From: Raja brachyura
Taxonomy: Eukaryota
Assembly (NCBI GenBank): GCA_963514005.1
Contig: OY740797.1
Span: forward strand, 24,738,001-24,802,000
DNA: 64,000 bases
Direction of reading: 5' to 3'
Shown: piece after piece, positions 1 through 64,000 of the stretch
Layout of the letters: each line of letters begins with the position of its first letter
Position numbering within the stretch: position 1 is the first letter of the stretch
Notes under the pieces: model-generated
Told to the model about the DNA's origin: nothing
The model's input: the letters and a program-made list of their open reading frames with translations, nothing else
Databases searched by the model: none
Position numbers and translations under genes: made by a program

Positions 1-380
1 ATGCATCCACTAATAATTAAAATCTATCATAGCAGTTAGATCTATCTGGCAGTTTAATTTCGTTCATTGAGTTTCATTGTGTTTCACATGAAATGAAAGT
101 CAGCAGGAAAATCTGTTATGTTGGCTAAGTCGACAGTGGTGCAATACAAAGGAAAGTCAAATTTAGAATGGAAATTAGTGTTTCAATGGGCCACTCCGTG
201 ACAGTAAGAACAAAATATTGTGACCAGGTTACCATGCGCCACAGTTTGATGCATTAAACGGTGAATCAACAAGTAAGGATATTCGGTATTGGAAAATGTT
301 TGAACTGATAAATTAGAGAAACATCAGAAAATGGTAAATAGAAAATGTTTTTCACTCGCTTGCATTTTTCGATGACACAG

Positions 381-412
381 CAGAGAAGCTTAAAGAACGG
401 AAAACATCCCAA
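381..412 (+). CDS. Candidate small cytoplasmic exon of the + strand paralogue
   Basis: ttgcatttttcgatgacacag| and CAA|gtgagc, 32 nt, phase 1-0 (xEKLKERKTSQ). Same phase pattern as exon 5 of the minus gene and joins 921 in frame. Confidence 0.4.
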
Positions 413-920
413 GTGAGCATTTAATAAAATGCAGACAGAAGGCTTGCAAACGAGTCAGTGGCCAAATGAATAAAATATAACACATAACGGGGACCAGTAG
501 AAGAAGCTGCCCCGTTCAATTGAACCGTAGGTAGTTGAATAATAGACACAAGAGACAACATTTACTTTCAATCCGATCAACTTTGGGAGATTATGCAGAT
601 GAGGCCTTCAGCAACTATTTCCACGCAGGAACATTAAAAACAAATTGAATTGCCCTCGTTAGCAGTATATTTGATTTGGCTAGTCGCTAATGCATAGTCT
701 TGTGTTTAGCCAATGATCACTGCACAACGCAGAGCAGCGAAAAATGAATCAATTTGTTCTTTCCCAGAAGGAAATATATTAATATAATAACATTTTTCAT
801 ATTAGTAAAGGCATTTGGTATTTTGCTAACATTTACAATGTCCGTTACTGGCGGCAGTGGTGTATTTTTGGAAATATGTTGATGGTGTAATAATTATAAT
901 AACTTGCTGATAACTTTCAG

Positions 921-1031
921 ACAATGCAATCCGAATGTGATCCAAAGTTAACATATACTACTCTAAACATCGCTCGTCTAGAGACATCTATTAAATCCAG
1001 ATACGTTGAAGAAGACATGATATATGCCCAG
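921..1031 (+). CDS. Cytoplasmic ITIM exon of a probable paralogous receptor gene (5' exons outside window)
   Basis: Acceptor taactttcag|, donor CAG|gtaagt, 111 nt, phase 0-0. Reads TMQSECDPKLTYTTLNIARLETSIKSRYVEEDMIYAQ. The end EEDMIYAQ|gtaag parallels EEQITYGQ|gtaag of exon 6 of the minus-strand gene. Confidence 0.72.
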
Positions 1032-1120
1032 GTAAGTGTAATAAGAGCCAATTAATGGAACAACTATGAATCAAAGATGAATGCATGTTAACCAATTATC
1101 TTTGTAAGATGTTTGTCGTT

Positions 1121-3990
1121 ACATAGATACATAGATACATAGACAATAGGTGCAGGAGTAGGCCATTTGGTCCTTCGAGCCAGCACCACCATTCAATGTG
1201 ATCATGGCTGATCATCTACAATCAGTACCCCGTTCCTGCCTTCTCCCCATATCCCTTGATTCCGCTAGTCCAAGAGGTCTATCTAACTCTTTTTTGAATG
1301 CATCCAGTGAATCGGCCTCCATTACCTTCTGAGTCAGAAAATTCCACATATTCACAGCCCTTTGGGTGAAAAAGTTTTCTTCATCTCAGTTCTAAATGGT
1401 CTACCCCTTATTCCTAAACTGTGGCCTCTGGTTCTGGACTCTCCCAAAATCGGGAACATGTTTCCAGCATCTAGCATGTCAAATACCTTAATAATTTTGC
1501 ATGTTTCTATAAGATCCCCTCTCATCCTTCTAAATTCAAATGAGTACAAGCCCAGTCGCTCCAGTCCCTCCATCCCGGGAATTAACCTCGTGAACCGAAG
1601 CTGCACTCCCTCAATAGCAAGAATGTCCTTCATCAAATTAGGTGACCAAAACTGCACACAATACTCCAGGTGTGGTCTCACCAGGGCCCTATACAACTGC
1701 CTATTTGCTCCTATACTCAACTCCTCTCGTTATGAAGGCCAACATGCCATTAACTTTCTTCGCTGCTTGCTGTACTTGCATGCTTCAGTGACTGATGTGC
1801 AAGGACACCCAGGTCTCGGTGTACTGCCCCTTTTCCTAACCTGACAGGTTTCAGATAATAATCTGCCATCCTGTTCTTGCCACCAGTGGATAACCTCATA
1901 TTTATCCACATTATGCTGCATTGCCATGCATCTGCCCACTCACCCAACCTGTCCAAGTCACTCTGCAAACTCTTCACAGTTCACACTGCAACCGAGATGT
2001 GTGTCATCTCAAATTTGCTAATGTTACTTTTAATTCCTCCATCTAAATCATTAATATTTATTTAAAATAGCTGCGGTCACAGCACCAAGCCTTGCGGCTG
2101 CCCATTAGTCACTGCCTGCCATTCTGGAATGGACCCGTTAATCCCCTACCCTTTGTTTCCTGTCTGCCAACCAATTTTCTATCCATGTCAATACCCTACA
2201 CCCAATACCATGTGTTCTAATTTTTCCCACTAATCTCCTGTGTGGGACCTTATCAAAGGCTTTCTGAATGTCCAGGTACACTACATCCACTGGCTCTCCC
2301 TTGAACATTTTACTTGTTACATCCTCAAATAATTCCAGAAGATTAGTCAAGCATGATTTCTTCTTCGTAAATCCTTGCTGACTTGACCGATCCTGTTACT
2401 GCTATCCAAGTGTGCTGCAATTACATATTTAGTAATCGACTCCAGCATCTTCCCCACCACCGATGTCAGGCTAACTGGTCTATAATTCCCTGCTTTTTCT
2501 CTCCCTCTCTTCTGAAAATGTGGGATAACATTAGCTCAACTCCAATACACAGGAACTGATCCAGAATCTATAGAACATTGGAAAATTATCACCAATGCGT
2601 CTACGCTTTCTAGAGGCTCTTCCTTGCGTACCCTGGGATGCAGACCATCATGCACCGGGGATTTATCAGCCTTCAGCCCCATCAGTCTACCCAACAACAT
2701 TTCCGGACTGATGTGAATTTCCTTCAGTTCCTCCTTCACCCTAGGTCCTCTGTCCCCTAGTATACAAGGGAGATTGTTTGTGTCTTCCTTAGTGAAGACC
2801 GAACCAAAGTAACTGTTCAACTCATCTGCCATTTCCTTGTTCCCATAATAAATTCGCCTGTTTCTGTCTTCAAGGGACCCACATTTGTCTTAACTCATAT
2901 TTTCCTCTTCACATACCTAAACATTTTTTTGTTGGCCTCCTTTATATTCTTGGCTCGCTTACGTTCATATTTATCTTTTCTCCCAATATTACCTTTTTAG
3001 TTACCTTCTCTTGATCTTTAAAAGTTTCCCAATCCTTTGGTCTCCCGCTCATCTTTGCCATGTTATACATCTTCTCTTTTATTTTTATACTGTCCTTGAC
3101 TTCCCTTGTCAACCATGGTCGCTTCTTACTCCCCTTAGAATCTTTCTTCCTCTTTAGAATGAAATTATCCTGCATTTTCTGGATTATTCCCAGAAGTACC
3201 TGCCATTGGTGTTCACTTATCATATTATGATCACTACCTCCTAATGGTTCCTTTACCTTGAGTTACCTTATCAAATCCGGTTCATTACACAACACTGTAT
3301 CCAGAATTACCTTCTCCCTGGTAGGCTCCAGTACAAGCTGCTCTAAGAATCTATCTCGGAGGCACTGTACAAACTCAATTTCTTGGGGTCCAGTACCAAC
3401 CTGATTTCCCAAGTCTACCTGCATGTTGAAATCTCCCATAACCCCGGTAATATTACCTTTGTTACATGCCAATTTTAACTCATGATGCAACTTGCACCCT
3501 ATATCCAGGATACTATTTGGGGGCATGTAGATAACTCCCATTAGGGTCTTTTTATCCTTACAATTTCTCAGTTCTATCCACAATGACTGCATCTTCTGAT
3601 TCTATGTCGCCCCTCGCAAGGGACTGAATTTAATCCTTCCCAACAGTGCTTCCGGAACCCCTCTGCCCACCTGTCTGTCTTTTCGATAGGACATGTACCC
3701 CTGAATATTCAGTTCCCAGCTCTGATCCTCTTGCAGCCATGTCTCTGTAATTCCCACAACATCATACTTACCAATTTCTAACTGAGCCGCAAGTTCATCC
3801 ACTTTATTTCTTATATTTCGCGCATTGATAAATAACACTTTTAATTCAGTATTCAACTCCCCTCTCACGCCGGTTCCTATTTCACCTGACCTTGCTCTTT
3901 TACCCCTTCTTGAAATTTCCGTCCCATTAATTCGGGTGTCTTTCGTAACCTCACCTGTACACTTTTCCCCTTTAACTCCACCATTATACT
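1121..3990 (-). mobile_element. 5'-truncated CR1/HER1-type LINE, degenerate ORF2 (APE endonuclease + RT)
   Basis: ORF fragments LKVLFINARNIRNK/VVGITETWL, GDFN, VYLDIQKAFDKVPH, RPHLEYCVQFWSP, RTRGHS. Short-repeat 3' tail (atagatac)n at 1121-1147. The 5' boundary is approximate. Confidence 0.92.
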
Positions 3991-6262
3991 TCTAATTTGT
4001 CACCCCTCCCACCTCCCTACTCCGCGACGGCGAGTCCGCAGGCTCCGCTACTGGAGCCCTCAGGTTGGTTCCGGTTGGAGGCCGCCGCTGGCTCCACGAT
4101 GTTAGGCCCCACGACATCGGAAACCCGACAGGGAAAAAGTCGAGTCCCCGTACAGGGAAGAGATAAAACGCCCACCCCCCACAAATACACAGCTAAAAAA
4201 TAATAAAAACTGGAATCAAAAACATACATTTAACGAGACCAAAAAAAAGACAGACTGACTGCAGTTGAGCCGCTGCCGTTTGGTGCCGCCACAGATGTAC
4301 TGAATTTGCGTTTATTATCATTTGTACAAGTATGGCTAGGTACAGGTACGATGACAACCTTGCTCGCAGCACCACCGGCACCAAGAATCAGGCAGCATAC
4401 TACAACATGACTTGTACATAATTATACTTAAGTTATACGTAAGTTCTGCTGGGCAATAGAAAAAATAAAGCAAAGTGGCAGAAAACAAAAAAATTGGCAA
4501 ACACTTCAAAAAAACAGCTCATAGTTTGGCATCGTGGTTTTATCTGAGTAGATTGATAGCACATAGTTGATGATCAGTGGTTTATCGCTGAGGTAGATTG
4601 GTGAGTCTGCTACTTGGCGGCCATGGGGTTTTTGGCCTCTGCGCTTCCTGCAGGATGGGGTAAGAGGCGAGATGTCTTTTGGTGGAGACGGCATGGTCTT
4701 TGGGTTGGAGCGGACTAGATGCCACCATCTTGAGGAAATGCCTAATGTTGATGCTTTAAATGAGAGGATGCTGGCGAGGGTGAAGTACAGAGAGCGGGTT
4801 GATGACCAGTATGAATAAGATCGGACAAATAGCATGTTTTCTTTCTCGTATATTCAATTATTCTCGACACAAAGCACCAAGAAGATAATTTATACAGTAG
4901 TAGACGGCTGAAAGCTAAACATTCATAATTTCTTAGTAACGAAATGCTGAATTAATTTTAAGAAGAATGAGTATATTTGGAGTTGTTTGGGGTGTTTTGT
5001 TGTTTTATTGTGTTTTATTGAGGTCATTGTTCGAGAGATGAGATAGGAGATTTATTTTCAATTCAGTGTACGGAATGCACAGTCTTGAAATACGCAGATT
5101 GTCGACTTCTTTTAAACATGACAAATTATATCATAGATGAAAGTAAATGCACAATTCAGTTGGAAATGATCAGTGGCAAAGACCAATGTTGCTGTCTTAT
5201 ATCTTGTATTCCATTGGACGAGTATGTCTATCAATTAAAATGTTGCATTTATTTTGGTGGCGTAGTTACTGGGAGACAGCTGTCAAAGCAAAAGCTGAAA
5301 TGAATTGACGACGATGTTATGAAATACTATTTTACAGACAATACATGGTCGACCTGAACGCATGGCTGAAGAAATGGATATCAATACAGGGAACATCAAC
5401 AAAATTGTAAAATCGTAATCTACCTTACAATGCAAAATTCGTAGGAATGTTGAGTAGTGCCAAGGCAGCCATGTTTTCCAGTTATATTCGCTGGGAGTTC
5501 TGTATTTGGTGGGCTTTGTTCAGTTTATTTATGGATCCATGCTTTCCTTATGGATTAAAAATACGCAAATTTTGTTAGTCGAATATTCTGCAAACAATAT
5601 GGATTATTTCAAACTGACTAAAAAAAATGCTCTTTTGTACCCAATCGGCCCAGTGACAGTCCCAGTTATGAATTTTCCAATAGTATTCCTCTTTCAGATC
5701 ATACAAATTGTCCATTGACTAACGTAAGGATCTGTATGTGAACTGATGTGGAGATTTTTTTTGTACTCGGGGGTCTTATCTTATCGAACAATTTGCAAAT
5801 GCCTACTAATTAAAAATAGACTCTTCAGGTTAGACCGCTAATCGGCACGAGTAGAAGCCGGGTACATACGAAAACGGTTCTACTTTTTACTACGAGTGGG
5901 ACATGTCGGTGTTTCTTCGTCAATTGAATTGTCCGCAACATGGACGTCATCTTTTTGTTATGGGTGAACATTTCCGTGCTACACCTATATATTATACCAA
6001 TATATTGTAGTAATTATTTTTGCTGTTAATTCTCTGTGAACCAATAAATCCGTTTTAATTCTTGAATGTGAGTGTTGCATTTTGTCTCTGCCTTCTTGAT
6101 TCTTATATGGCTTGAATTGGAAAACTATTCTGACTATCGTCACTGTCTATTCCTACAATAATTTGACATACGTGTAGCAGGTCGCCACTCAGCCTCATAC
6201 GCTTGAGGTATACATGCCAATTCTATCAAATTTCACCCGATAACTAAAGTGTTCTAATCTAA

Positions 6263-9200
6263 GTAGAAACATAGAAACAAGGTGCAGGAGTAGGCCATTC
6301 GGCCCTTCGAGCCTGCACCGCCATTCAATATGATCATGGCTGATCATCCAACTCCATATCCCGTACCTGCCTTCTCTCCATACCCTCCGCTCCCCTTAGC
6401 CACAAGGGCCACATCTAACTCCCTCTTAAATATAGCCAATGAACTGGCCTCAACTACCCTCTGTGGCAGAGAGTTCCAGAGACCCAACACTCTCTGTGTG
6501 AAAAAAGTCCTTCTCATCTCGGTCCTAAAAGGTTTCCCCCTTATCCTTAAGCTGTGACCCCTTGTCCTGGACCTCCCCAAAATCGGGAACAATCTTCCTG
6601 CATCTAGCCTGCCCAACCCCTCAAGAATTTTGTAAGTTTCTATAAGATCGCCTCTCAATCTCCTAAATTATAGAGAGTATAAACCGAGTCTATGCAGTCT
6701 TTGTTCATAAGACAGTCCTGACATCCCAGGAATCAGTCTGGTGAACCTTCTCTGCACTCCCTCTATGGCAATAATGTCCTTCCTCAGATTTGGAGACCCG
6801 AACTGTACGCAATACTCCAGGTGTGGTCTCACAAAGACCCTATACAACTGAAGTAGAAACTCCCTGCTCCTATACTAAAATCCTTTTGCTATGAAAGCTA
6901 ACATACCATTCACTTTCCTCACTGCCTGCTGCACCTGCATGCCTACTTTCAATGACTGGTGTACCATGACACCCAGGTCGCGCTGCATCTCCCCTTTTCC
7001 TAATCGGCCTCCATTTAGATAATAGTCGGTTTTCCTATTTTTGCCACCAAAGTGGATAACCTCACATTTATCCACATTATACTGCATCTGCCAAACATTT
7101 GCCCACTCACCCAGCCTATCCAAGTCACCTTGCAGTCTCCTAGCATCCTCCTCACAGCTAACACTGCCCCCCAGCTTAGTGTCATCCGCAAACTTGGAGA
7201 TATTGCCTTCAATTCCCTCATCCAGATCATTAATGTATATTGTAAATAGCTGGGGTCCCAGCACTGAGCCTTGCGGTACCCCACTAGTCACTGCCTGCCA
7301 TTGTGAAAAGGACCCGTTTACTCCTACTCTTTGCTTCCTGTTTGCCAGCCAGTTCTCTATCCACATCAATACTGAACCCCCAATGCCGTATGCTTTAAGT
7401 TTATATACTAATCTCTTATGTGGGACCTTGTTGAAAGCCTTCTGGAAGTCCAGATACACCACATCCACTGGTTCTCCCCTATCCATACTACTAGTTACAT
7501 CCTCGAAAAATTCCACAAGATTCGTCAGACATGATTTACCTTTCGTAAATCCATGCTGACTTTGTCCAATGATTTCACCACTTTCCAAATGTGCTGCTAT
7601 CCCATCTTTAATAACTGACTCTAGCAGTTTCCCCACTACCGATGTTAGACTAACTGGTCTATAATTCCCCGTTTTCTCTCTCTCCCCCCCCCCCCCCCCC
7701 CCTTCTTAAAAAGAGGAGTTACATTTGTACCTGCCAATCCTCAGGAACTACTCCAGAATCTAAAGAGTTTTGAAAGATTATCATTAATGCATCCACTATT
7801 TCCGGAGCTACTTCCTTAAGTACTCTGGGATGCAGCCTATCTGGCCCTGTGGATTTATCGGCCTTTAATCCATTCAATTTACCCAACACCACTTCCCGAC
7901 TAACCTGGATTTCACTCAAGTCCTCCTTTGACCCGTGGTCCCCTGCTATTTCCGGCAGATTATTTATGTCTTCCTTGGTGAAGATGGAACCAAAGTAGTT
8001 ATTCAATTGGTCCGCCATATCCTTGTTCCCCATGATCAACTCACCTGTTTCTGCCTGCAAGGGACCTACATACATTAACTAATCTCTTTCTCTTCACATA
8101 TCTATAAAAACTTTTGCAGTCAGTTTTTATGTTCCCTGCCAGTTTTCTTTCATAATCTATTTTTCCTTTCCTAATCAAGCCCTTTGTCCTCCTCTGCTGG
8201 TCTCTGAATTTCTCCCAGTCCTCTGATATGCTGCTTTTTCTGGCTACTTTGTACGCATCATCCTTTGCTTTGATACTATCCCTGATTTCCCTTGTTATCC
8301 ACAGATGCACTACCTTCCCTGATCTATTCTTTTTGCCAAACTGGGATGAACATTTTTTGTAGTTCATCCATGCAGTCTTTAAATGTCTTCCATTGCGTAT
8401 CCACCGTCATCCCTTTTAGAATTGATTGCCAGTCAATCTTGGCCAATTCACGTCTCATACCCTCAAAGTTACCTTTCCTTAAGTTCAGAACCATTGTTTC
8501 TGAATTAACAATGTCACTCTCCATCCTAATGAAGAACTCGACCATATTATGGTCACTCTTGCCCAAGGGGGCACGCACAATAAGACTGCTAACTAACCCT
8601 TCCTCATTACTCAATACCCAGTCTGAAATAGCCTGCTCTCTCGTTGGTTCCTCTACATGTTGATTTAGATAACTATTCCGCATACTTTCCAAAAAATCCT
8701 CTTCCTCAGCACCCCTGCCAATTTGATTCACCCAATCTATATGTAGATGGAAGTCACCCATTATAACTGTTTTGCCTTTGTCGCACGCATTTCTAATTTC
8801 CTGTTTGATACCATCCCCCAACTTCACTACTACTGTTAGGTGGCCTGTACACAACTCCCACTAGCGTTTTCTGCCCCTTAGTGTTTCGCAGCTCTACCCA
8901 TACCGATTCCACATGCTCCAAGCTAATGTCCTTCCTTTCCATTGCGTTAATCTCCTCTCTAACCAGCAATGCTCCCCCACCTCCTTTTCCTTTCTCTCTA
9001 TCCCTCCTGAATATTGAATATCCCTGGATGTTCAGCTCCCAGCCTTGCTCACCCTGGAGCCATGTCTCTGTGATCCCAACTATATCATACTCATTAATAG
9101 CTATCTGCACGTTCAACTCATCCACCTTATTACGAATACTCCTTGCATTGAGACACAAAGCCTTCAGGCTTGATTTTACAACGCTCTTACCCCTTATACA

Positions 9201-10650
9201 ATTTTGTTGAGAAGTGGCCCTTTTTGATTTTTGCCCTGGTTTTGTCTGCCTGCCACTTTTACTTTTCACCTTGCTCCCTATTGCTTCCACCCTCGTTTTA
9301 CACCCACCTGCCTCTATGCTCTTGTACCCATCCCCCTGCCACATTAGTTTAAATCCTCCCCGACAGCACTAGCAAACACTCCCCCAAGGACATTGGTTCC
9401 ATTCCAGCCCAGGTGCAGACCGTCCTGTTTGTACTGGTCCCACCTCCCCCAGAAATGGTTCCAGTGCCCTAAAAATTTGAATCCCTCCCCCTTGCACCAT
9501 TTTTCAAGCCACGTATTCATCTGCAATATCCTCCTACTCTGACTGGCCCGTGGTACTGGTAATAATCCAGAGATTATTACCTTTGAGGTCCTACTTTTAA
9601 GTTTATCTCCTAGCGTCCTACCATCCTGGAGTCTCGTTTGCGGCCGCAGAAATGCCTATCTATTCCCCTGACAATTGAATCCCCTATTATTATTGCCCTT
9701 CCCCTCTTTTCCCCCCCATCATGTGCTGCAGAGCCACCCATGGTGCCATGAACTTGGCTGCTGCTGCATTCCCCTGATGAGCCATCTCCTTCAACATTAT
9801 CCAAAATGGTAAACCTGTTTAGTAGGGAGATGACCGCAGGGGACTCCTGCACTACCTGCCTACTGCTTTGCTGGCTATTGGCCACCCGCTCCCTTTCTGT
9901 CCTCTTACCTTTTACCTGTGGTGTGACCAACTTGCTGTATGGGTTATCCACAACTTTCTCTGCATCGTGGATGCTCCAGTATGAATCCAGCCACAGCTCC
10001 AATCGTCCAATGCGGTCTGCCAGGAGCTGCAGCTGGACACACTTCCTGCAAATGTAGTCACCAGGGACACCGACAATATCCCTGATCTCCCACATGTTGC
10101 AGGCTGAGCAAACCATGGGGCCAATCTCCACTGACATACCTTCCTCCCAAATTACTCTGTATTAAATATATATATTTTTTTAATTTATTCTTTATTAAAC
10201 ACAAAACTTTATCCTTTAAACTTTACTAATAAATACTAATAAATACTGAATCCCTATCTCCCAGAATCCTTAACTCCCAGAATTCTTAACTCCCAGAATC
10301 CTTAAACCTGAAGGCAGAAATGTAAAAATGTAAACCCCGGGTTGCAGCCAATCAGCTGCTTCCTCTGGTCCTCTTCAACCAATCAGAGGCTTCACCAGAT
10401 CCCCTCTCTGGAAGTGAGATGGAACGTTGCAGATGCTGGTCTCACAGCGCAGGTAACTCCACCCTCTCTCTCCAATGGGTCCCCGGGCCTCTGTGAAAAA
10501 CAAGCCCCGCGCTAGATTTATACTCACAGCGCAGGTAGCACCCCCCTCTCTCTCCAACGGCTCCCCGGGCCTCTGAAAAGCAAGCCCCGCGCTAGATTTA
10601 TACTCACAGGTAGCTCCACCCTCTCTCTCCAACGGCTCCCGGGGCCTCTT
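6263..10650 (-). mobile_element. Near full-length CR1/HER1-type LINE: ORF1 (Zn finger + SGNH esterase) and frameshifted ORF2
   Basis: ORF1 CSAC...CRKC, IIGDSIVRG, DGLHL. ORF2 GITETWL, SDHN, SGVPQGSVLGP, FADDTK. Repeated 5'-UTR units at 10440-10650 and a (tagaaaca)n tail. Confidence 0.95.
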
Positions 10651-11339
10651 ATTGTAAGTAACAATATACGGAATCGCCTCTGCACTATCTCCAGCAAAAA
10701 CAGACCCACCATGCCGACCAGAATTGCACATAATGCTTCTCAATTGATGTTTTGTAGAGTTACAATGTATTGTCTGTCCCAGCTCCCATGCCCCGAGCTG
10801 AGAAGGCAAGCTTGCTATCCGCCTTCTTCGCAACTCTCTCCAATTTTGGTGGGACTTTTATTGTAGTATGGAAAACAATGTCTGTCTATTCATCAATAAT
10901 CGTTTGAGCCTCTCAATCACTGTACACGTTATTTGCTTATGTGACTTCTTAAAAAGCACCACATCGCACTTGTCATGGATAAATTAGATCTGGTGATTCT
11001 CCGCCTAATCTTCAATTTGATCTACTTCCTACCACTGTTTGAAGCAACTCCCTTTGCTTCACCACCGATTGGCTCCACACAAAATTGTTATACTGTATAA
11101 CTTGATTTTTAGGGCAAAGATCGTACTCTACCAATCCCAGTCTTCATGACAAGTAACTGCAGATGCTGGGTTAGTGTTGGTGTAACACTGAAGGCCAAGC
11201 TGTATTTTCGGAAGACATGGAGAGGTGACTGGGTCCCTTTTTCAGACTACTTATAGTGTGGGTGTGGGGCGGGATCGTTTTTCAAATTAATTAAAATGAG
11301 GGGGGTGGGGCGCGCTGAACAACAATTTGGAACCTTTCC

Positions 11340-11580
11340 CTACATCTCTTCCCTAACTTCCATTCAATACCCCAGCAGCCCTTCCATGTGAGACAGAGGA
11401 TCACATGCTCACCATTTAATCTCATCTACTGAATTCGCATGTACCCCACTTTATATCGGCGACATCAAGCGTAGACTGGGCATCGTTTAACCGAAAACAT
11501 ACATTGCCTCCACCTAGGTCTGCTGGATTTCCCGGTTGCTAATCATCTCAATTCCCATCCCATTCCCATATCTTTTTATC
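11340..11580 (+). mobile_element. Penelope-like element remnant (GIY-YIG endonuclease region)
   Basis: Degenerate translation F.VRQR.TC...NLIY.IR...LYIGD.KRRLG, matching the PLE GIY-YIG pattern. Confidence 0.65.
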
Positions 11581-12888
11581 TTTAAAGTGTGCTCCATCCT
11601 ACATGAAACGAATTATCGGATTTCAAACAGTTGTCGCAGTTTCTCTGTATCATCAAACATAATTTTAGCCACTGCATAATGCCAGTGGAGGAATTGTGCA
11701 GCGAATAATGCTTCCCTGCTTGAGGTGCATTGCCGGCCGTCGGTGTCAAGTGAGTAAACTCAATTCCTTTTCCTCTACTTGCGCAAGTTTCCTTGCATGT
11801 TCCTCGTGGGTTAATAGGTTACTTGATCACGTATTTGTGAAATTTAGTGGTCAAATCTGAAGGAAAGTGTTAGGCCGATGAGAATTGTAGTGTTGGCTGT
11901 ACTGATGGGCGAATAAAAATTGATTTCATGTTATGGGTGCTTGATAGTCGGCATGTACAGGATGTGCGGGTGGGTATGTTTTCGAAACGCATGTCCCCAT
12001 ACGGCATGGTACATTATGATAGGGAAACATTCCGAGTGTTTATACATGACTCCTTTCACTAAACAAAACAGTCGCTAAATTGATGCTGCACTGAGAAGAG
12101 GGTGGTCTTGATTTAAATCACATCCGTCATTCTATCACAATACGTGGCATCCTTATGTCTACTTTTGTATCTATGACACCTCAGATTTGTTAAACATATC
12201 CTTAAATGATATTTTTCTAGGCAGCAAGTTGAAAAAATAGTTGTTACTTCTGATTGAACACTTTTGGTGCGGAATTGCTTTTCAATTGAGTTGAATTTCA
12301 AATGTATTTATTTGCCATATGCACCGTGTATGAACTGAACATTGAAATTCTTACTCTGCAGCTTCACGGACACATTAGGCGTAACGGGAACACAATTAAG
12401 CATACAATAGATCATTTGTTAATCTTCGTAAACTGAACCATGATAGTGCAAAAGCCAAAGCAGTAGAGCTACTGGAGTAGTGCAAATTCGGTAGTAATTT
12501 GGTGTTGAGGTAGGTTTGTGGGTTAGGTTATGCAGGATGGTTCAGGAATCTGATGGCCAATAGAGATAAACTGTTCCTGAGCCTGGAACCTGGGCCCTCG
12601 TGCTCTTCTACCTTCATCTCGATGGTGAAAATGAAACGTAAGCATAGCAATGGTGGTGTATGTCTTCGAATATGTTAGTTGTCTCTATGAAGTACTGCTT
12701 CCTATAGATCTATTCGATGTTGGGGAAGTCAGCACCCGTGAAGGACCGGGCAATATTGACCACTTTCTGCAGCATCCTTCATTCTCGAGCGTTCAAACTT
12801 TACAGTAAATGGGAGATTGAGATTGCACAAGTGTTCAGGTTACAAAAGTCATGCGTGGAACAGATAACTGTTGGGAGTCCTTTGCTTT

Positions 12889-14650
12889 ATTTTATTTATT
12901 TATTTAAAAAAAAAAAATTATTAGAGGTAAATACATCAGTGTACATCCCGTATATATTGTTACAATCATTATACCCCTTAATTTTAAGGCTTTTATAGAA
13001 AAGGAATAGAAACAGAGAAAGTGAAGAAAGTGAAAAGAGTTGTGAGAGTGAAAAAAGCGTGCCAAAGGAAAAGAAAAAAAGAACCCTTGGTCAGAGTTAG
13101 AGAAAGGAGATTAAGAGATAGACCATAGAAAAGAGAGAGAAAAAAGAGAGAAAAGAAAAAAGGAAAAGCTAGTTACTATATTATAAACATCACGCAAAAG
13201 GAATTTACCAACTCGATAGTTTTCCATCCCCCTTTACTAAGACCTGACGCCAGTACCTTTTTGAGGTACTCTTGCACCCTATCCTTTTGGCAAATCTATA
13301 ATTACAGACCACGTCTGATAGAAACAATCTGATTTTCCTGCCAGGCGGAGTCTCATATCTTCCAGATGTAGTGTTTCAAACATAGCTGAAATCCACATAT
13401 TTACTGTTGGTATAGGGGCATTTTCCCAGAATTTTAAGATTAGCTTTTTTCCTATTATTAAGTCATATTCAAATAGATTTTTTTGAAATACATTTAATTC
13501 AGGGCTACCTTATGTTACTCCAAAAATAATCCAATCTGGCTTTGGTGTCAGTTTTATTTTAAATAATTTTGTGATGATTTCAAAGATTTCAATCCAAAAT
13601 TTTTGAATTTTTGTACGAAAGACAAATGAGTGCGCTATAGTAGCTTCTTGAGACTGGCATTTATTGCAAATAGGTGAGACATTGTATTGTATTAATTGCT
13701 TCATCCAGTAAATCTGATGGCATATTGTGATATTCTTGTGTATATTGTTTCAGATAGTCACATATTTGGAAATATTTAAAGTACTGATTGTTTCCCAAAT
13801 TGTATTTTAGTTGTAATTGTTTACTTAATTTAGTTTTTGAATAGTATAATCTGTGTAAGATTTTAAATTGTACTAAAGTGTACTAAATTTTAAATTGTAC
13901 TAAAGTGTGTCTTAAGTTAANNNNNNNNNNNNNNNNNNNNNNNNNNNNNNNNNNNNNNNNNNNNNNNNNNNNNNNNNNNNNNNNNNNNNNNNNNNNNNNN
14001 NNNNNNNNNNNNNNNNNNNNNNNNNNNNNNNNNNNNNNNNNNNNNNNNNNNNNNNNNNNNNNNNNNNNNNNNNNNNNNNNNNNNNNNNNNNNNNNNNNNN
14101 NNNNNNNNNNNNNNNNNNNNNNNNNNNNNNNNNNNNNNNNNNNNNNNNNNNNNNNNNNNNNNNNNNNNNNNNNNNNNNNNNNNNNNNNTGGCATATTGTG
14201 ATATTCTTGTGTATATTGTTTCAAATAGTCACATATTTGGAAATATTTAAAATACTGATTGTTTCCCAAATTGTATTTTAGTTGTAATTGTTTAAATGGT
14301 AATAATGTTCCCGTTTCATACAAATCTCCCAAGGTTTTTAATACCAGCTCATTCCCATTGTATAAATTCCTTTATCTATAATTGAGGGTTTAAATGAAGG
14401 GTTTTTAACGATAGGGGATAGGACAGATACATTTCTTAATTTTAAGTTGTATTTTATTTGATTCCAAATTCTAATTGTACTATGTATAATTGGATTTTTG
14501 TTGTAATTTGTATTATTCAACGTCATTGGTGAAAGAAGGATTGCTCCAATATTACAAGGGGAGCAGTCCTCTTTCTCCATAATAATCCACTCCGGTTGCT
14601 GGGGAGAGTTATCCAGCAATTGAATAATATTCCTGATATTTACAGACCAA
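12889..14650 (-). mobile_element. 5'-truncated L1-type LINE 3' fragment spanning an assembly gap
   Basis: ORF2 C-terminal peptides (SPICNKC...HSFV; homologous to 62500-63660). T-rich (poly-A) tail at 12889. Confidence 0.88.
13921..14188. other. Assembly gap
   Basis: Run of N. Confidence 1.
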
Positions 14651-15799
14651 TAGGTTTGTGGGTTAGGTTATGCAGGATGGTTCAGGAATCTGATTGCCAA
14701 TAGAGATAAACTGTTCCTGAGCCTGGAACCTGGGCCCTCATGCTCTTCCAGCTTCATCCCGATGGTGAAAGTGAAATGTAAGCATGGCAATGGTGGTGTA
14801 CGTCTTCGAATATGTTAGCTGTCTCCATGAAGTACTGCTCCCTATATATCTATTCGATGTTCGGGAAGTCAGCACCCGTGAAGGACCGGGCAATATCGAC
14901 CACTTTCTGCAGCATCCTTCATTCTCGAGCGTTCAAACTTTACAGTAAATGGGAGATTGAGATTGCACTAGTGTTCAGGGTACAAAAGTCATGCGTGGAA
15001 CAGATAACTGTTGGGAGTCCTTTGCTTTCTGTCTTCACTTTTTCTTTCTTTTAATTGACACATTGTTTCTGATTGTTTGGCGATCTTCCCATGATGTAAT
15101 CAAAGAACATGTCATCAAGACTGCCCTTTGCCAAATTGACCTCACCAATTTATTTGGAGATACAACTATCCAAGATTGATGTAAATCCTCATCATTTCGC
15201 TTAATTCTTCCATTATAACTATGATATGATGAATAATATCATGAAAATGACTGAGACCCCACAGCTGTTTTGGGAAGAAAATTCTAAAGGTAACAAGCTT
15301 TTGCATTACAACCTATTCAGCAGAGTGCTAAACTGCTTACTTCCTATTATGGGTCTTTAGGTCCTAGCATATTGATGCAATCACAAAGAAAGTCTAGCAA
15401 CGCCTCTAGTTCCTCAAATTGAGGAGATTCGGCGTATCGGCAAGTACCCTCTCGAATGTCCACAGGTCTGCAATGGAAGACATACTATTGGTTGCGTTAC
15501 TTACTGGTTCAGTGAAGCGGATGTCCCAAAATTTAGGAGGCACTGGTGAGTGGGATCTACAAGAAGCGCTGTCTCAAGAAGACAGCGCTTCTTGAGACAG
15601 CTTTTATTAAAGAACCACACTACCCTTGGTACGCTCCCACTCTCCAATCTTGCTGCTACAACTGGGATGAAGATATCAGAGGTGGAGAACCGTGTCTATT
15701 AAGTAAAGCCTCGTCATATTAACTGACACTGATGGTTGGTGTGCAATGTTGTGATTGGGTGCTCCAATTTTAGGCGCACATTTCTCCCACTTCCCGGCC

Positions 15800-18751
15800 C
15801 ACACACCACCTCCTCCTCGCCCCCCATTCTTAATTTTATCCAATGTATCTATTTGTAATTTCAAAATCAACTCATAAATGGTCGTTATTAAACCTTTCTG
15901 GTAAGGGTTCAAATGTAATTTTTTCCCCAAAATTTCGGTTTGATGTGGCAACGGAAAAGGGGGTAGAGTAGCCTTCAAAAAATTTATAATTGGTAAATAT
16001 CTAAAGAAATGTGAGTTAGGTAGATTATATTTATTGGAGAGTTGTTCAAAAGACATAAAACAATCATCCAAAAACAAGTCACGAAAAACTGTTAATCCCT
16101 TCCTCTTCCATAACAGAAAAGCTCGATCAGTACTAGAAGGTTGGAAGAAGTCTCGATAAGATAAAATTATTCAATCCCCAAAACTTATGAAATTGAAACC
16201 ATATTCGGAATGTATGTCTTATTATTGGGTTAATCGTATATTTATTCAATCTCGTAATTGTAAAGGGTAACGAGGCCCCTAGAATAGAAGCCAATGATAG
16301 CCCTTTCATAGAATCACATTCAAGATTTATCCAACCTGGGCATTGGGTATCTTCTAAATCTTTTGTCCAAAACGATAACTAGCGAGCATTAACTGCCCAA
16401 TAGTAAAATCTAAGGTTCGGCAGTGCCAAACCACCATCTGTTTTGATTTTTGTAAGTATTTTTTACCTAGTCTGGGATTTTTATTCTGCCATATATATGA
16501 TGACATTTTTGAGTCAATAATATCAAAGAAAGATTTAGCAATAAAAATTGGTGTCATCTGAAATAAATACAAAAATGTAGGTAGGATAAACATTTTAATA
16601 ACATTGATTTGGCCGATTAGAGATAAGGACATTGGTGACCATTTAGTAAATTGTTGTCTGATGTGGTCAATTAGAGACATAAAATTGGCTTTAAATAGAT
16701 CCTTGTGTTTCTTGGTAATCTTAATGCCTAAATAAGTAAACCAGTCGGTTGTGGGGTACTATCCCGAAATCAAAGTGAGAAGCCAGGTGTAGTGGGAAGT
16801 ACCTTTTATTTTGCCCTTTCGTGTTGTAAGGAAGTCAACGAGAGAGAGAGATGGCACCCAAAACCCTTGCCTTTAAACTCTATTCTTATAGAGCTCTAGA
16901 CTAGGAGCTTTTGAATATTTTTAAATCAATTTCTTTAATCTCATTTGCCAATACACCTATTTCATTTTTTAGTTTTTTTTAATCCCGCAGAGTAAGAAAT
17001 AATTTGTCAATTAATATATGCCTTAAAAGCATCCCAAACTACACTATTCGATATTTCTTCAGTAGAGTTTGTTAAGAAGAAGAAAGCAATCTGATCTTTA
17101 ATAAAATTAACAACATTTAGATCTTGAAGCAAAGTTGTATTAAATCGCCATTGTTTAGCACTAAACTTAGAAACTTAGTAGTTTGATTGATAGTTTCAAT
17201 GGTGCATGATCAGAAATAGCGATTGCATCATAGTCACACGCAGTGACCGATGGTACTAGCCGAGAATCTATTATAAAGTAGTCAATCCTAGAGTAACTAT
17301 GATATACATGAGAGAAAAAAGAACATTCTTTGTCATTTGAGTGTAGCAATCTCCAGACTTCTAACATTCAAGTAAAATGTTATGGAGTCAAGTAAAAAAT
17401 AATTGATGAAACTAGCTGATTTATTTGGAAGCGCATGATCAGATGCAGATCTGTCCATCGAGGGGTTCAAACAGCAGTTAAAATCTCCACCCATTATCAA
17501 AAGATGTTTGTTTAAATTAGGAAAGGATGCGATTAACTGTTTAAAAAACTCAGGGTGATCAATATTAGGTGCATAAACATTCACCATAACAACATTTTGG
17601 TTTTGAAGAACACCAGTGATCCTCAAAAATCTGCCATATGGATCAGAAATTGTTTCATAATGAACAAACGAAATTGAGGAGTCAATAAAAATAGAGACTC
17701 CTTTCACCTTCGCCTGTGAATTTGGATGAAACGGCTGTCCTCTCCAAAACTTAAAGAATCGTTGATTGTCATCTTTCCTTACATGAGTTTCGTGAACAAA
17801 GATAATCTGAGCATTTAGTCTACGAATAATTTTTTTTTGAAATCCTCTTAATGGGATGGTTCTAACCATTAACATTCCATGAAAGGAAGTTAATAACTTT
17901 ATCCATATTGTTTGCAAAAATTATGTGGAATGTAATGAGTTAATTTCGTAGACCATAGCAGTTCAAGATACTGGAAGGAGAAAACCGTGCCCAACTTTTT
18001 TGCTGCTCGGAGGATATTGTCGTTCATCTGCAGAAAGTGAAACCGAACGATCAGATGTCTCGGTTTATCTTTGAGTCCAGCATTCTTCCCGACTGTGTGT
18101 GTTGTCCAAAATTTGAAGATTTTCATACTGCTCGATATTGAAAGTCTCCTTTATCATTTTAGAGACTTATTTTATAACATTATCCCCTTCTTGACCTTCA
18201 GGCAAACCAACAATTTGCAGATTCAGTCGATGGCTTCTGTTTTCCAGATCCATGTTTTTAGTCTTGTATTGCTCGAGTGCCCGAGCATTTTCGTTTATTT
18301 TCTGAACCAGTATTTCAAACTTCAAATCTCTTTCCTGACCCAAGGTTCGCAAGTTATCAATTTGTTCCTTCTGTTCACGAGATTCATCTTGTAACATAAT
18401 CAGCTTGTCTTTAAATTCCTCGAAATTGTCTCGAAATTCCTTTCATCATTTCTTCCAAACTGCAGAATCTTGTGTTCATTTCTCCGTTGATTTTGGATAT
18501 TGCTTCTAAGGTACCAGTCAGAGGCTGCGCCTCCCCCACGCTCCTTCCTTGGAGAAGCTTTTTTTGCTCTTGTCTCCATCCTTTACACGATTGAAGCGTA
18601 TAAAAGTGTTATCAACACTTTAAAAAAGGTTAGACCGTGTCTTGAAATCAAGCAATAACAAGTAACATTGAAAGAGTGGTAAGCAAGGAGTTAAACGTTA
18701 AGGGAGCAAACCGTGTTACAGCCTTACAGCATGCTACCACTAGGAGAGTCC
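15800..18751 (-). mobile_element. Degenerate, internally deleted L1-type LINE
   Basis: ORF1 remnant DLENRSHRLNLQIVGLPEG; endonuclease NVYAPN, GGDFNC, YSRIDYF, SDHAP; post-RT region. The 5' end resembles GACTTCCGGTGG-type L1 starts. Confidence 0.88.
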
Positions 18752-19295
18752 TGCTTGTTACTCCAGCTTTATATTTCAATCTTCGGTTTAAACCAGCATC
18801 TGCAGCGCCTTCTTACACACCTCTCAACTTCTATACACAATACTCAGACCAGCCTTTTTGGCCTCCTTGTTTACCTACGACTCGACCTTCAAGGAACCAT
18901 GCACCTGCACTCCTAGACCCATCTGCTCTACAACACTCCCCAGATGCCTACCATTGACTGTGTAGGTCTATTCCCACATCACCTGTGACACATCCCGATA
19001 AAATGCTTTATAACATGCATCTGTTCAGTTTTCTTAAAGTATGAGGAGTACAGACAGGCTAGATATTCAGGGTCTTTATATTAATATTGTGGAGAAATGT
19101 TTAACTGATGCGCGTATGCTTAAGATGAGGAGTGGGAAAGCGTGGGATAATTATGGACACTGAATGTGGTTACTACCATGAACGAGCTGGCAAGGAGTTG
19201 GTGGAGGCAGACAAAAATACAGCCTTTAACTTGCATTTCCCCAGGCACTCAGATAGGAAAAAATGTAGAGAGATGATCTTATGCAGTGAAAGGCA

Positions 19296-19301
19296 TTTAT
19301 T
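19296..19301 (-). promoter_or_regulatory. Candidate polyadenylation signal of the receptor gene
   Basis: AATAAA on the minus strand about 190 nt after the stop codon. Confidence 0.45.
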
Positions 19302-19490
19302 GTGCCTAACAGCTCTTTACAAGGGTAACATTCATCAGAGTAGATCATCTCTCATTAAAATCCCCTGCTCACTGCGCATTGTCTTGTAAATGATAATGTA
19401 TCTGTACGATCTGTGACACAATGTTAATCAGGTTTATGTAATTGAAATATCGTTGGCTTCAGAGTGAATGGACGCTTGCTGATTTCGCAG

Positions 19491-19613
19491 CTATTTAAAA
19501 ATCCTGATTCCTGCATACTCTGTTTCATTGTTCTTCGCCGTTCTTGGATGTTTCAGAGAAGTGGTGAGATCCAGAGTTGCATAGGTCAGTTTATTTTCTG
19601 ACACTTCTTGGAC
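19491..19613 (-). CDS. Exon 7: terminal cytoplasmic exon with ITIM + ITSM
   Basis: Acceptor ttatttttcgatag|, phase 0. Reads VQEVSENKLTYATLDLTTSLKHPRTAKNNETEYAGIRIFK-TAG; LTYATL matches the ITIM and TEYAGI the ITSM (TxYxxI/V) consensus. Confidence 0.88.
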   Translation of the reverse strand, partial: VQEVSENKLTYATLDLTTSLKHPRTAKNNETEYAGIRIFK

Positions 19614-19709
19614 CTATCGAAAAATAATCAGAGATCATGAGCTGCTGATTCCCCTTTATGGGCGACGTACAGGAATTTTCGCTGCAGTACACTTTCGCTT
19701 TTACCTTAC

Positions 19710-19796
19710 CTGGCCATAGGTAATTTGTTCTTCGTGACGTCTGTTTTTTGCAGTTTTCTTCTGTCCGCTGAAATTCATATCTGCGTACGTCGGATA
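19710..19796 (-). CDS. Exon 6: cytoplasmic exon with two Tyr motifs
   Basis: Acceptor ttccctcag|, donor CAG|gtaagg, 87 nt, phase 0-0. Reads YPTYADMNFSGQKKTAKNRRHEEQITYGQ. Confidence 0.82.
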
Positions 19797-20458
19797 CTGA
19801 GGGAACATTTATTTGAAAGGAAATAAACTCCGCATTTACATAGAACTGCGAAGCCGAGCAAACGCAAAACAAGCGCGTGGAAGCTGGGTCTGCACGACCA
19901 GTCATTCCATTGCTATATATGGTTACTTCCCTATGATGAGATTACTAAAAATGTAAACGGAAACAACTCGTATCTAATTGGTTTGGCTAACTATTAGCCA
20001 AATCATGAAACCAATGGGCAGAAAACTGACCGGAAGTTTGTTGGATAATGACTTCGAGGACAATATATAGTTGACGCGCTTTCTGGGCTCAGACATGTTA
20101 GCAGATTTTCCGTAATATATCAGAACGAGCTGCCCCGCAAAAAATATGACGTGTGAATTTTGAATTGGAACAGGATATGATGCTTCACGGTGAATAATCC
20201 GCCCGACACCGTCTGTGTGTAGAGTAGACATAAACTGTTCAGGATAACTCGAAGGATACGCAAATGCACGTTGCTGACGGTCATGGACTATATCATAAGA
20301 ATACGGAAGGATAAGGGAAATTGCAAACGAGGCACATAGAGAGTTACACGAAAAGTGGACCCATCCTGTTGTCCCATCAACGTGATTATAATTACGGACG
20401 TCCATTTGCAGAACATGATCCAACAGGTTATATCCTGTTATACCATCAAAAAAATTAC

Positions 20459-20502
20459 CTGTTTTTCGAAGTGGTGGGTTCTGGCCTCAATATTTTCTGG
20501 TG
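20459..20502 (-). CDS. Exon 5: first cytoplasmic exon
   Basis: Acceptor ttattatgttctctactag|, donor CAG|gtaatt, 44 nt, phase 1-0, exactly bridging exon 4 to exon 6. Reads APENIEARTHHFEKQ. Confidence 0.72.
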
Positions 20503-21174
20503 CTAGTAGAGAACATAATAAAACGACCAAATTTTATCATCAACGTATCACAACCTGCCTGCCGATAGTCAGTTAATAATCGAATTGGACCAGATTCGTT
20601 CGGCTGCAGAAATTGACCATTGCGGTCATGCTATTCTTGTTATTTAAACACATCCTCTCCTTGTTAGTCCTAATGCTAAGGAAAAGCACACGGAAAAGTT
20701 GCAAACCTATTGTTTGCTTCCGCTTTCCTGTGATAACTGCCCCTATTTAAACAACCCGACCTTTGAAGCATTTCACCTAGTGTTCAAAAGCGCCGTCTTT
20801 TAGAACAAACGAAATCAATGATTTTGCAACCAACGGCTTAAACGGTTAAAACGTTGTTTCCCACAGAATACTGCGGCCGGAGAAAAGGCCCTGTGGTTTA
20901 AATCGTTATCTCAGCACTCCTCGTTAATCTTTCAACTGAACATTGCTATTTTCGGAAAAAACACGAAATGTTGTAGTAATTCAGCGGGTTAGGCAGCATC
21001 TACGGGGGGGGGGGGGGGGGGGCATCGATAGCCGAAGTTCCGGGTCGGGACCCTTCTTCACATGTGACTCAACCCCAAAAGTCCCCTATCCATTGTCTCC
21101 CCAGATGCTGCCAAACCGCCGAGTTACTCCAGCACTGTATCGCAAATTTCGTACAAGGATCATTCGCTTCTTAC

Positions 21175-21285
21175 CTTCAGTACTGTGTAATTTGCACCGC
21201 CTGGCATAAAATACCAACGCTGGAATAATTAACACGCATATGGCAAATCCACCCGCCAGAAAGTAGACGGGTTTAACGCTTGTTC
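21175..21285 (-). CDS. Exon 4: transmembrane exon
   Basis: Acceptor ttttatttcccccttag|, donor GAAG|gtaaga, 111 nt, phase 1-1. Reads GTSVKPVYFLAGGFAICVLIIPALVFYARRCKLHSTE: an uncharged ~22-aa hydrophobic segment followed by a basic stop-transfer RR. Not in the ORF track. Confidence 0.88.
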
Positions 21286-24200
21286 CTAAGGGGGAAATAA
21301 AAGCGGAATATTATAACTTTTCAGAAGTTATCTTCATGAAATAATCAGAGTACACGAACCAGGGATTGCAGAATGGGTTCCACAATTTCACTTCATTACG
21401 CTGTATTCCATCTGCCACTATTTACCTACTCTCCCAAACTGTCCAAGTCCTTCAGCAAACTCCCTGCTTCCTCAGCACTATCTGCCCTGCACCTACCTTA
21501 GTGTCATCTGAAAAATGGCGAAAAAAACATCAATTTCATCATCCAGAGCATTAACATATAATGTAAAATGCAGCAGACACAACATCGACCCCTGCAGAAC
21601 ACCAATAGTCGACCGCAACAAACCACAAAAGGCCCCTTTATTGACACAATTTGCCTTCTGCCAGTCAGCCAATCTTCGATCCGTGCTAATCCCTTGCCTT
21701 TAATGCCTTGCGCTTCTATTTTATTCAGCGGCCTCACGTGTGGCACCTCATCAAAATTCCAATCAAAATTCATCCTTAATACGGATTCTAAAAAATTTAA
21801 ATGTTTATCAGTAGCCTATAAAGATTAGGCTTTGTTTTACTCTTCATACTGTCTGATTGTTGAGTATCTCAGACATTTCCCTTTGTTTCTCCTTCACACG
21901 TTATGTCCACATACTATTTTGACATGTACGGATGCGCTTGTCGCCCCCTCTCCCCGTTTCGCCGTGTCACTGGTGACAGGGAGGAAACCTCCAGCTCTCC
22001 GGCAATCAAAATATAAACATTAAGGAAACGAATTACCTGGAGTGAAAACATCAAAAATGAATTCCACTGGGCATAATAAAAACACGTGCACGATCTGTAA
22101 TGTACTTTGCATTCGGTAAAATAGATTATTCTACTGGTTTACGGGCCTGTGTCTTCTTAATGTTGGGGTCATTGATATCGTAAAGGCTGTTGAACTGAAA
22201 TATCGACCGACTGTTAACATTTTGGAATGATAGCTGCAGTCGTTATGGTTCACTTATCAACACAAGATCAGAATTATTCTGAGTTGTGATATCTCTCTCA
22301 GAGGGTTTGGTGAACCAATCATTGATTCACCGTCGATGTGCTGCACGTGCACTATCCCAGCTTTCAAAATGGCTTGAACAATATAGACGCAAGTCACGTT
22401 ATATCACCCCGAGAAAGTGACACTCTGGATCCACCCCAGGCACATCTTCGCAGTTAGTAAATCTGCTATTTCACATCTGCAGAGACCCTGGATCAATTCT
22501 GACCTCCAGTGTTCTCTGGAGTTTTTATATTCCCACGGTGATCACGTTACTTCCGTAGGATACTCTAACATCTTCCCAAATCTCAACGACTTTCAGGATT
22601 GTTGGTTGATTGGCCACTATAGGTAGTCATTAAGTTTGAAGAAGGGTCTCGATCCGAAACGTCACCCATTCTTTCTCTCCAAAGACGTTGCCTGTCCCGT
22701 CGAGCTACTCCAGTAGTTTGTGTCTATCATCGTCATTAATGTGATGGTCATTTTGTGGGGAGTTGATGGAACTGTGCAGGGAATGAAATTGGGCGACGGT
22801 AGGTTTTGTACAATTAGGGTAGCTGATCCCAAGCACCTATTTTCTTCTTTTAACTACATAAAACATGTACACTAGAACCGTTGGTTTTGGGTCTGGAGAA
22901 AAGTATACAGTCTCCGTCGCTGCGATTGACGTTATTATTCATAATAGTGGGGAAGTGGAAAATTTACATTTAACATTTGTACCTTATGAAAACCCAAACG
23001 ACGAAGAGACAACCAAGATTAAGCGATTGAGTTTATCAAACAAAAGAACAAAATATACCATGGGGAGTACCTGTCGAGAGAATTTCATAATGGTAACTAA
23101 AGTTAAAACAGGTACATAGCTAATGGGAATCTTATTATTTATCAAGAAAGAACTAACATGTAAAAGCAAGGAGGTTGTGCCATTGCGTTAATTCCCATTA
23201 CAAGCCCGCGTACTCGCACAGTTATCTCCAGCGCATTTCCTCCGACTCAGCCAGGTGAACGGGCTCCATTACCTAATTACCTAATCAAGAATCCATTACA
23301 TAATCAAGAATCTATCTATCTCTGCCTATAAAATATCCACTGACGGCCACCACGGGCTTCTGTAGCAAATTATTCTACAGATTCACCGATAATCTGTATG
23401 TAATCTTAAGGTATTTTAAGTGCTACACAATTAGTAATGCGTTCGAAAAAATCCCGTTAATTCAATTGGTAACCTGCAACTCTCAGACCAATAAAACAAT
23501 GAGTGCCATTTAGCAAGTCCGAGCCAGAGAAACATTCAGTGGGATGATTTAACAGGCATTGGGTTCCTTGAGAAGGGCAATCACCACCTTGGGCTCAACA
23601 GCGACACATCTAGTAGAGCTGCTGTTTCACAGCACCAGAGATACAGGTTAAATTCTAACTTGGGCGCTGGGCCCTGTCTATGTGGAGTTTGCACACTCTC
23701 TCTGTAATCATGTGGGGTTCCTCATGGTGCTCCAGGTTTCTCCCACATCTCAAAGACGTGTGGATTTGTGCGGCAGCAATCGAGACTGCAGGATAGGTTA
23801 TAGGGGATTTGGGTAGAATTGGGCCATTCGGCCATCCGCCATTCCATCGTGGCTGATCTTTCGCTCTCTCCTGACCCCACCGTCCTGCCTTCTCCCCATA
23901 ACCTCTGACACCTGTACTAATCAAGAATCTATCTATCTCTGCCTAAAAAAATCCACTGACGGCTTCCACGGCCTTCTTTTAATTATTAAATTCTGAGGCT
24001 ATGCTCTCTAGTCCTAGACTCTCCCGCTAATGGAATCATCCTCTCCACATGCACTCTTTCCAAGCCTTTCACTATTCTGTATGTTTCAACGAGGTCCCGC
24101 CTCATTCTTCTAAACTTCAGCGAATACAGGCCTACTGCCGCCAAACGCTCATCATAATGTAACCTAGTGATTCCTGGGATAATTCTTGTAAACATCTTCC

Positions 24201-24534
24201 ATGCTACTACCCTCTAATTTCAAGGAATCATGCTCTGGAGTTTGAGCGACCATCGGATCGCTTGACTGCTGTTCTCCCCCTACTTTCTTTATCGCAAAGG
24301 CATTATTTCACCACAAACCATCTTCACGGTCCAGTATCCGCGAACACCTATTTGCCTTCTCACCGTACCGTCACATACAGCAATAGATATTATAATGTTT
24401 GCCCTTTCAAAACTTGCATTAACCACCCAGGGGCCGCGTACTCCCGCCAGGGTTCATCTTTTCAGATTGCATTTACTACAGTATATTTGGTGAGGTCTAT
24501 TTTAGTTGGAAACACCAAATGCAAAACGAGAGCT

Positions 24535-24862
24535 GCGGCAGCACAGTGGCGTGGCTGTAGAGCTGCTATATCACAGCGCGAGAGACACAGGTTTGATCCT
24601 AACCATGAATGATGTCCGTACGGAATGTGTACGTTCTCAATGTGACTGCGTTGGTGTCCTTCGGGTGATACGGTATCCTCCCACATCCCACAAAGAATGG
24701 ATGTGCAGGCGTGTAGGCTAATTGGCAAATGTAAGTTGTCGCCAGTGTGCAGGGAGTGAATGAAAAAGTATTCTAATAGAGAACTATATACCGGTGATCG
24801 ATGATCAACGTGGACTTGGTGTGCTGAAGGCTCCGCTTCCACGCGGTATCTCTAAAACTAAA
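24535..24862 (+). mobile_element. tRNA-headed SINE (HE1/V-SINE-like)
   Basis: GCGGCAGCACAGTGGCG...GTAGAGCTGCT head, B-box-like GGTTTGATCC, conserved core, (ctaaaa)n tail. Related copies at ~23600-23770 (+), 30230-30550 (-), 33860-34170 (-), 46440-46740 (-). Confidence 0.7.
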
Positions 24863-26236
24863 ACAGTCAATTTGAAGATGTTAACTTAATTTCCAATTGT
24901 ATCTAAAATCGTAATCCATCTTATATTTTCAATTTATTTTCTTTACTTCTCGTGCTACCTCAACGAAGTCGCAAAACAGCGTTATGGAATCTCTCCCAAC
25001 TGCATTGACTAAAACCTTAAACCTGAGCAATGAATTCACCTTCAGAAAATTGGATGAAAACTGGCAGTTTCTATGAATGAAAATAATGGGATAAATTCCA
25101 GATGCTGGGAGCATAAAATGAGCAAAACATAGAAATGTCTGGGAGCACAGACCAGATCAGACAGTTCAAAGGAAAGCCCATCACCCGGAATTATCGCTAC
25201 TCCGTATTGTGTGTATGACCGTTCGCACATTTTCTTATTTTTCCTTTATGTTCAATTTCCTCTTCTGTTTGAATCCCATCACAGATCAGCAACGATTAAA
25301 AAATAAATTATCTGAGTTAATGACCGCGTATGCTATTAAATTACCCTTGGCCTCTGTCCTCGGGTTTATTGGTTTGGTCAACCTGTTTTCAAGTTGGTTT
25401 ACCATCCATCTCCAACGGTACAGCAATAAGACTGCAAATTATTTTACATTTAAATTATGCACGGGAATAGCTTCATAAGTATTTGCTGAGACGACTCGTT
25501 TGTGTTCTGTGTGCGCTCCTGGTCATCCTAGTATACGCAGCATATCATTATGTTGGAAAAGGTGCAGAAATGATTCACCAAGGTATTACCTGGAATCCAT
25601 GGCTTGAGTTATCCGGTGATGCTGAGCAGGTTGTGACCTCTTCCCATGAGGCATAGGAGGTTTACCTAATTCAAGTATATAAAATTATGATAGGGGTAGA
25701 GAAAGTGAATGCTTACAGTCGTTTTCTCCACGGTTATGGATTCTCAACAGGGAAGGTTAAGAGGGGCCCAAGGGGCAATTTATTTTTGAGGAAGTTACAG
25801 AAGCGTGTGCAATTGTGATTTTCAAAGGAATTTTGGATAGGTATTTGGATAGGAAGGATTTAGAGGAGAAATGGTCAAATGCGTAGAGATGGGCCTGGGC
25901 CAGATGGCAATTTGCTTGACGTGGACGGGGCGGGCTGAAGGGCCTTGCTTCCATGCTGCAGAGCTCTATATGATCGGAGATAAACAGTCAGTTTCAGCGT
26001 CCGCTATTGTACAAACATGCAAACACAACTGTTATCTTTGCGCGATATCTCTTACTAACCAGTATCTAATTTCGTAGACTGTCATACCTTTCCATTTCAA
26101 CAAAGGCATGCCCACAATCTCCATTCAAATACTTAAAAATGGTCTGGCGTAAGATTTGGGTGGGAATTCATGAAATGCCTTGACATAAAAACCAGTGATA
26201 TATCTCAGGACGTTATTGAAGGCATAAACCTCATAC

Positions 26237-26518
26237 CGATTCCAGGAAATCTGTGAGTTTCATTGGTCGGAAACAGGAGGGTGACGTGAGACACGTGGCA
26301 ACTATAAACAGATCGGCTATCCACTGCATGCAGGAAGCTGGAAGCAAGGTATAATCCCTCGTTGGTCCGTATTTTAGTGGTATTTAATCCAGAAGTGATT
26401 TCGTGGTCGTCTTTATACCAGGTAAGTTCACAGTCCTCTGGGAAAAACGGAGCAGTTGTACAGTTTAGGGCCAGGGAAGGATTGTTCATCTGTGTAATCT
26501 TCAAAGGCGTCGGTGACA
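26237..26518 (-). CDS. Exon 3: C1-set Ig domain
   Basis: Acceptor ttggttgcag|, donor ATCG|gtatga, 282 nt, phase 1-1. C1 motifs LNCTTAPFFPE, LTWYK, NEGLYLASS.L, YSCHVSHVTL. Confidence 0.93.
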
Positions 26519-28899
26519 CTGCAACCAATTTAAGACAAAGGAGTTAGTACCCCTATATGTTTATTTAGAAGACAATATAATCGCTTTCGAAATGGATAAT
26601 ACCATACATTCTTGGAAGTTCCTTTAATAGTAAAGTATTTTAACCATGTTGTTGGAAATATATAGTACAGTAAACCGCCGTTATAATGTAGTTGGACATG
26701 ACCACTATATCTGAGCGCTATGTACACCTCTCACTGTCCGCAATGCCTTCATTCTGTCCATGCGACGAATGCAGAAACTATCGGCATGGACGGCTGAGTC
26801 TGGGGAAGAGGGGTGAGCCAAGTCTCTGTGAAATAGAGCACACAACATTCGGTCATCTCTGATAAAGCTATTTTGCCGCTGGGAATTCCTTATCATGGGC
26901 GATTCCCTTTTTTTTTAATGCTAAACAGTTTTATTTATTATCACATTTACCGAGCCACATTGAAACACTTTGTGTTGTGTGTTATTCAATCAGCGAAAAT
27001 ACTATACACGATTACAATTAAACCGTCCGCATTGTACAGATTCAGGATTACCGGATAACGTTTAGTTCAAGATAAAGTCGAGTGAAGTCCGATAAAAATA
27101 TAGTTTGAGAATCTCCAGTGAGATAGATGGTAGGACTTGATCTCTCTCTAGTTGGTGATAGGATGGCTTTGGGTACCTGCTGGGAACGCAACGTTGCTAC
27201 ACCGGACAAAGCAGAGTTCAAGGTGGTACAATCAAACGGAATATTGTGTTAATTAAATCCTAAAGGGAGTTATTTTTGTATTATATGTAAAACATGCTGC
27301 AAGAGAGAAGCAGCTTTATGTATGCGTGAAAGTCTTGTGAGGGACAACGCGCAGAATAATTTGAACGTTTGACATATGGTATAGTATCTAATGTTACCCG
27401 GAGAATAAATAAAGTTTACAGTGAAATGGCAGTTTTAGGAGCAACAATAAACAATACTGGGAATCTGTGGGAAGATCCGATCAAGTTTGAAAATGTTCTG
27501 CAGAGATGTATTGAAGGTGAACTTTTAAAAATAGGGACTTTTGGTCCCTTCTGTATGGACCAGAAATAACTTTGATAAGGTTGCACACGGTACGTTGCTC
27601 TGGAACATTAGATCCCATGTGGTCCACGGAGAGCTCGCCACTGGATAGAAAAATGGCTTCATGTAAGGAAGCAAAGGGTGATGGTGGAATGTTGTATTTT
27701 GCGGACTGAATTCCGGGGAAGGCGAGAGGGGAACACTTACCAAGAACCTAAGGGACATCAGTTTCATGCAGATGCTGGTGGGTATACGGAATGAGGTGCC
27801 AGATGAGGTCGCGGAGGGAGGTTCAATTTTTACCAGACATTTGGACGGATACATTAGGGAAAAGGTTTAGAGAAGGATAAAGGCCAATTACGGTGTGACA
27901 TCTTGGTGAGCATTGGCCAATTGGGCTGAAATTTCTATTTTCGTGCTCGAGGACTCTGTGATTCTATTCAATTATAGCGTTTATTTTTACAAATCGTGCC
28001 AACCCAATGCCAAACATATTCAGGAAAATATATAAAAGTATGACCAATAATCAATAGATCAACAATAGATCAAGAGTAATAGACAATAATACGTAGAGTT
28101 CCGAGCTAGGAATGATTTCGTATAGAAATTGGTTGATTAAGCAAATCACAATCTTTCGGATCGATTAGAAGAGGGTTATCTACCCAAGTGGACTAATGAT
28201 GGACAATTGATAAATTAATACATTACATCTCACATAAGCTATTGTAAAAAGGTGAGGATAATTATAGCTATCACGCCAATCAACGTGATTGCTTCCCTCC
28301 AATGATGTAATATCGGGGTGAAGTCAAAGCGTCCTCTTATTATCCGAACGTATAAACTCCGTACAGACCAGCATCTGTAGCTAGGAACGAACGCGGTCCT
28401 CTGGCGCTATAAGCGCTGTATGCTGCAACTCTACCACTGCGCCACCGTGCAGAGGCTCAAATATTGGATTGTTATTAGGTGGTACAGATATAATATAATA
28501 GCATTAAAATACTACTCCATATGTAGCCATTAATGACTCAACGGGTGAAGCAGAGAAATGGCTTCCCACGGAATATGTGGAAAATGACACCCAAAGGAAA
28601 CTGTAACTGTTCCCACAAACTGAACGTGCAACTAGGATCCATACAAATGAAACATTAGAATCAATTAACCGCAGCAAACATGGGATGAGTGAGAGCGAGC
28701 AGGACAGATTTTGGGGGAAGTAGCATGCGTGATGTAATGGCTGATCCAATTGTTTTTTGACATCAGCTTGCTACATCTATAAGGGAAAATAACACAGAGG
28801 ATAGAAGAAATCACTGGAAATAATCCATGATGTTCTAACAGCAGGTACACAAAAGGCCAGATTGGAACTGGCAAATGCCGTGAAGCTGTCACATTGCTC

Positions 28900-29900
28900 A
28901 CTTCATCCTCGATAACTATCGGAACAGTGGCACCTCGAGGTTGCGTGCAAACTCTATACCTATGGATGTGTACTCGGAACAGTTCCAACTCAATCTTTAA
29001 ATTTGCAGACTACACCACCGTTGCTGAACTAATTACAGGTAATGATGTGTCAAAGTAGAAATGGAAGATCCAGCATATGATCTAATGGTGCTAGAACAAC
29101 AATCTGGCTCTCAATGTCAGTAAGATTGCCGATTGTTGACTTTAGAAGAGGAAGGACCAGGATTCATCAACCTGTCTTCATCGACGGGTCGGTAGTGGAG
29201 AGCGTCAAAAACTTCAAGTTCCCTGGCATGCATATTTCTAAAGAACTGTCCAGAACTCCGCACATTCGTGCAATCATATGAAAGCCCTCCAATGCTTCTA
29301 ATTCTTCAGAAGATTGAGGAGATTCGGTATGTTGCCATTGAGTCATAGTCATAATTTCCTGCTTGACACCATATTTAATCGAAAGCGCTCTTAAACCGTT
29401 GCAGTATATGGTAGAGAGCGTATTAACCGGTTGCATCGCGGCCTGGTTCAGTAACTCGAACGCCCAGGAATGGAATTACAAAAAGCGGAGGAGACTGCCC
29501 GGTCCATCAGGTGTTCCGACCTTCCAACCACCGAAGAGATCTATAGGGGAAGCAGCCTCAAAAATGCAACCAACATCAAGCCCCACAAAACCTTGCCACA
29601 CTGTAATTACACTCCTGCCATCGAGAAGGAATACGCGTTTGAAAACCATGACCTTCATGATCAGAAAGAGCTTTTCCCCAACAACCATCAGGCTATTAGA
29701 CACTAAAAACACCAACTAAACCGAATACAAACCGTCTTTATTGTACTCGGAACTTTGGAGCATTTGTTTTTGTTTTGCACTAATTTAGTTTTCTATTGAA
29801 CTTATTTTGGTTTGTTTGTTGAGTACTGTGCTACAGACCCGCTATGCTGCTGCGACTAAGAACTTAATTGTTATTTTTCTGTACGTTGGCAATTAACTGT
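28900..29900 (+). mobile_element. Rex1/Babar LINE 3' fragment (intron 2)
   Basis: FKFADYTTV RT remnant; ESVLTGCIAAWF; SFSPTTIRLL C-terminus. Confidence 0.8.
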
Positions 29901-30568
29901 TTGGGATAGATTCCAACACTCAGATGTCTGCAGCAAAAATATGTAACTCACGTGAATCATAATAGACGAAAATGTTGAAGCAAACATTCAATCACTCACC
30001 TAGAGGGATGCTTGGGTCAATTTGAACCTCAACACCTTCAACTCTCTCTATTTCTTAAATGGTCGACCTCGCTATTTGTTTCTTCCAGTGCTTGGATATC
30101 CTCACTCAACCACATCATTTTGCACCTGTCATATACTTATTTAATCGCTAACCCTGACCATAACCTCCTTAATTCGCCCTGTATCAAGCACGCCCTCCGT
30201 ACTGTGGTGATTGTGTTCCTTTTCAGTGTTTGAGTTTTAGAGCTACAACGCGGAGACAGGCCTTTCGGCCCATCGATCCCCGCATCGAGTCCGCGCCGAC
30301 CAGCGATCCCAGCATATTAACACTATCCGACACACACTAGGGATATTTTTTACATTTACCAAGCCAATTTACAAACATACCTCGACGTCTTTGGGCTGTG
30401 GGAGGAAACAGAAGATCCCGGAGAGAACCCGCTCGGTCATGGGTAGAACGTACAAATTCCGTACAGACAACAGCCGTAGTCAGGATCGAACGCGGGTCTC
30501 CGACGCTGCAAGCGCTGCAAGGCAGCAACTTTACCGCTGCGCCACCATGCCGAGTTTTCTTAGTGGTT

Positions 30569-30687
30569 GAGTGTGTGTGTGCATGTGTGTGTGTGTGTGG
30601 GAGGGGGGGGGGGGAGGGGGGGGGGGAGGGGGGGGGGGGGGGAGGGGGGGGGGGGGAGGGGGGGGGGGAGGGGGGGGAGGGGGGGGG
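30569..30687 (+). repeat. (TG)n microsatellite followed by a G-rich (GnA) tract
   Basis: Seen directly in the sequence. Confidence 0.9.
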
Positions 30688-32733
30688 TTAATAGAATGAA
30701 ATGTTTAGCATTTACAGCATTTACTCAACATGAAATAGGACCACATCTCCAACGGCAAATGTTCGTCACCATCATGCTCCCGTCCACGTAACAAAAGCAT
30801 TATTTCTACATCGGTGGGTAATTCATTGATCTCCATCCCAAACTGATCTATGCAAGTGCTCTCACCAGAGAATTTCCGCGGATCTTTCACAAATAGTGAT
30901 CGGAAATGTGCTGGAAGCAGAGCCAATCAGGACGGTGAAAAATAAATGAAATAAAAACCTGGTGGAAAGCAATTTAAGCGTTCCAAGAAAGAACGGGTGC
31001 ATGGGACTGACAATTTCGGTTTCCAGGTGGCGAGTACATAATTGATCTCCACTGTGACGCAAACTTCTTTTCCTCGGTTATTGCAATTTAATGTGGTGAA
31101 ATGTTTAGTTTACAAGGTCTTGATTCGCCTACTCTGGGTAAAAGGCGATGCATATACTAGATTTATTCCTGTCATGATGAGATACGCCTCAATAAGATCA
31201 CCACTTACCCTCCTGCGCTGCAAGGAATAACGTCCTAGCCTGCTCAGGCTCTCCCCGTTGCTCAGACCCTCGCGTCGTGGCAACATCCTCGTAAATCTGC
31301 TCTATATCCTTTCCAGCTTAACTACATCATGCCTAGTTGCAGAGGCAGATAAAATAGGGGCATCTTAGATATTTTAAAATAGGTAAATGCAGGGAATGGA
31401 AGGATATGTCTCGCAAAGAGCGGATATTAATTTAGCTTGGCACCATATTCGGCACTGAAATTGTGGGCTGAAGGGTCTATTCCTGTTCTATGTTTAGTTG
31501 TTGAATTCTATTTTGAGCAGTTATAAGTCCGAAATTGATGGGATGCTTTAGGTATTTGTCGTGTTCGCAATACATGTCACGGTACTTAAACTGGTCAAGG
31601 TATAGTAGCGTGTCTGTGTGTATTCAGCAGTTGTTGAAGTGGGTTTGAAATGGCGCGCTGTGCGGAGGGAAGAACGTACTCAGTTGGGTGAAGCTTTCTG
31701 GCATATTTCCACCCAGAAGTCGAGTATAACGCTGACGTGTAATTATCATTCACACCGAAGCTTCTGTTCCCCTACTCGACGCTCTGCCGAGTTCCAATGA
31801 AACTCGACGTAAAATGACGGATAACGTTTTGATTAATATTCTCAATTTGCAATTTAATCATTTGAATTCTGGTACTACTTTTATCTCCCTTGTTTACATA
31901 TTTTGTGACTTGTTGCATTATTCTCAGATTTCCCTCCGTTTATAATTTAATGGGTTTTTTTGTCTTCCATCCATACTAATACGCCACCACTCACCCTACA
32001 TGTTATTCCTTGTTATACCTCTGAATGACTTTAACAATTTTTACCATGAACATTTCTTACCTCCGCTATAACGTTCTCGGCAAAAACTAATTTCTGTAGT
32101 CGCAGATGTGTTGTGACTCGTATTTTATCATTCATTTTCTTTTAAACTATGAATTCCTAAAATCACGGTAGAATAGTCGTACACAAGATTACGGTTAGAA
32201 TATATCACGCTCACTATTCATCAAATGTTTCTTCTAACAACATACGTTTTGCTAACATTTACTTGTTGGACTAGAAATAACTACATAAATGGTCAAGTAT
32301 GGTTATTCTTCAACAAAGAGCCAATTTGTGATCTCCCAAGAATGCTCCATCATCTGGATAGCACAGGTCTAGACTCGAACGCAATGTTTTTTTGACTAAA
32401 CGACTGCCGCTACAATACTCGCTAACATATGACGGTTTACCCTTTATTGACTACCATCTGCAATCTTAATCTATACTCTTTCGCAGGATGCAGTTGAGGG
32501 GCCGCCAAGAAAATTAACACTACACATAAAAATGATAACTAAATGGCATGAAATTAAAGAATGATTGTCTAAAGATCTCATGGCCCATCAATCACGAAAA
32601 AACCAATTACTTAAATCGTTAGAGCAAAACTTCTAGTACAGACTGAGAAAGGGTCCGTTTATTGCTGCTTTATATCTCTGTAGCACACCATATTTCTTTT
32701 TGTATTGTGATTCGAAACATCAAGTAGACTCAC

Positions 32734-33057
32734 CGTGTACAATAAGCCTCGTGCCATTGCTTTTGGAACGCTTTCCTTTCCCGCCTCTCACAGTGCAATA
32801 ATAGATCCCGGAGTCACGGATGCTCACGTCTAACAGATGTAATTCGGCAGATCCCTTCTGGACATTGTTCATGGTCATCCTCCTGTTTGCGGTGGGATCC
32901 AAAGTCTCTTCTTGACCGCCTCTCTTCCAGTATACATCCACCAGTGCGTTCTGACCGAAGATTGGGAAAGTACAGTATAGGGATACATTTTCACCTTTGA
33001 CTTTCGTTACCTTATCTGGAATCTGACGAACCCTGAACGAAGAGGCCCCAACAGTAA
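32734..33057 (-). CDS. Exon 2: V-set Ig domain with germline-encoded J-like G strand (VJ type), NKp30/SIRP-like
   Basis: Acceptor tttttaattctgacag|, donor CACG|gtgagt, 324 nt, phase 1-1. Canonical V residues: GENVSLYC, W (VYWKR), SAELHL, DSGIYYC, and terminal NGTRLIVH. Confidence 0.95.
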
Positions 33058-33227
33058 CTGTCAGAATTAAAAACAAACGTTAAACATGTGAAATGACAAT
33101 GAACGGATTGATAAAAATCCAAATAGCTGAAATAGCTCGACCGAAAACTAAGAGTTGTCCATCTTATACTTTTCGGGGATTGACCTTTCCCCTGTTATTT
33201 TCGTTTAATAGAGAAAAATATATTAAC

Positions 33228-33288
33228 CTGGAAATATATTAATCATGCGCAGGATCGAGAGACACAGCAGCACGGCAAACATAAACAT
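33228..33288 (-). CDS. Exon 1 (leader peptide) of VJ-C1-TM-ITIM Ig-superfamily receptor gene
   Basis: ATG at 33288 reads MFMFAVLLCLSILRMINIFP (hydrophobic signal-like), then a phase-1 donor CCAG|gttaat. A 170-nt intron separates it from the V exon, the classic leader-intron-V layout. Confidence 0.85.
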
Positions 33289-33398
33289 TCTGAGCGAAGA
33301 CGATGAAATTCAACGATGTTTGCTCTCTGACAGCGAGTCAAGCAGTGAAGCTCGTTGGCGACCGTCTTGCAGCAATACCGCGTGGCCCGAATGGTTCC

Positions 33399-33415
33399 GT
33401 TTCAGTTTGACGTCA
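33399..33415 (-). promoter_or_regulatory. Candidate proximal promoter: perfect CRE with adjacent ISRE-like motif
   Basis: TGACGTCA at 33408-33415 and GTTTCAGTTT at 33399-33408, about 110-127 nt upstream of the ATG in a locally CpG-rich stretch. Confidence 0.45.
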
Positions 33416-35274
33416 TAGCGCTGGAAAGCACAATTAATGTCACGGAGGGCACAGACGTTGCAGATATTATCTAGACAATATTTCACATTTTGTGTATCAT
33501 GGAAAGTTTTCATTAGATGCCGCTTCGCTCATGTCACAAACCCGGTTAACCTTTACAGATGCTTTAAATGATATGGCCAATGGAAAGTAGAAAATCAAAG
33601 TAACGCAAAGAGAAATACATCAATAGGATTCGTGAAAAGTGTCGAAAGGAAATGCCTCGCCAGTCAAATCTAAGCGCTTTACAAATACTGCAGCAGTTAG
33701 AATGGGAGAAGAAAACCAACGCGTAGAGCAAATAAGCATATACTGTACATTATCTCAGCCTTGGGAAAAGAAAACATAAAGTTTATGGATATGCCGTTGA
33801 ATAAAGGACGGGCGCAGAGGATGAACAAAAGATAAATACTTTCAAAACCTAAATGTTACTAAAGAGTTTAGAATTTAGAGAATATAGAAACAGTCCCGTC
33901 GGAGCATCGAATCCACGACAACAATCGATCACCCCTTGACACCAGTTCCATGTTATCCCACTTTCTCACCCACTACCAGCATGTTAAGGGCAATTTACAG
34001 CAGTCAACAAACCAGCAAGTCTTTGGGATGTAGGAAGAAATCAGAGCACACGTAGAAAATCCACGTGGTTACAAGGTGAACTTGCAAATTCCACACAGAC
34101 AGCAGCGAACGAGGTTAGGATCGAACGCGAATCTCCGGCAATGTGAGGCAGCATCTCGACCAGTTGCCACCATTGAAGAGGTTTATGCGCCCAAGCATTG
34201 ATGAATTCCAAATCAGCTGGTCATCTATATTCACACATTTGTAGAATTTTTATATATATATATTGGATATTATCCTCCGAGGTTCAATAGATTCAGTAAT
34301 TATTCCTGGGTAGTTCTGAATAGCAAATCTGAACCTTGCGTTTCGGGCAGTGAGAGAAAGAGAGGGATTGGATCGCCGCGAAACGGGAAGGTTAGATACA
34401 GTGTCATAGCAAACATGTGCTGCCTTGTAATTGTTGTAGTGCACATCGTGGTGCGTCTGCAAGTGGCTGCTACTTATTCGGGGGTTTCCGCAGACTTTCA
34501 ATCTTCTGAAGGCTTTTCAAAATCGGAGTTCGGCGAAAAGAGCACATATAATAGGGATCAGCAGAGACGTGTGAATTGTGACTTGGTTACTGATTGGAAA
34601 GCGAGAAATCGAAATAAACAGATTCTTCTCAATCTGGCAGCTCATCACCAATGGAAATGAAATTATCCCTTATCAGGTTTAATCAATGGATTCGGCGAGG
34701 CGACCAGGTTTAGCGTTGCCTCAAAAATACGTGGTGAGTAAGATGTCACTCTTCTTCTTCTTGCGTTAGGCGTGCACAGCTTAAAGTTGTAGGACAACTT
34801 GTTCTATTTGATCTTATTTGATTGTGCACGCCAGGTTGATTGCATTCGTCGAAACAGGGCGGACCACGTGAAGGTAGCAACCTCCCACCACAGTAAGATG
34901 TCACGACAGATGAAATACAATGAGGAAATGCCGTGGCAGATGGAGTACCATGAGGGGAAAATGAAATTATGCACAGACAGGTGCCGATTATGTATTTTTG
35001 GGTAAGATGTGCGGAAAAGTTGATACTCAAAGGTACCTGTATATCTTTTTGCATTATTCATTTCCACCAAACAGTGAGGTTCGACAAGCAAGTGGTAAGT
35101 TGATGTTAGATAGACCCAAAAAGCTGGAGTAACTCATCGGGACAGGCAGATTCTGGTCGAGATCCTTCTGCAGACTGGTTCGGGATAAGGGAAACGAGAG
35201 ATTTAGACGGTGATAGAGCAATGAATGAAAGTTATGCAAAAAAGTAACGATGATAAAGGAAAAGGCACTTGGAG

Positions 35275-38200
35275 TATGAGGCCCAGGGCCGTTTGCTGTT
35301 CTGGAGTCTGATAGTCTTCCAGACGTCCACATCTGCGCCAGGTGTGTCGAGGTTGGGCTCCGAAGGGACCGTATTAGGAACCTGGAGCTGCAGCTCGATG
35401 ACCTCAATCTGGTCAGGGAGAGTGAAGAGGTCATAGAGAGAAGTTACAGAGAGGTGGTCACTCCAAGACCATGGAAGGCAGACAAGTGGGTCACGATTAG
35501 GAGGGGTAAAGGGGCAGAGGCAAGGATTAGAGAGTACCCCGGTGGCTGTACATCTTGGCAATATATACTCCTGTTTGAGTACTGTTGGGGGAGACAGCCT
35601 ACCTAGGGGTAGCGACAGCGGCCGGGCCTCCGGCACAGAGACCGGCCCTGTTGCTCAGAAGGGTAGGGAAAAGAAGAGGAGGGCATTAGTAATAGGGAAC
35701 ACCACAGTTAGGGGGTCAGATAGGTGATTCTGCGGACGCAGTCAGGAGACCCGGATGGTAGTTTGCCTCCCTGGTGCCAGGGTCTGGGATGTGTCTGAAC
35801 ATGTCCAAGATATCCTGAAAGGAGAGGGAGAGAAGCCTAAGGTCGTGGCACATATAGGTACCAATGACATAGGTAGAAAAAGAGAGGGGGTCCTGAAAGG
35901 GGAATTTAGGGAGTTTTGAGGATAGTTAAGGAGAAGGACTGCAAAGGTAACACTCAGGATTACTGCCTGTGCCACGCAACAGTGAGAGTAGGAATGGAGC
36001 GAGGTGGAGGATAAATGTGTAGTTGAAGGACTGGTGGAGGGCATGGATTCAAGCTTCTGGATCATTGGGACCTCTTTTAGGGAAGGTGTGACCTGTACAA
36101 AAAGGACAGGTTGCACTTGAACCAGAGGAGGACCAATATCCTGGCGGGGAGATTTGCAAAGGCTACGGGGAAGACTTTAAACTAGAACAGTTGGGGGGAG
36201 GGACCCAAATAGAGAAAGCTAGTAGACAGTGTGTGAGGCAGGAGGCAGAGAAGAGAAGCACTCAGACCCAACATGTAGGGGAGAAAGAAGAAAAATATAA
36301 TAAACAGAGAATAAGAGGTGGTGGGTTTCTTAAATGTGTGAGCAGAGAGACAGAGGGGTGCAAAATGAGGGTAGAAGCAATTGGTAACAAGGTGAAAAGT
36401 AAAAGTGGCAGGCAGACAAATCCAGGGCAAAAATCAAAAAGGGCCACTTTTCAACACAATTGAATAAGGGGTAAAAGTGTTGTAAAACAAGCCTGAAGGC
36501 TTTATGTCTCAAAGCAAGGAGTATTCGTAATAAGGTGGATGAGTTGAACATGCAGATAGTTATTAATGAATATGATATAGTTGGGATCACGGAGACATGG
36601 CTCCAGGGTGAGCAAGGCTGGGAGCTGAACATCCAGGGATATTCCATATTCAGGAGGGATAGACAGAAAGGAAAAGGAGCTGGAGTAGCATTGCTGGTTA
36701 GAGAGGAGATTAGCGCAATAGAAAGGAAGGACATTAGCTTGGAGGATGTGGAATTGATATGGGTAGAGCTGCGAAACACTAAGGGGCTGGAAACGCTAGT
36801 GGGAGTTGTGTACAGGCCACCTAACAGTAATAGTGTAGTTGGGGATGGCATGAAACAGAAAATTAGAAATGCGAGCAACAAAGGTAAAACAGTTATAATG
36901 GGTGACTTCAATCTACATATAGATTGGGTGAATCAAATTGGCAGGGGTGCTGAGGAAGAGGATTTCTTGGAATGTATGCGGGATAGCTTTCAAAACCAAC
37001 ATGTAGAGGAACCAACGAGAGAGTAGGCTATTCTAGACTGGGTATTGAGTAATGAGGAAGAGTTAGTTAACAGTCTTGTTGTGCGTGGCCCCTTGGGCAA
37101 GAGTGACCATAATATGGTTGAGTTCTTCATTAGGATGGAGAGTGACATAATTAATTCTTAAATAAGGGTTATGAACTTAAAGAAAGGTAACTTTGAGGGT
37201 ATGAGACATGAATTGGCCAAGATGGACTGGCAATTGATTCTTAAAGGGTTGACAGCGGATAGGCAATGGAAGGCATTTAAAGACTGCATGGATGAACTCC
37301 AAAAATTGTTCATCCCAGTTTGGCAAAAGAATAAATCAGGGAACGTAGTACATCTGTGGATAACAAGGGAAAGCAGGGGTAGTATCAAAACAAAAGATGA
37401 AGCATACAAATTAGCCAGAAAAAGCAGCCTACAAGAGGACTGAGAGAAATTCAGAGTCCAGCAGAGGAGGACAAAGTGATTAATTAGGAAAGGAAAAATA
37501 GATTATGAAAGAAAACTGGCCGGGAATGTAAAAACTGACTGCAAAAGTTTTTATAGATATGTGAAGAGAAAAAGATTAGTTAAAACAAATGTAGGTCCCT
37601 TGCAGTCAGAAACAGGTGAATTGATCATGGGGAACAAGGACATGGCAGACTAATTGAATAACTACTTTGGTTCTGTCTTCACTAAGGAAGACATAAATAA
37701 TCTGCCAGAAATAGCAGGGGACCGGGAGTCAAATGAGATGGAACTGAGTGAAATCCACATTAGCCGGGAAGTGGTGTTAGATAAATTGAATGGATTAAAG
37801 GCTGATAAATCCCCAGGGCCAGAAAGGCTGCATCCCAGAATATTTAAGGCAGTAGCCCCAGAAATAGTGGATGCATTAGTGATAATTTTTCAAAACTCTT
37901 TAGAATCTGGAGTTGTTCCTGAGGATTGGAGGGTAGCTAATGTAACCCCACTTTTTAAAAAGGAAAGGAGAGAGAAAACGAGGAATTACAGACCAGATAG
38001 TCTAACATTGGTAGTGGGGAAACTGCTAGAATCGATTATTAAAGGTGGAATAGCTGCAGAATTGGAAAGTGGTGAAATCATTGGACAAAGTCAGCATTGA
38101 TTTATGAAAGGTAAATCATGTCTGACGAATCTTATAGAATTTTTCCAGGAAGTAACTACTAGTTACATCCTCGAAAAAGATAAGGGAGAACCAGTGGATA

Positions 38201-38990
38201 TGTTATATCTAAATCTATTTGCCACTAAAGTGGAAAACCGCACATTTATCCACTTTGGTGGCAAAAACAAACAGGAAAGTAGACTATTATTTGAATGGTG
38301 GCCTATTATGAAAAGGGGAGATGAAATGAGACCTGGGTGTCATGGTACACCAGTCATTGAATGTAGGCATGCAGGTGTAGCAGGCAGTGAAGAAAGCGAA
38401 TGGTATGTTAGCATTCATAGCAAAAGGATTTGAGTATAGGAGCAGGGAGGTTCTACTGCAGTTGTACAGTGTCTTGGTGAGACCACACCTGGAGTATTGC
38501 ATACAGTTTTGGTCTCCTAATCTGAGGAAAGACATTCTTGCCATAGAGGGAGTATAGAGAAGGTTCACTAGACTGATTCCTGGGATGTCAGGACTTTCAT
38601 ATGAAGAAAGACTGGATAGACTCGGCATGTACTCGCTAGAATTTAGAGGATTCAGGGGGATCTTATAGAAACTTACAAAATTCTAAGGAGTTAGACAGGC
38701 TAGATGCAGGAGGATTGCTCCCGATGTTGGGGAAGTCCAGAACAAGGGGTCACAGTTTAAGGATAAGGGGGAAGTCTTGTAGGACCGGGATGAGAAAAAC
38801 ATTTTTCACACAGAGAGTGGTGAATCTCTGGAATTCTCTGCCACAGAAGGTAGTTGAGGCCAGTTCATTGGCTATATTTAAGAGGGAATAAGATGTGGCC
38901 CTTGTGGCCACAGAGATCAGGGGGTATGGAGAGAAGGCAGGTACGGGATACTGAGTTGGATGATCAGCCATGATCATATTGAATGGCGGT
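35275..38990 (+). mobile_element. Chimeric CR1/HER1-type LINE with an internal RT deletion, inserted in a Penelope-type repeat
   Basis: ORF1 (ICARC, esterase RALVIGN...). ORF2 from ~36340 is highly similar to the 6263-10650 element. RT core is deleted near 38200-38250. Confidence 0.9.
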
Positions 38991-39789
38991 GAGAGAGAGG
39001 GAATGCCGGGCTACCTGAAGTGAGAGAAATGAAAAATCATACCACTGGGCTGCAAGCTGGCCAAGCGAAATATGAGGTACCATTCCTCCAATTTGTTATT
39101 GCTATAGAATTTCACTATCAGAATGCAGTTGTTATCTTACAACAACCTATGGCCTAGTTGAGACCATCCGGCCTAATATGTTACGGTTTCGCTTATTTAC
39201 TCCAAAAGTGGACAATTCCATTAATAGCGTGACGAGGAAGATTCGCCAGACCATCGTGAGATTGGGGGGATATCATGACAGCAGAACTTTGGTTGGAAAT
39301 ATAGCTTTCTGTAGGATTTTAAGAGGTTCACAGAGACACGCAACATGAAAACAGGTCATAGTGGTATAGTCATAGAGCACATGTCATAGTGGTATAGTCA
39401 TAGAGCACGGAAAAAAGACCCTCCGGCCCAATTGGTCCACATTAACCAAGATGCTAACATTTACCCGTGTTTTGCCCAAATCCCTCTGCAATATTCTATC
39501 CAAGTACCTGTCTAGCGTCATTTAAATGCTGTTATTATGCCTGCTCCAACTATCTCCTCTAACAGCTCGCTTAATACACCCACCCCCATCTGAGTGTAAA
39601 AGTTGCCCCTCAGGTTTCTTATTAAAGTTTCCCTTCCCACCATAAAATTTTGCCTTCTGCTTCGTGATTCACATCCTTGGGTAAATGACTCTGAGCATTC
39701 AACCTAACTCCAACCTCACGGAGACTTGTAAGTACTGTACCTTTAAACACCGAGGATGGCTTCATGGAGTACGGAAACGTGGCTGTCGG

Positions 39790-41700
39790 ACAGGGCTATA
39801 AGTAAGACTGAAGCATAGAGGACTTCGGCCCCCTCTCGCTACCATCCTACTGGCCAATGTACAGTCACTAGAAAACAAAGTGGAGGCCTTAAGAGCAAGG
39901 CTACTTTACCAAAGGGAGCCGAAGGAATGCTCTGTGTTCTGTTTCATGAGGGACATGGCTCATCCCCAGCTCCCCAGGCTCAGCGGTCCAGCCTGAAGGG
40001 CTCTCCATCCACCGCATGGACCATACGCAGGCATCTGGGAAAGGGAGAGGAGGGGGTGTCTGCCTCATGGTCAACTCTGCGTGGTGCTCGGACATGGCAG
40101 TCCTGTCCAACTCCTGCTCCCCACACCTCGAACATCTGGCGGTGAAGTGCCATCCCTTCTACCTACCGAGGGAATTCTCCTCCATCATCCTGACCGTGGT
40201 CTACATCTCACCCCAGGCAGACGTGCGTCTGACACAGAAGGAACTGCACGCTGTGGTCAACAAGCACCAGACAGTTTACCCCGAGGCATTCACCGCCAAA
40301 GCCAACCTTAAGAAATCACTCCCTAACTTCCACCAACATGTCTCCTGCAGCACCAGAGGGCCAAACACCCTCGACCACTGTTACACGACCATTAAATCCA
40401 GTTAACCCAGTGGCTTTGACCCACTGCAGTTCGCCTAACAGGTCCACGGATGATGCCATCGCCCAAGCCCTACACACATCACTAGAACACCTGGAGAGGA
40501 GAGACACCCACATCAGACTCCTATTCATAGATTACAGCTCTGCCTTTAATACCAACCCAGCTTATCATCAAACTCGCAGGACTTGGGGTCAGCACTCATC
40601 TCTGCAACTGGATCCTCGACTTCCTGGCCAGCAGACCCAAATATGTGAGGATAGGGGACAAATCATCCTCCACAATAATCCTCAAAACTGGTGCTCTGCA
40701 AGGATGTGTTCTCAGCTCCCTTCTTTACTCCTTGTACACCCACGACTGGGCAGCCATGTACAAATCTAATTCAAGTTTCAAATTCCCAGATGACAACACA
40801 ATTGTAAGCCGGATATCAAATAATGATGAGACAGAGTGCAGGAAGGAGATTAATAACTTTGTGTCCTGGTGTCGGGACAATAAGCTTTAGACAATAGACA
40901 ATAGGTGCAGGAGCAGGCCATTTGGTTCTTCGAGCCAGCGCCGCTATTCAATGTGATAATGCCCAATCAGTACCCCGTTCCTACCTTCTCCCCATATCCC
41001 CTGACTCCGCTATTTTTAAGAGCCCTATCTAGCTCACTCTTGAAAGCATCCAGAGAACCTGCCTCCACCACCCTTTGAGGCAGAGAATTCCACAGACAAC
41101 GTCGCTCAACGTCAGCAAGATGGCGATCGACTTTAGGAAGCAAAGTGTTACACATACGCCAGTTTGCATTGATGGTGCCGAAGTAGAGAAGGTCGAAAAC
41201 TTTGAATTCCTCGGAGTCAATGTCACCAATAACTTCACCTGGACCACCATATTGAAGCAACGAGCAAGAAGGTACACCAACGCTTCTGCTTCCTTAGAAG
41301 GCTTAGGATGTTTGGCATGTCCCATACATCCCTCGCCAACTTCTACAGATGCACCATAGAAATCATTTTATCAGGATGCGTCACAGCTTGGTTTTCAGCT
41401 CCATGCAGGACTATAAGAAATTGCATCGAATTGTGGATGCAGCCCAGGCCATCACACAATCCAACCCTTCGATTGATTCCATTTATACTTAATGCTGCCT
41501 TGGCAAGGCCAGCAGCATAATGAAGGACAAGTCGCACCCTGACCACTCCCTCTTCTACCCTCTCCCCTTTCCCATGGGCAAAAGGTGTGAAAACACACAC
41601 CACCAAAGTCATGGACCTTTTCTTCCCAGCTGAATCATCCTACCACAACCAGAGAACAGTGCTGAACTATCTACCTCTGATGTCCCTTGGACTATCCTTG
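39790..41700 (+). mobile_element. Rex1/Babar LINE (internally deleted) interrupted by a minus-strand CR1 3' end (40888-41097)
   Basis: [50 protein letters not shown]. Confidence 0.85.
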
Positions 41701-42974
41701 ACCAGACTCCGGAGGAGTAACCGCGGGGTTATTAAGAAAGAAATCAGAAAGGCAACAAGTGGGAATGAAACAACTTTTGCAGAGAAGATTTGCGAAACTC
41801 CAAAAGAATGTCTATGTATATTAAGGGAAATAGGCTGATTAAGGAGAACATAAGTCCCTTCAAATAACACATTTTATGTCTATGCTTGGAGCTGCATGAG
41901 ATGGGCGAAATGCTGAATGAAAGTTTTTCCCCTGGGGTGTGGTTAATGTTTTGCCTTTATTTGAGAAGGGCTGCAGAAAGAAAACTTGGGAACTATAGAC
42001 CATTATTGTATTGTATTCAATTTATTGTCATTGTCTCATTTTAGAGACAACATAATGGATTTTCCTTACAGTCAGTAACATAAAAGTAAATAATAAATGA
42101 ATAAACTTTTTTTTTTTTTTTAAAGCACAAACACAGAAGTTCACACACAACATAACCCCACAGTGGCACCAGAGTTAAGGAAGGCACCATAGTTCAGCCA
42201 GCCTCCCTGCCGATCTTCCCAGATGCCCTCCCGCCGGGAACGTTGCTCAGGCCCTCTTGCTGGGAACGATGGAACCCCGACGGAGAACATCCTCCGCGGC
42301 CCGGACCTCCAGATCAGCCACCTCCCACCGTAGTCCGTGGCTCCCAAAGTTCACAGGCCGAGCTGGGCGTAGTCGCAGGACTCCTCGATGTTGATCAGCG
42401 CCGCCCGCATTGGGAGCTCCGCGAACCACAGCCCCGCGATGTCAGTGCAGCTGGCCCAGCACTCCGGAGCTGCAATGGTGATCCCCAGTGAGGCATCGCC
42501 CGCCCCTCGATGTTTCCAGCCCTGCGCTGCTGCTGCAGTAGCTCTGGTCACGGCAGGAAAGGCCGCGCCAATCCAGTAGGTAGGCCGCGGGGGGGAGGGC
42601 GCGACTCGAATAATAGTCGCATCCTCTCCAGGAAGCGACTGAAGGACGGTATCCCCCTTACCGTACCCTCTTCCCCCACATAAAGACATTAAAAAAAACA
42701 CAAAAACATCTTCAAACAGAACAAAACATAACAAAAACACAAAAAGATACCGGACTGAAGGCGGAGGCAGCTAGCAACAGCGCAACCGGATGTATTCTTG
42801 ACGTTACTTGACGTTGGACAAGAGTAAGCTTGACGTTACGGGAGACACTATGGCAGAATACAATTTACAGCAAACGTAGGCATGCATTATGGATAGTTAG
42901 CATAGCTTGTGTGTGGGATTATGTGTCTCATTAACCTGGTTGAGTTTGGTGATTATTTAACGAAGAAGAGAGAT

Positions 42975-44322
42975 GAGAGAACATCACTCCCTGATGAGCT
43001 CAATGTGTTTTACGCACGCTTTCATAGTGAGAACATTGATGTGCCTTCCCGTGCCCCCATTCGCCGTGATGGTATTTCGGTCACAGTCACAGAGGCCAAC
43101 GTCAGAAAATCCTTCAGAGGGGTGAACCCTCGGAAAGTGCCTGCACCTGATGGTATACCTGGGCGTGTTTTAAAAACCTGTGTGGAACAACTGGCTGGAG
43201 TTTTTTACGGACATTTTCAACCTCTCACTTCTGAGGTCTGAGGTTCCCACCTGCTTGAAAAGGGAATCAATAATACCGGTGCCCAAGAAGAGTAAGGTGA
43301 CGTGCCTCATTGACTATCGACCAGTGGCACTAACGTCTGTGGTGATGAAGTGCTTTGAGAGGTTGATCATGGTGCAAATCAACTCATATCTTGACAAAAG
43401 CTTGGACCCACTGCAGTTTGCTTACCGCCACAACAGATCAACGGTGGATACGATCTCGCTGGCTCTCCACTCCACTCTGGATCACTTGGACAACAAGAAC
43501 TCATATGTCAGGCTGTTATACATTGACTACAGCTCGGCATTTAATACCATCAGCACAATAACTTTGCTCTCAACACCAGCAAAACCATGGAACTGATTGT
43601 GGACTTCGCAAGGGGTTGGATGGGAACCCACAGTCCCATATATATTAATGGGTTGATGGTGGAAAGGATCAAAAACTGCAAATTCCTGGGCGTGTATATT
43701 TCTGAAGATCTCTCGTGGTCCCAGAACACTGATGCAATCATAAAGAAATCATAAAGAAGATTATGGAGAGTCGGTATGTCAAGGAGGACTCACTCGAACT
43801 TCTACTGGTGCACAGTAGAGAGCATGCTGACAGGTTGCATCATGGCTTGGTACGGCAACCTGAATGTCCAGGAGTGGAAAAGGCTGCAAAACGTGGTAAA
43901 CACGGCCCAGTCCATCATCGGCTCTGACCTCCCTACCATCGAGGGGATCTATCGCAGGCGGTGCCTCAAAAAGGCTGCCAGCAGCATCAAGGAACGACAC
44001 CATCCAGGTCACACACTCATCTCTCCGCTGCCATCAGGTGGAAGGTACACGAGCCTGAAATCTGCAACACCCAGGTTCAAGAACAGCTACTTCCCCACAG
44101 TCATCAGACTATTAAACACAACTTCTAACAAACTCTGAACTATAACAGCCTATTGCACTTTATCTGGTTATTTATGTGTGTGTATATATATATATATTTC
44201 TATGGTATATGGACACAATGATCTGATATGTATTTATGCCTACAATATTCTGGTGTGCTGCAGCAAGCAAGAATTTCATTGCCCTATCTGGGACACATGA
44301 CAATAAACTCTCTTGACTTGAC
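42975..44322 (+). mobile_element. 5'-truncated Rex1/Babar LINE
   Basis: [39 protein letters not shown], (cttga)n tail. Confidence 0.88.
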
Positions 44323-44364
44323 TTGTCTATTGGTCTTATGGTGTTATATACTACACCATGTGCG

Positions 44365-45951
44365 GACGTGGTACCGACAGACAAGAGGCCGAAGCAAAGA
44401 AGCTGACGCCAAAGAACCGAATAGAAACGAGGCTGAAACGCGAATGAACCGAGAGTCCGAAGACGAAACGTCTGTTAACCGAAAGGTTGGGACACCTAAA
44501 TTCAAAGTAACTGAAAGGGCGGGATGCCTAAACGCCTACGAACCGAAAGGTTGCGTTGCCTAAAAGCAAACTTACCAAATGGCCGCTCAGTCGATACACC
44601 ACCTACCCGAAAAGCAGCAGCGCCTACAGGCCAAAGGACCGACTCCCGCTTGACAGAAAAGTCCAATAACGGACTTGGCATTGCCGGGGAGGCGGGACTT
44701 GTCAGCGATTGGTCCAGACCCCCGCGTCCATCACATCACAGTGAAGGCATGAACATTACCCCAAACCTCCACTCCACCCAACCCACAGCCCGCGGAGGGT
44801 GGCCGTGGGAAATTGGGGGCTGTCCCGAGGAATGCACACCTTCGGCCGCTTTCAACTTTGTGCCTGGGTTCAGATTGCCCAGTCACCTATGGCTTGTGTG
44901 GGAACATGAACCTAACGCCCCCGTCTCCCCCTTCTCTCTCCCCCCTTCTCTCCCCCCCCCCTCTCTCTCTCCTCTCTCCCTTCTCTCTCTCTCTCCTCCT
45001 CTCTCTCCCCTCTTCTCTCTCTCCTCCTTCTCTCTCTCTCCCCCTTCTCTCCCCCACCCCCACTCTCTCTCCCTTCTCTCTCTCCCCTTCTCTCCCCCTT
45101 CTCTCTCTCTCCTCCGTCTCCACCCGCGGTAGCGTCCCACAGTCACTGACCGCGATGCACCGCCATCAGGCCCCAACCTCCACACCAGGGTGACCCCCCT
45201 CCCCCTCCGACCCCCGGTCTTTGACACCCACACCTGGGTGATTCACCTCGGCCGTAGGGACAGAAGTTTTATTTATTACTGTCTCGGTTTTTGCGGAACG
45301 CACCCAAGCTCCCACGCACAAAACGGGCAGTATCTCTGGATAGAAGGAATGGGTGATGTTTCGTGCCGAGACCATTCTTCAGAGTGCGTCTGAAGGGTCT
45401 CGACCCGAAACGCCACCCATTCTTTCTCTCCAGAGATGCTGCCTCTTCATCTGAGTTACTCCAGCATTTTGTGTCTATCTTTGGTGTGACAGATGTGTCA
45501 TTTCATTGGCTTCGTGTATTGCGCACCCAGGAGAGAAGCTGGACATGGCGCTTGCATCTATTCAAACAAGTGCGCTCAAATCGAAATCCCACATTAAACT
45601 TGTTCCCGAATGTAAGAACGGTGGGGGGGGGGGGAGAGAGAGAAGGAGGAGAGAGAGAAGAGGGGAGCGAGAGGAGGAGAGAGAGAGGAGGCTAGAGAGA
45701 GGAGGAGAGAGAAGGGAGAGAGAGAGGTGGGGGGGGGGGAGAGGGGGAGGCAGGAGCATGGGGATCATTTTCCCACACAAGCCATAGGTGACTGGGCAAT
45801 CTGAACCCAATCTGAACCCAAGCACCAAGTTGAAAGCCGCCGAAGGTGTGCATTCCTCGGGACAGCCCCCACTCTCCCTTCTCTCTCGTTTCTATTCGGT
45901 TCTTTGGCGTCGGCTTCTTTGCTTTAGCCTCTTGTCTGTCAGCACTGCGTC
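44365..45951. mobile_element. Non-autonomous element with ~65-bp TIRs plus internal inverted arms
   Basis: 44365-44431 is the inverted match of 45884-45951. 44816-44912 is the inverted match of ~45762-45870. The CT-rich tract 44920-45120 mirrors the GA-rich tract 45620-45750. Confidence 0.8.
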
Positions 45952-47520
45952 ACAACTAGAATATCACCCTGGGCCTCCTGTGGTCCTAGTCCACTAACCT
46001 TACCCCATAGCTCAGGCCCTCCAGTCTTGATAACATCTGTTAAACTCCTCTAATCACTATTTCCAGCATAATGACATCCTTCCTGCAGAAGGGTGTCCAA
46101 AAGTGAAAATGTGACCTCACTATCGTCTCCTCCGACTTTTCCAGAACACAAATTCTGAACTAAATACCTTGACTGCTGAATGAAAATGTGCTAAAAGCTC
46201 TCCTTACTAACCCATCTACCTGTGACGCCATGTGCAGGTAACGATGTATCCGTAAGCCTAGTTCCCATTGCCCTATACCTTTTCCCAGGCTTCACTGTAA
46301 ATGTCCTGCCCTGGGATGACCTCAAAAATGCAACAACTCGCAATTGTTTGCATTAAGCTTCATTGGCTATCCCTCAATCCATGTACCCCACTGATCAAGA
46401 TCCTGCTGTAATTTTTGATGACCGTCTTCACTAATTAGTCTTTGTAGTTTAGAGTTGCAGCGTGGAAACAGACACTTCTTCTCACTCAGTCTGCACCAAC
46501 CAGCAATTCCCATACATTAACACTGTTGTATACACACTAAGGTCAATTTACATTTAGACCTAGCCAATTAACCTACAAACCTGTAGTGCTTTGGAGTGTG
46601 GGAGGAAACTAAAGATCTCAGAGAAAATTCACGCGGTCACAGGGAGAAATTCCTTACAGACAGCACCCATAGTCAGGATCAAACCCGTATATTTAGCGCT
46701 GTAAGCAACTCTACCACTGCGCTACTGTACCGCCCCTGTGGACGATACCACCTCCATTTATGGCATCTGCAGACATTGTAATCATGGCTTGCTTCTTCTC
46801 AGCCAAATTGCTGCTATAAAACACAAACAGCAATGGACCCAGCCCCGATCCATGAACACAGCAAGTCGTAGCCTTCAGTCTGAAAAAAAAATGTTTTCGC
46901 TACTTCCTTCCATAAATCAGATGCTCTACCCATTAAGCTAGTTCTCATGCCATCTAGCTTTACAGGGCAACCTGGCATGCAGAACCATCCATATAAACAT
47001 TATCTATGGCCTTGCCATCTTCAACCTTCTACGTTACTTCTTCAAAACTCTTGATCACACACGTGAGGCTATACCACCTGCGTAAATACACCAGGTTCAA
47101 TATCACTGATCAGCATTGATTAATAAACCTGCATATCTCAGAATACAGTAACATATCTGCCATAGATGTCAGGCTCACAAATCTATAGTTCATAGGCTTT
47201 TCCTTGCATGAAAAAACACGAAGATCTGGGAACTCGGAGCAATCAATGGAAGTGTCTTGAGGGCAGTCGGTATTACGATAGAGGTGCTCAACGTCCTGAC
47301 GTGTAGATAAATCATAAGGGCCTGATCAGATTTATCCGAGGGCACTGCGGGAAACTAGAGAACAAATTGCAGGTGACCTGCCTGAGATATACAGTATGAG
47401 TCATCATTAAATATGTGCGATGCAGGGTGGCAATTGTGTACAAAGGAACTGCAGCTGCTGGTTTAAAGCGAAGATGGACACAACATGCTGGAGTAAATCA
47501 GCGGGATAGGCAGCATCTCT

Positions 47521-47755
47521 GTAGCAGCGCCAGCCTATGGGAGAGCCCGCGCCAGCCGCGCCTGGGACAGGCTGCTTAAGGTCTCCCTATTGGAGGAGGA
47601 CACCATGCTGGGTCAGTGTAATTCTGACGCTGAATCTGTAGCAGTGCCAGCTTATGGGAGAGCCCGCGCCAGCAGTGCCTGGGACAGGGCTGCTTAATGT
47701 CTCCCTCTTAGAGGAGGGGAGCATGTCGGGTCAGTGTCATTCTGACGCCGAGTTT
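47521..47755 (+). repeat. Two tandem ~117-bp units at the 5' side of the DIRS element
   Basis: gtagcag.gccagc.tatgggagagcccgcgccagc... starts at 47521 and again at 47638. Confidence 0.85.
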
Positions 47756-48212
47756 GAGGGTATAGCCGGGGAGCATACCCCAAGGGATGAAGGGCACGTG
47801 TCAGAGGTACCATTCCTGGCAGCAAGGTTGCCATCCCAACAGAATCAGTGCAAAAATGTTCCATCCTGGTATAGGTATAGGTCCGTTGGAAGGGCTATAT
47901 CAGGGCAGGTATCCTCAGGGACCTGCGGCAGCACCGGTTTCAGGGCTGCCTATGAATCACCCTCTCTGAGGAGGGGAGTGCGATGTAACTGACTTCAAAT
48001 TCAGCCGCTGAATCTTATATTCAGGTAAGGCCTATTCAACAGGCAAAACCTGGAGGACGAAGTAAAAGCTGTCGGGCCAATCAAGGCCGACGAAGAGCAA
48101 AGCTTAATCGTTTCAGCGACAACGCACCCATGCCTTCATCGGCAGTAATTGGTTCACTGAACCTAGTGGTAGCATGAAAGCTGGGCAGAGGTTCCACGCA
48201 CCCTACTCTATG

Positions 48213-49247
48213 TAGCAATGTTACAAAATTTTGAGATTTTAAAAATCAAGTCTGCAATTTATCCCATCAGATAAAGCATAAAAAGAAGTTTAATTTGACA
48301 CCTAATTTACTTTCATATCTTCAGTATTAAGAAAGTTATGGCCATTTTCATACTCGGAAATGAGCATCTTGCTTCCCATTGCCTTTCAATTGACTTAACT
48401 CAAAAGCTGTGATCTGGAAAAGTTAAATGTCCATAACATTCTTAAAAATTAAGAGAGCTCAATGCAATTTTCAGTTATTATAGATTGAAGCATTCTGAAA
48501 CAAATATTAAACAATCTTACTTGGATGACCTGAAATTAAAGCATATAATTAGTTAGTTATCTAATTGTAGCTAATTACAAAATTCAATGAGTAGATCTAA
48601 ACATCTATCAATTTCTTAAGAAAAGATAAACTTTTTTTAAATTGCCTAAGTGTCCAAATAACACTCACACAATAATCCACAATATAACATAATTTTTAAA
48701 TCTAATTTTCATGAATTTCTGGGCCAAATGGAAGGATTTTAGTGTTTTATGCCTGTAAATTAATGGCCATTTAAATCAACTAGCGAGTGGGTTTTAGCGG
48801 AATGCGGTGGATTGGAACGTTGCGGTTAGCAGTGAAGTCGGGGGGAAAAATATTGGGGGTTCATACATTTTTTGGGGAACCTATTTCGCAACATAAAAAT
48901 ATTATTAATGCCTCCCGAAAAACCAACTTTTAATATAAAAATAAACTATTTACCTTTTTTTCTTCCCTACGCAAAATGCTTCCGGTTGTCTGCGGTCACG
49001 GCTTTTGAAGGTGATTTTTAAATTACTCTAGTTAATAAATAATCTAGAGTAATTTAAAAATACCACCATTGATGAAATGTCGGAGCGATTTTTCTTCAGC
49101 AACCAAATCGCCCGACATTCATCGATTTGTCCTGCCTGTGGAAAAACGGCACTTTAAGCCCGCCCCCCTCTGCAAGGCGCGAAAGTCGCGCACACGGGGA
49201 GCGGCAGAAGTGCAGCGCCGGTAAAGGTAAGTTTTGTAACATACCTA
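48213..49247. mobile_element. Non-autonomous DNA transposon (hAT-like), 1035 bp
   Basis: Imperfect TIRs TAGCAATGTTACAAAATT / rc TAGGTATGTTACAAAACT. Flanking direct repeat CTCTATG at 48206-48212 and 49248-49254. Confidence 0.82.
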
Positions 49248-49998
49248 CTCTATGAGGTAATCAGGCAGATGGGTTGGTCTGGCTCTTACGAAATATGGGT
49301 AAGTGTACCAATTACATGTTGGTAATATTTACACTTGGTTGTACAATACACAAATGGTTAAGACATAGTCAGCTACTTAGCAGCATCTAACCATGTAAAA
49401 CTGCACAATATTAACATTCCAAGCAGGGTTGCCTTCGAGAGGCAGGATCAGAATTGTGACCCGCATTGTCTTTAAAAAGAAACATGGTGGGAGTCGGATT
49501 ATTTTGGACCTGACAGGACTTAATCCATTTGTGCAGTATAATCATTTTAAAATGGAAACATTTTCTACTGTGAAGCAATTGGTTTCCAGAGGGTGTTACA
49601 TGGCATGTTTAGATCTTAAGGATGCATATTACTCAGTGCCTCTTCATAAAGAATATCGGAGATATTTGAAATTTAGCTGGATGGGGCAATTATGGCAATT
49701 TAGAGCACTGCTTAATGGGTTAACCTCAGCCCGTAGATTTTGGTTTCAGCTGTTAAACTCATGGTTGAGTGATTGGGGTTTCTCATCCATCCAGCTAAAT
49801 CAAACGTGGTGGACTTCCAGTGGTGCTATGGAGTAGGAGGAACCAGCACCGTCCAGCTCCGTAAAATTTGTATTAAAAAACAGGATAAAATGGGGTTATT
49901 TATAGCTACTTATCAGAAAGGAGTGTTTGTGAACGGCACCGGCAGCAGATAAGGCCTCTGACGTTATCAGGCGAGCGACTTTTAAAGCAGTAATATCG

Positions 49999-51093
49999 AT
50001 GAAAAGAACTCCCCCACCCAAAGAGAAAAAATCTGTGCTGAAAAAAGAGGTAGGCCCAGTTGAAGCCTCGACCTCGAGTTTGACTGGCTCTCTGGAGGAT
50101 ATCCCAAGGAAGAAATCTGAAATGGAGGATCTGAAAGCCACCATGAAGGGTGAGTTTAAAAATATGAAGAAAGAATATAAGGAAGAATTTAAGCTGCTCA
50201 GAGGTGACATTGAAATATTTAAAGAACAAGTTAAAGAGGAGTTGAAAAATGAAGTTGTAACCACAGTAAAAATGATGATGGATGAATGGAAGATAAAAGC
50301 AGATGCTGATCTAAAACAACAGATGCATGAAGTTAATCAGAAAGTTGGTGGTTTGGAACTCTCAGTTGATCGCAAGTTGGAACCTATTATGAGAACACTT
50401 GATCAACAACACGAAGCAATAAAGGAACTGACCAATATTGCGGATTCAAGTGCTAAGGCGAATGAGAAACTTCCCTCCGAGAACAAGCGTTTAACAGATT
50501 TATTGAATAAAATAACTGAGAAATGTATTGACTTGGAGGGAAGGCAACGACGTAAGAACTTGCGTATCGTGGGTGTGCGTGAAGGCAAGGAGGGAGCTCA
50601 AGACACCAGAGAGTTTGCTGCAAATCTTCTGAAGAATGTCTTGAATCTGGATCAAGCACCCCTACTTGGCCGAGCGCACAGAGCACTGAGACAACGCCCA
50701 AAGACGGGTTCGCCACCAAGACAACTGATTGTGAAAGTGGTTTACGATCATGTTTTGGAAGACATGATGAAGATAATAATTCGCAAACAGAATCTGTTTT
50801 ATGATGGTGATAAGATCAGCATATTCAGAGATTATCCTGCGGAAGTTGCCAGGAGAAGAGCCCTTTTTACTGAAACAAGGCACATCCTCAGAAATATAAA
50901 GGGCGTGAGATATGGCCTGATGTATCCTGCCACACTGCGAGTGAGCTACGACAACAAAGAGCACCACTTCACTAAACATACCGAAGCTCTGGAGTTCGCA
51001 CGTAAAATCGAGAAGGAGTTGGATGAGGAAGAAGAAGAAGAAGCAGAGGGAACACAGGGAGAAGACGATGATGAAGAAGAGGAGGAAGAATAA
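49999..51093 (+). CDS. L1 ORF1 protein (coiled coil, RRM, CTD; acidic tail), intact 364 aa
   Basis: DLEGRQRRKNLRIVGVREG, RAHR, ISIFRDY, YGLMYPATLRV. Confidence 0.9.
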   Translation: MKRTPPPKEKKSVLKKEVGPVEASTSSLTGSLEDIPRKKSEMEDLKATMKGEFKNMKKEYKEEFKLLRGDIEIFKEQVKEELKNEVVTTVKMMMDEWKIKADADLKQQMHEVNQKVGGLELSVDRKLEPIMRTLDQQHEAIKELTNIADSSAKANEKLPSENKRLTDLLNKITEKCIDLEGRQRRKNLRIVGVREGKEGAQDTREFAANLLKNVLNLDQAPLLGRAHRALRQRPKTGSPPRQLIVKVVYDHVLEDMMKIIIRKQNLFYDGDKISIFRDYPAEVARRRALFTETRHILRNIKGVRYGLMYPATLRVSYDNKEHHFTKHTEALEFARKIEKELDEEEEEEAEGTQGEDDDEEEEEE

Positions 51094-51724
51094 CGAACTT
51101 GAATTATACTCAACACTTACCTGATGCCGATCCACATCCAGCATTAAGGAGGAAGAATGATGAACTTGTAAAATTATTGGACTTGGAGAGCTCAATGATT
51201 GTTAATAATAAACTAATATATAATAGTATTAGTTCAGTACTAACCATTATTAATAAATATATGCGATACCTCCTTAAATAACCTAAAACGATAACAGCAA
51301 ATTAAATCAATAAAGTATTAATAAGAATGGAAATGTAATACCCCGCCCCTAAATATATTGCCCTTAAGGCATTTACGGAACTGGAAATACAAACATCTTT
51401 TTTTTCCCAACGGAAGTCCGTAGTTTAACAGCCACGCTAGTGTGGCTTACACTAACACCACTTTATGTAGCTTTAGACACTCTTTCTTTCCTGCACCTTT
51501 CCAATAATATTACTAACTATTTATTTTCTCTTTTTTATATATTTTTAAAAATATATTATATGTGGAATTATATTATTTTACTTTTGAATGGAATTATACC
51601 GTAGGCTGGAGAGGATATGTATGTCAAATAATGTTATTAGTATTAGTTGATCATAAATTAGGGTACGAAATTGGGATATATGTGCTGAGACATCTACCTC
51701 ATTATAATCCACCATAACATCCTA

Positions 51725-54700
51725 ATGCAAGACACTAACAAGAAAAAGGGGGGTGATGGAATCACCTTCTGTAGTTGGAATGTAAAAGGTATTAATGAAC
51801 CAATCAAAAGAGGTAAGGTTTTGGCACAATTAAATAGAATACAAGCTGACATAATCTATCTTCAAGAGACTCATCTAAAAAAGGAGGCACAATATAGGTT
51901 AACGGCAAATTGGATTTCTAGAGTGTATCATTCATCATTCACTCATAAATCTCGAGGAGTTGCCATTCTTATTTGTAAAGGTATTCAATTTAAACATAGT
52001 TCAATAACAGAGGACCCAGAAGGTAGATATATAATAGTCACGGGTGAATTATACTCGAAGAAGGTTGTACTTATGAATATATATGGCCCAAATTTTGATA
52101 ATCCACTATTCTTTAAGAAAATATTTAATACTATCCCTACAGTAACACAGAATAATCTAATAATTGGGGGCGACTTAAATTGCACTTTGGATAATTATTT
52201 AGACAGATCTTCAATCAAAAGGAAGGTTATTTCTAGATCAAGCGAATTCATAAATTCTTTTATTAGATCAGCTAATGTCAAAGATATTTGGAGAAATGTA
52301 AATCCTAATGGCCGAGAATACTCATTTTACTCACCGGTATTTGGAACATACTCCAGGATAGATTATTTTCTAATAGATTCAAAACTTGTCCCATTTACGT
52401 ATGACTCAAAATACCATAATATTATTATTTCGGATCATGCTCCATTAACATTTAAGATTAACTTAAAGAGTATAACTAAAGAATATTCGCAATGGAGACT
52501 TAATCCTCATATATTAAACGATAAAAGGTGCTCAGATTATCTGGTTAAACAGATTGAATTATTTTTTGAAACCAATGACAAACCTGGAATTTCATCATCA
52601 CTCTTATGGGACACATTTAAAGCTTTTATACGGGGTGCTACAATCTCAGCGCAGGCATATCTGAATAAGGAAAATAGAAAGATTCAACAGAAATTGGAAA
52701 ATGAAATAAGGCAGTTGGACATGGAAAATGCTATGTCTCCATCTAGGGTTATACATAATAAAATTGTAACATTAAAATACAAATTAAATGAGATACATTC
52801 AAAGTACGTTATTAAACTTTTTCAAAAGACCAAACAAATACATTTTGAATTTGGGGATAAACCGCATAAATTGTTAGCTCGGCAACTAAGAAAAACAGAA
52901 GAAGAAAAAATGATATATAAGGTCAAATCTGAACAAGGAGATATATTAACTTTACCAAAAGATATTAATGATAGATTTCAACAATACTATCAAAAACTAT
53001 ATACATCAAAAGTGACGGATCAACCCGAGACAATAGAAACGTTTCTCCAGAAATGTAACATAAATGGATTAGATCAGGAAGGTAGAGAATTATTAGATGC
53101 CGAAATATCAGCAAAAGATATTGAGGAATCAATTAGATCATTGAAGAATGGTAAAGCTGCAGGACCCGATGGTTTGGGGGTTGAATTTTATAAGAAGTTT
53201 CATGATTTGATCGTCCCACGGTTACAAATTATGTACAAAGTTGCCTACGAACAAGAACAACTTCCAGAAACCTTAAAAGTATCCACAATTACACTTATTC
53301 CTAAAGCAGACAAAGATCCAGAAGACCCAGGATCATACAGAGCAATAGCTCTTTTAAATACAGATCAAAAAATATTAACAAAAGTTTTATCTCAACGGTT
53401 AAGTTTAGTGATCAGTAGATTAATACATCATGATCAAACAGGTTTTATTCCTAAACGTTATTCTACTTATAACTTAAGACGTCTGTTTAATATTATCTAC
53501 TCGAAAAGAATGACTGATGTTGAACTAGCAGTTATATTCCTGGATGCGGAGAAGGCGTTTGACCAGGTTGAATGGCCTTATTTATTTAGGATAATGCAGA
53601 AATTTCAACTGGGAGAAGGATTTTGTATATGGGTTAGAATTTTATATTCAGGCCCAACAGCAAGAATCCTAACAAACCAAATGTTATCAGCAAAATTCAA
53701 TCTTTCTAGGGGTTGTAGACAAGGTTGCCCGTTATCACCGTTACTATTTGCACTCGCTATAGAATTATTAGCCGAAAGGATTAGAGTAGAACCAGAAATT
53801 TATGGATATAATACCAAAACTGCAATTAATAAAATATCTTTATATACAGATGATGTTTTATTGTATATAACAAAACCAGAGGTTAGCATCCCTAAAGTAC
53901 TTGAAGTGATAAATGAATTTAGTGAGTTCTCAGGATATAGAATTAACTGGAACAAAAGTGAAATTATGCCTATAACAGGAATTAAATTGAATAATTTACA
54001 AACATTTCCATTTAAAATAGCTAAGAATCAAATTAAATATCTTGGAATTAATGTATCAAAATTTTATAATTCTTTATTTAAATCTAATTTTCCTCAATTA
54101 TTAAATAAATTAAAAACAAATATTTTATATTGGAAAACACTACCGATATCAATGATCGGTAGAATAAATGCCATTAAAATCATTTTTCTGCCTCAATTAC
54201 TATATTTATTTCAAGCCATTCTGTTATATCTTCCTAAAAATTTTTTTTTTAATTGTTTCTATAGTTAATAGCTTCATTTGGGATTACAAAAATCATAGAA
54301 TAAGTAAAACACACTTATGTAAATCTAAGATAAATGGTGGATTACCTAATTTTTAATATTATTTTTGGGCGGTTCAGATTAAGAACTTTAATTATTGGTC
54401 GATACAGATGGAACATGACCCAGCTTGGTTAAGAATTGAAAAGGAAGATTGTTTCCCTTTCGACATAAGCACAATACTCCTTGCCCCTGGGGTGGTACAA
54501 AAAAAATTATATAAGGCAAACCCTATAATTTTAAATAATATACGTAACTGGAAACAAATCATTAAGACTTTACATTTAGAAACTATACCACTTTGTTTAC
54601 CAATTATGAATAATCCTATGTTCAAACCTTCGACATTGGATGTGGGGTTTAGACATTGGAAAAACTTAATAATAAGGATAGAACATCTTTACAGGAATGG

Positions 54701-55503
54701 GAAATTCCTCTCATTCCAGGAGTTGAAAGAGATTTATGGACTGCAAGCAAATAATCTATTTAGATATTTACAAATTAGAGATTATGTCAAATTAAATACG
54801 CTAAATTACAGAAATAGAGAGCCAGGTATACTGGATGAAGTACTTAACAAGCATCCAACAACAGAAAAATTAATAGCATATATATATAATATTTTTTTGG
54901 ACAGGGAAATGCCAAAAACGGAACTATTCCGACAAAAATGGGAAAATGAAATTGGTTTACCTATAACAGAATATTTATGGGAAGAAAGCTTACAACGAAT
55001 CCATCGTTGTTCATTAAGTGCCAGACATACTTTGATACAATTCAAAGTAATACATAGATTACACTACTCAAAAAAGAAATTAAATATAATTTGTCCTACT
55101 ATATCACCATTATGTGATAAATGTCAGCACATAGAAGCCGATTTAAATCATAGTTTTGTAATATGTACAAAACGTAAAAAATTATTGGACTGAGATTTTT
55201 TAAATTATTTCCACAGTTTTAAAGATCACATTAAGCCCCGACTCAAAGTTAATTATATTTGGGGTTTTAGATTCAAATCAAATTTTAACAGTAAATCAAA
55301 GAAATTTTCTGGATTACTGTTTAATAATTGGAAAAAAATTAATATTACAATTTTGGAAGGGACCATTATCCCCGACAATTAAAATGTGGACAGTGGAAAT
55401 GTTGGAGACATTACAATTGGAGAGAATTAGATTTATCCTAATGGATAAACCTGAGATTTTTGAACAAATATGGTCTCCATTCACTGATTATATGAAGGGA
55501 TAG
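51725..55503 (+). pseudogene. L1 ORF2 (APE-RT-CCHC): open for ~840 aa, then frameshifted
   Basis: SWNVKG, LQETHL, GGDLN, SDHAP, LDAEKAFD, RQGCPLSP, YTDD. Frameshift at the A/T run near 54236-54250 and further disruptions before the terminal TAG at 55501-55503. Confidence 0.9.
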
Positions 55504-56539
55504 CTGGGCTCAGCATCGAAACTCAATTAGTACCCGGTGGAAAGATCAAACAAAAATGTTTAAGATCAGATTTATATACTTGTCTCTATATATTATAATT
55601 AGAAATTGTTCCACTCATTGACAATTTGTATACCGTTTTCTTTTCCACAAGTATTTTTTTGTTTTTTTTGTTTTTTTGTTTATTTTATTTTATTTTTTAT
55701 TTTTTTCTTCTCTCTCTTCTTTATATTAATCAACTATTATCATACTCTTATAATTATTCACTATTCTTTCTTTATACTTTTTTCACTCTATAAAAAAAAG
55801 TGAGGCCAATATATATATTTTGTTAACATTTATATAATTTTGGAAAGATGTATCAACTATATTTGGAAAAAAATGCTATATTATTTGTTATATGTATGGC
55901 CTCTAATAAAAATATATTCAAAATAAATAAATAAATAAATCAAATGTGGTACCGGTTAAAGCAATTGACTATTTGGGATTCACAGTTAATTCAACCCACA
56001 TGTCTGTGACTCTGCGCAAGGGCAAAAGATTAGATTTAATTGAAGCCTGTATCAAGCTCTTGGGGGAGCAATCACCTTCAATTAGACATGTGGCAAGCTT
56101 GATTGGCAAATTGATAGCTGCCTTTCCAGCTGTGCAGCATAGACCTGTGCATTACCAAAATTTACAAGAGGGCAAAGGTACAGGCACTAAGGATATATGC
56201 AGGTCATTTCAACCGACCCATGCAATTATCATTTGAAGCCATCGCTGAAGTACAGTGGTGGATAAGAAACATTTCAAATTATTCTGGCAAAATTCTGATG
56301 GAAGCACCTTCAGTTGTTTTGCAGATTGATGTTAGTGCCCTAGGTTGGGGTGCTATTAGTACAATTTCTAGCTGTGGAGGCAGATGCAATATGTATGAAG
56401 CATTTATTCTCCAATCACATGGAATTAATTATTTAGAGTTTTAGGAGCATTTTACGGGCTCAAGGCTTATTGTATCACCAAGCAACACTTACATGTTCAG
56501 CTTCAGATTGACAACACCACGGCAGTGGCGCATGTTAAT

Positions 56540-56624
56540 GCCTACAGCCATACTAGCCTGAACACGCCCGATCCAGTCTGATCTCGGAAGCTAAACAGGC
56601 CTGGTTAGTACTTGGATGGGAGAC
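56540..56624 (+). pseudogene. 3'-truncated 5S rRNA copy
   Basis: gcctacagccatactagcctgaacacgcccgatccagtctgatctcggaagctaaacaggcctggttagtacttggatgggagac matches vertebrate 5S rRNA from +1 to about +91, with a small internal deletion. Confidence 0.92.
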
Positions 56625-57554
56625 ACATGGGTGGAATCAAGTCAAAACCTTGTGACAGATTGGCTAACCTTATTTGGCACTGGTGCATTAAAAAGAACAT
56701 TTGGGTTTCAGCTGTCTACTTGCCAGGTAGATTCAATATGGTGGTAGACACCAGGTCACGCAAATTCAATGACAACACAGAATGGATGTTGAATCATGAT
56801 GTATTTAATGAGATTGTTGTTCGGTATGGGTTGCCAGATATCGATTTGTTTGTATCCAGACTCAATCACCAGGTACCGAAGTACGTTCATGGGAACCAGA
56901 TCCAGGGGCAGTAGCGGTGGATGCATTCTCGCTACACTGGGCCGGAGTGTTTTAATATGCATTTCCCCATTCTGGCCTACACACGGACATTATTACACAG
57001 CCTATTATGGTGCTCCCAAAACGTCATGATCTATTGGTGCACCCTGTGACTGGAGATCAACACCCATTGTATGATCATGTTAAACTGTTAATTTGTAGAT
57101 TCTAAGTAGGCCATACCTGGGTCTGGGACTATCCAATTGTACCGTGGATGTCATTGCATCGTCCTGGAGGGATAGTATGGAAAAGCAGTACATTTCGCAT
57201 GTCATGAAATGTGAGGAATTTTGTTTACATGGGAACATTACATACCACACAGCTTCCATCCCAGATGTGCTCGAATTTCTGTCCAAGTTATATTTGATGA
57301 AGGTTTGAGCTATTGTGCCATCAATAGTGCCAGAAGTGCCCTGTCATCATACCTATGCTAGGGGTCAGAACTTCAGTCTGTAGGATCTCATCCATTAATA
57401 TCCAGATTTATGAAGGGTGTTTTTTAATTCCAATCCCCCCAGGCCTAGGTACTCGGAAATCTGGAATGTGAGCATGGCACTCACGCTGCTTCGTCAGTAG
57501 GGTCCAGCCACATCCTTGTCATTGCCAAAGATTACCCTAAAGTGGGTCATGCTC

Positions 57555-60500
57555 GACTTCCGGTGGCGCCATGAACTAACAAAGGTGCAGCATCGAGCTC
57601 TGCTCCTGCTAAATCTTGAAAAAAGCTGGTTTGGAGGACGGGACCGATCTAAAAATACTCACCGGAGCTGTTTGACGTCGCGTAAGTGACGTGATCAGAA
57701 ATTGCCGTGAAAAAACTGAGATTACCGGCAATTTTAATGGAAAAGAGGGAAACCTCGCCAGAAGCCTGCAAAAGCTGCTGCAAGACCTGTTACAAGACTC
57801 CACACAAAAAAACTTGGAAGGACTCCTCAAACCCCTGAAACATCAGCTGGAAGCTCAGAAGAAGGAGAAGAAGCTGACTCTCGAAGTCCTTCTACAGAAA
57901 TTACTTCAAAGGAGGAAAAAGTGGAACAAATGGAACAACAGGAAAAGTCTGTAACAGCTTCAGTAACAGCTTCAGTTACTGAAAACATTTCTAAAGTGAT
58001 ACGAGAGGGGAACATTGTGCTGGACAAAAGCATTTCTGAAAAAATTAAACATGGTAATGAGAAGTTGATGGGGAAAATTGATAACTTAACTAAACGTGTT
58101 GCAGAAATTGAGGAGGATTTAAACAAAAAATTAAGCGGGTTGAAAAAGACTGTAATAAGAAGTTGGATACAATGCTTAAGTCTACTGATTCGGCTATGGA
58201 AGGAATGGATAATACGATGACCAAGATGTCTAAGGAGATAAAGGGACTAAGAAAGGAACAAGAAAGTACTGGGGGGGACTTGCTAAAATGAAGAATAAAT
58301 GTCTGGACCTGGAAGTGACATCGAGGAGGTAGAATTTAAGAATAGTTGGAGTAAAAGAGGGAAAGGAGAGCGGACAAAACACTCAGGTGTTTGCTGCCAA
58401 CTTACTTAAACACGTACTCAAGCTGCCTGAAACCCCGAGAATAGATGTGGCTCACCAGGTTCGACGTAAGGCTCAAACAAGCCTAGCTGCCCCCCCCCCC
58501 CCCCCCATGACAGATTATTGTGAAATTTGATGACATCTCTACCCTGATTATGAAACTGATTCCATATGGATCGAATTTGATGTTTGGGGAGGATAAGCTA
58601 AGAATATTTTGTAATTATCCAGATGAAATCTTGGAAAAGAGGGACAGGTTCACAAAGACAAGAATGATATTGAAAGAAATCTCTGGAGTAAGATATGGAA
58701 TAATATATCCTGCAAAGATGAGGATTACTTATAACTCTGTTGAACGTGCCTTTACGGTTCCAGAAGAGGCATTTAAATATGCACAAAGTATCACAAAGGA
58801 GGCCGACTGATTATCAGGAGTCGGTCTCCCACAACAATACAGAGGAGAAGCGGAGAAGAAAGGACTTTGTTTTTTTAATATATAAAAAAGACTGCTCTGG
58901 TCAAGATGGCAGACTCTTCATGAGGCGCTGTCTAGACACCTTATCTTTGGAATGTTAACTCAAGGTCAAACTTTACGTTTCACTTCAACAAAGGACTGGA
59001 AAACAAGAAAAACTGGTGGAAAGAAAAACGGAATTTGGGAATACGGAAAAATAATATTAATGGACTTGTACACAGAAATTTATGATTTAAGAAATATACA
59101 ATTATATACTAACATAAAATATATAACTAATAGAATTGTGTAATATTAAAGCAAGGCGTAATAATGACTGATTTTTTAGTTCATGATGTTAATTATTTGC
59201 TAAGTATAAGAATAATGAGTTAATAAGATTGAAAAGTATTAACAGCATACTAACAAATCTTATGGATATAGTAGATCTCATTTAAACTGTGCGTAAAGGG
59301 GGGGGGGGAAGATTCAGATACTTGGAAGCTATCCAAGGGTCTGAATCTGGTTAACCCCTTGGAACCTGCTGCTGTCTAATACAAAAGAATGAGACTTAAT
59401 TGGGGAGTGAATGTAATAACTCTCGGCATATCGGCAGATATGGATATATAACTAACATAATTACTGTTATATTTAAGTATATACTTAATGTTGGAATTTA
59501 TTTTTTTTAAGATACATTCCAATAGTTAGATTTGAAATGCGTTTTATCTTATATATAGTTTTTAATTTTGAATCGGTCCCTCTTCCTTTCAATAATTGGT
59601 CAAGGGGGCAGAGTGAAATGCATAACAGCTACGGAAGTCAACAAGAATTTTCCTACCACCTATTGGTGGTTTAAAAAAAATTATAATATCTTTATTGTTA
59701 GATATTATAATATAACTTTTTGTTTTTTAATTATCTTTTCTCCACTTTACACCTTCTGGTCTTTTCTAACGTCTATTTTGAAGGGGAGATGCCAACAAAA
59801 CCTAAAGCTGGGGATGACCACCCATCACCTAGCATTCTGAGGTACCTGTTGCACCATATGAAGTAAAGGTATTAACATGATTCACAATGCAAGACGATAA
59901 ACAAAAGAAAACTGGAGGAATCATGTTTTGTAACTGGAATATAAGGGGCGCTAATGAACCAATTAAAAGGGGTAAGAACTTTGTCCAATTAAAAGCACTC
60001 AACAGTGACATACTTTTTTTTACAAGAAACACATCTGAAACAACAAACACAGATAAGATTGAAGGCAAATTGGATCGGGCAAACATACTACTCTTCGCTT
60101 ACTTCTAAATCTAGAGGCACGGCTATTATTATTCGTAAAGGTATACCATTCAAATTAAAGAATATCATAGTAGATAAAGGGGGGGGGGGGGGGGTACGTC
60201 ATAGTTCATTCAACTCCACTCACTTTGATAAATATTTATACACCCAACTTTGATAACCCCCAATACATGTAAAATTCTGGATACAATTTCAGAATTTAAC
60301 TATCAAAATGTGATAATAGGGGGAGATTTCAATTGCATTCTAGACCCATATATGGATATATCAGCAAAACAAAAAAGGATTAACATAAAATCTAAAACTA
60401 GTGAACTCCTAAATACATACATAAAAAACACAAACATAACGCATGTATGGAGAATCGCTAATCCAGTAGGTAGGGAATATTCATTTTATTCAATGGTACA

Positions 60501-63500
60501 TAAAACATATTCACGTATTGATTATTTCTTAGTGGACACAAAATTAATTCCATACACATACAACTCTAAATATCATAATAGTATTATTTCTGATCACTCC
60601 CCGTTAACTTTCTTTTTAAAATTAGAAGAAATGTCTGATAAAAAATCGTTCTGGAGGTTTAACCCCCAAATCTTAAACAACTCACAAGGTTGTACATATT
60701 TAAAAGAGCAGATGATATTCTTCTTTGAGACAGATGATACATCAGATATTTCACCCTCTTTATTATGGGAAATGTTTAAGGCATTTATTAGAGGAAGTAT
60801 AATTTCATATCAAGCTTTCCAAAATAAAAAGAATAACACTGAACAATTGCAGTTAGAACAAGAAATTAGACAATTAGATTTAGAAAATGCCAAAGAACCA
60901 ACCATAGATAAACATAATAAGATAACAATATTAAAATACAAATTAAATAAATTTTATTGGCAAGAATAATAAGATTATTTCAAATTACAAAACAGGAACA
61001 TTTCGAATTCGGTGATAAACCACATAAACTCTTGGCACGTCAACTGAAAAAACAGGAAACAGAAAATACAACTACTAAAATTAAATCAGATAAAGTAGAA
61101 TTATTAACACTACCTAAAGACATTAATAAAATATTTACTCAATTTTATCAAAAATTAAATATATCTAAAACCTCAGCAAATAATATTAAAATTGCAAACT
61201 TCTTAGACAATTGTAATCTTCCAAAACTCAATACGTTGGAACAAGAGGAATTAAGAGCTCAGATTACACTTAAGGAAATAGAAGAAACAATAAATTCGTT
61301 GAAGAATGGTAAAAAGCCAGGACCAGATGGCTTTAGTAATGAATTTTATAAAAGATTCTACGAAATAATTTCACCATGCTTACAAGATTTATATATACAT
61401 GCATTTAAAGAAAATATACTAACAGAAACTAATCAAGTCAACTATTACACTTATACCTAAAAAGGATAAAGATCTAGAAGACCCATGCACATATAAAGCC
61501 ATGGCACTCATAAATACAGGTAAAAAATATTAGCAAAGACCCAAGCGAGAAGATTGAGTAAATATGTTAGCAAACTAATAAATCCGGATCAAATGGGGTT
61601 TATTCCCAAGGGATACTCATTCAACAATTTGAGACGGCTGTTTAATATAATGTACTCACATAAAACTGAATAGGAAGATTTAACAATTATTTCACTGGAT
61701 GCAGAAAAAGCTTTTGATCAAGTAGTATGGCAATATCTATTTAAAGTATTGCAAAAATGTAATATGGGAGATAATTTTATCTCATGGGTAAAATTATTAT
61801 ATGATAAGCCGACGGCTAGGATACTGACTAATAACATATTATCCCCGAAATTTCAATTATCAAGGGGCAATAGACAGGGGTGTGCATTATCAACCCTGCT
61901 ATTTGCACTTGTAATAGAGCCTTTAACAGAAAGTATAAGAAGTCATCCGAATATTCATGAATATAATACCAAACACTCAAGTAATAAAATTTCATTATAT
62001 GCAGACGACATATTATTATACATTACAAATTCTCAAATTAGCATACCAAATATATTAAATTGAATAAAGGAATATGGTTCTTTTTCAGGATATAGAATAA
62101 ATTGGAATAAAAGCGAAATTATGACGATAAAACCTCAAGAGCCTACACATTTGCTGAAATTCCCTTTTAGAATTGCAACAGAAAAGTTAAAGTATTTGGG
62201 TAACCAAATTACTAGAAAATATAAATCATTATTTAATGCAAACTACATGCCTTTAGTAACTAAATTGAATGTGTTGATTAAATTCTGGAAAACACTGCCG
62301 ATATACTTAATAGGCAGAATAAATGCTATAAAAATGATCTTCTTACCACAAATACTGTACCTATTTCAATTATTACTAATATATTTACCAAAAAAAAAAA
62401 TTAAAAACTAGACTCTGATATTGCAAATTTCATTTGGGACTATAGATCACATGGAATTCAAAGAAAACATCTGTGTAAATCTAAAGAATTCGGGGGACCG
62501 ACACTCCCTAATTTGTTGTAATACTATTGGGCAGTGAATATTAAAAATATAATTTACTGGTTGGACAGTTCTGCCCAACAAGTAGACTGGATAAGAATGG
62601 AGAAAGAGGATTGTTCCCCCTATAATATAGGAGCGATTCTTCTTTCTCCGATGAAACTGAACAACATAATATATAAGAAGAATCCAATTATTCACAGCAT
62701 AATATGAATTTGGAAACAAATAAAATTAACTTTAAAATGAAGAAACTTATCCCTTCTTTCCCCAAAAGTTAATAATCCCTCATTCAAACCATCTATTGTT
62801 GATAAAACATTTATCCATTGGGAAAGAATAGGAATGAAAATGATTGGAGATATGTATGAAATCGGAAAACTGCTATCATTCCAACAACTACAACTAAAAT
62901 ATAATCTGAAAAGTAACCAATATTTCAAATACCTCCAAATTCGAGATTATTTGAAAAAACCATATACAAGGATATCAAACTCTAACCTCAGATTTATTAG
63001 ATGAAGGAATGAACAGAAAGGCAGAATCAAGCAATTTAATGTCATATTTATATAATATAATTTTAAATGTAGAAACACCAACGGCAGAGGCAATTAGAAG
63101 GGACTGGGAACAAGAGTTATTGATAAAAATCCCGAAAGATGGGAAAAAACCCTATTATATGTACGTAAATGTCCGATTAATGTAAGGCATAACTTAATTC
63201 AATTAAACATTTTACATAGATTATATTACTCGAAAACTAGATTGAATAAAATATTTCCAAACGTTTCCCCCATTTGTGACAAATTTCTAACTCAAAATGC
63301 CACTATAGCACATTCCTTTGTCTCCTGTACAAAACTTCATAAATTTTGTAATGAAATCTTTGGAACTTTTACAAAACTATTCAACACAAAACTGAACCCC
63401 AATACAGAATTGATTATCTTCGGATCAATGGAAGAGGGACGTAAGCTAACTACGTTCCAAGAAGCTTTCTTTAATTATGGTTTAATAACAGCAAAACAAC

Positions 63501-64000
63501 TTATACTTAAATTTTGGAAAAACGCATCCACGACAACGTTTAAAATGTGGATTTCAAATATGTCGGAAACGCAACATCTTGAAGAAATGAGATTCCTCCT
63601 ACTACGCAAAGTAGACCAATTCTTAACGATTTGGTCTCCTTTTATCGACTTCTCACAATAATATGGTGCAACATAACATAACCTTAAAAATTAAATGGTT
63701 CAGAACCGGGTGAAAGATATTAAATAGGTATATCTTTCCTAATTTATTTTCCTTTTTTTCCCTCTTTTTTTCAATCTCTTTAGCTTCTTATTTTTTCTTT
63801 CTGCCTCTCTCGCTATACGTTTCTACTCTCTTGTCTATCTATCACGACACTCTCTAATTTCTTCTTTCCATCGCTGCTCTTTAATTATTAAATCAAAAAT
63901 AAGACGTTGTGCAAGAATTGTAACGTGTCTGTATGCATCAGGTTTTTAGGTACCACATTACTGTAGTTACTTCTAACAAAACAAAAAATAATAAATAATA
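57555..64000 (+). mobile_element. Second full-length L1-type LINE (frameshifted ORF1 ~57738-58810, ORF2 ~59887-63661) inserted in the DIRS YR gene
   Basis: 5' GACTTCCGGTGGCGCCATG, YGIIYPAKMRI, QETHLK, YSRIDYF, YADD. The A-rich tail runs to the window end. Confidence 0.92.

Follow-up and report, generated by a model that had tools for sequence, protein, structure and literature searches.

A spliced ITIM tail exon of the leftmost V-C1-TM receptor gene in a likely paired-receptor cluster of Raja brachyura

Near the left end of the window, the 64,000-nucleotide stretch of Raja brachyura contig OY740797.1 that was analysed here, a plus-strand exon carries two tyrosine motifs. The locus raises the question of whether this exon belongs to an expressed receptor gene and whether that gene is a member of a family of paired activating and inhibitory receptors. 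The contig is called C17 below (window base 1 is C17:24738001), and positions given without a prefix are those of the window.

The tyrosine exon and its gene

The exon (921..1031, plus strand; 111 nt, phase 0-0) is bordered by a tttcag acceptor and a gtaagt donor and encodes LTYTTL...MIYAQ, as a sequence-only reading of this DNA had stated. It was found to be tyrosine exon B, the seventh of eight exons of a gene designated g1. All g1 exons lie on the plus strand in the order leader (C17:24723009-060, left of the window), V (C17:24723239-550), C1 (C17:24725852-6154), TM (C17:24732888-986), a 44-nt exon of phase 1-0 (C17:24733636-679), tyrosine exon A (C17:24734608-718; 111 nt, with a phase-0 donor), tyrosine exon B and the last coding exon (5338..5418), which consists of 26 codons and a stop and holds no tyrosine. 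The V, C1 and TM exons, which had been anticipated on this strand upstream of window base 1, lie 14.8, 12.1 and 5.1 kb to the left of it. The 3' UTR (5419..6071, plus strand) contains AATAAA at 6043 and has contig cover to 6024 and 6071. The gene model is intact, with one open chain of 370 aa and GT-AG sites throughout.

Six runs contained the g1 V exon, none of them recorded as RNA, and four (X1, X2, X4 and X5) were examined. Contigs of X1 and X5, which come from two studies with the library kind not on record, covered exon B exactly and joined 1031 to 5338 at GT..AG; contigs of X2 and X4 continued through introns, as DNA would. The depths of the X1 and X5 splice contigs (11.8 and 6.16) recurred on the g1 TM exon, and the X1 bin values of the TM, 44-nt and A exons were 1.73, 1.56 and 3.89, compared with 1.66, 1.55 and 3.92 predicted from depth multiplied by exon length. 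From contig depth and contig extent we infer the joints upstream of 921. Exon 921-1031 is a real exon of an expressed gene, the run kind and tissue being unrecorded, and the expectation that transcripts contain it was borne out by the X1 and X5 contigs. A KIIYTVV stretch at 4874-4910 was considered as the last exon of g1 and ruled out, since the splice runs to 5338.

Exon B is 58.5% identical to the matching stretch of the Mobula (manta) protein P0004, the end of which also matches the last g1 exon. Across the splice joints, the YAQ motifs of g1 read TIYAQT and MIYAQT. When scored against the ITIM consensus, LTYTTL is by motif the sole canonical ITIM among the six tail tyrosines of g1, and MIYAQ does not qualify as an ITIM once spliced. 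A scan for exons with a tyrosine motif followed by Y-x-Q and a GT donor yielded seven matches in 664 kb, six of which are exons of the V-C1 family; five block shuffles used as a control gave 0, 0, 1, 0 and 1 matches.

A candidate phase 1-0 exon had also been proposed at 381-412, in front of exon B. This stretch resembles none of five short tail exons, as 48-167 of 500 shuffles scored equally high in a test in which two of the five reference exons were off by one base. Nor could it follow the phase-0 donor of exon A, and the actual phase 1-0 exon of g1 is C17:24733636-679. The depth of X1 and X5 was zero in the bins over 381-412, although such a hole alone is no proof. The stretch 381..412 (plus strand) is probably intron sequence.

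Two further features were observed around the tyrosine exons. The block 575-4763 is duplicated at C17:24885354-24900574 (74-87% alike), where an orphan frameshifted 113-nt copy of exon B lies behind the end of gene g6. The possibility that exon B is itself an orphan of a g6-type gene was ruled out, the orphan being the copy at C17:24885706. Exon A, read through its donor (C17:24734608-24734724), ends in TIYAQV and a stop, which is an ITSM-type end by the ITSM consensus, and directly behind this exon X1 and X5 have intronic contigs of low depth. A shorter g1 isoform with different signalling is weakly hinted at by this read-through.

The minus-strand neighbour, g2, was modelled as seven exons encoding an open 343-aa chain: leader (33228..33288), single-exon VJ-type V domain (32734..33057; Pfam V-set E 5e-13), C1 (26237..26518; Pfam C1-set E 1.8e-12), TM with an uncharged span (21175..21285), a 44-nt exon of phase 1-0 (20459..20502), exon 6 of phase 0-0 (19710..19796), in which ITYGQ-V is formed across the joint, and the last exon (19491..19613), with LTYATL (ITIM) and TEYAGI (ITSM-type). 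The g2 tail has two ITIMs and one ITSM-type motif. The likeness to g2 exon 6 in motif spacing and donor context that had been noticed for exon 921-1031 was confirmed: the Tyr-to-Tyr spacing is 23 in both, and the donors match (TATGCCCAG followed by GTAAGT in exon 921-1031, TATGGCCAG followed by GTAAGG in g2). The two genes are convergent, as described, but their stop codons are 14.1 kb apart; the 18 kb given for this interval is the distance from exon 921. Identity between g1 and g2 is 36% in V and 44% in C1. Judged by these sequences, they are distant paralogues, both of the inhibitory type, and so are not an activating/inhibitory pair.

The V-C1 cluster and its arginine-bearing members

A scan of 200 kb to the left and 400 kb to the right of the window revealed 14 V-C1 genes at C17:24.723-25.107 Mb (about 385 kb), namely g1 left of the window, g2 inside it and 12 to the right. 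A diversified multigene receptor family had been predicted, and the 14 genes, together with at least 32 V exons on the contig, agree with this; its extension to the left of the window does not hold, with a single gene leftward within 200 kb and 12 genes rightward. V and C1 exons are open in all 14 genes (28 exons), each gene having one C1. In 14 of 14, the G-strand Gly motif lies within the V exon, so that a complete VJ is present in one exon that ends at a phase-1 donor. Because the V exon includes its own G strand, the V-C1 genes do not rearrange.

Each of two genome-wide V searches returned at least 32 V matches, all on C17: 14 in the cluster, 17 at 19.69-20.28 Mb and one at 16.79 Mb. In the second cluster (C17:19.67-20.28 Mb) and the lone 16.79 Mb gene, the TM exons found were mostly uncharged and several C1 exons are broken; one TM exon of the second cluster, at C17:19788644, carries Arg. 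The first cluster is flanked on the left by an OSGIN1-like gene and amino-acid-transporter exons and on the right by an LRR exon, in a flank scan that covered the 300 longest of 805 unmasked ORFs. The order in human 16q is OSGIN1, SLC38A8 and DNAAF1, which the flank order presumably recalls. None of 12 genome matches to MHC class I fell on C17, all being on other contigs, and an MHC class II beta family search of the genome gave no match.

Several genes are damaged. A 200-N gap separates g3 from g4, which ends at the gap; the TM exon of g10 is frameshifted by a single base within a run of T; and a TM exon was sought for g14 and none was found. These three genes, g4, g10 and g14, are incomplete, and g7 has a frameshift in its last exon. 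The possibility that g3/g4 are an uncollapsed allele of g1/g2 was ruled out, as blocks of g1 and g3 other than V show a likeness of only 70-81%. In g13 (C17:25082507-25087235), the 44-nt exon and a 108-nt ITIM exon are duplicated in tandem; the second 44-nt exon may be an alternative cassette, because it is out of frame behind the first ITIM exon.

Mobile elements are also present. LINE ORFs of 386 aa and 859 aa, with fragments, occupy 49933-55503 and 59993-63661 of the window and are taken by us to be L1-like, the former ORF1-like and the latter ORF2-like, and more LINE fragments occur at about 1130-4000, 6260-10400 and 36000-44000. To the left of g1, at a distance of 10 kb, an ORF (L028:4410-5045) that matches tyrosine recombinases (Phage_integrase) is probably part of a DIRS-type element.

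The motif content and arginine positions of the 14 genes were read directly from the models. Seven genes (g1, g2, g5, g7, g8, g12 and g13) combine an uncharged TM with at least one canonical ITIM, and none of these has a TM arginine. Four others (g3, g6, g9 and g11) carry a TM Arg, and in all four genomic models the tail is cut or damaged. g3 has lost its TM donor, and the modelled read-through ends in a short tail free of Tyr. Both g6 and g9 have a 44-nt exon shortened to 36 nt and a repeat that splits the tyrosine exon at its Tyr; the out-of-frame reading of their last exon gives a short tail in the model. The modelled tails of g3, g6 and g9 are Tyr-free and about 10-25 aa long. The first tyrosine exon of g11 has a stop and a Tyr-to-His change, and an ITIM is retained if this broken exon is skipped; the g11 TM is 94% identical to that of g5, its arginine being a single change.

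In a tree built from 44 V domains, with no bony-vertebrate SIRP among them, every arginine gene had an ITIM gene as its sister. The starred clades were g6/g13, g9/g12 and g5/g8/g11, and g1/g3 grouped at 85/64 inside a starred clade with a little-skate gene. V identity is 98% for g1/g3, 93% for g6/g13, 94% for g9/g12 and 97% for g5/g11. Paired activating/inhibitory members had been suggested for this locus; four TM-arginine genes were indeed found, but the convergent g1 and g2 are not the pair, and the partner of g1 is g3, 85 kb rightward on the same strand.

The similarity within pairs is unevenly distributed. DNA identity between g1 and g3 is 98.4% in V, 85.5% in C1 and 83.9% in TM, with synonymous differences in 3 of 103 V codons and 20 of 100 C1 codons. 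The g6/g13 and g9/g12 pairs are about 96% alike over V and C1, and their TMs are 72% and 58% alike. g9 (C17:24953500-24965800) is a mosaic, with V and C1 of the g12 lineage and TM and tail of the g6 lineage. These patterns of sequence identity fit gene conversion or exon shuffling that would keep the ectodomain shared. The g5/g11 identity is uniform and is therefore explained by recent duplication.

Candidate partners for the arginine members were also found. Two zeta-zeta adaptor TM exons with a TM Asp are located at C12:63077436-63077519 and C24:19852044-19852130, and we assume them to be CD3-zeta-like and FcR-gamma-like. An ITAM family search of the genome gave no match, and a complex prediction of the g6 TM with an FcR-gamma-like dimer scored 0.02, which carries no weight for or against docking.

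Relatives, proposed mechanism and rival explanations

Among named proteins, the closest come from little skate (87%) and a hexanchiform shark. Matches to P0002 at E up to 1e-15 were chondrichthyan in 15 of 15 cases, Callorhinchus included, and all 20 proteins chosen for lookup among 83 relatives came from sharks or rays. In six species, the contigs that carry the receptor proteins and the one that carries the OSGIN1-like protein are equal in length, which suggests that both lie on the same chromosome. In a rough survey of the relatives, 14 of 61 TM-bearing proteins were charged, ten of them without an ITIM and four with an ITIM-like motif, and the 47 neutral-TM proteins divided into 30 with and 17 without an ITIM; P0184 and P0222 were wrongly flagged as charged, P0157 and P0196 were missed, and 22 of the 83 rows lacked either a TM or a C1. 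The Leucoraja model P0209 has a g6-type Arg TM with a short tail, and eight shark proteins have in common a TM in which Arg is followed by 16 uncharged residues and D/E-H; their tails measure 11-54 aa. Automatic names within the family conflict (SIRP-alpha-like, tapasin-related, NCR3LG1-like, Ig lambda-like and MHC II beta-like), and this may have kept the family from notice.

We propose, with a probability of roughly two in three, that the 14 genes form a paired-receptor system and that exon 921-1031 is a spliced, ITIM-bearing tail exon of its leftmost V-C1-TM receptor gene, g1. The ITIM members are predicted to be inhibitory and their TM-Arg, cut-tail sisters activating. Once V binds its ligand, LTYTTL would be phosphorylated and would recruit phosphatases of the SHP-1/2 type. 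For the arginine members, the docking site would be the TM aspartate of an FcR-gamma/CD3-zeta-type dimer, whose ITAM would carry the signal, and V-exon conversion would keep both partners on one ligand. Activating-type members may have arisen repeatedly from inhibitory ones, in g3 through a Gly-to-Arg change and donor loss, in g11 through a stop in the first tyrosine exon, and in g6 through an 8-nt deletion and a repeat insertion, with TM and tail common to g9.

The lesions of the arginine genes (lost donor, stop, frameshift) could equally represent decay. The family would then be purely inhibitory or adhesive, and the arginine genes would be decaying copies that gained their charge by chance drift. 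Such a lesion is present in each arginine gene, and the incomplete g4, g10 and g14, the orphan frameshifted exon-B copy and the single change that separates the g11 arginine from the g5-type TM point the same way; moreover, no expression was seen for the arginine genes, with no transcript found for g3, g6, g9 or g11. What speaks against decay is that V and C1 are open in all four genes and that arginine and tail damage go together, with TM arginine in none of the seven ITIM-type genes and a cut or damaged tail in four of four arginine genes. The g6-type TM also recurs in Leucoraja, a conserved Arg-TM type is found in the eight shark proteins, and the g3 V is kept near-identical to that of g1. 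We consider decay an unlikely explanation of the family.

Two other readings concern the identity of the family. It is rather improbable that these genes are cartilaginous-fish SIRPs with one C1 fewer that read a CD47-like self marker on myeloid cells. SIRP-alpha is the best PDB match of P0004 apart from antibody chains (E 2e-14), yet Ig chains score as well; SIRP clusters come first in the Atlas (0.96), and the V-fold ranking is headed by NKp30, at about 30% identity, with SIRP-alpha in 40th place at 23%. Many automatic names of relatives are SIRP-alpha-like, and a joined VJ and C1 with ITIM/charged pairing is the SIRP plan, but each of the 14 genes has one C1, and the cluster flank is OSGIN1-like, not that of the SIRP region. 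The charged residue is Arg in all four genes, whereas SIRP-beta uses DAP12 according to the available part of PMC3533184, and the SIRP family is placed under Tetrapoda in the accessible text of PMC13262535. A role as B7-H6- or tapasin-like V-C1 ligands instead of signalling receptors is very improbable: the NCR3LG1-like and tapasin-related names that favour it belong to a set of names that conflict within the family, and conserved ITIM tails with paired arginine members fit receptors.

If the paired-receptor reading is correct, about 30 membrane VJ-C1 receptors with ITIM/arginine sisters offer testable candidates for how NK or myeloid cells of sharks sense self and non-self, and activating-type receptors would have arisen from inhibitory ones several times in one cluster. 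The paired-receptor principle itself is already well known. To our knowledge, little has been learned about polygenic activating/inhibitory receptors in cartilaginous fish, for which MDIR and NKp30 have been named. According to the available parts of two studies (PMC12227049, PMC10751288), there is an active search for VJ-C1 genes that do not rearrange, as relics of the precursor of antigen receptors. No description of a V-C1 paired family was found in the literature searched, including the main text of PMC3964593, the supplement of which may list such genes. Ohta 2019, as cited in the available part of PMC10751288, treats VJ-C1 genes, and the chances that the family is undescribed are near even. 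A wider view is tentative and on the whole doubtful: that this is an undescribed chondrichthyan-wide germline NK/myeloid receptor family with the plan of one TCR or Ig light chain (joined VJ and C1), which in sharks and rays alike has stayed on the OSGIN1 chromosome, fills the KIR/Ly49/NITR role and represents, in living animals, the kind of non-rearranging VJ-C1 signalling receptor from which antigen receptors have been proposed to descend.

Comparison with known receptor systems

Cartilaginous-fish UrIg, UrIg2 and PRARP also have a single-exon VJ followed by C1, as described in the available sections of PMC12227049 and PMC10751288. UrIg is secreted, has three C1 and is MHC-linked, and UrIg2 is a ten-domain form with linkage to IgH/TCR (PMC12227049, same sections). 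By these partial descriptions, the present V-C1-TM membrane family, with no VJ followed by three or more C1, stands apart from both, neither of which is described there as a two-domain ITIM/Arg multigene family. It also differs from rearranging Ig/TCR genes, as its V and J are not split and a complete VJ is found in one exon. NITRs are composed of a V and an I-type domain. Skate MDIR and teleost NITR are multigene activating/inhibitory IgSF families of fishes, and MDIRs resemble CD300/TREM/pIgR (PMC3031540, part available). By description, not by sequence comparison, the present family is set apart from both by a second domain of the C1-set (Pfam E 1.8e-12).

NKp30/NCR3 gave the best fold match to the V domain of g1, at a TM-score of 0.80 and about 30% identity, and Ig lambda followed closely; matches in a PDB V-profile search were dominated by multi-domain proteins. 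NKp30 has a TM Arg, uses zeta/FcR-gamma and lacks a C1. The family resembles it in the joined VJ with GxG and in the TM Arg, and differs in having a C1 exon in 14 of 14 genes, in being mostly ITIM-type and in the location of MHC class I matches on other contigs. In the parts available of the respective papers, NKp30 is described as having a joined VJ with GxG (PMC11599192) and as MHC-linked (PMC10751288).

Likeness to SIRP, the top Atlas match, lies in a non-rearranging joined-VJ domain followed by C1, in clustered genes and in the pairing of an ITIM member with a short-tailed, charged-TM member. The SIRP ectodomain is V-C1-C1, and the TM charge of SIRP-beta is Lys. The present family has one C1 instead of two, a V-C1-C1 ectodomain being found in none of the 14 genes, and its TM charge is Arg, not a DAP12-type Lys. 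It also comprises about 30 genes in many old V lineages and is OSGIN1-linked, and its named close relatives are all from cartilaginous fish. SIRP-beta signals with DAP12, as given in the part of PMC3533184 available.

The resemblance to LILR/PIR/Fc-alpha-R concerns the signalling plan and not the ectodomain. Those receptors have C2-type domains and an N-x-x-R in the TM, which the N-C-x-R of g6 and g9 resembles. Their TM Arg pairs with FcR-gamma, in opposition to ITIM members (PMC3533184, available part).

Paired receptors, as defined in the available part of PMC3533184, have similar ectodomains in opposite members, and here V identity is 93-98% between sisters in the V tree. Inhibitory ITIM members are represented by seven of 14 models, with the exon B splice observed in g1, and short-tailed TM Arg/Lys members by the g3, g6 and g9 models, which are genomic only, g11 being ambiguous. 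Chromosomal clustering is evident from 14 genes in about 385 kb and at least 32 V exons on C17. Taken by analogy, the best reading is that the V-C1 family would work like paired receptors of the SIRP/LILR type.

Follow-up and report, generated by a model that had tools for sequence, protein, structure and literature searches.

An intact, predicted VJ-C1 membrane receptor gene with an inhibitory-type tail in the skate Raja brachyura

Does the minus strand of a 64-kb stretch of Raja brachyura DNA (the whole of the DNA analyzed, here called the window) encode a complete antigen-receptor-like receptor, and which of the known receptors does it resemble? An earlier note had proposed a complete gene, and our sequence analysis confirmed a predicted gene, intact and genuine, of seven exons at 33288-19491. 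The exons add up to 1032 nt, that is, 343 codons and a stop codon, and were stop-free when the reading frame was checked exon by exon, each in its own phase. All joins are GT-AG with matching intron phases of 1, 1, 1, 1, 0, and 0 in exon order; every splice site is canonical (12 of 12), and every exon is open (7 of 7). None of the four codons split by introns (GTT, GTG, GGA, GCA) is a stop codon.

Exon 1 (33288-33228, 61 nt; all features are on the minus strand) carries the start codon (ATG at 33288) and the bulk of the signal peptide in 20 codons plus 1 nt, and ends at the donor GTTAAT, with GT at 33227. As read from the sequence, it is a hydrophobic leader in a split-leader layout, followed by a phase 1 intron of 170 nt. 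Exon 2 (33057-32734, 324 nt; acceptor ...TTCTGACAG, donor GTGAGT) encodes the end of the leader, the entire V-set domain, and a J-like G strand. The sole C1-set domain lies in exon 3 (26518-26237, 282 nt; acceptor ...GGTTGCAG, donor GTATGA), and a stalk and transmembrane (TM) segment in exon 4 (21285-21175, 111 nt; acceptor ...CCCCCTTAG, donor GTAAGA). The remaining exons are cytoplasmic: exon 5 (20502-20459, 44 nt; acceptor ...TTCTCTACTAG, donor GTAATT), exon 6 (19796-19710, 87 nt; acceptor ...TTCCCTCAG, donor GTAAGG), and exon 7 (19613-19491, 123 nt; acceptor ...TTTTCGATAG), which ends in the stop codon TAG at 19493-19491. A pattern scan picked out a candidate polyadenylation signal, AATAAA, at 19296-19301, about 190 nt past the stop codon.

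Homology supported every exon, even the 44-nt exon 5. When a profile of the public family of relatives was compared with the 64 kb, the V domain (E = 1.3e-49), C1 domain (8e-40), TM segment (0.15), exon 6 (1e-3; positions 281-307), and exon 7 (1.4e-6; positions 311-346) were matched colinearly on the minus strand, whereas exon 1 went undetected because it is too short. The profile found neither another Ig-like match nor a second C1 exon in the window, and no RSS-like site was found anywhere in it. Thus, the locus is not a SIRP of the V-C1-C1 type, and it does not rearrange, as had been proposed, with V and J in one exon. The window contains no other genes. LINE debris surrounds the receptor gene.

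Exon 4 encodes a short stalk, the TM segment PVYFLAGGFAICVLIIPALVFYA without a charged residue, and the basic stop-transfer sequence RRCK; its weak profile match falls at the correct colinear positions (230-263), and phmmer matched it to the TM region of Mobula proteins. Exon 5, in which the phase changes from 1 to 0, encodes (A)PENIEARTHHFEKQ and was not detectable by BLASTP or HMM searches alone. When the 617 stop-free intronic 15-mers were compared with the equivalent 15-mers of the family (AAENDENLSRYLENQ, GTEISEDIPGQFEEQ, and similar segments), the exon 5 peptide ranked first with a score of 19.2, the runner-up scoring 6.4. Exon 7 matched batoid tails at 17-29 bits in phmmer, and a search with the tail alone retrieved only batoid relatives. 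The cytoplasmic tail of about 90 residues contains four tyrosine motifs, namely two ITIMs, one ITSM, and one YxxM, in agreement with the proposed inhibitory type. In exon 6, PTYADM (Tyr codon 19787-19785) is a YxxM motif and a non-canonical, degenerate ITIM, and ITYGQ/V (Tyr codon 19718-19716) is a canonical ITIM whose last residue comes from the opening codon of exon 7. In exon 7, LTYATL (Tyr codon 19583-19581) is an ITIM and TEYAGI (Tyr codon 19517-19515) is an ITSM.

The proposed order, a single exon for the V domain with its J-like strand and then an exon of genuine C1-set type, was upheld; Pfam recognized both domains (V-set, 5e-13; C1-set, 4e-12). The V domain keeps the DSGIYYC motif as well as Cys28, Cys87, and Trp43. 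SNGTRLIVH, the J-like G strand, is encoded within the V exon, and its motif is degenerate (KSNGTRLIV versus the consensus FGxGTx(L/V)xV), including the first Gly of the GxG bulge. The AlphaFold model of the V domain had a pLDDT of 88.5, with the G strand broken at S-N-G. Foldseek placed NKp30 first (3noi, E = 6.7e-9), with VNAR, CD79b, lambda V, and TCR V next, so that the nearest neighbors of the predicted structure are VJ-type domains.

This result raises the alternative that the gene lies within or near the shark NCR3 (NKp30) family, as a VJ-type, germline-joined NK-type lineage that bears a C1 exon and an inhibitory tail. NKp30 entries showed the highest identities among the listed Foldseek matches (26-29%), and four of them scored 35-37 bits with the V profile over the whole V domain including the G strand. 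We take the G strand of the family (GNGTxLIV) and of the window gene (SNGTRLIV) to be similar to that of NKp30, and C1-less isoforms of the family have the V-stalk-TM layout of NKp30. However, mammalian NKp30 lacks a C1 domain, bears a basic residue in its TM segment, and ends in a short tail, and VNAR, CD79b, and TCR-alpha equaled or outscored NKp30 with the V profile, so we regard this assignment as quite unlikely, even though several NCR3 genes have been reported from sharks (accessions cited in PMC12227049). The earlier description of the ectodomain as TCR-chain-like was too specific: the V profile gives VNAR, CD79b, TCR-alpha, and NKp30 much the same score, and with the V-C1 profile Ig chains, UrIg2, and SIRP-alpha reach similar scores per domain.

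In exon 3, C1-set (4e-12) outscored C2-set_2 (3e-5) in Pfam. Direct reading found all three C1 hallmarks given in PMC2785349, namely FFP where the BC loop begins, 13 residues from the strand-B Cys to the strand-C Trp, and xVxH after the F-strand Cys (YSCHVSH). The top PDB matches were Ig C-lambda, UrIg2 (1.4e-10), MR1, and MHC II beta2, and the C1 domain resembles those of Ig, UrIg2, and MHC. A likeness to SIRP-alpha is presumably limited to the tail motifs.

The UrIg2 match bears on the idea that the gene is a relic of a non-rearranging antigen-receptor precursor, near UrIg/UrIg2 or TCR/IgL; if true, it would give direct information on the gene into which the RAG transposon inserted. A split leader and a VJ exon followed by C1 are also found in UrIg/UrIg2 (PMC12227049), UrIg2 ranked second among the solved matches of the family profile (1.8e-28, 1.3e-36), and the two-domain model of a Mobula homolog was most similar to Ig light chains in Foldseek. 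On the other hand, the UrIg2 score sums three C domains and per domain is no better than that of Ig lambda or SIRP-alpha; the light-chain matches, which share about 20% identity and deviate by about 9 A rmsd, reflect the abundance of Fabs in the PDB; and UrIg/UrIg2 possess 3 to 11 C domains but lack an ITIM tail. We consider this origin highly improbable. The link to antigen-receptor origin had been overstated: the argument was made earlier for SIRP-alpha (PMC2785349), UrIg and UrIg2, published since, are stronger precursor candidates (PMC12227049), and the window gene as a model of the pre-RAG ancestor is unproven.

Homologs were searched by HMMER over 1.8 billion representatives and by two word-indexed searches. 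All sequence relatives with the same architecture came from Chondrichthyes, as the earlier note had predicted of the gene's origin: Mobula, Hemitrygon, Amblyraja, Scyliorhinus, Heterodontus, Heptranchias, Cetorhinus, Carcharodon, Chiloscyllium, Mustelus, and Callorhinchus. These proteins go under different automatic names (SIRP-alpha-like, tapasin-related-like, NCR3LG1-like, Ig-lambda-like, CD276), and the NCBI pipeline labels many of them 'tyrosine-protein phosphatase non-receptor type substrate 1-like'. The protein product of the window gene was absent from the protein collections searched. These names and this absence fit the earlier suggestion of an annotation that is either SIRP-like only or missing. 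In the trees, the window gene was sister to a Mobula/Hemitrygon (manta/stingray) clade (support 99/98 for V and 89 for C1), and both were nested in an elasmobranch-wide subfamily with shark members; its branch in the C1 tree was long (0.56). The window gene is thus no unique find: by sequence it represents the skate in one subfamily of a large multigene VJ-C1 family of sharks, rays, and chimaeras. This family is old, unnamed, and widely predicted in public chondrichthyan annotations, and the window gene is a new member. Tail motifs are conserved across its alignment. Some members have an ITIM tail, others a short tail together with a basic residue in the TM segment, and in some isoforms the C1 exon is skipped.

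The NCBI label suggests a true elasmobranch ortholog of SIRP-alpha, a CD47-binding myeloid 'don't eat me' receptor with one C1 domain instead of two. SIRP-alpha (2wng) was the best solved match of the family profile outside Ig and UrIg, aligned colinearly over V and C1 in a single stretch (profile 24-215, chain 3-205, 111 bits). The four-tyrosine tail (YADx..., LTYAxL, TEYAxI) is presumably reminiscent of that of human SIRP-alpha, and SIRPs, too, include splice variants with V alone as well as paired receptors of the activating kind (PMC12975943). Nevertheless, only one C1 exon is present, and SIRPs were missing from the best 60 solved matches of the V profile, which included VNAR, CD79b, TCR-alpha, and NKp30. 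The sequence searches retrieved no non-chondrichthyan SIRPs, whether tetrapod or teleost, and the tail as query recovered batoid relatives only. Reports of SIRPs to date cover mammals, birds, and lizards, with the origin of the group described as unknown (PMC9652883). Orthology to SIRP-alpha is, in our judgment, unlikely.

Related DNA from organisms B and C diverges by 2-3%; in it, the V exon was conserved no more than the introns, and all three listed V-exon differences were amino-acid changes (Q66P, I79F, T88S). This divergence fits fast receptor evolution and also relaxed constraint. Under the latter, the gene could be a duplicate, unexpressed or in decay, within a receptor cluster under birth-and-death evolution, intact by chance and non-functional; the long C1 branch, the degenerate first ITIM and GxG motif, and the LINE debris around the gene would fit such a fate. 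Yet its seven exons are open and its twelve splice sites canonical, both domains keep their structural core residues, three good tyrosine motifs are kept, and the V model folds with high confidence, so we hold decay to be very unlikely.

The structure of the gene, its domain types and motifs, its membership in the family, and the distribution of that family are established. The locus is probably an intact, germline-joined gene for a skate type I membrane receptor, with a split leader, a V-set domain with a J-like strand, a C1-set domain, an uncharged TM segment, and an inhibitory-type tail. Expression, cell type, ligand, and phosphatase recruitment are what we infer for this receptor, ligand and signaling from the motifs alone. 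The V domain would bind a ligand via its CDR-like loops, and Src-family kinases would phosphorylate the ITIM/ITSM tyrosines. These could then recruit SHP-1/SHP-2-type phosphatases, which would damp activation of the receptor-bearing leukocyte. By analogy, the mode of action may be that of SIRP-alpha within a paired activating/inhibitory family; the inhibitory mechanism of SIRP signaling is described in a review (PMC12975943).

Among known systems, NKp30 likewise has a VJ-type, germline-joined V domain but relies for signaling on a basic residue in the TM segment and on adaptor proteins in place of ITIMs. Ig light chains and TCR chains share the V-J-C1 domain order, whereas the window gene has V and J in one exon, no RSS, and its own TM segment and signaling tail. 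UrIg (secreted, three C domains) and UrIg2 (9-11 C domains; PMC12227049) likewise belong to families restricted to elasmobranchs or chondrichthyans; they are disulfide-linked dimers described without an ITIM tail, whereas the window gene has a tyrosine-motif tail and no stalk cysteine. SIRP-alpha (PTPNS1/SHPS-1) has the same succession of N-terminal V-set domain with J-like strand, C1-set domain, TM segment, and multi-ITIM-type tail (PMC12975943, PMC2785349), and differs in its two C1 domains versus one, the V domain of the window gene being not specifically SIRP-like. Like the SIRP family, the VJ-C1 family has inhibitory, short-tailed charged-TM, and V-only forms, and the inhibitory mechanism of SIRP-alpha offers the best functional analogy for the window gene.

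The VJ-C1 receptor gene lies on the minus strand and consists of seven exons: exon 1 (33288-33228, 61 nt), exon 2 (33057-32734, 324 nt), exon 3 (26518-26237, 282 nt), exon 4 (21285-21175, 111 nt), exon 5 (20502-20459, 44 nt), exon 6 (19796-19710, 87 nt), and exon 7 (19613-19491, 123 nt), which ends with TAG. The exon borders were read one by one, and the region was scanned mechanically for these lengths and phases. The frame was verified for each exon, and single exons or public homologues were used as queries in the searches. All six introns are of the GT-AG type with pyrimidine-rich acceptors and phases of 1, 1, 1, 1, 0, and 0. Every exon stays open when read in its phase, the split codons are GTT, GTG, GGA, and GCA, and the total of 1032 nt corresponds to 343 codons and the stop codon. 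A candidate AATAAA is located ~190 nt 3' of the stop codon.

A profile of 13 public relatives (alignment A1), which belong to an unnamed chondrichthyan V(J)-C1 receptor family (hereafter, the VJ family), was run against the open stretches in all six frames of the 64-kb window. The profile matched the V exon (E = 1.3e-49), the C1 exon (8e-40), exon 6 (1e-3), and exon 7 (1.4e-6); the match to the transmembrane (TM) exon was weak, yet at the correct profile positions. All of these matches were on the minus strand and kept the order of the profile, and no further Ig-like exon was detected by the profile anywhere in the six-frame translation of the window. The 44-nt exon 5 was detected neither by BLASTP nor by the family HMM. 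We compared the 617 stop-free 15-mers of the intron, gap-free and with BLOSUM scoring, with the 15-residue family segment located between the TM exon and tyrosine motif 1. The peptide predicted for exon 5 ranked first of the 617 (score 19.2; runner-up, 6.4), and its ends fall exactly on AG and GT in the phase required. We conclude that the gene is real and has the architecture first described: the complete seven-exon gene proposed in the earlier note was borne out by the splice sites, phases, open frames, and colinear profile matches.

The leader is split between two exons: exon 1 supplies 20 codons and the V exon the remainder, across a 170-nt phase-1 intron. The product of exon 2 is a V-set domain (Pfam, 5e-13) with both cysteines, the strand-C Trp, and a DSGIYYC motif, and it terminates in KSNGTRLIVH, a J-like strand inside the same exon. 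The J consensus at the end of such V exons is FGxGTx(L/V)xV, and the joined-VJ set of the IgSF comprises CD79, NITR, SIRP, CD8, and NKp30 (PMC11599192). KSNGTRLIV keeps four of the six fixed positions of this consensus, with the first Gly changed to Ser, and the VJ family consensus NGNGTxLIV keeps five of the six; the V exon thus closes with a J-like motif, as in the joined-VJ set. AlphaFold2 with the family alignment modeled the exon 2 product with a mean pLDDT of 88.5, and the G strand of the model is broken at S-N-G, as expected for a J bulge.

The product of exon 3 is a C1-set domain (Pfam, 4e-12, versus 3e-5 for the CD80-type C2-set_2 and 2e-3 for the BTN-type C domain). According to Hatherley et al. 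(PMC2785349), a true C1-set domain is marked by (F/Y)(F/Y/H)P in the BC loop, 13 residues between Cys and Trp, and xVxH. Direct reading of the sequence found all three in exon 3: FFP opens the BC loop, exactly 13 residues separate the strand-B Cys from the strand-C Trp (TTAPFFPEDCELT), and YSCHVSH gives xVxH after the F-strand Cys. The TM segment has no charged residue. The tail carries four tyrosine motifs, namely PTYADM, which is YxxM and no canonical ITIM; ITYGQV, a canonical ITIM straddling the exon 6/7 junction, which falls before its V; LTYATL, also a canonical ITIM; and TEYAGI, an ITSM. The layout of V(J), C1, TM, and a tail with inhibitory-type motifs was therefore confirmed by Pfam, the hallmarks, and direct reading.

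Within exon 2, V runs directly into the J-like strand, and no RSS-like heptamer-spacer-nonamer was found on either strand of the 64-kb window. These results indicate that the gene is germline-joined and unable to rearrange, as had been claimed. A rearranging Ig/TCR gene would have separate V and J segments flanked by RSSs, and the window gene has neither.

A HMMER search with the V exon, covering 1.84 billion representative proteins, yielded 94 matches below 1e-10. The single-V matches that we examined were all ~220-490 residues long, with a leader, V, C1, TM, and tail. The origin of the relatives was established by looking up 20 of them and by searches with a Mobula homologue and the family profile, and the VJ family relatives so identified came from cartilaginous fishes only. 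They include batoids (Mobula birostris, M. hypostoma, Hemitrygon akajei, Amblyraja radiata), sharks (Scyliorhinus canicula, S. torazame, Heterodontus francisci, Heptranchias perlo, Cetorhinus maximus, Carcharodon carcharias, Chiloscyllium plagiosum, C. punctatum, Mustelus asterias), and the chimaera Callorhinchus milii; XP_072135199, XP_067905922, and XP_007902825 are examples of the public predictions. In phmmer searches against the Mobula proteins, the V exon of the window gene scored 136 bits and its C1 exon 95-104 bits. The gene shares with the family the colinear order of leader, V(J), C1, TM, and tail, with significant similarity in V, C1, exon 6, and exon 7 and weak similarity in TM.

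The automatic names of these relatives are inconsistent: 'tyrosine-protein phosphatase non-receptor type substrate 1-like' (that is, SIRP-alpha-like), 'tapasin-related protein-like', 'natural cytotoxicity triggering receptor 3 ligand 1-like', 'immunoglobulin lambda-1 light chain-like', 'CD276 antigen homolog', 'H-2 class I...-like', and 'uncharacterized'. Neither the protein of the window gene nor any skate protein of its subfamily was present in the protein collections searched, so the gene may be unannotated. Both results fit the earlier guess that it would be annotated as SIRP-like or not at all.

Maximum-likelihood trees of V and C1 were built from VJ family rows with no outgroup. In the V tree, the window gene was sister to a Mobula/Hemitrygon clade (ultrafast bootstrap 99, SH-aLRT 98), and this group was nested in a 14-row subfamily that includes sharks (99/97). 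The C1 tree was concordant (SH-aLRT 89 and 94); the branch of the window copy in it is long. The subfamily comprises 14-16 rows across the two trees, and the topology tracks the species tree, with batoids and then sharks. The gene is the skate representative of an elasmobranch-wide subfamily rather than an oddity of one lineage.

Besides this gene and one exon of a paralogue, the window consists of LINE/RT fragments and has no flanking single-copy genes. The paralogue exon, at 921-1031 on the plus strand, is cytoplasmic (..LTYTTL..MIYAQ) and encodes ..DPKLTYTTLNIARLETSIKSRYVEEDMIYAQ, followed by GTAAGT; this donor corresponds in relative position to the exon 6 donor. The paralogue belongs to the same VJ family and is convergent (tail to tail) with the window gene. 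A short upstream exon of it may lie near 381-412, and its last exon was not found among the LINE debris downstream. Intron 2 of the window gene contains two very high-copy repeats (30204-30605 and 31142-31543), with a summed contig depth of 10^4-10^5 versus ~10 in the flanks in four DNA runs. The loose-end consensus resembles a tRNA T-arm (..GGATCGAACCCGGG..) and is suggestive of a SINE. In the repeat, ARAGORN detected no tRNA. A GGGGA/GT-rich simple repeat (30563-30691) adjoins it. Long open frames of the LINE type occur at 49999-55193 (+), 60250-61460 (+), 6875-10137 (-), and 36535-38100 (+). A nearly intact endonuclease/reverse-transcriptase ORF of 847 residues occupies 51725-54268, preceded by an ORF1-like frame of 364 residues. 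Most of the window is transposon debris, and 268 N at 13921-14188 represent an assembly gap or a masked run.

With its uncharged TM segment, its two canonical ITIMs, and its ITSM, the predicted protein bears the signature of an inhibitory receptor. SIRP-alpha, once phosphorylated, recruits SHP-1/SHP-2 (PMC12975943). The phosphorylated tail of the predicted protein would do the same in the fashion of SIRP-alpha; we infer this binding, as well as the ligand of the receptor and the cell type that expresses it. Long-tailed members of the VJ family have conserved SYADL.., LTYAxLD, and EYAxIKI, and short-tailed members have a basic residue at the TM border. A paired activating/inhibitory system is suggested by these relatives, which combine a short tail with a charged TM region.

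The six sequencing runs found to match the stretch consist of DNA contigs, with no RNA run among them. DNA contigs of two related organisms were 2-3% divergent from the window, and the V exon was no better conserved than its introns in these contigs. The three best-supported differences in the V exon are all non-synonymous: T88S (32793), I79F (32821), and Q66P (32859). T88S is located directly after the second cysteine, opening the CDR3-like loop. This divergence hints weakly at either fast receptor evolution or relaxed constraint.

We compared the domains with named receptor families. With a V-only profile (A4) against solved structures, shark VNAR scored 43.5 bits, CD79b 37.5, TCR-alpha 37.3, PD-L1 36, and NKp30 35-37, and SIRP was absent from the best 60 solved matches. 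With Foldseek, the V model matched NKp30 first (3noi, E = 6.7e-9; 26-29% identity in three entries), and VNAR, CD79b, lambda V, and TCR V were within one order of magnitude of it. When the V exon alone was the query sequence, the PDB matches were weak and mixed. The profile and Foldseek results place the V domain in the joined-VJ set with no clear nearest neighbour. Accordingly, a specific likeness of the ectodomain to a TCR chain, as proposed in the earlier note, was not supported, as VNAR, CD79b, TCR-alpha, and NKp30 have near-equal V scores; the underlying observation stands, and the reading of it in part.

The best matches of the C1 exon were Ig C-lambda, UrIg2, MR1, and MHC class II beta2. 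Whole-protein profiles ranked multi-domain Ig chains first, then UrIg2 (1.8e-28 and 1.3e-36), and then SIRP-alpha 2wng (3.7e-23 and 4.6e-31; 85-111 bits). The UrIg2 score is a sum over three C domains, and SIRP-alpha aligns in a single colinear stretch that covers V plus its first C1 domain (profile 24-215 to chain 3-205). Per domain, Ig, UrIg2, and SIRP-alpha are about equally distant from the VJ family. In the predicted model of the closest full-length homologue, from Mobula hypostoma, the ectodomain is confident and the tail is disordered. Foldseek with its two-domain part retrieved Fab light chains only, at ~20% identity and ~9 A rmsd; on the basis of this model, the match would indicate a V-C1 unit and nothing more.

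A tail-only search of the whole database with the tail of the Mobula homologue retrieved batoid relatives only and no SIRP, and the V exon, family-profile, and tail searches retrieved no SIRP from outside Chondrichthyes. The human SIRP-alpha tail has the motifs ITYADL, TEYASI, LTYADL, and SEYASV. Given the outcome of the tail search, the four-tyrosine likeness to SIRP-alpha is one at the level of motifs only.

Public annotations already contain the family, of which the window gene is one among many members; by itself it adds one member. The evolutionary argument made from it earlier is not new: SIRP-alpha was proposed in 2009 as 'a link to antigen receptor evolution' on the same grounds (PMC2785349), and UrIg and UrIg2 are published non-rearranging VJ-C1 candidates in elasmobranchs (PMC12227049). 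No dedicated description of the VJ family was found in the literature searched; the 2021 work on shark NCR3 may cover some members. What the gene does add is that skates retain, in intact form, a VJ-C1 receptor with ITIMs whose family occurs in sharks, rays, and chimaeras and carries only inconsistent automatic names. Antibodies and T-cell receptors are built from C1-set domains and joined VJ domains, and germline-joined VJ-C1 genes of cartilaginous fish therefore bear on the beginnings of antigen receptors.

The origins of SIRPs are stated to be unknown (PMC9652883). If the VJ family is related to SIRPs, SIRP-type 'self' checkpoints would date back to the earliest jawed vertebrates. We consider it a long shot that the family is little changed from an ancestral germline-joined VJ-C1 receptor, in which a duplication of C1 would have led to SIRPs and a loss of C1 to NKp30-type receptors. 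Such an ancestry would explain the mixed affinities, with a V domain like those of NKp30, VNAR, and TCR, a C1 domain like those of Ig and UrIg2, and a tail like that of SIRP-alpha. If true, the skate cluster would root the SIRP family at the gnathostome base and provide a second non-rearranging comparator beside UrIg and UrIg2.

The layout of the window gene was compared with those of the known systems. A B7/butyrophilin gene has a V domain followed by a CD80-like C domain, with neither J nor ITIM, and the window gene differs from it in the C1-set score, the J-like strand, and the ITIMs. SIRPs have the architecture V-C1-C1, and the window gene has a single C1 exon, which shares FFP, the 13-residue spacing, and CHVSH with the SIRP-type C1 domains (d2/d3). 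Several species have predicted isoforms that skip C1 and consist of V, TM, and ITIM (P0004, P0009, P0006, and P0158 versus P0003, P0151, and P0155). These isoforms parallel the V-only splice variants of SIRP, and their layout recalls NKp30. NKp30/NCR3 itself consists of V, a stalk, a basic TM, and a short tail, whereas the window gene has a C1 domain, an uncharged TM, and a long ITIM tail, so that its likeness to NKp30 is confined to the V domain. UrIg and UrIg2 have three or more C1-type domains compared with one C domain here, and the features that the window gene has in common with them are the split leader and the VJ exon.
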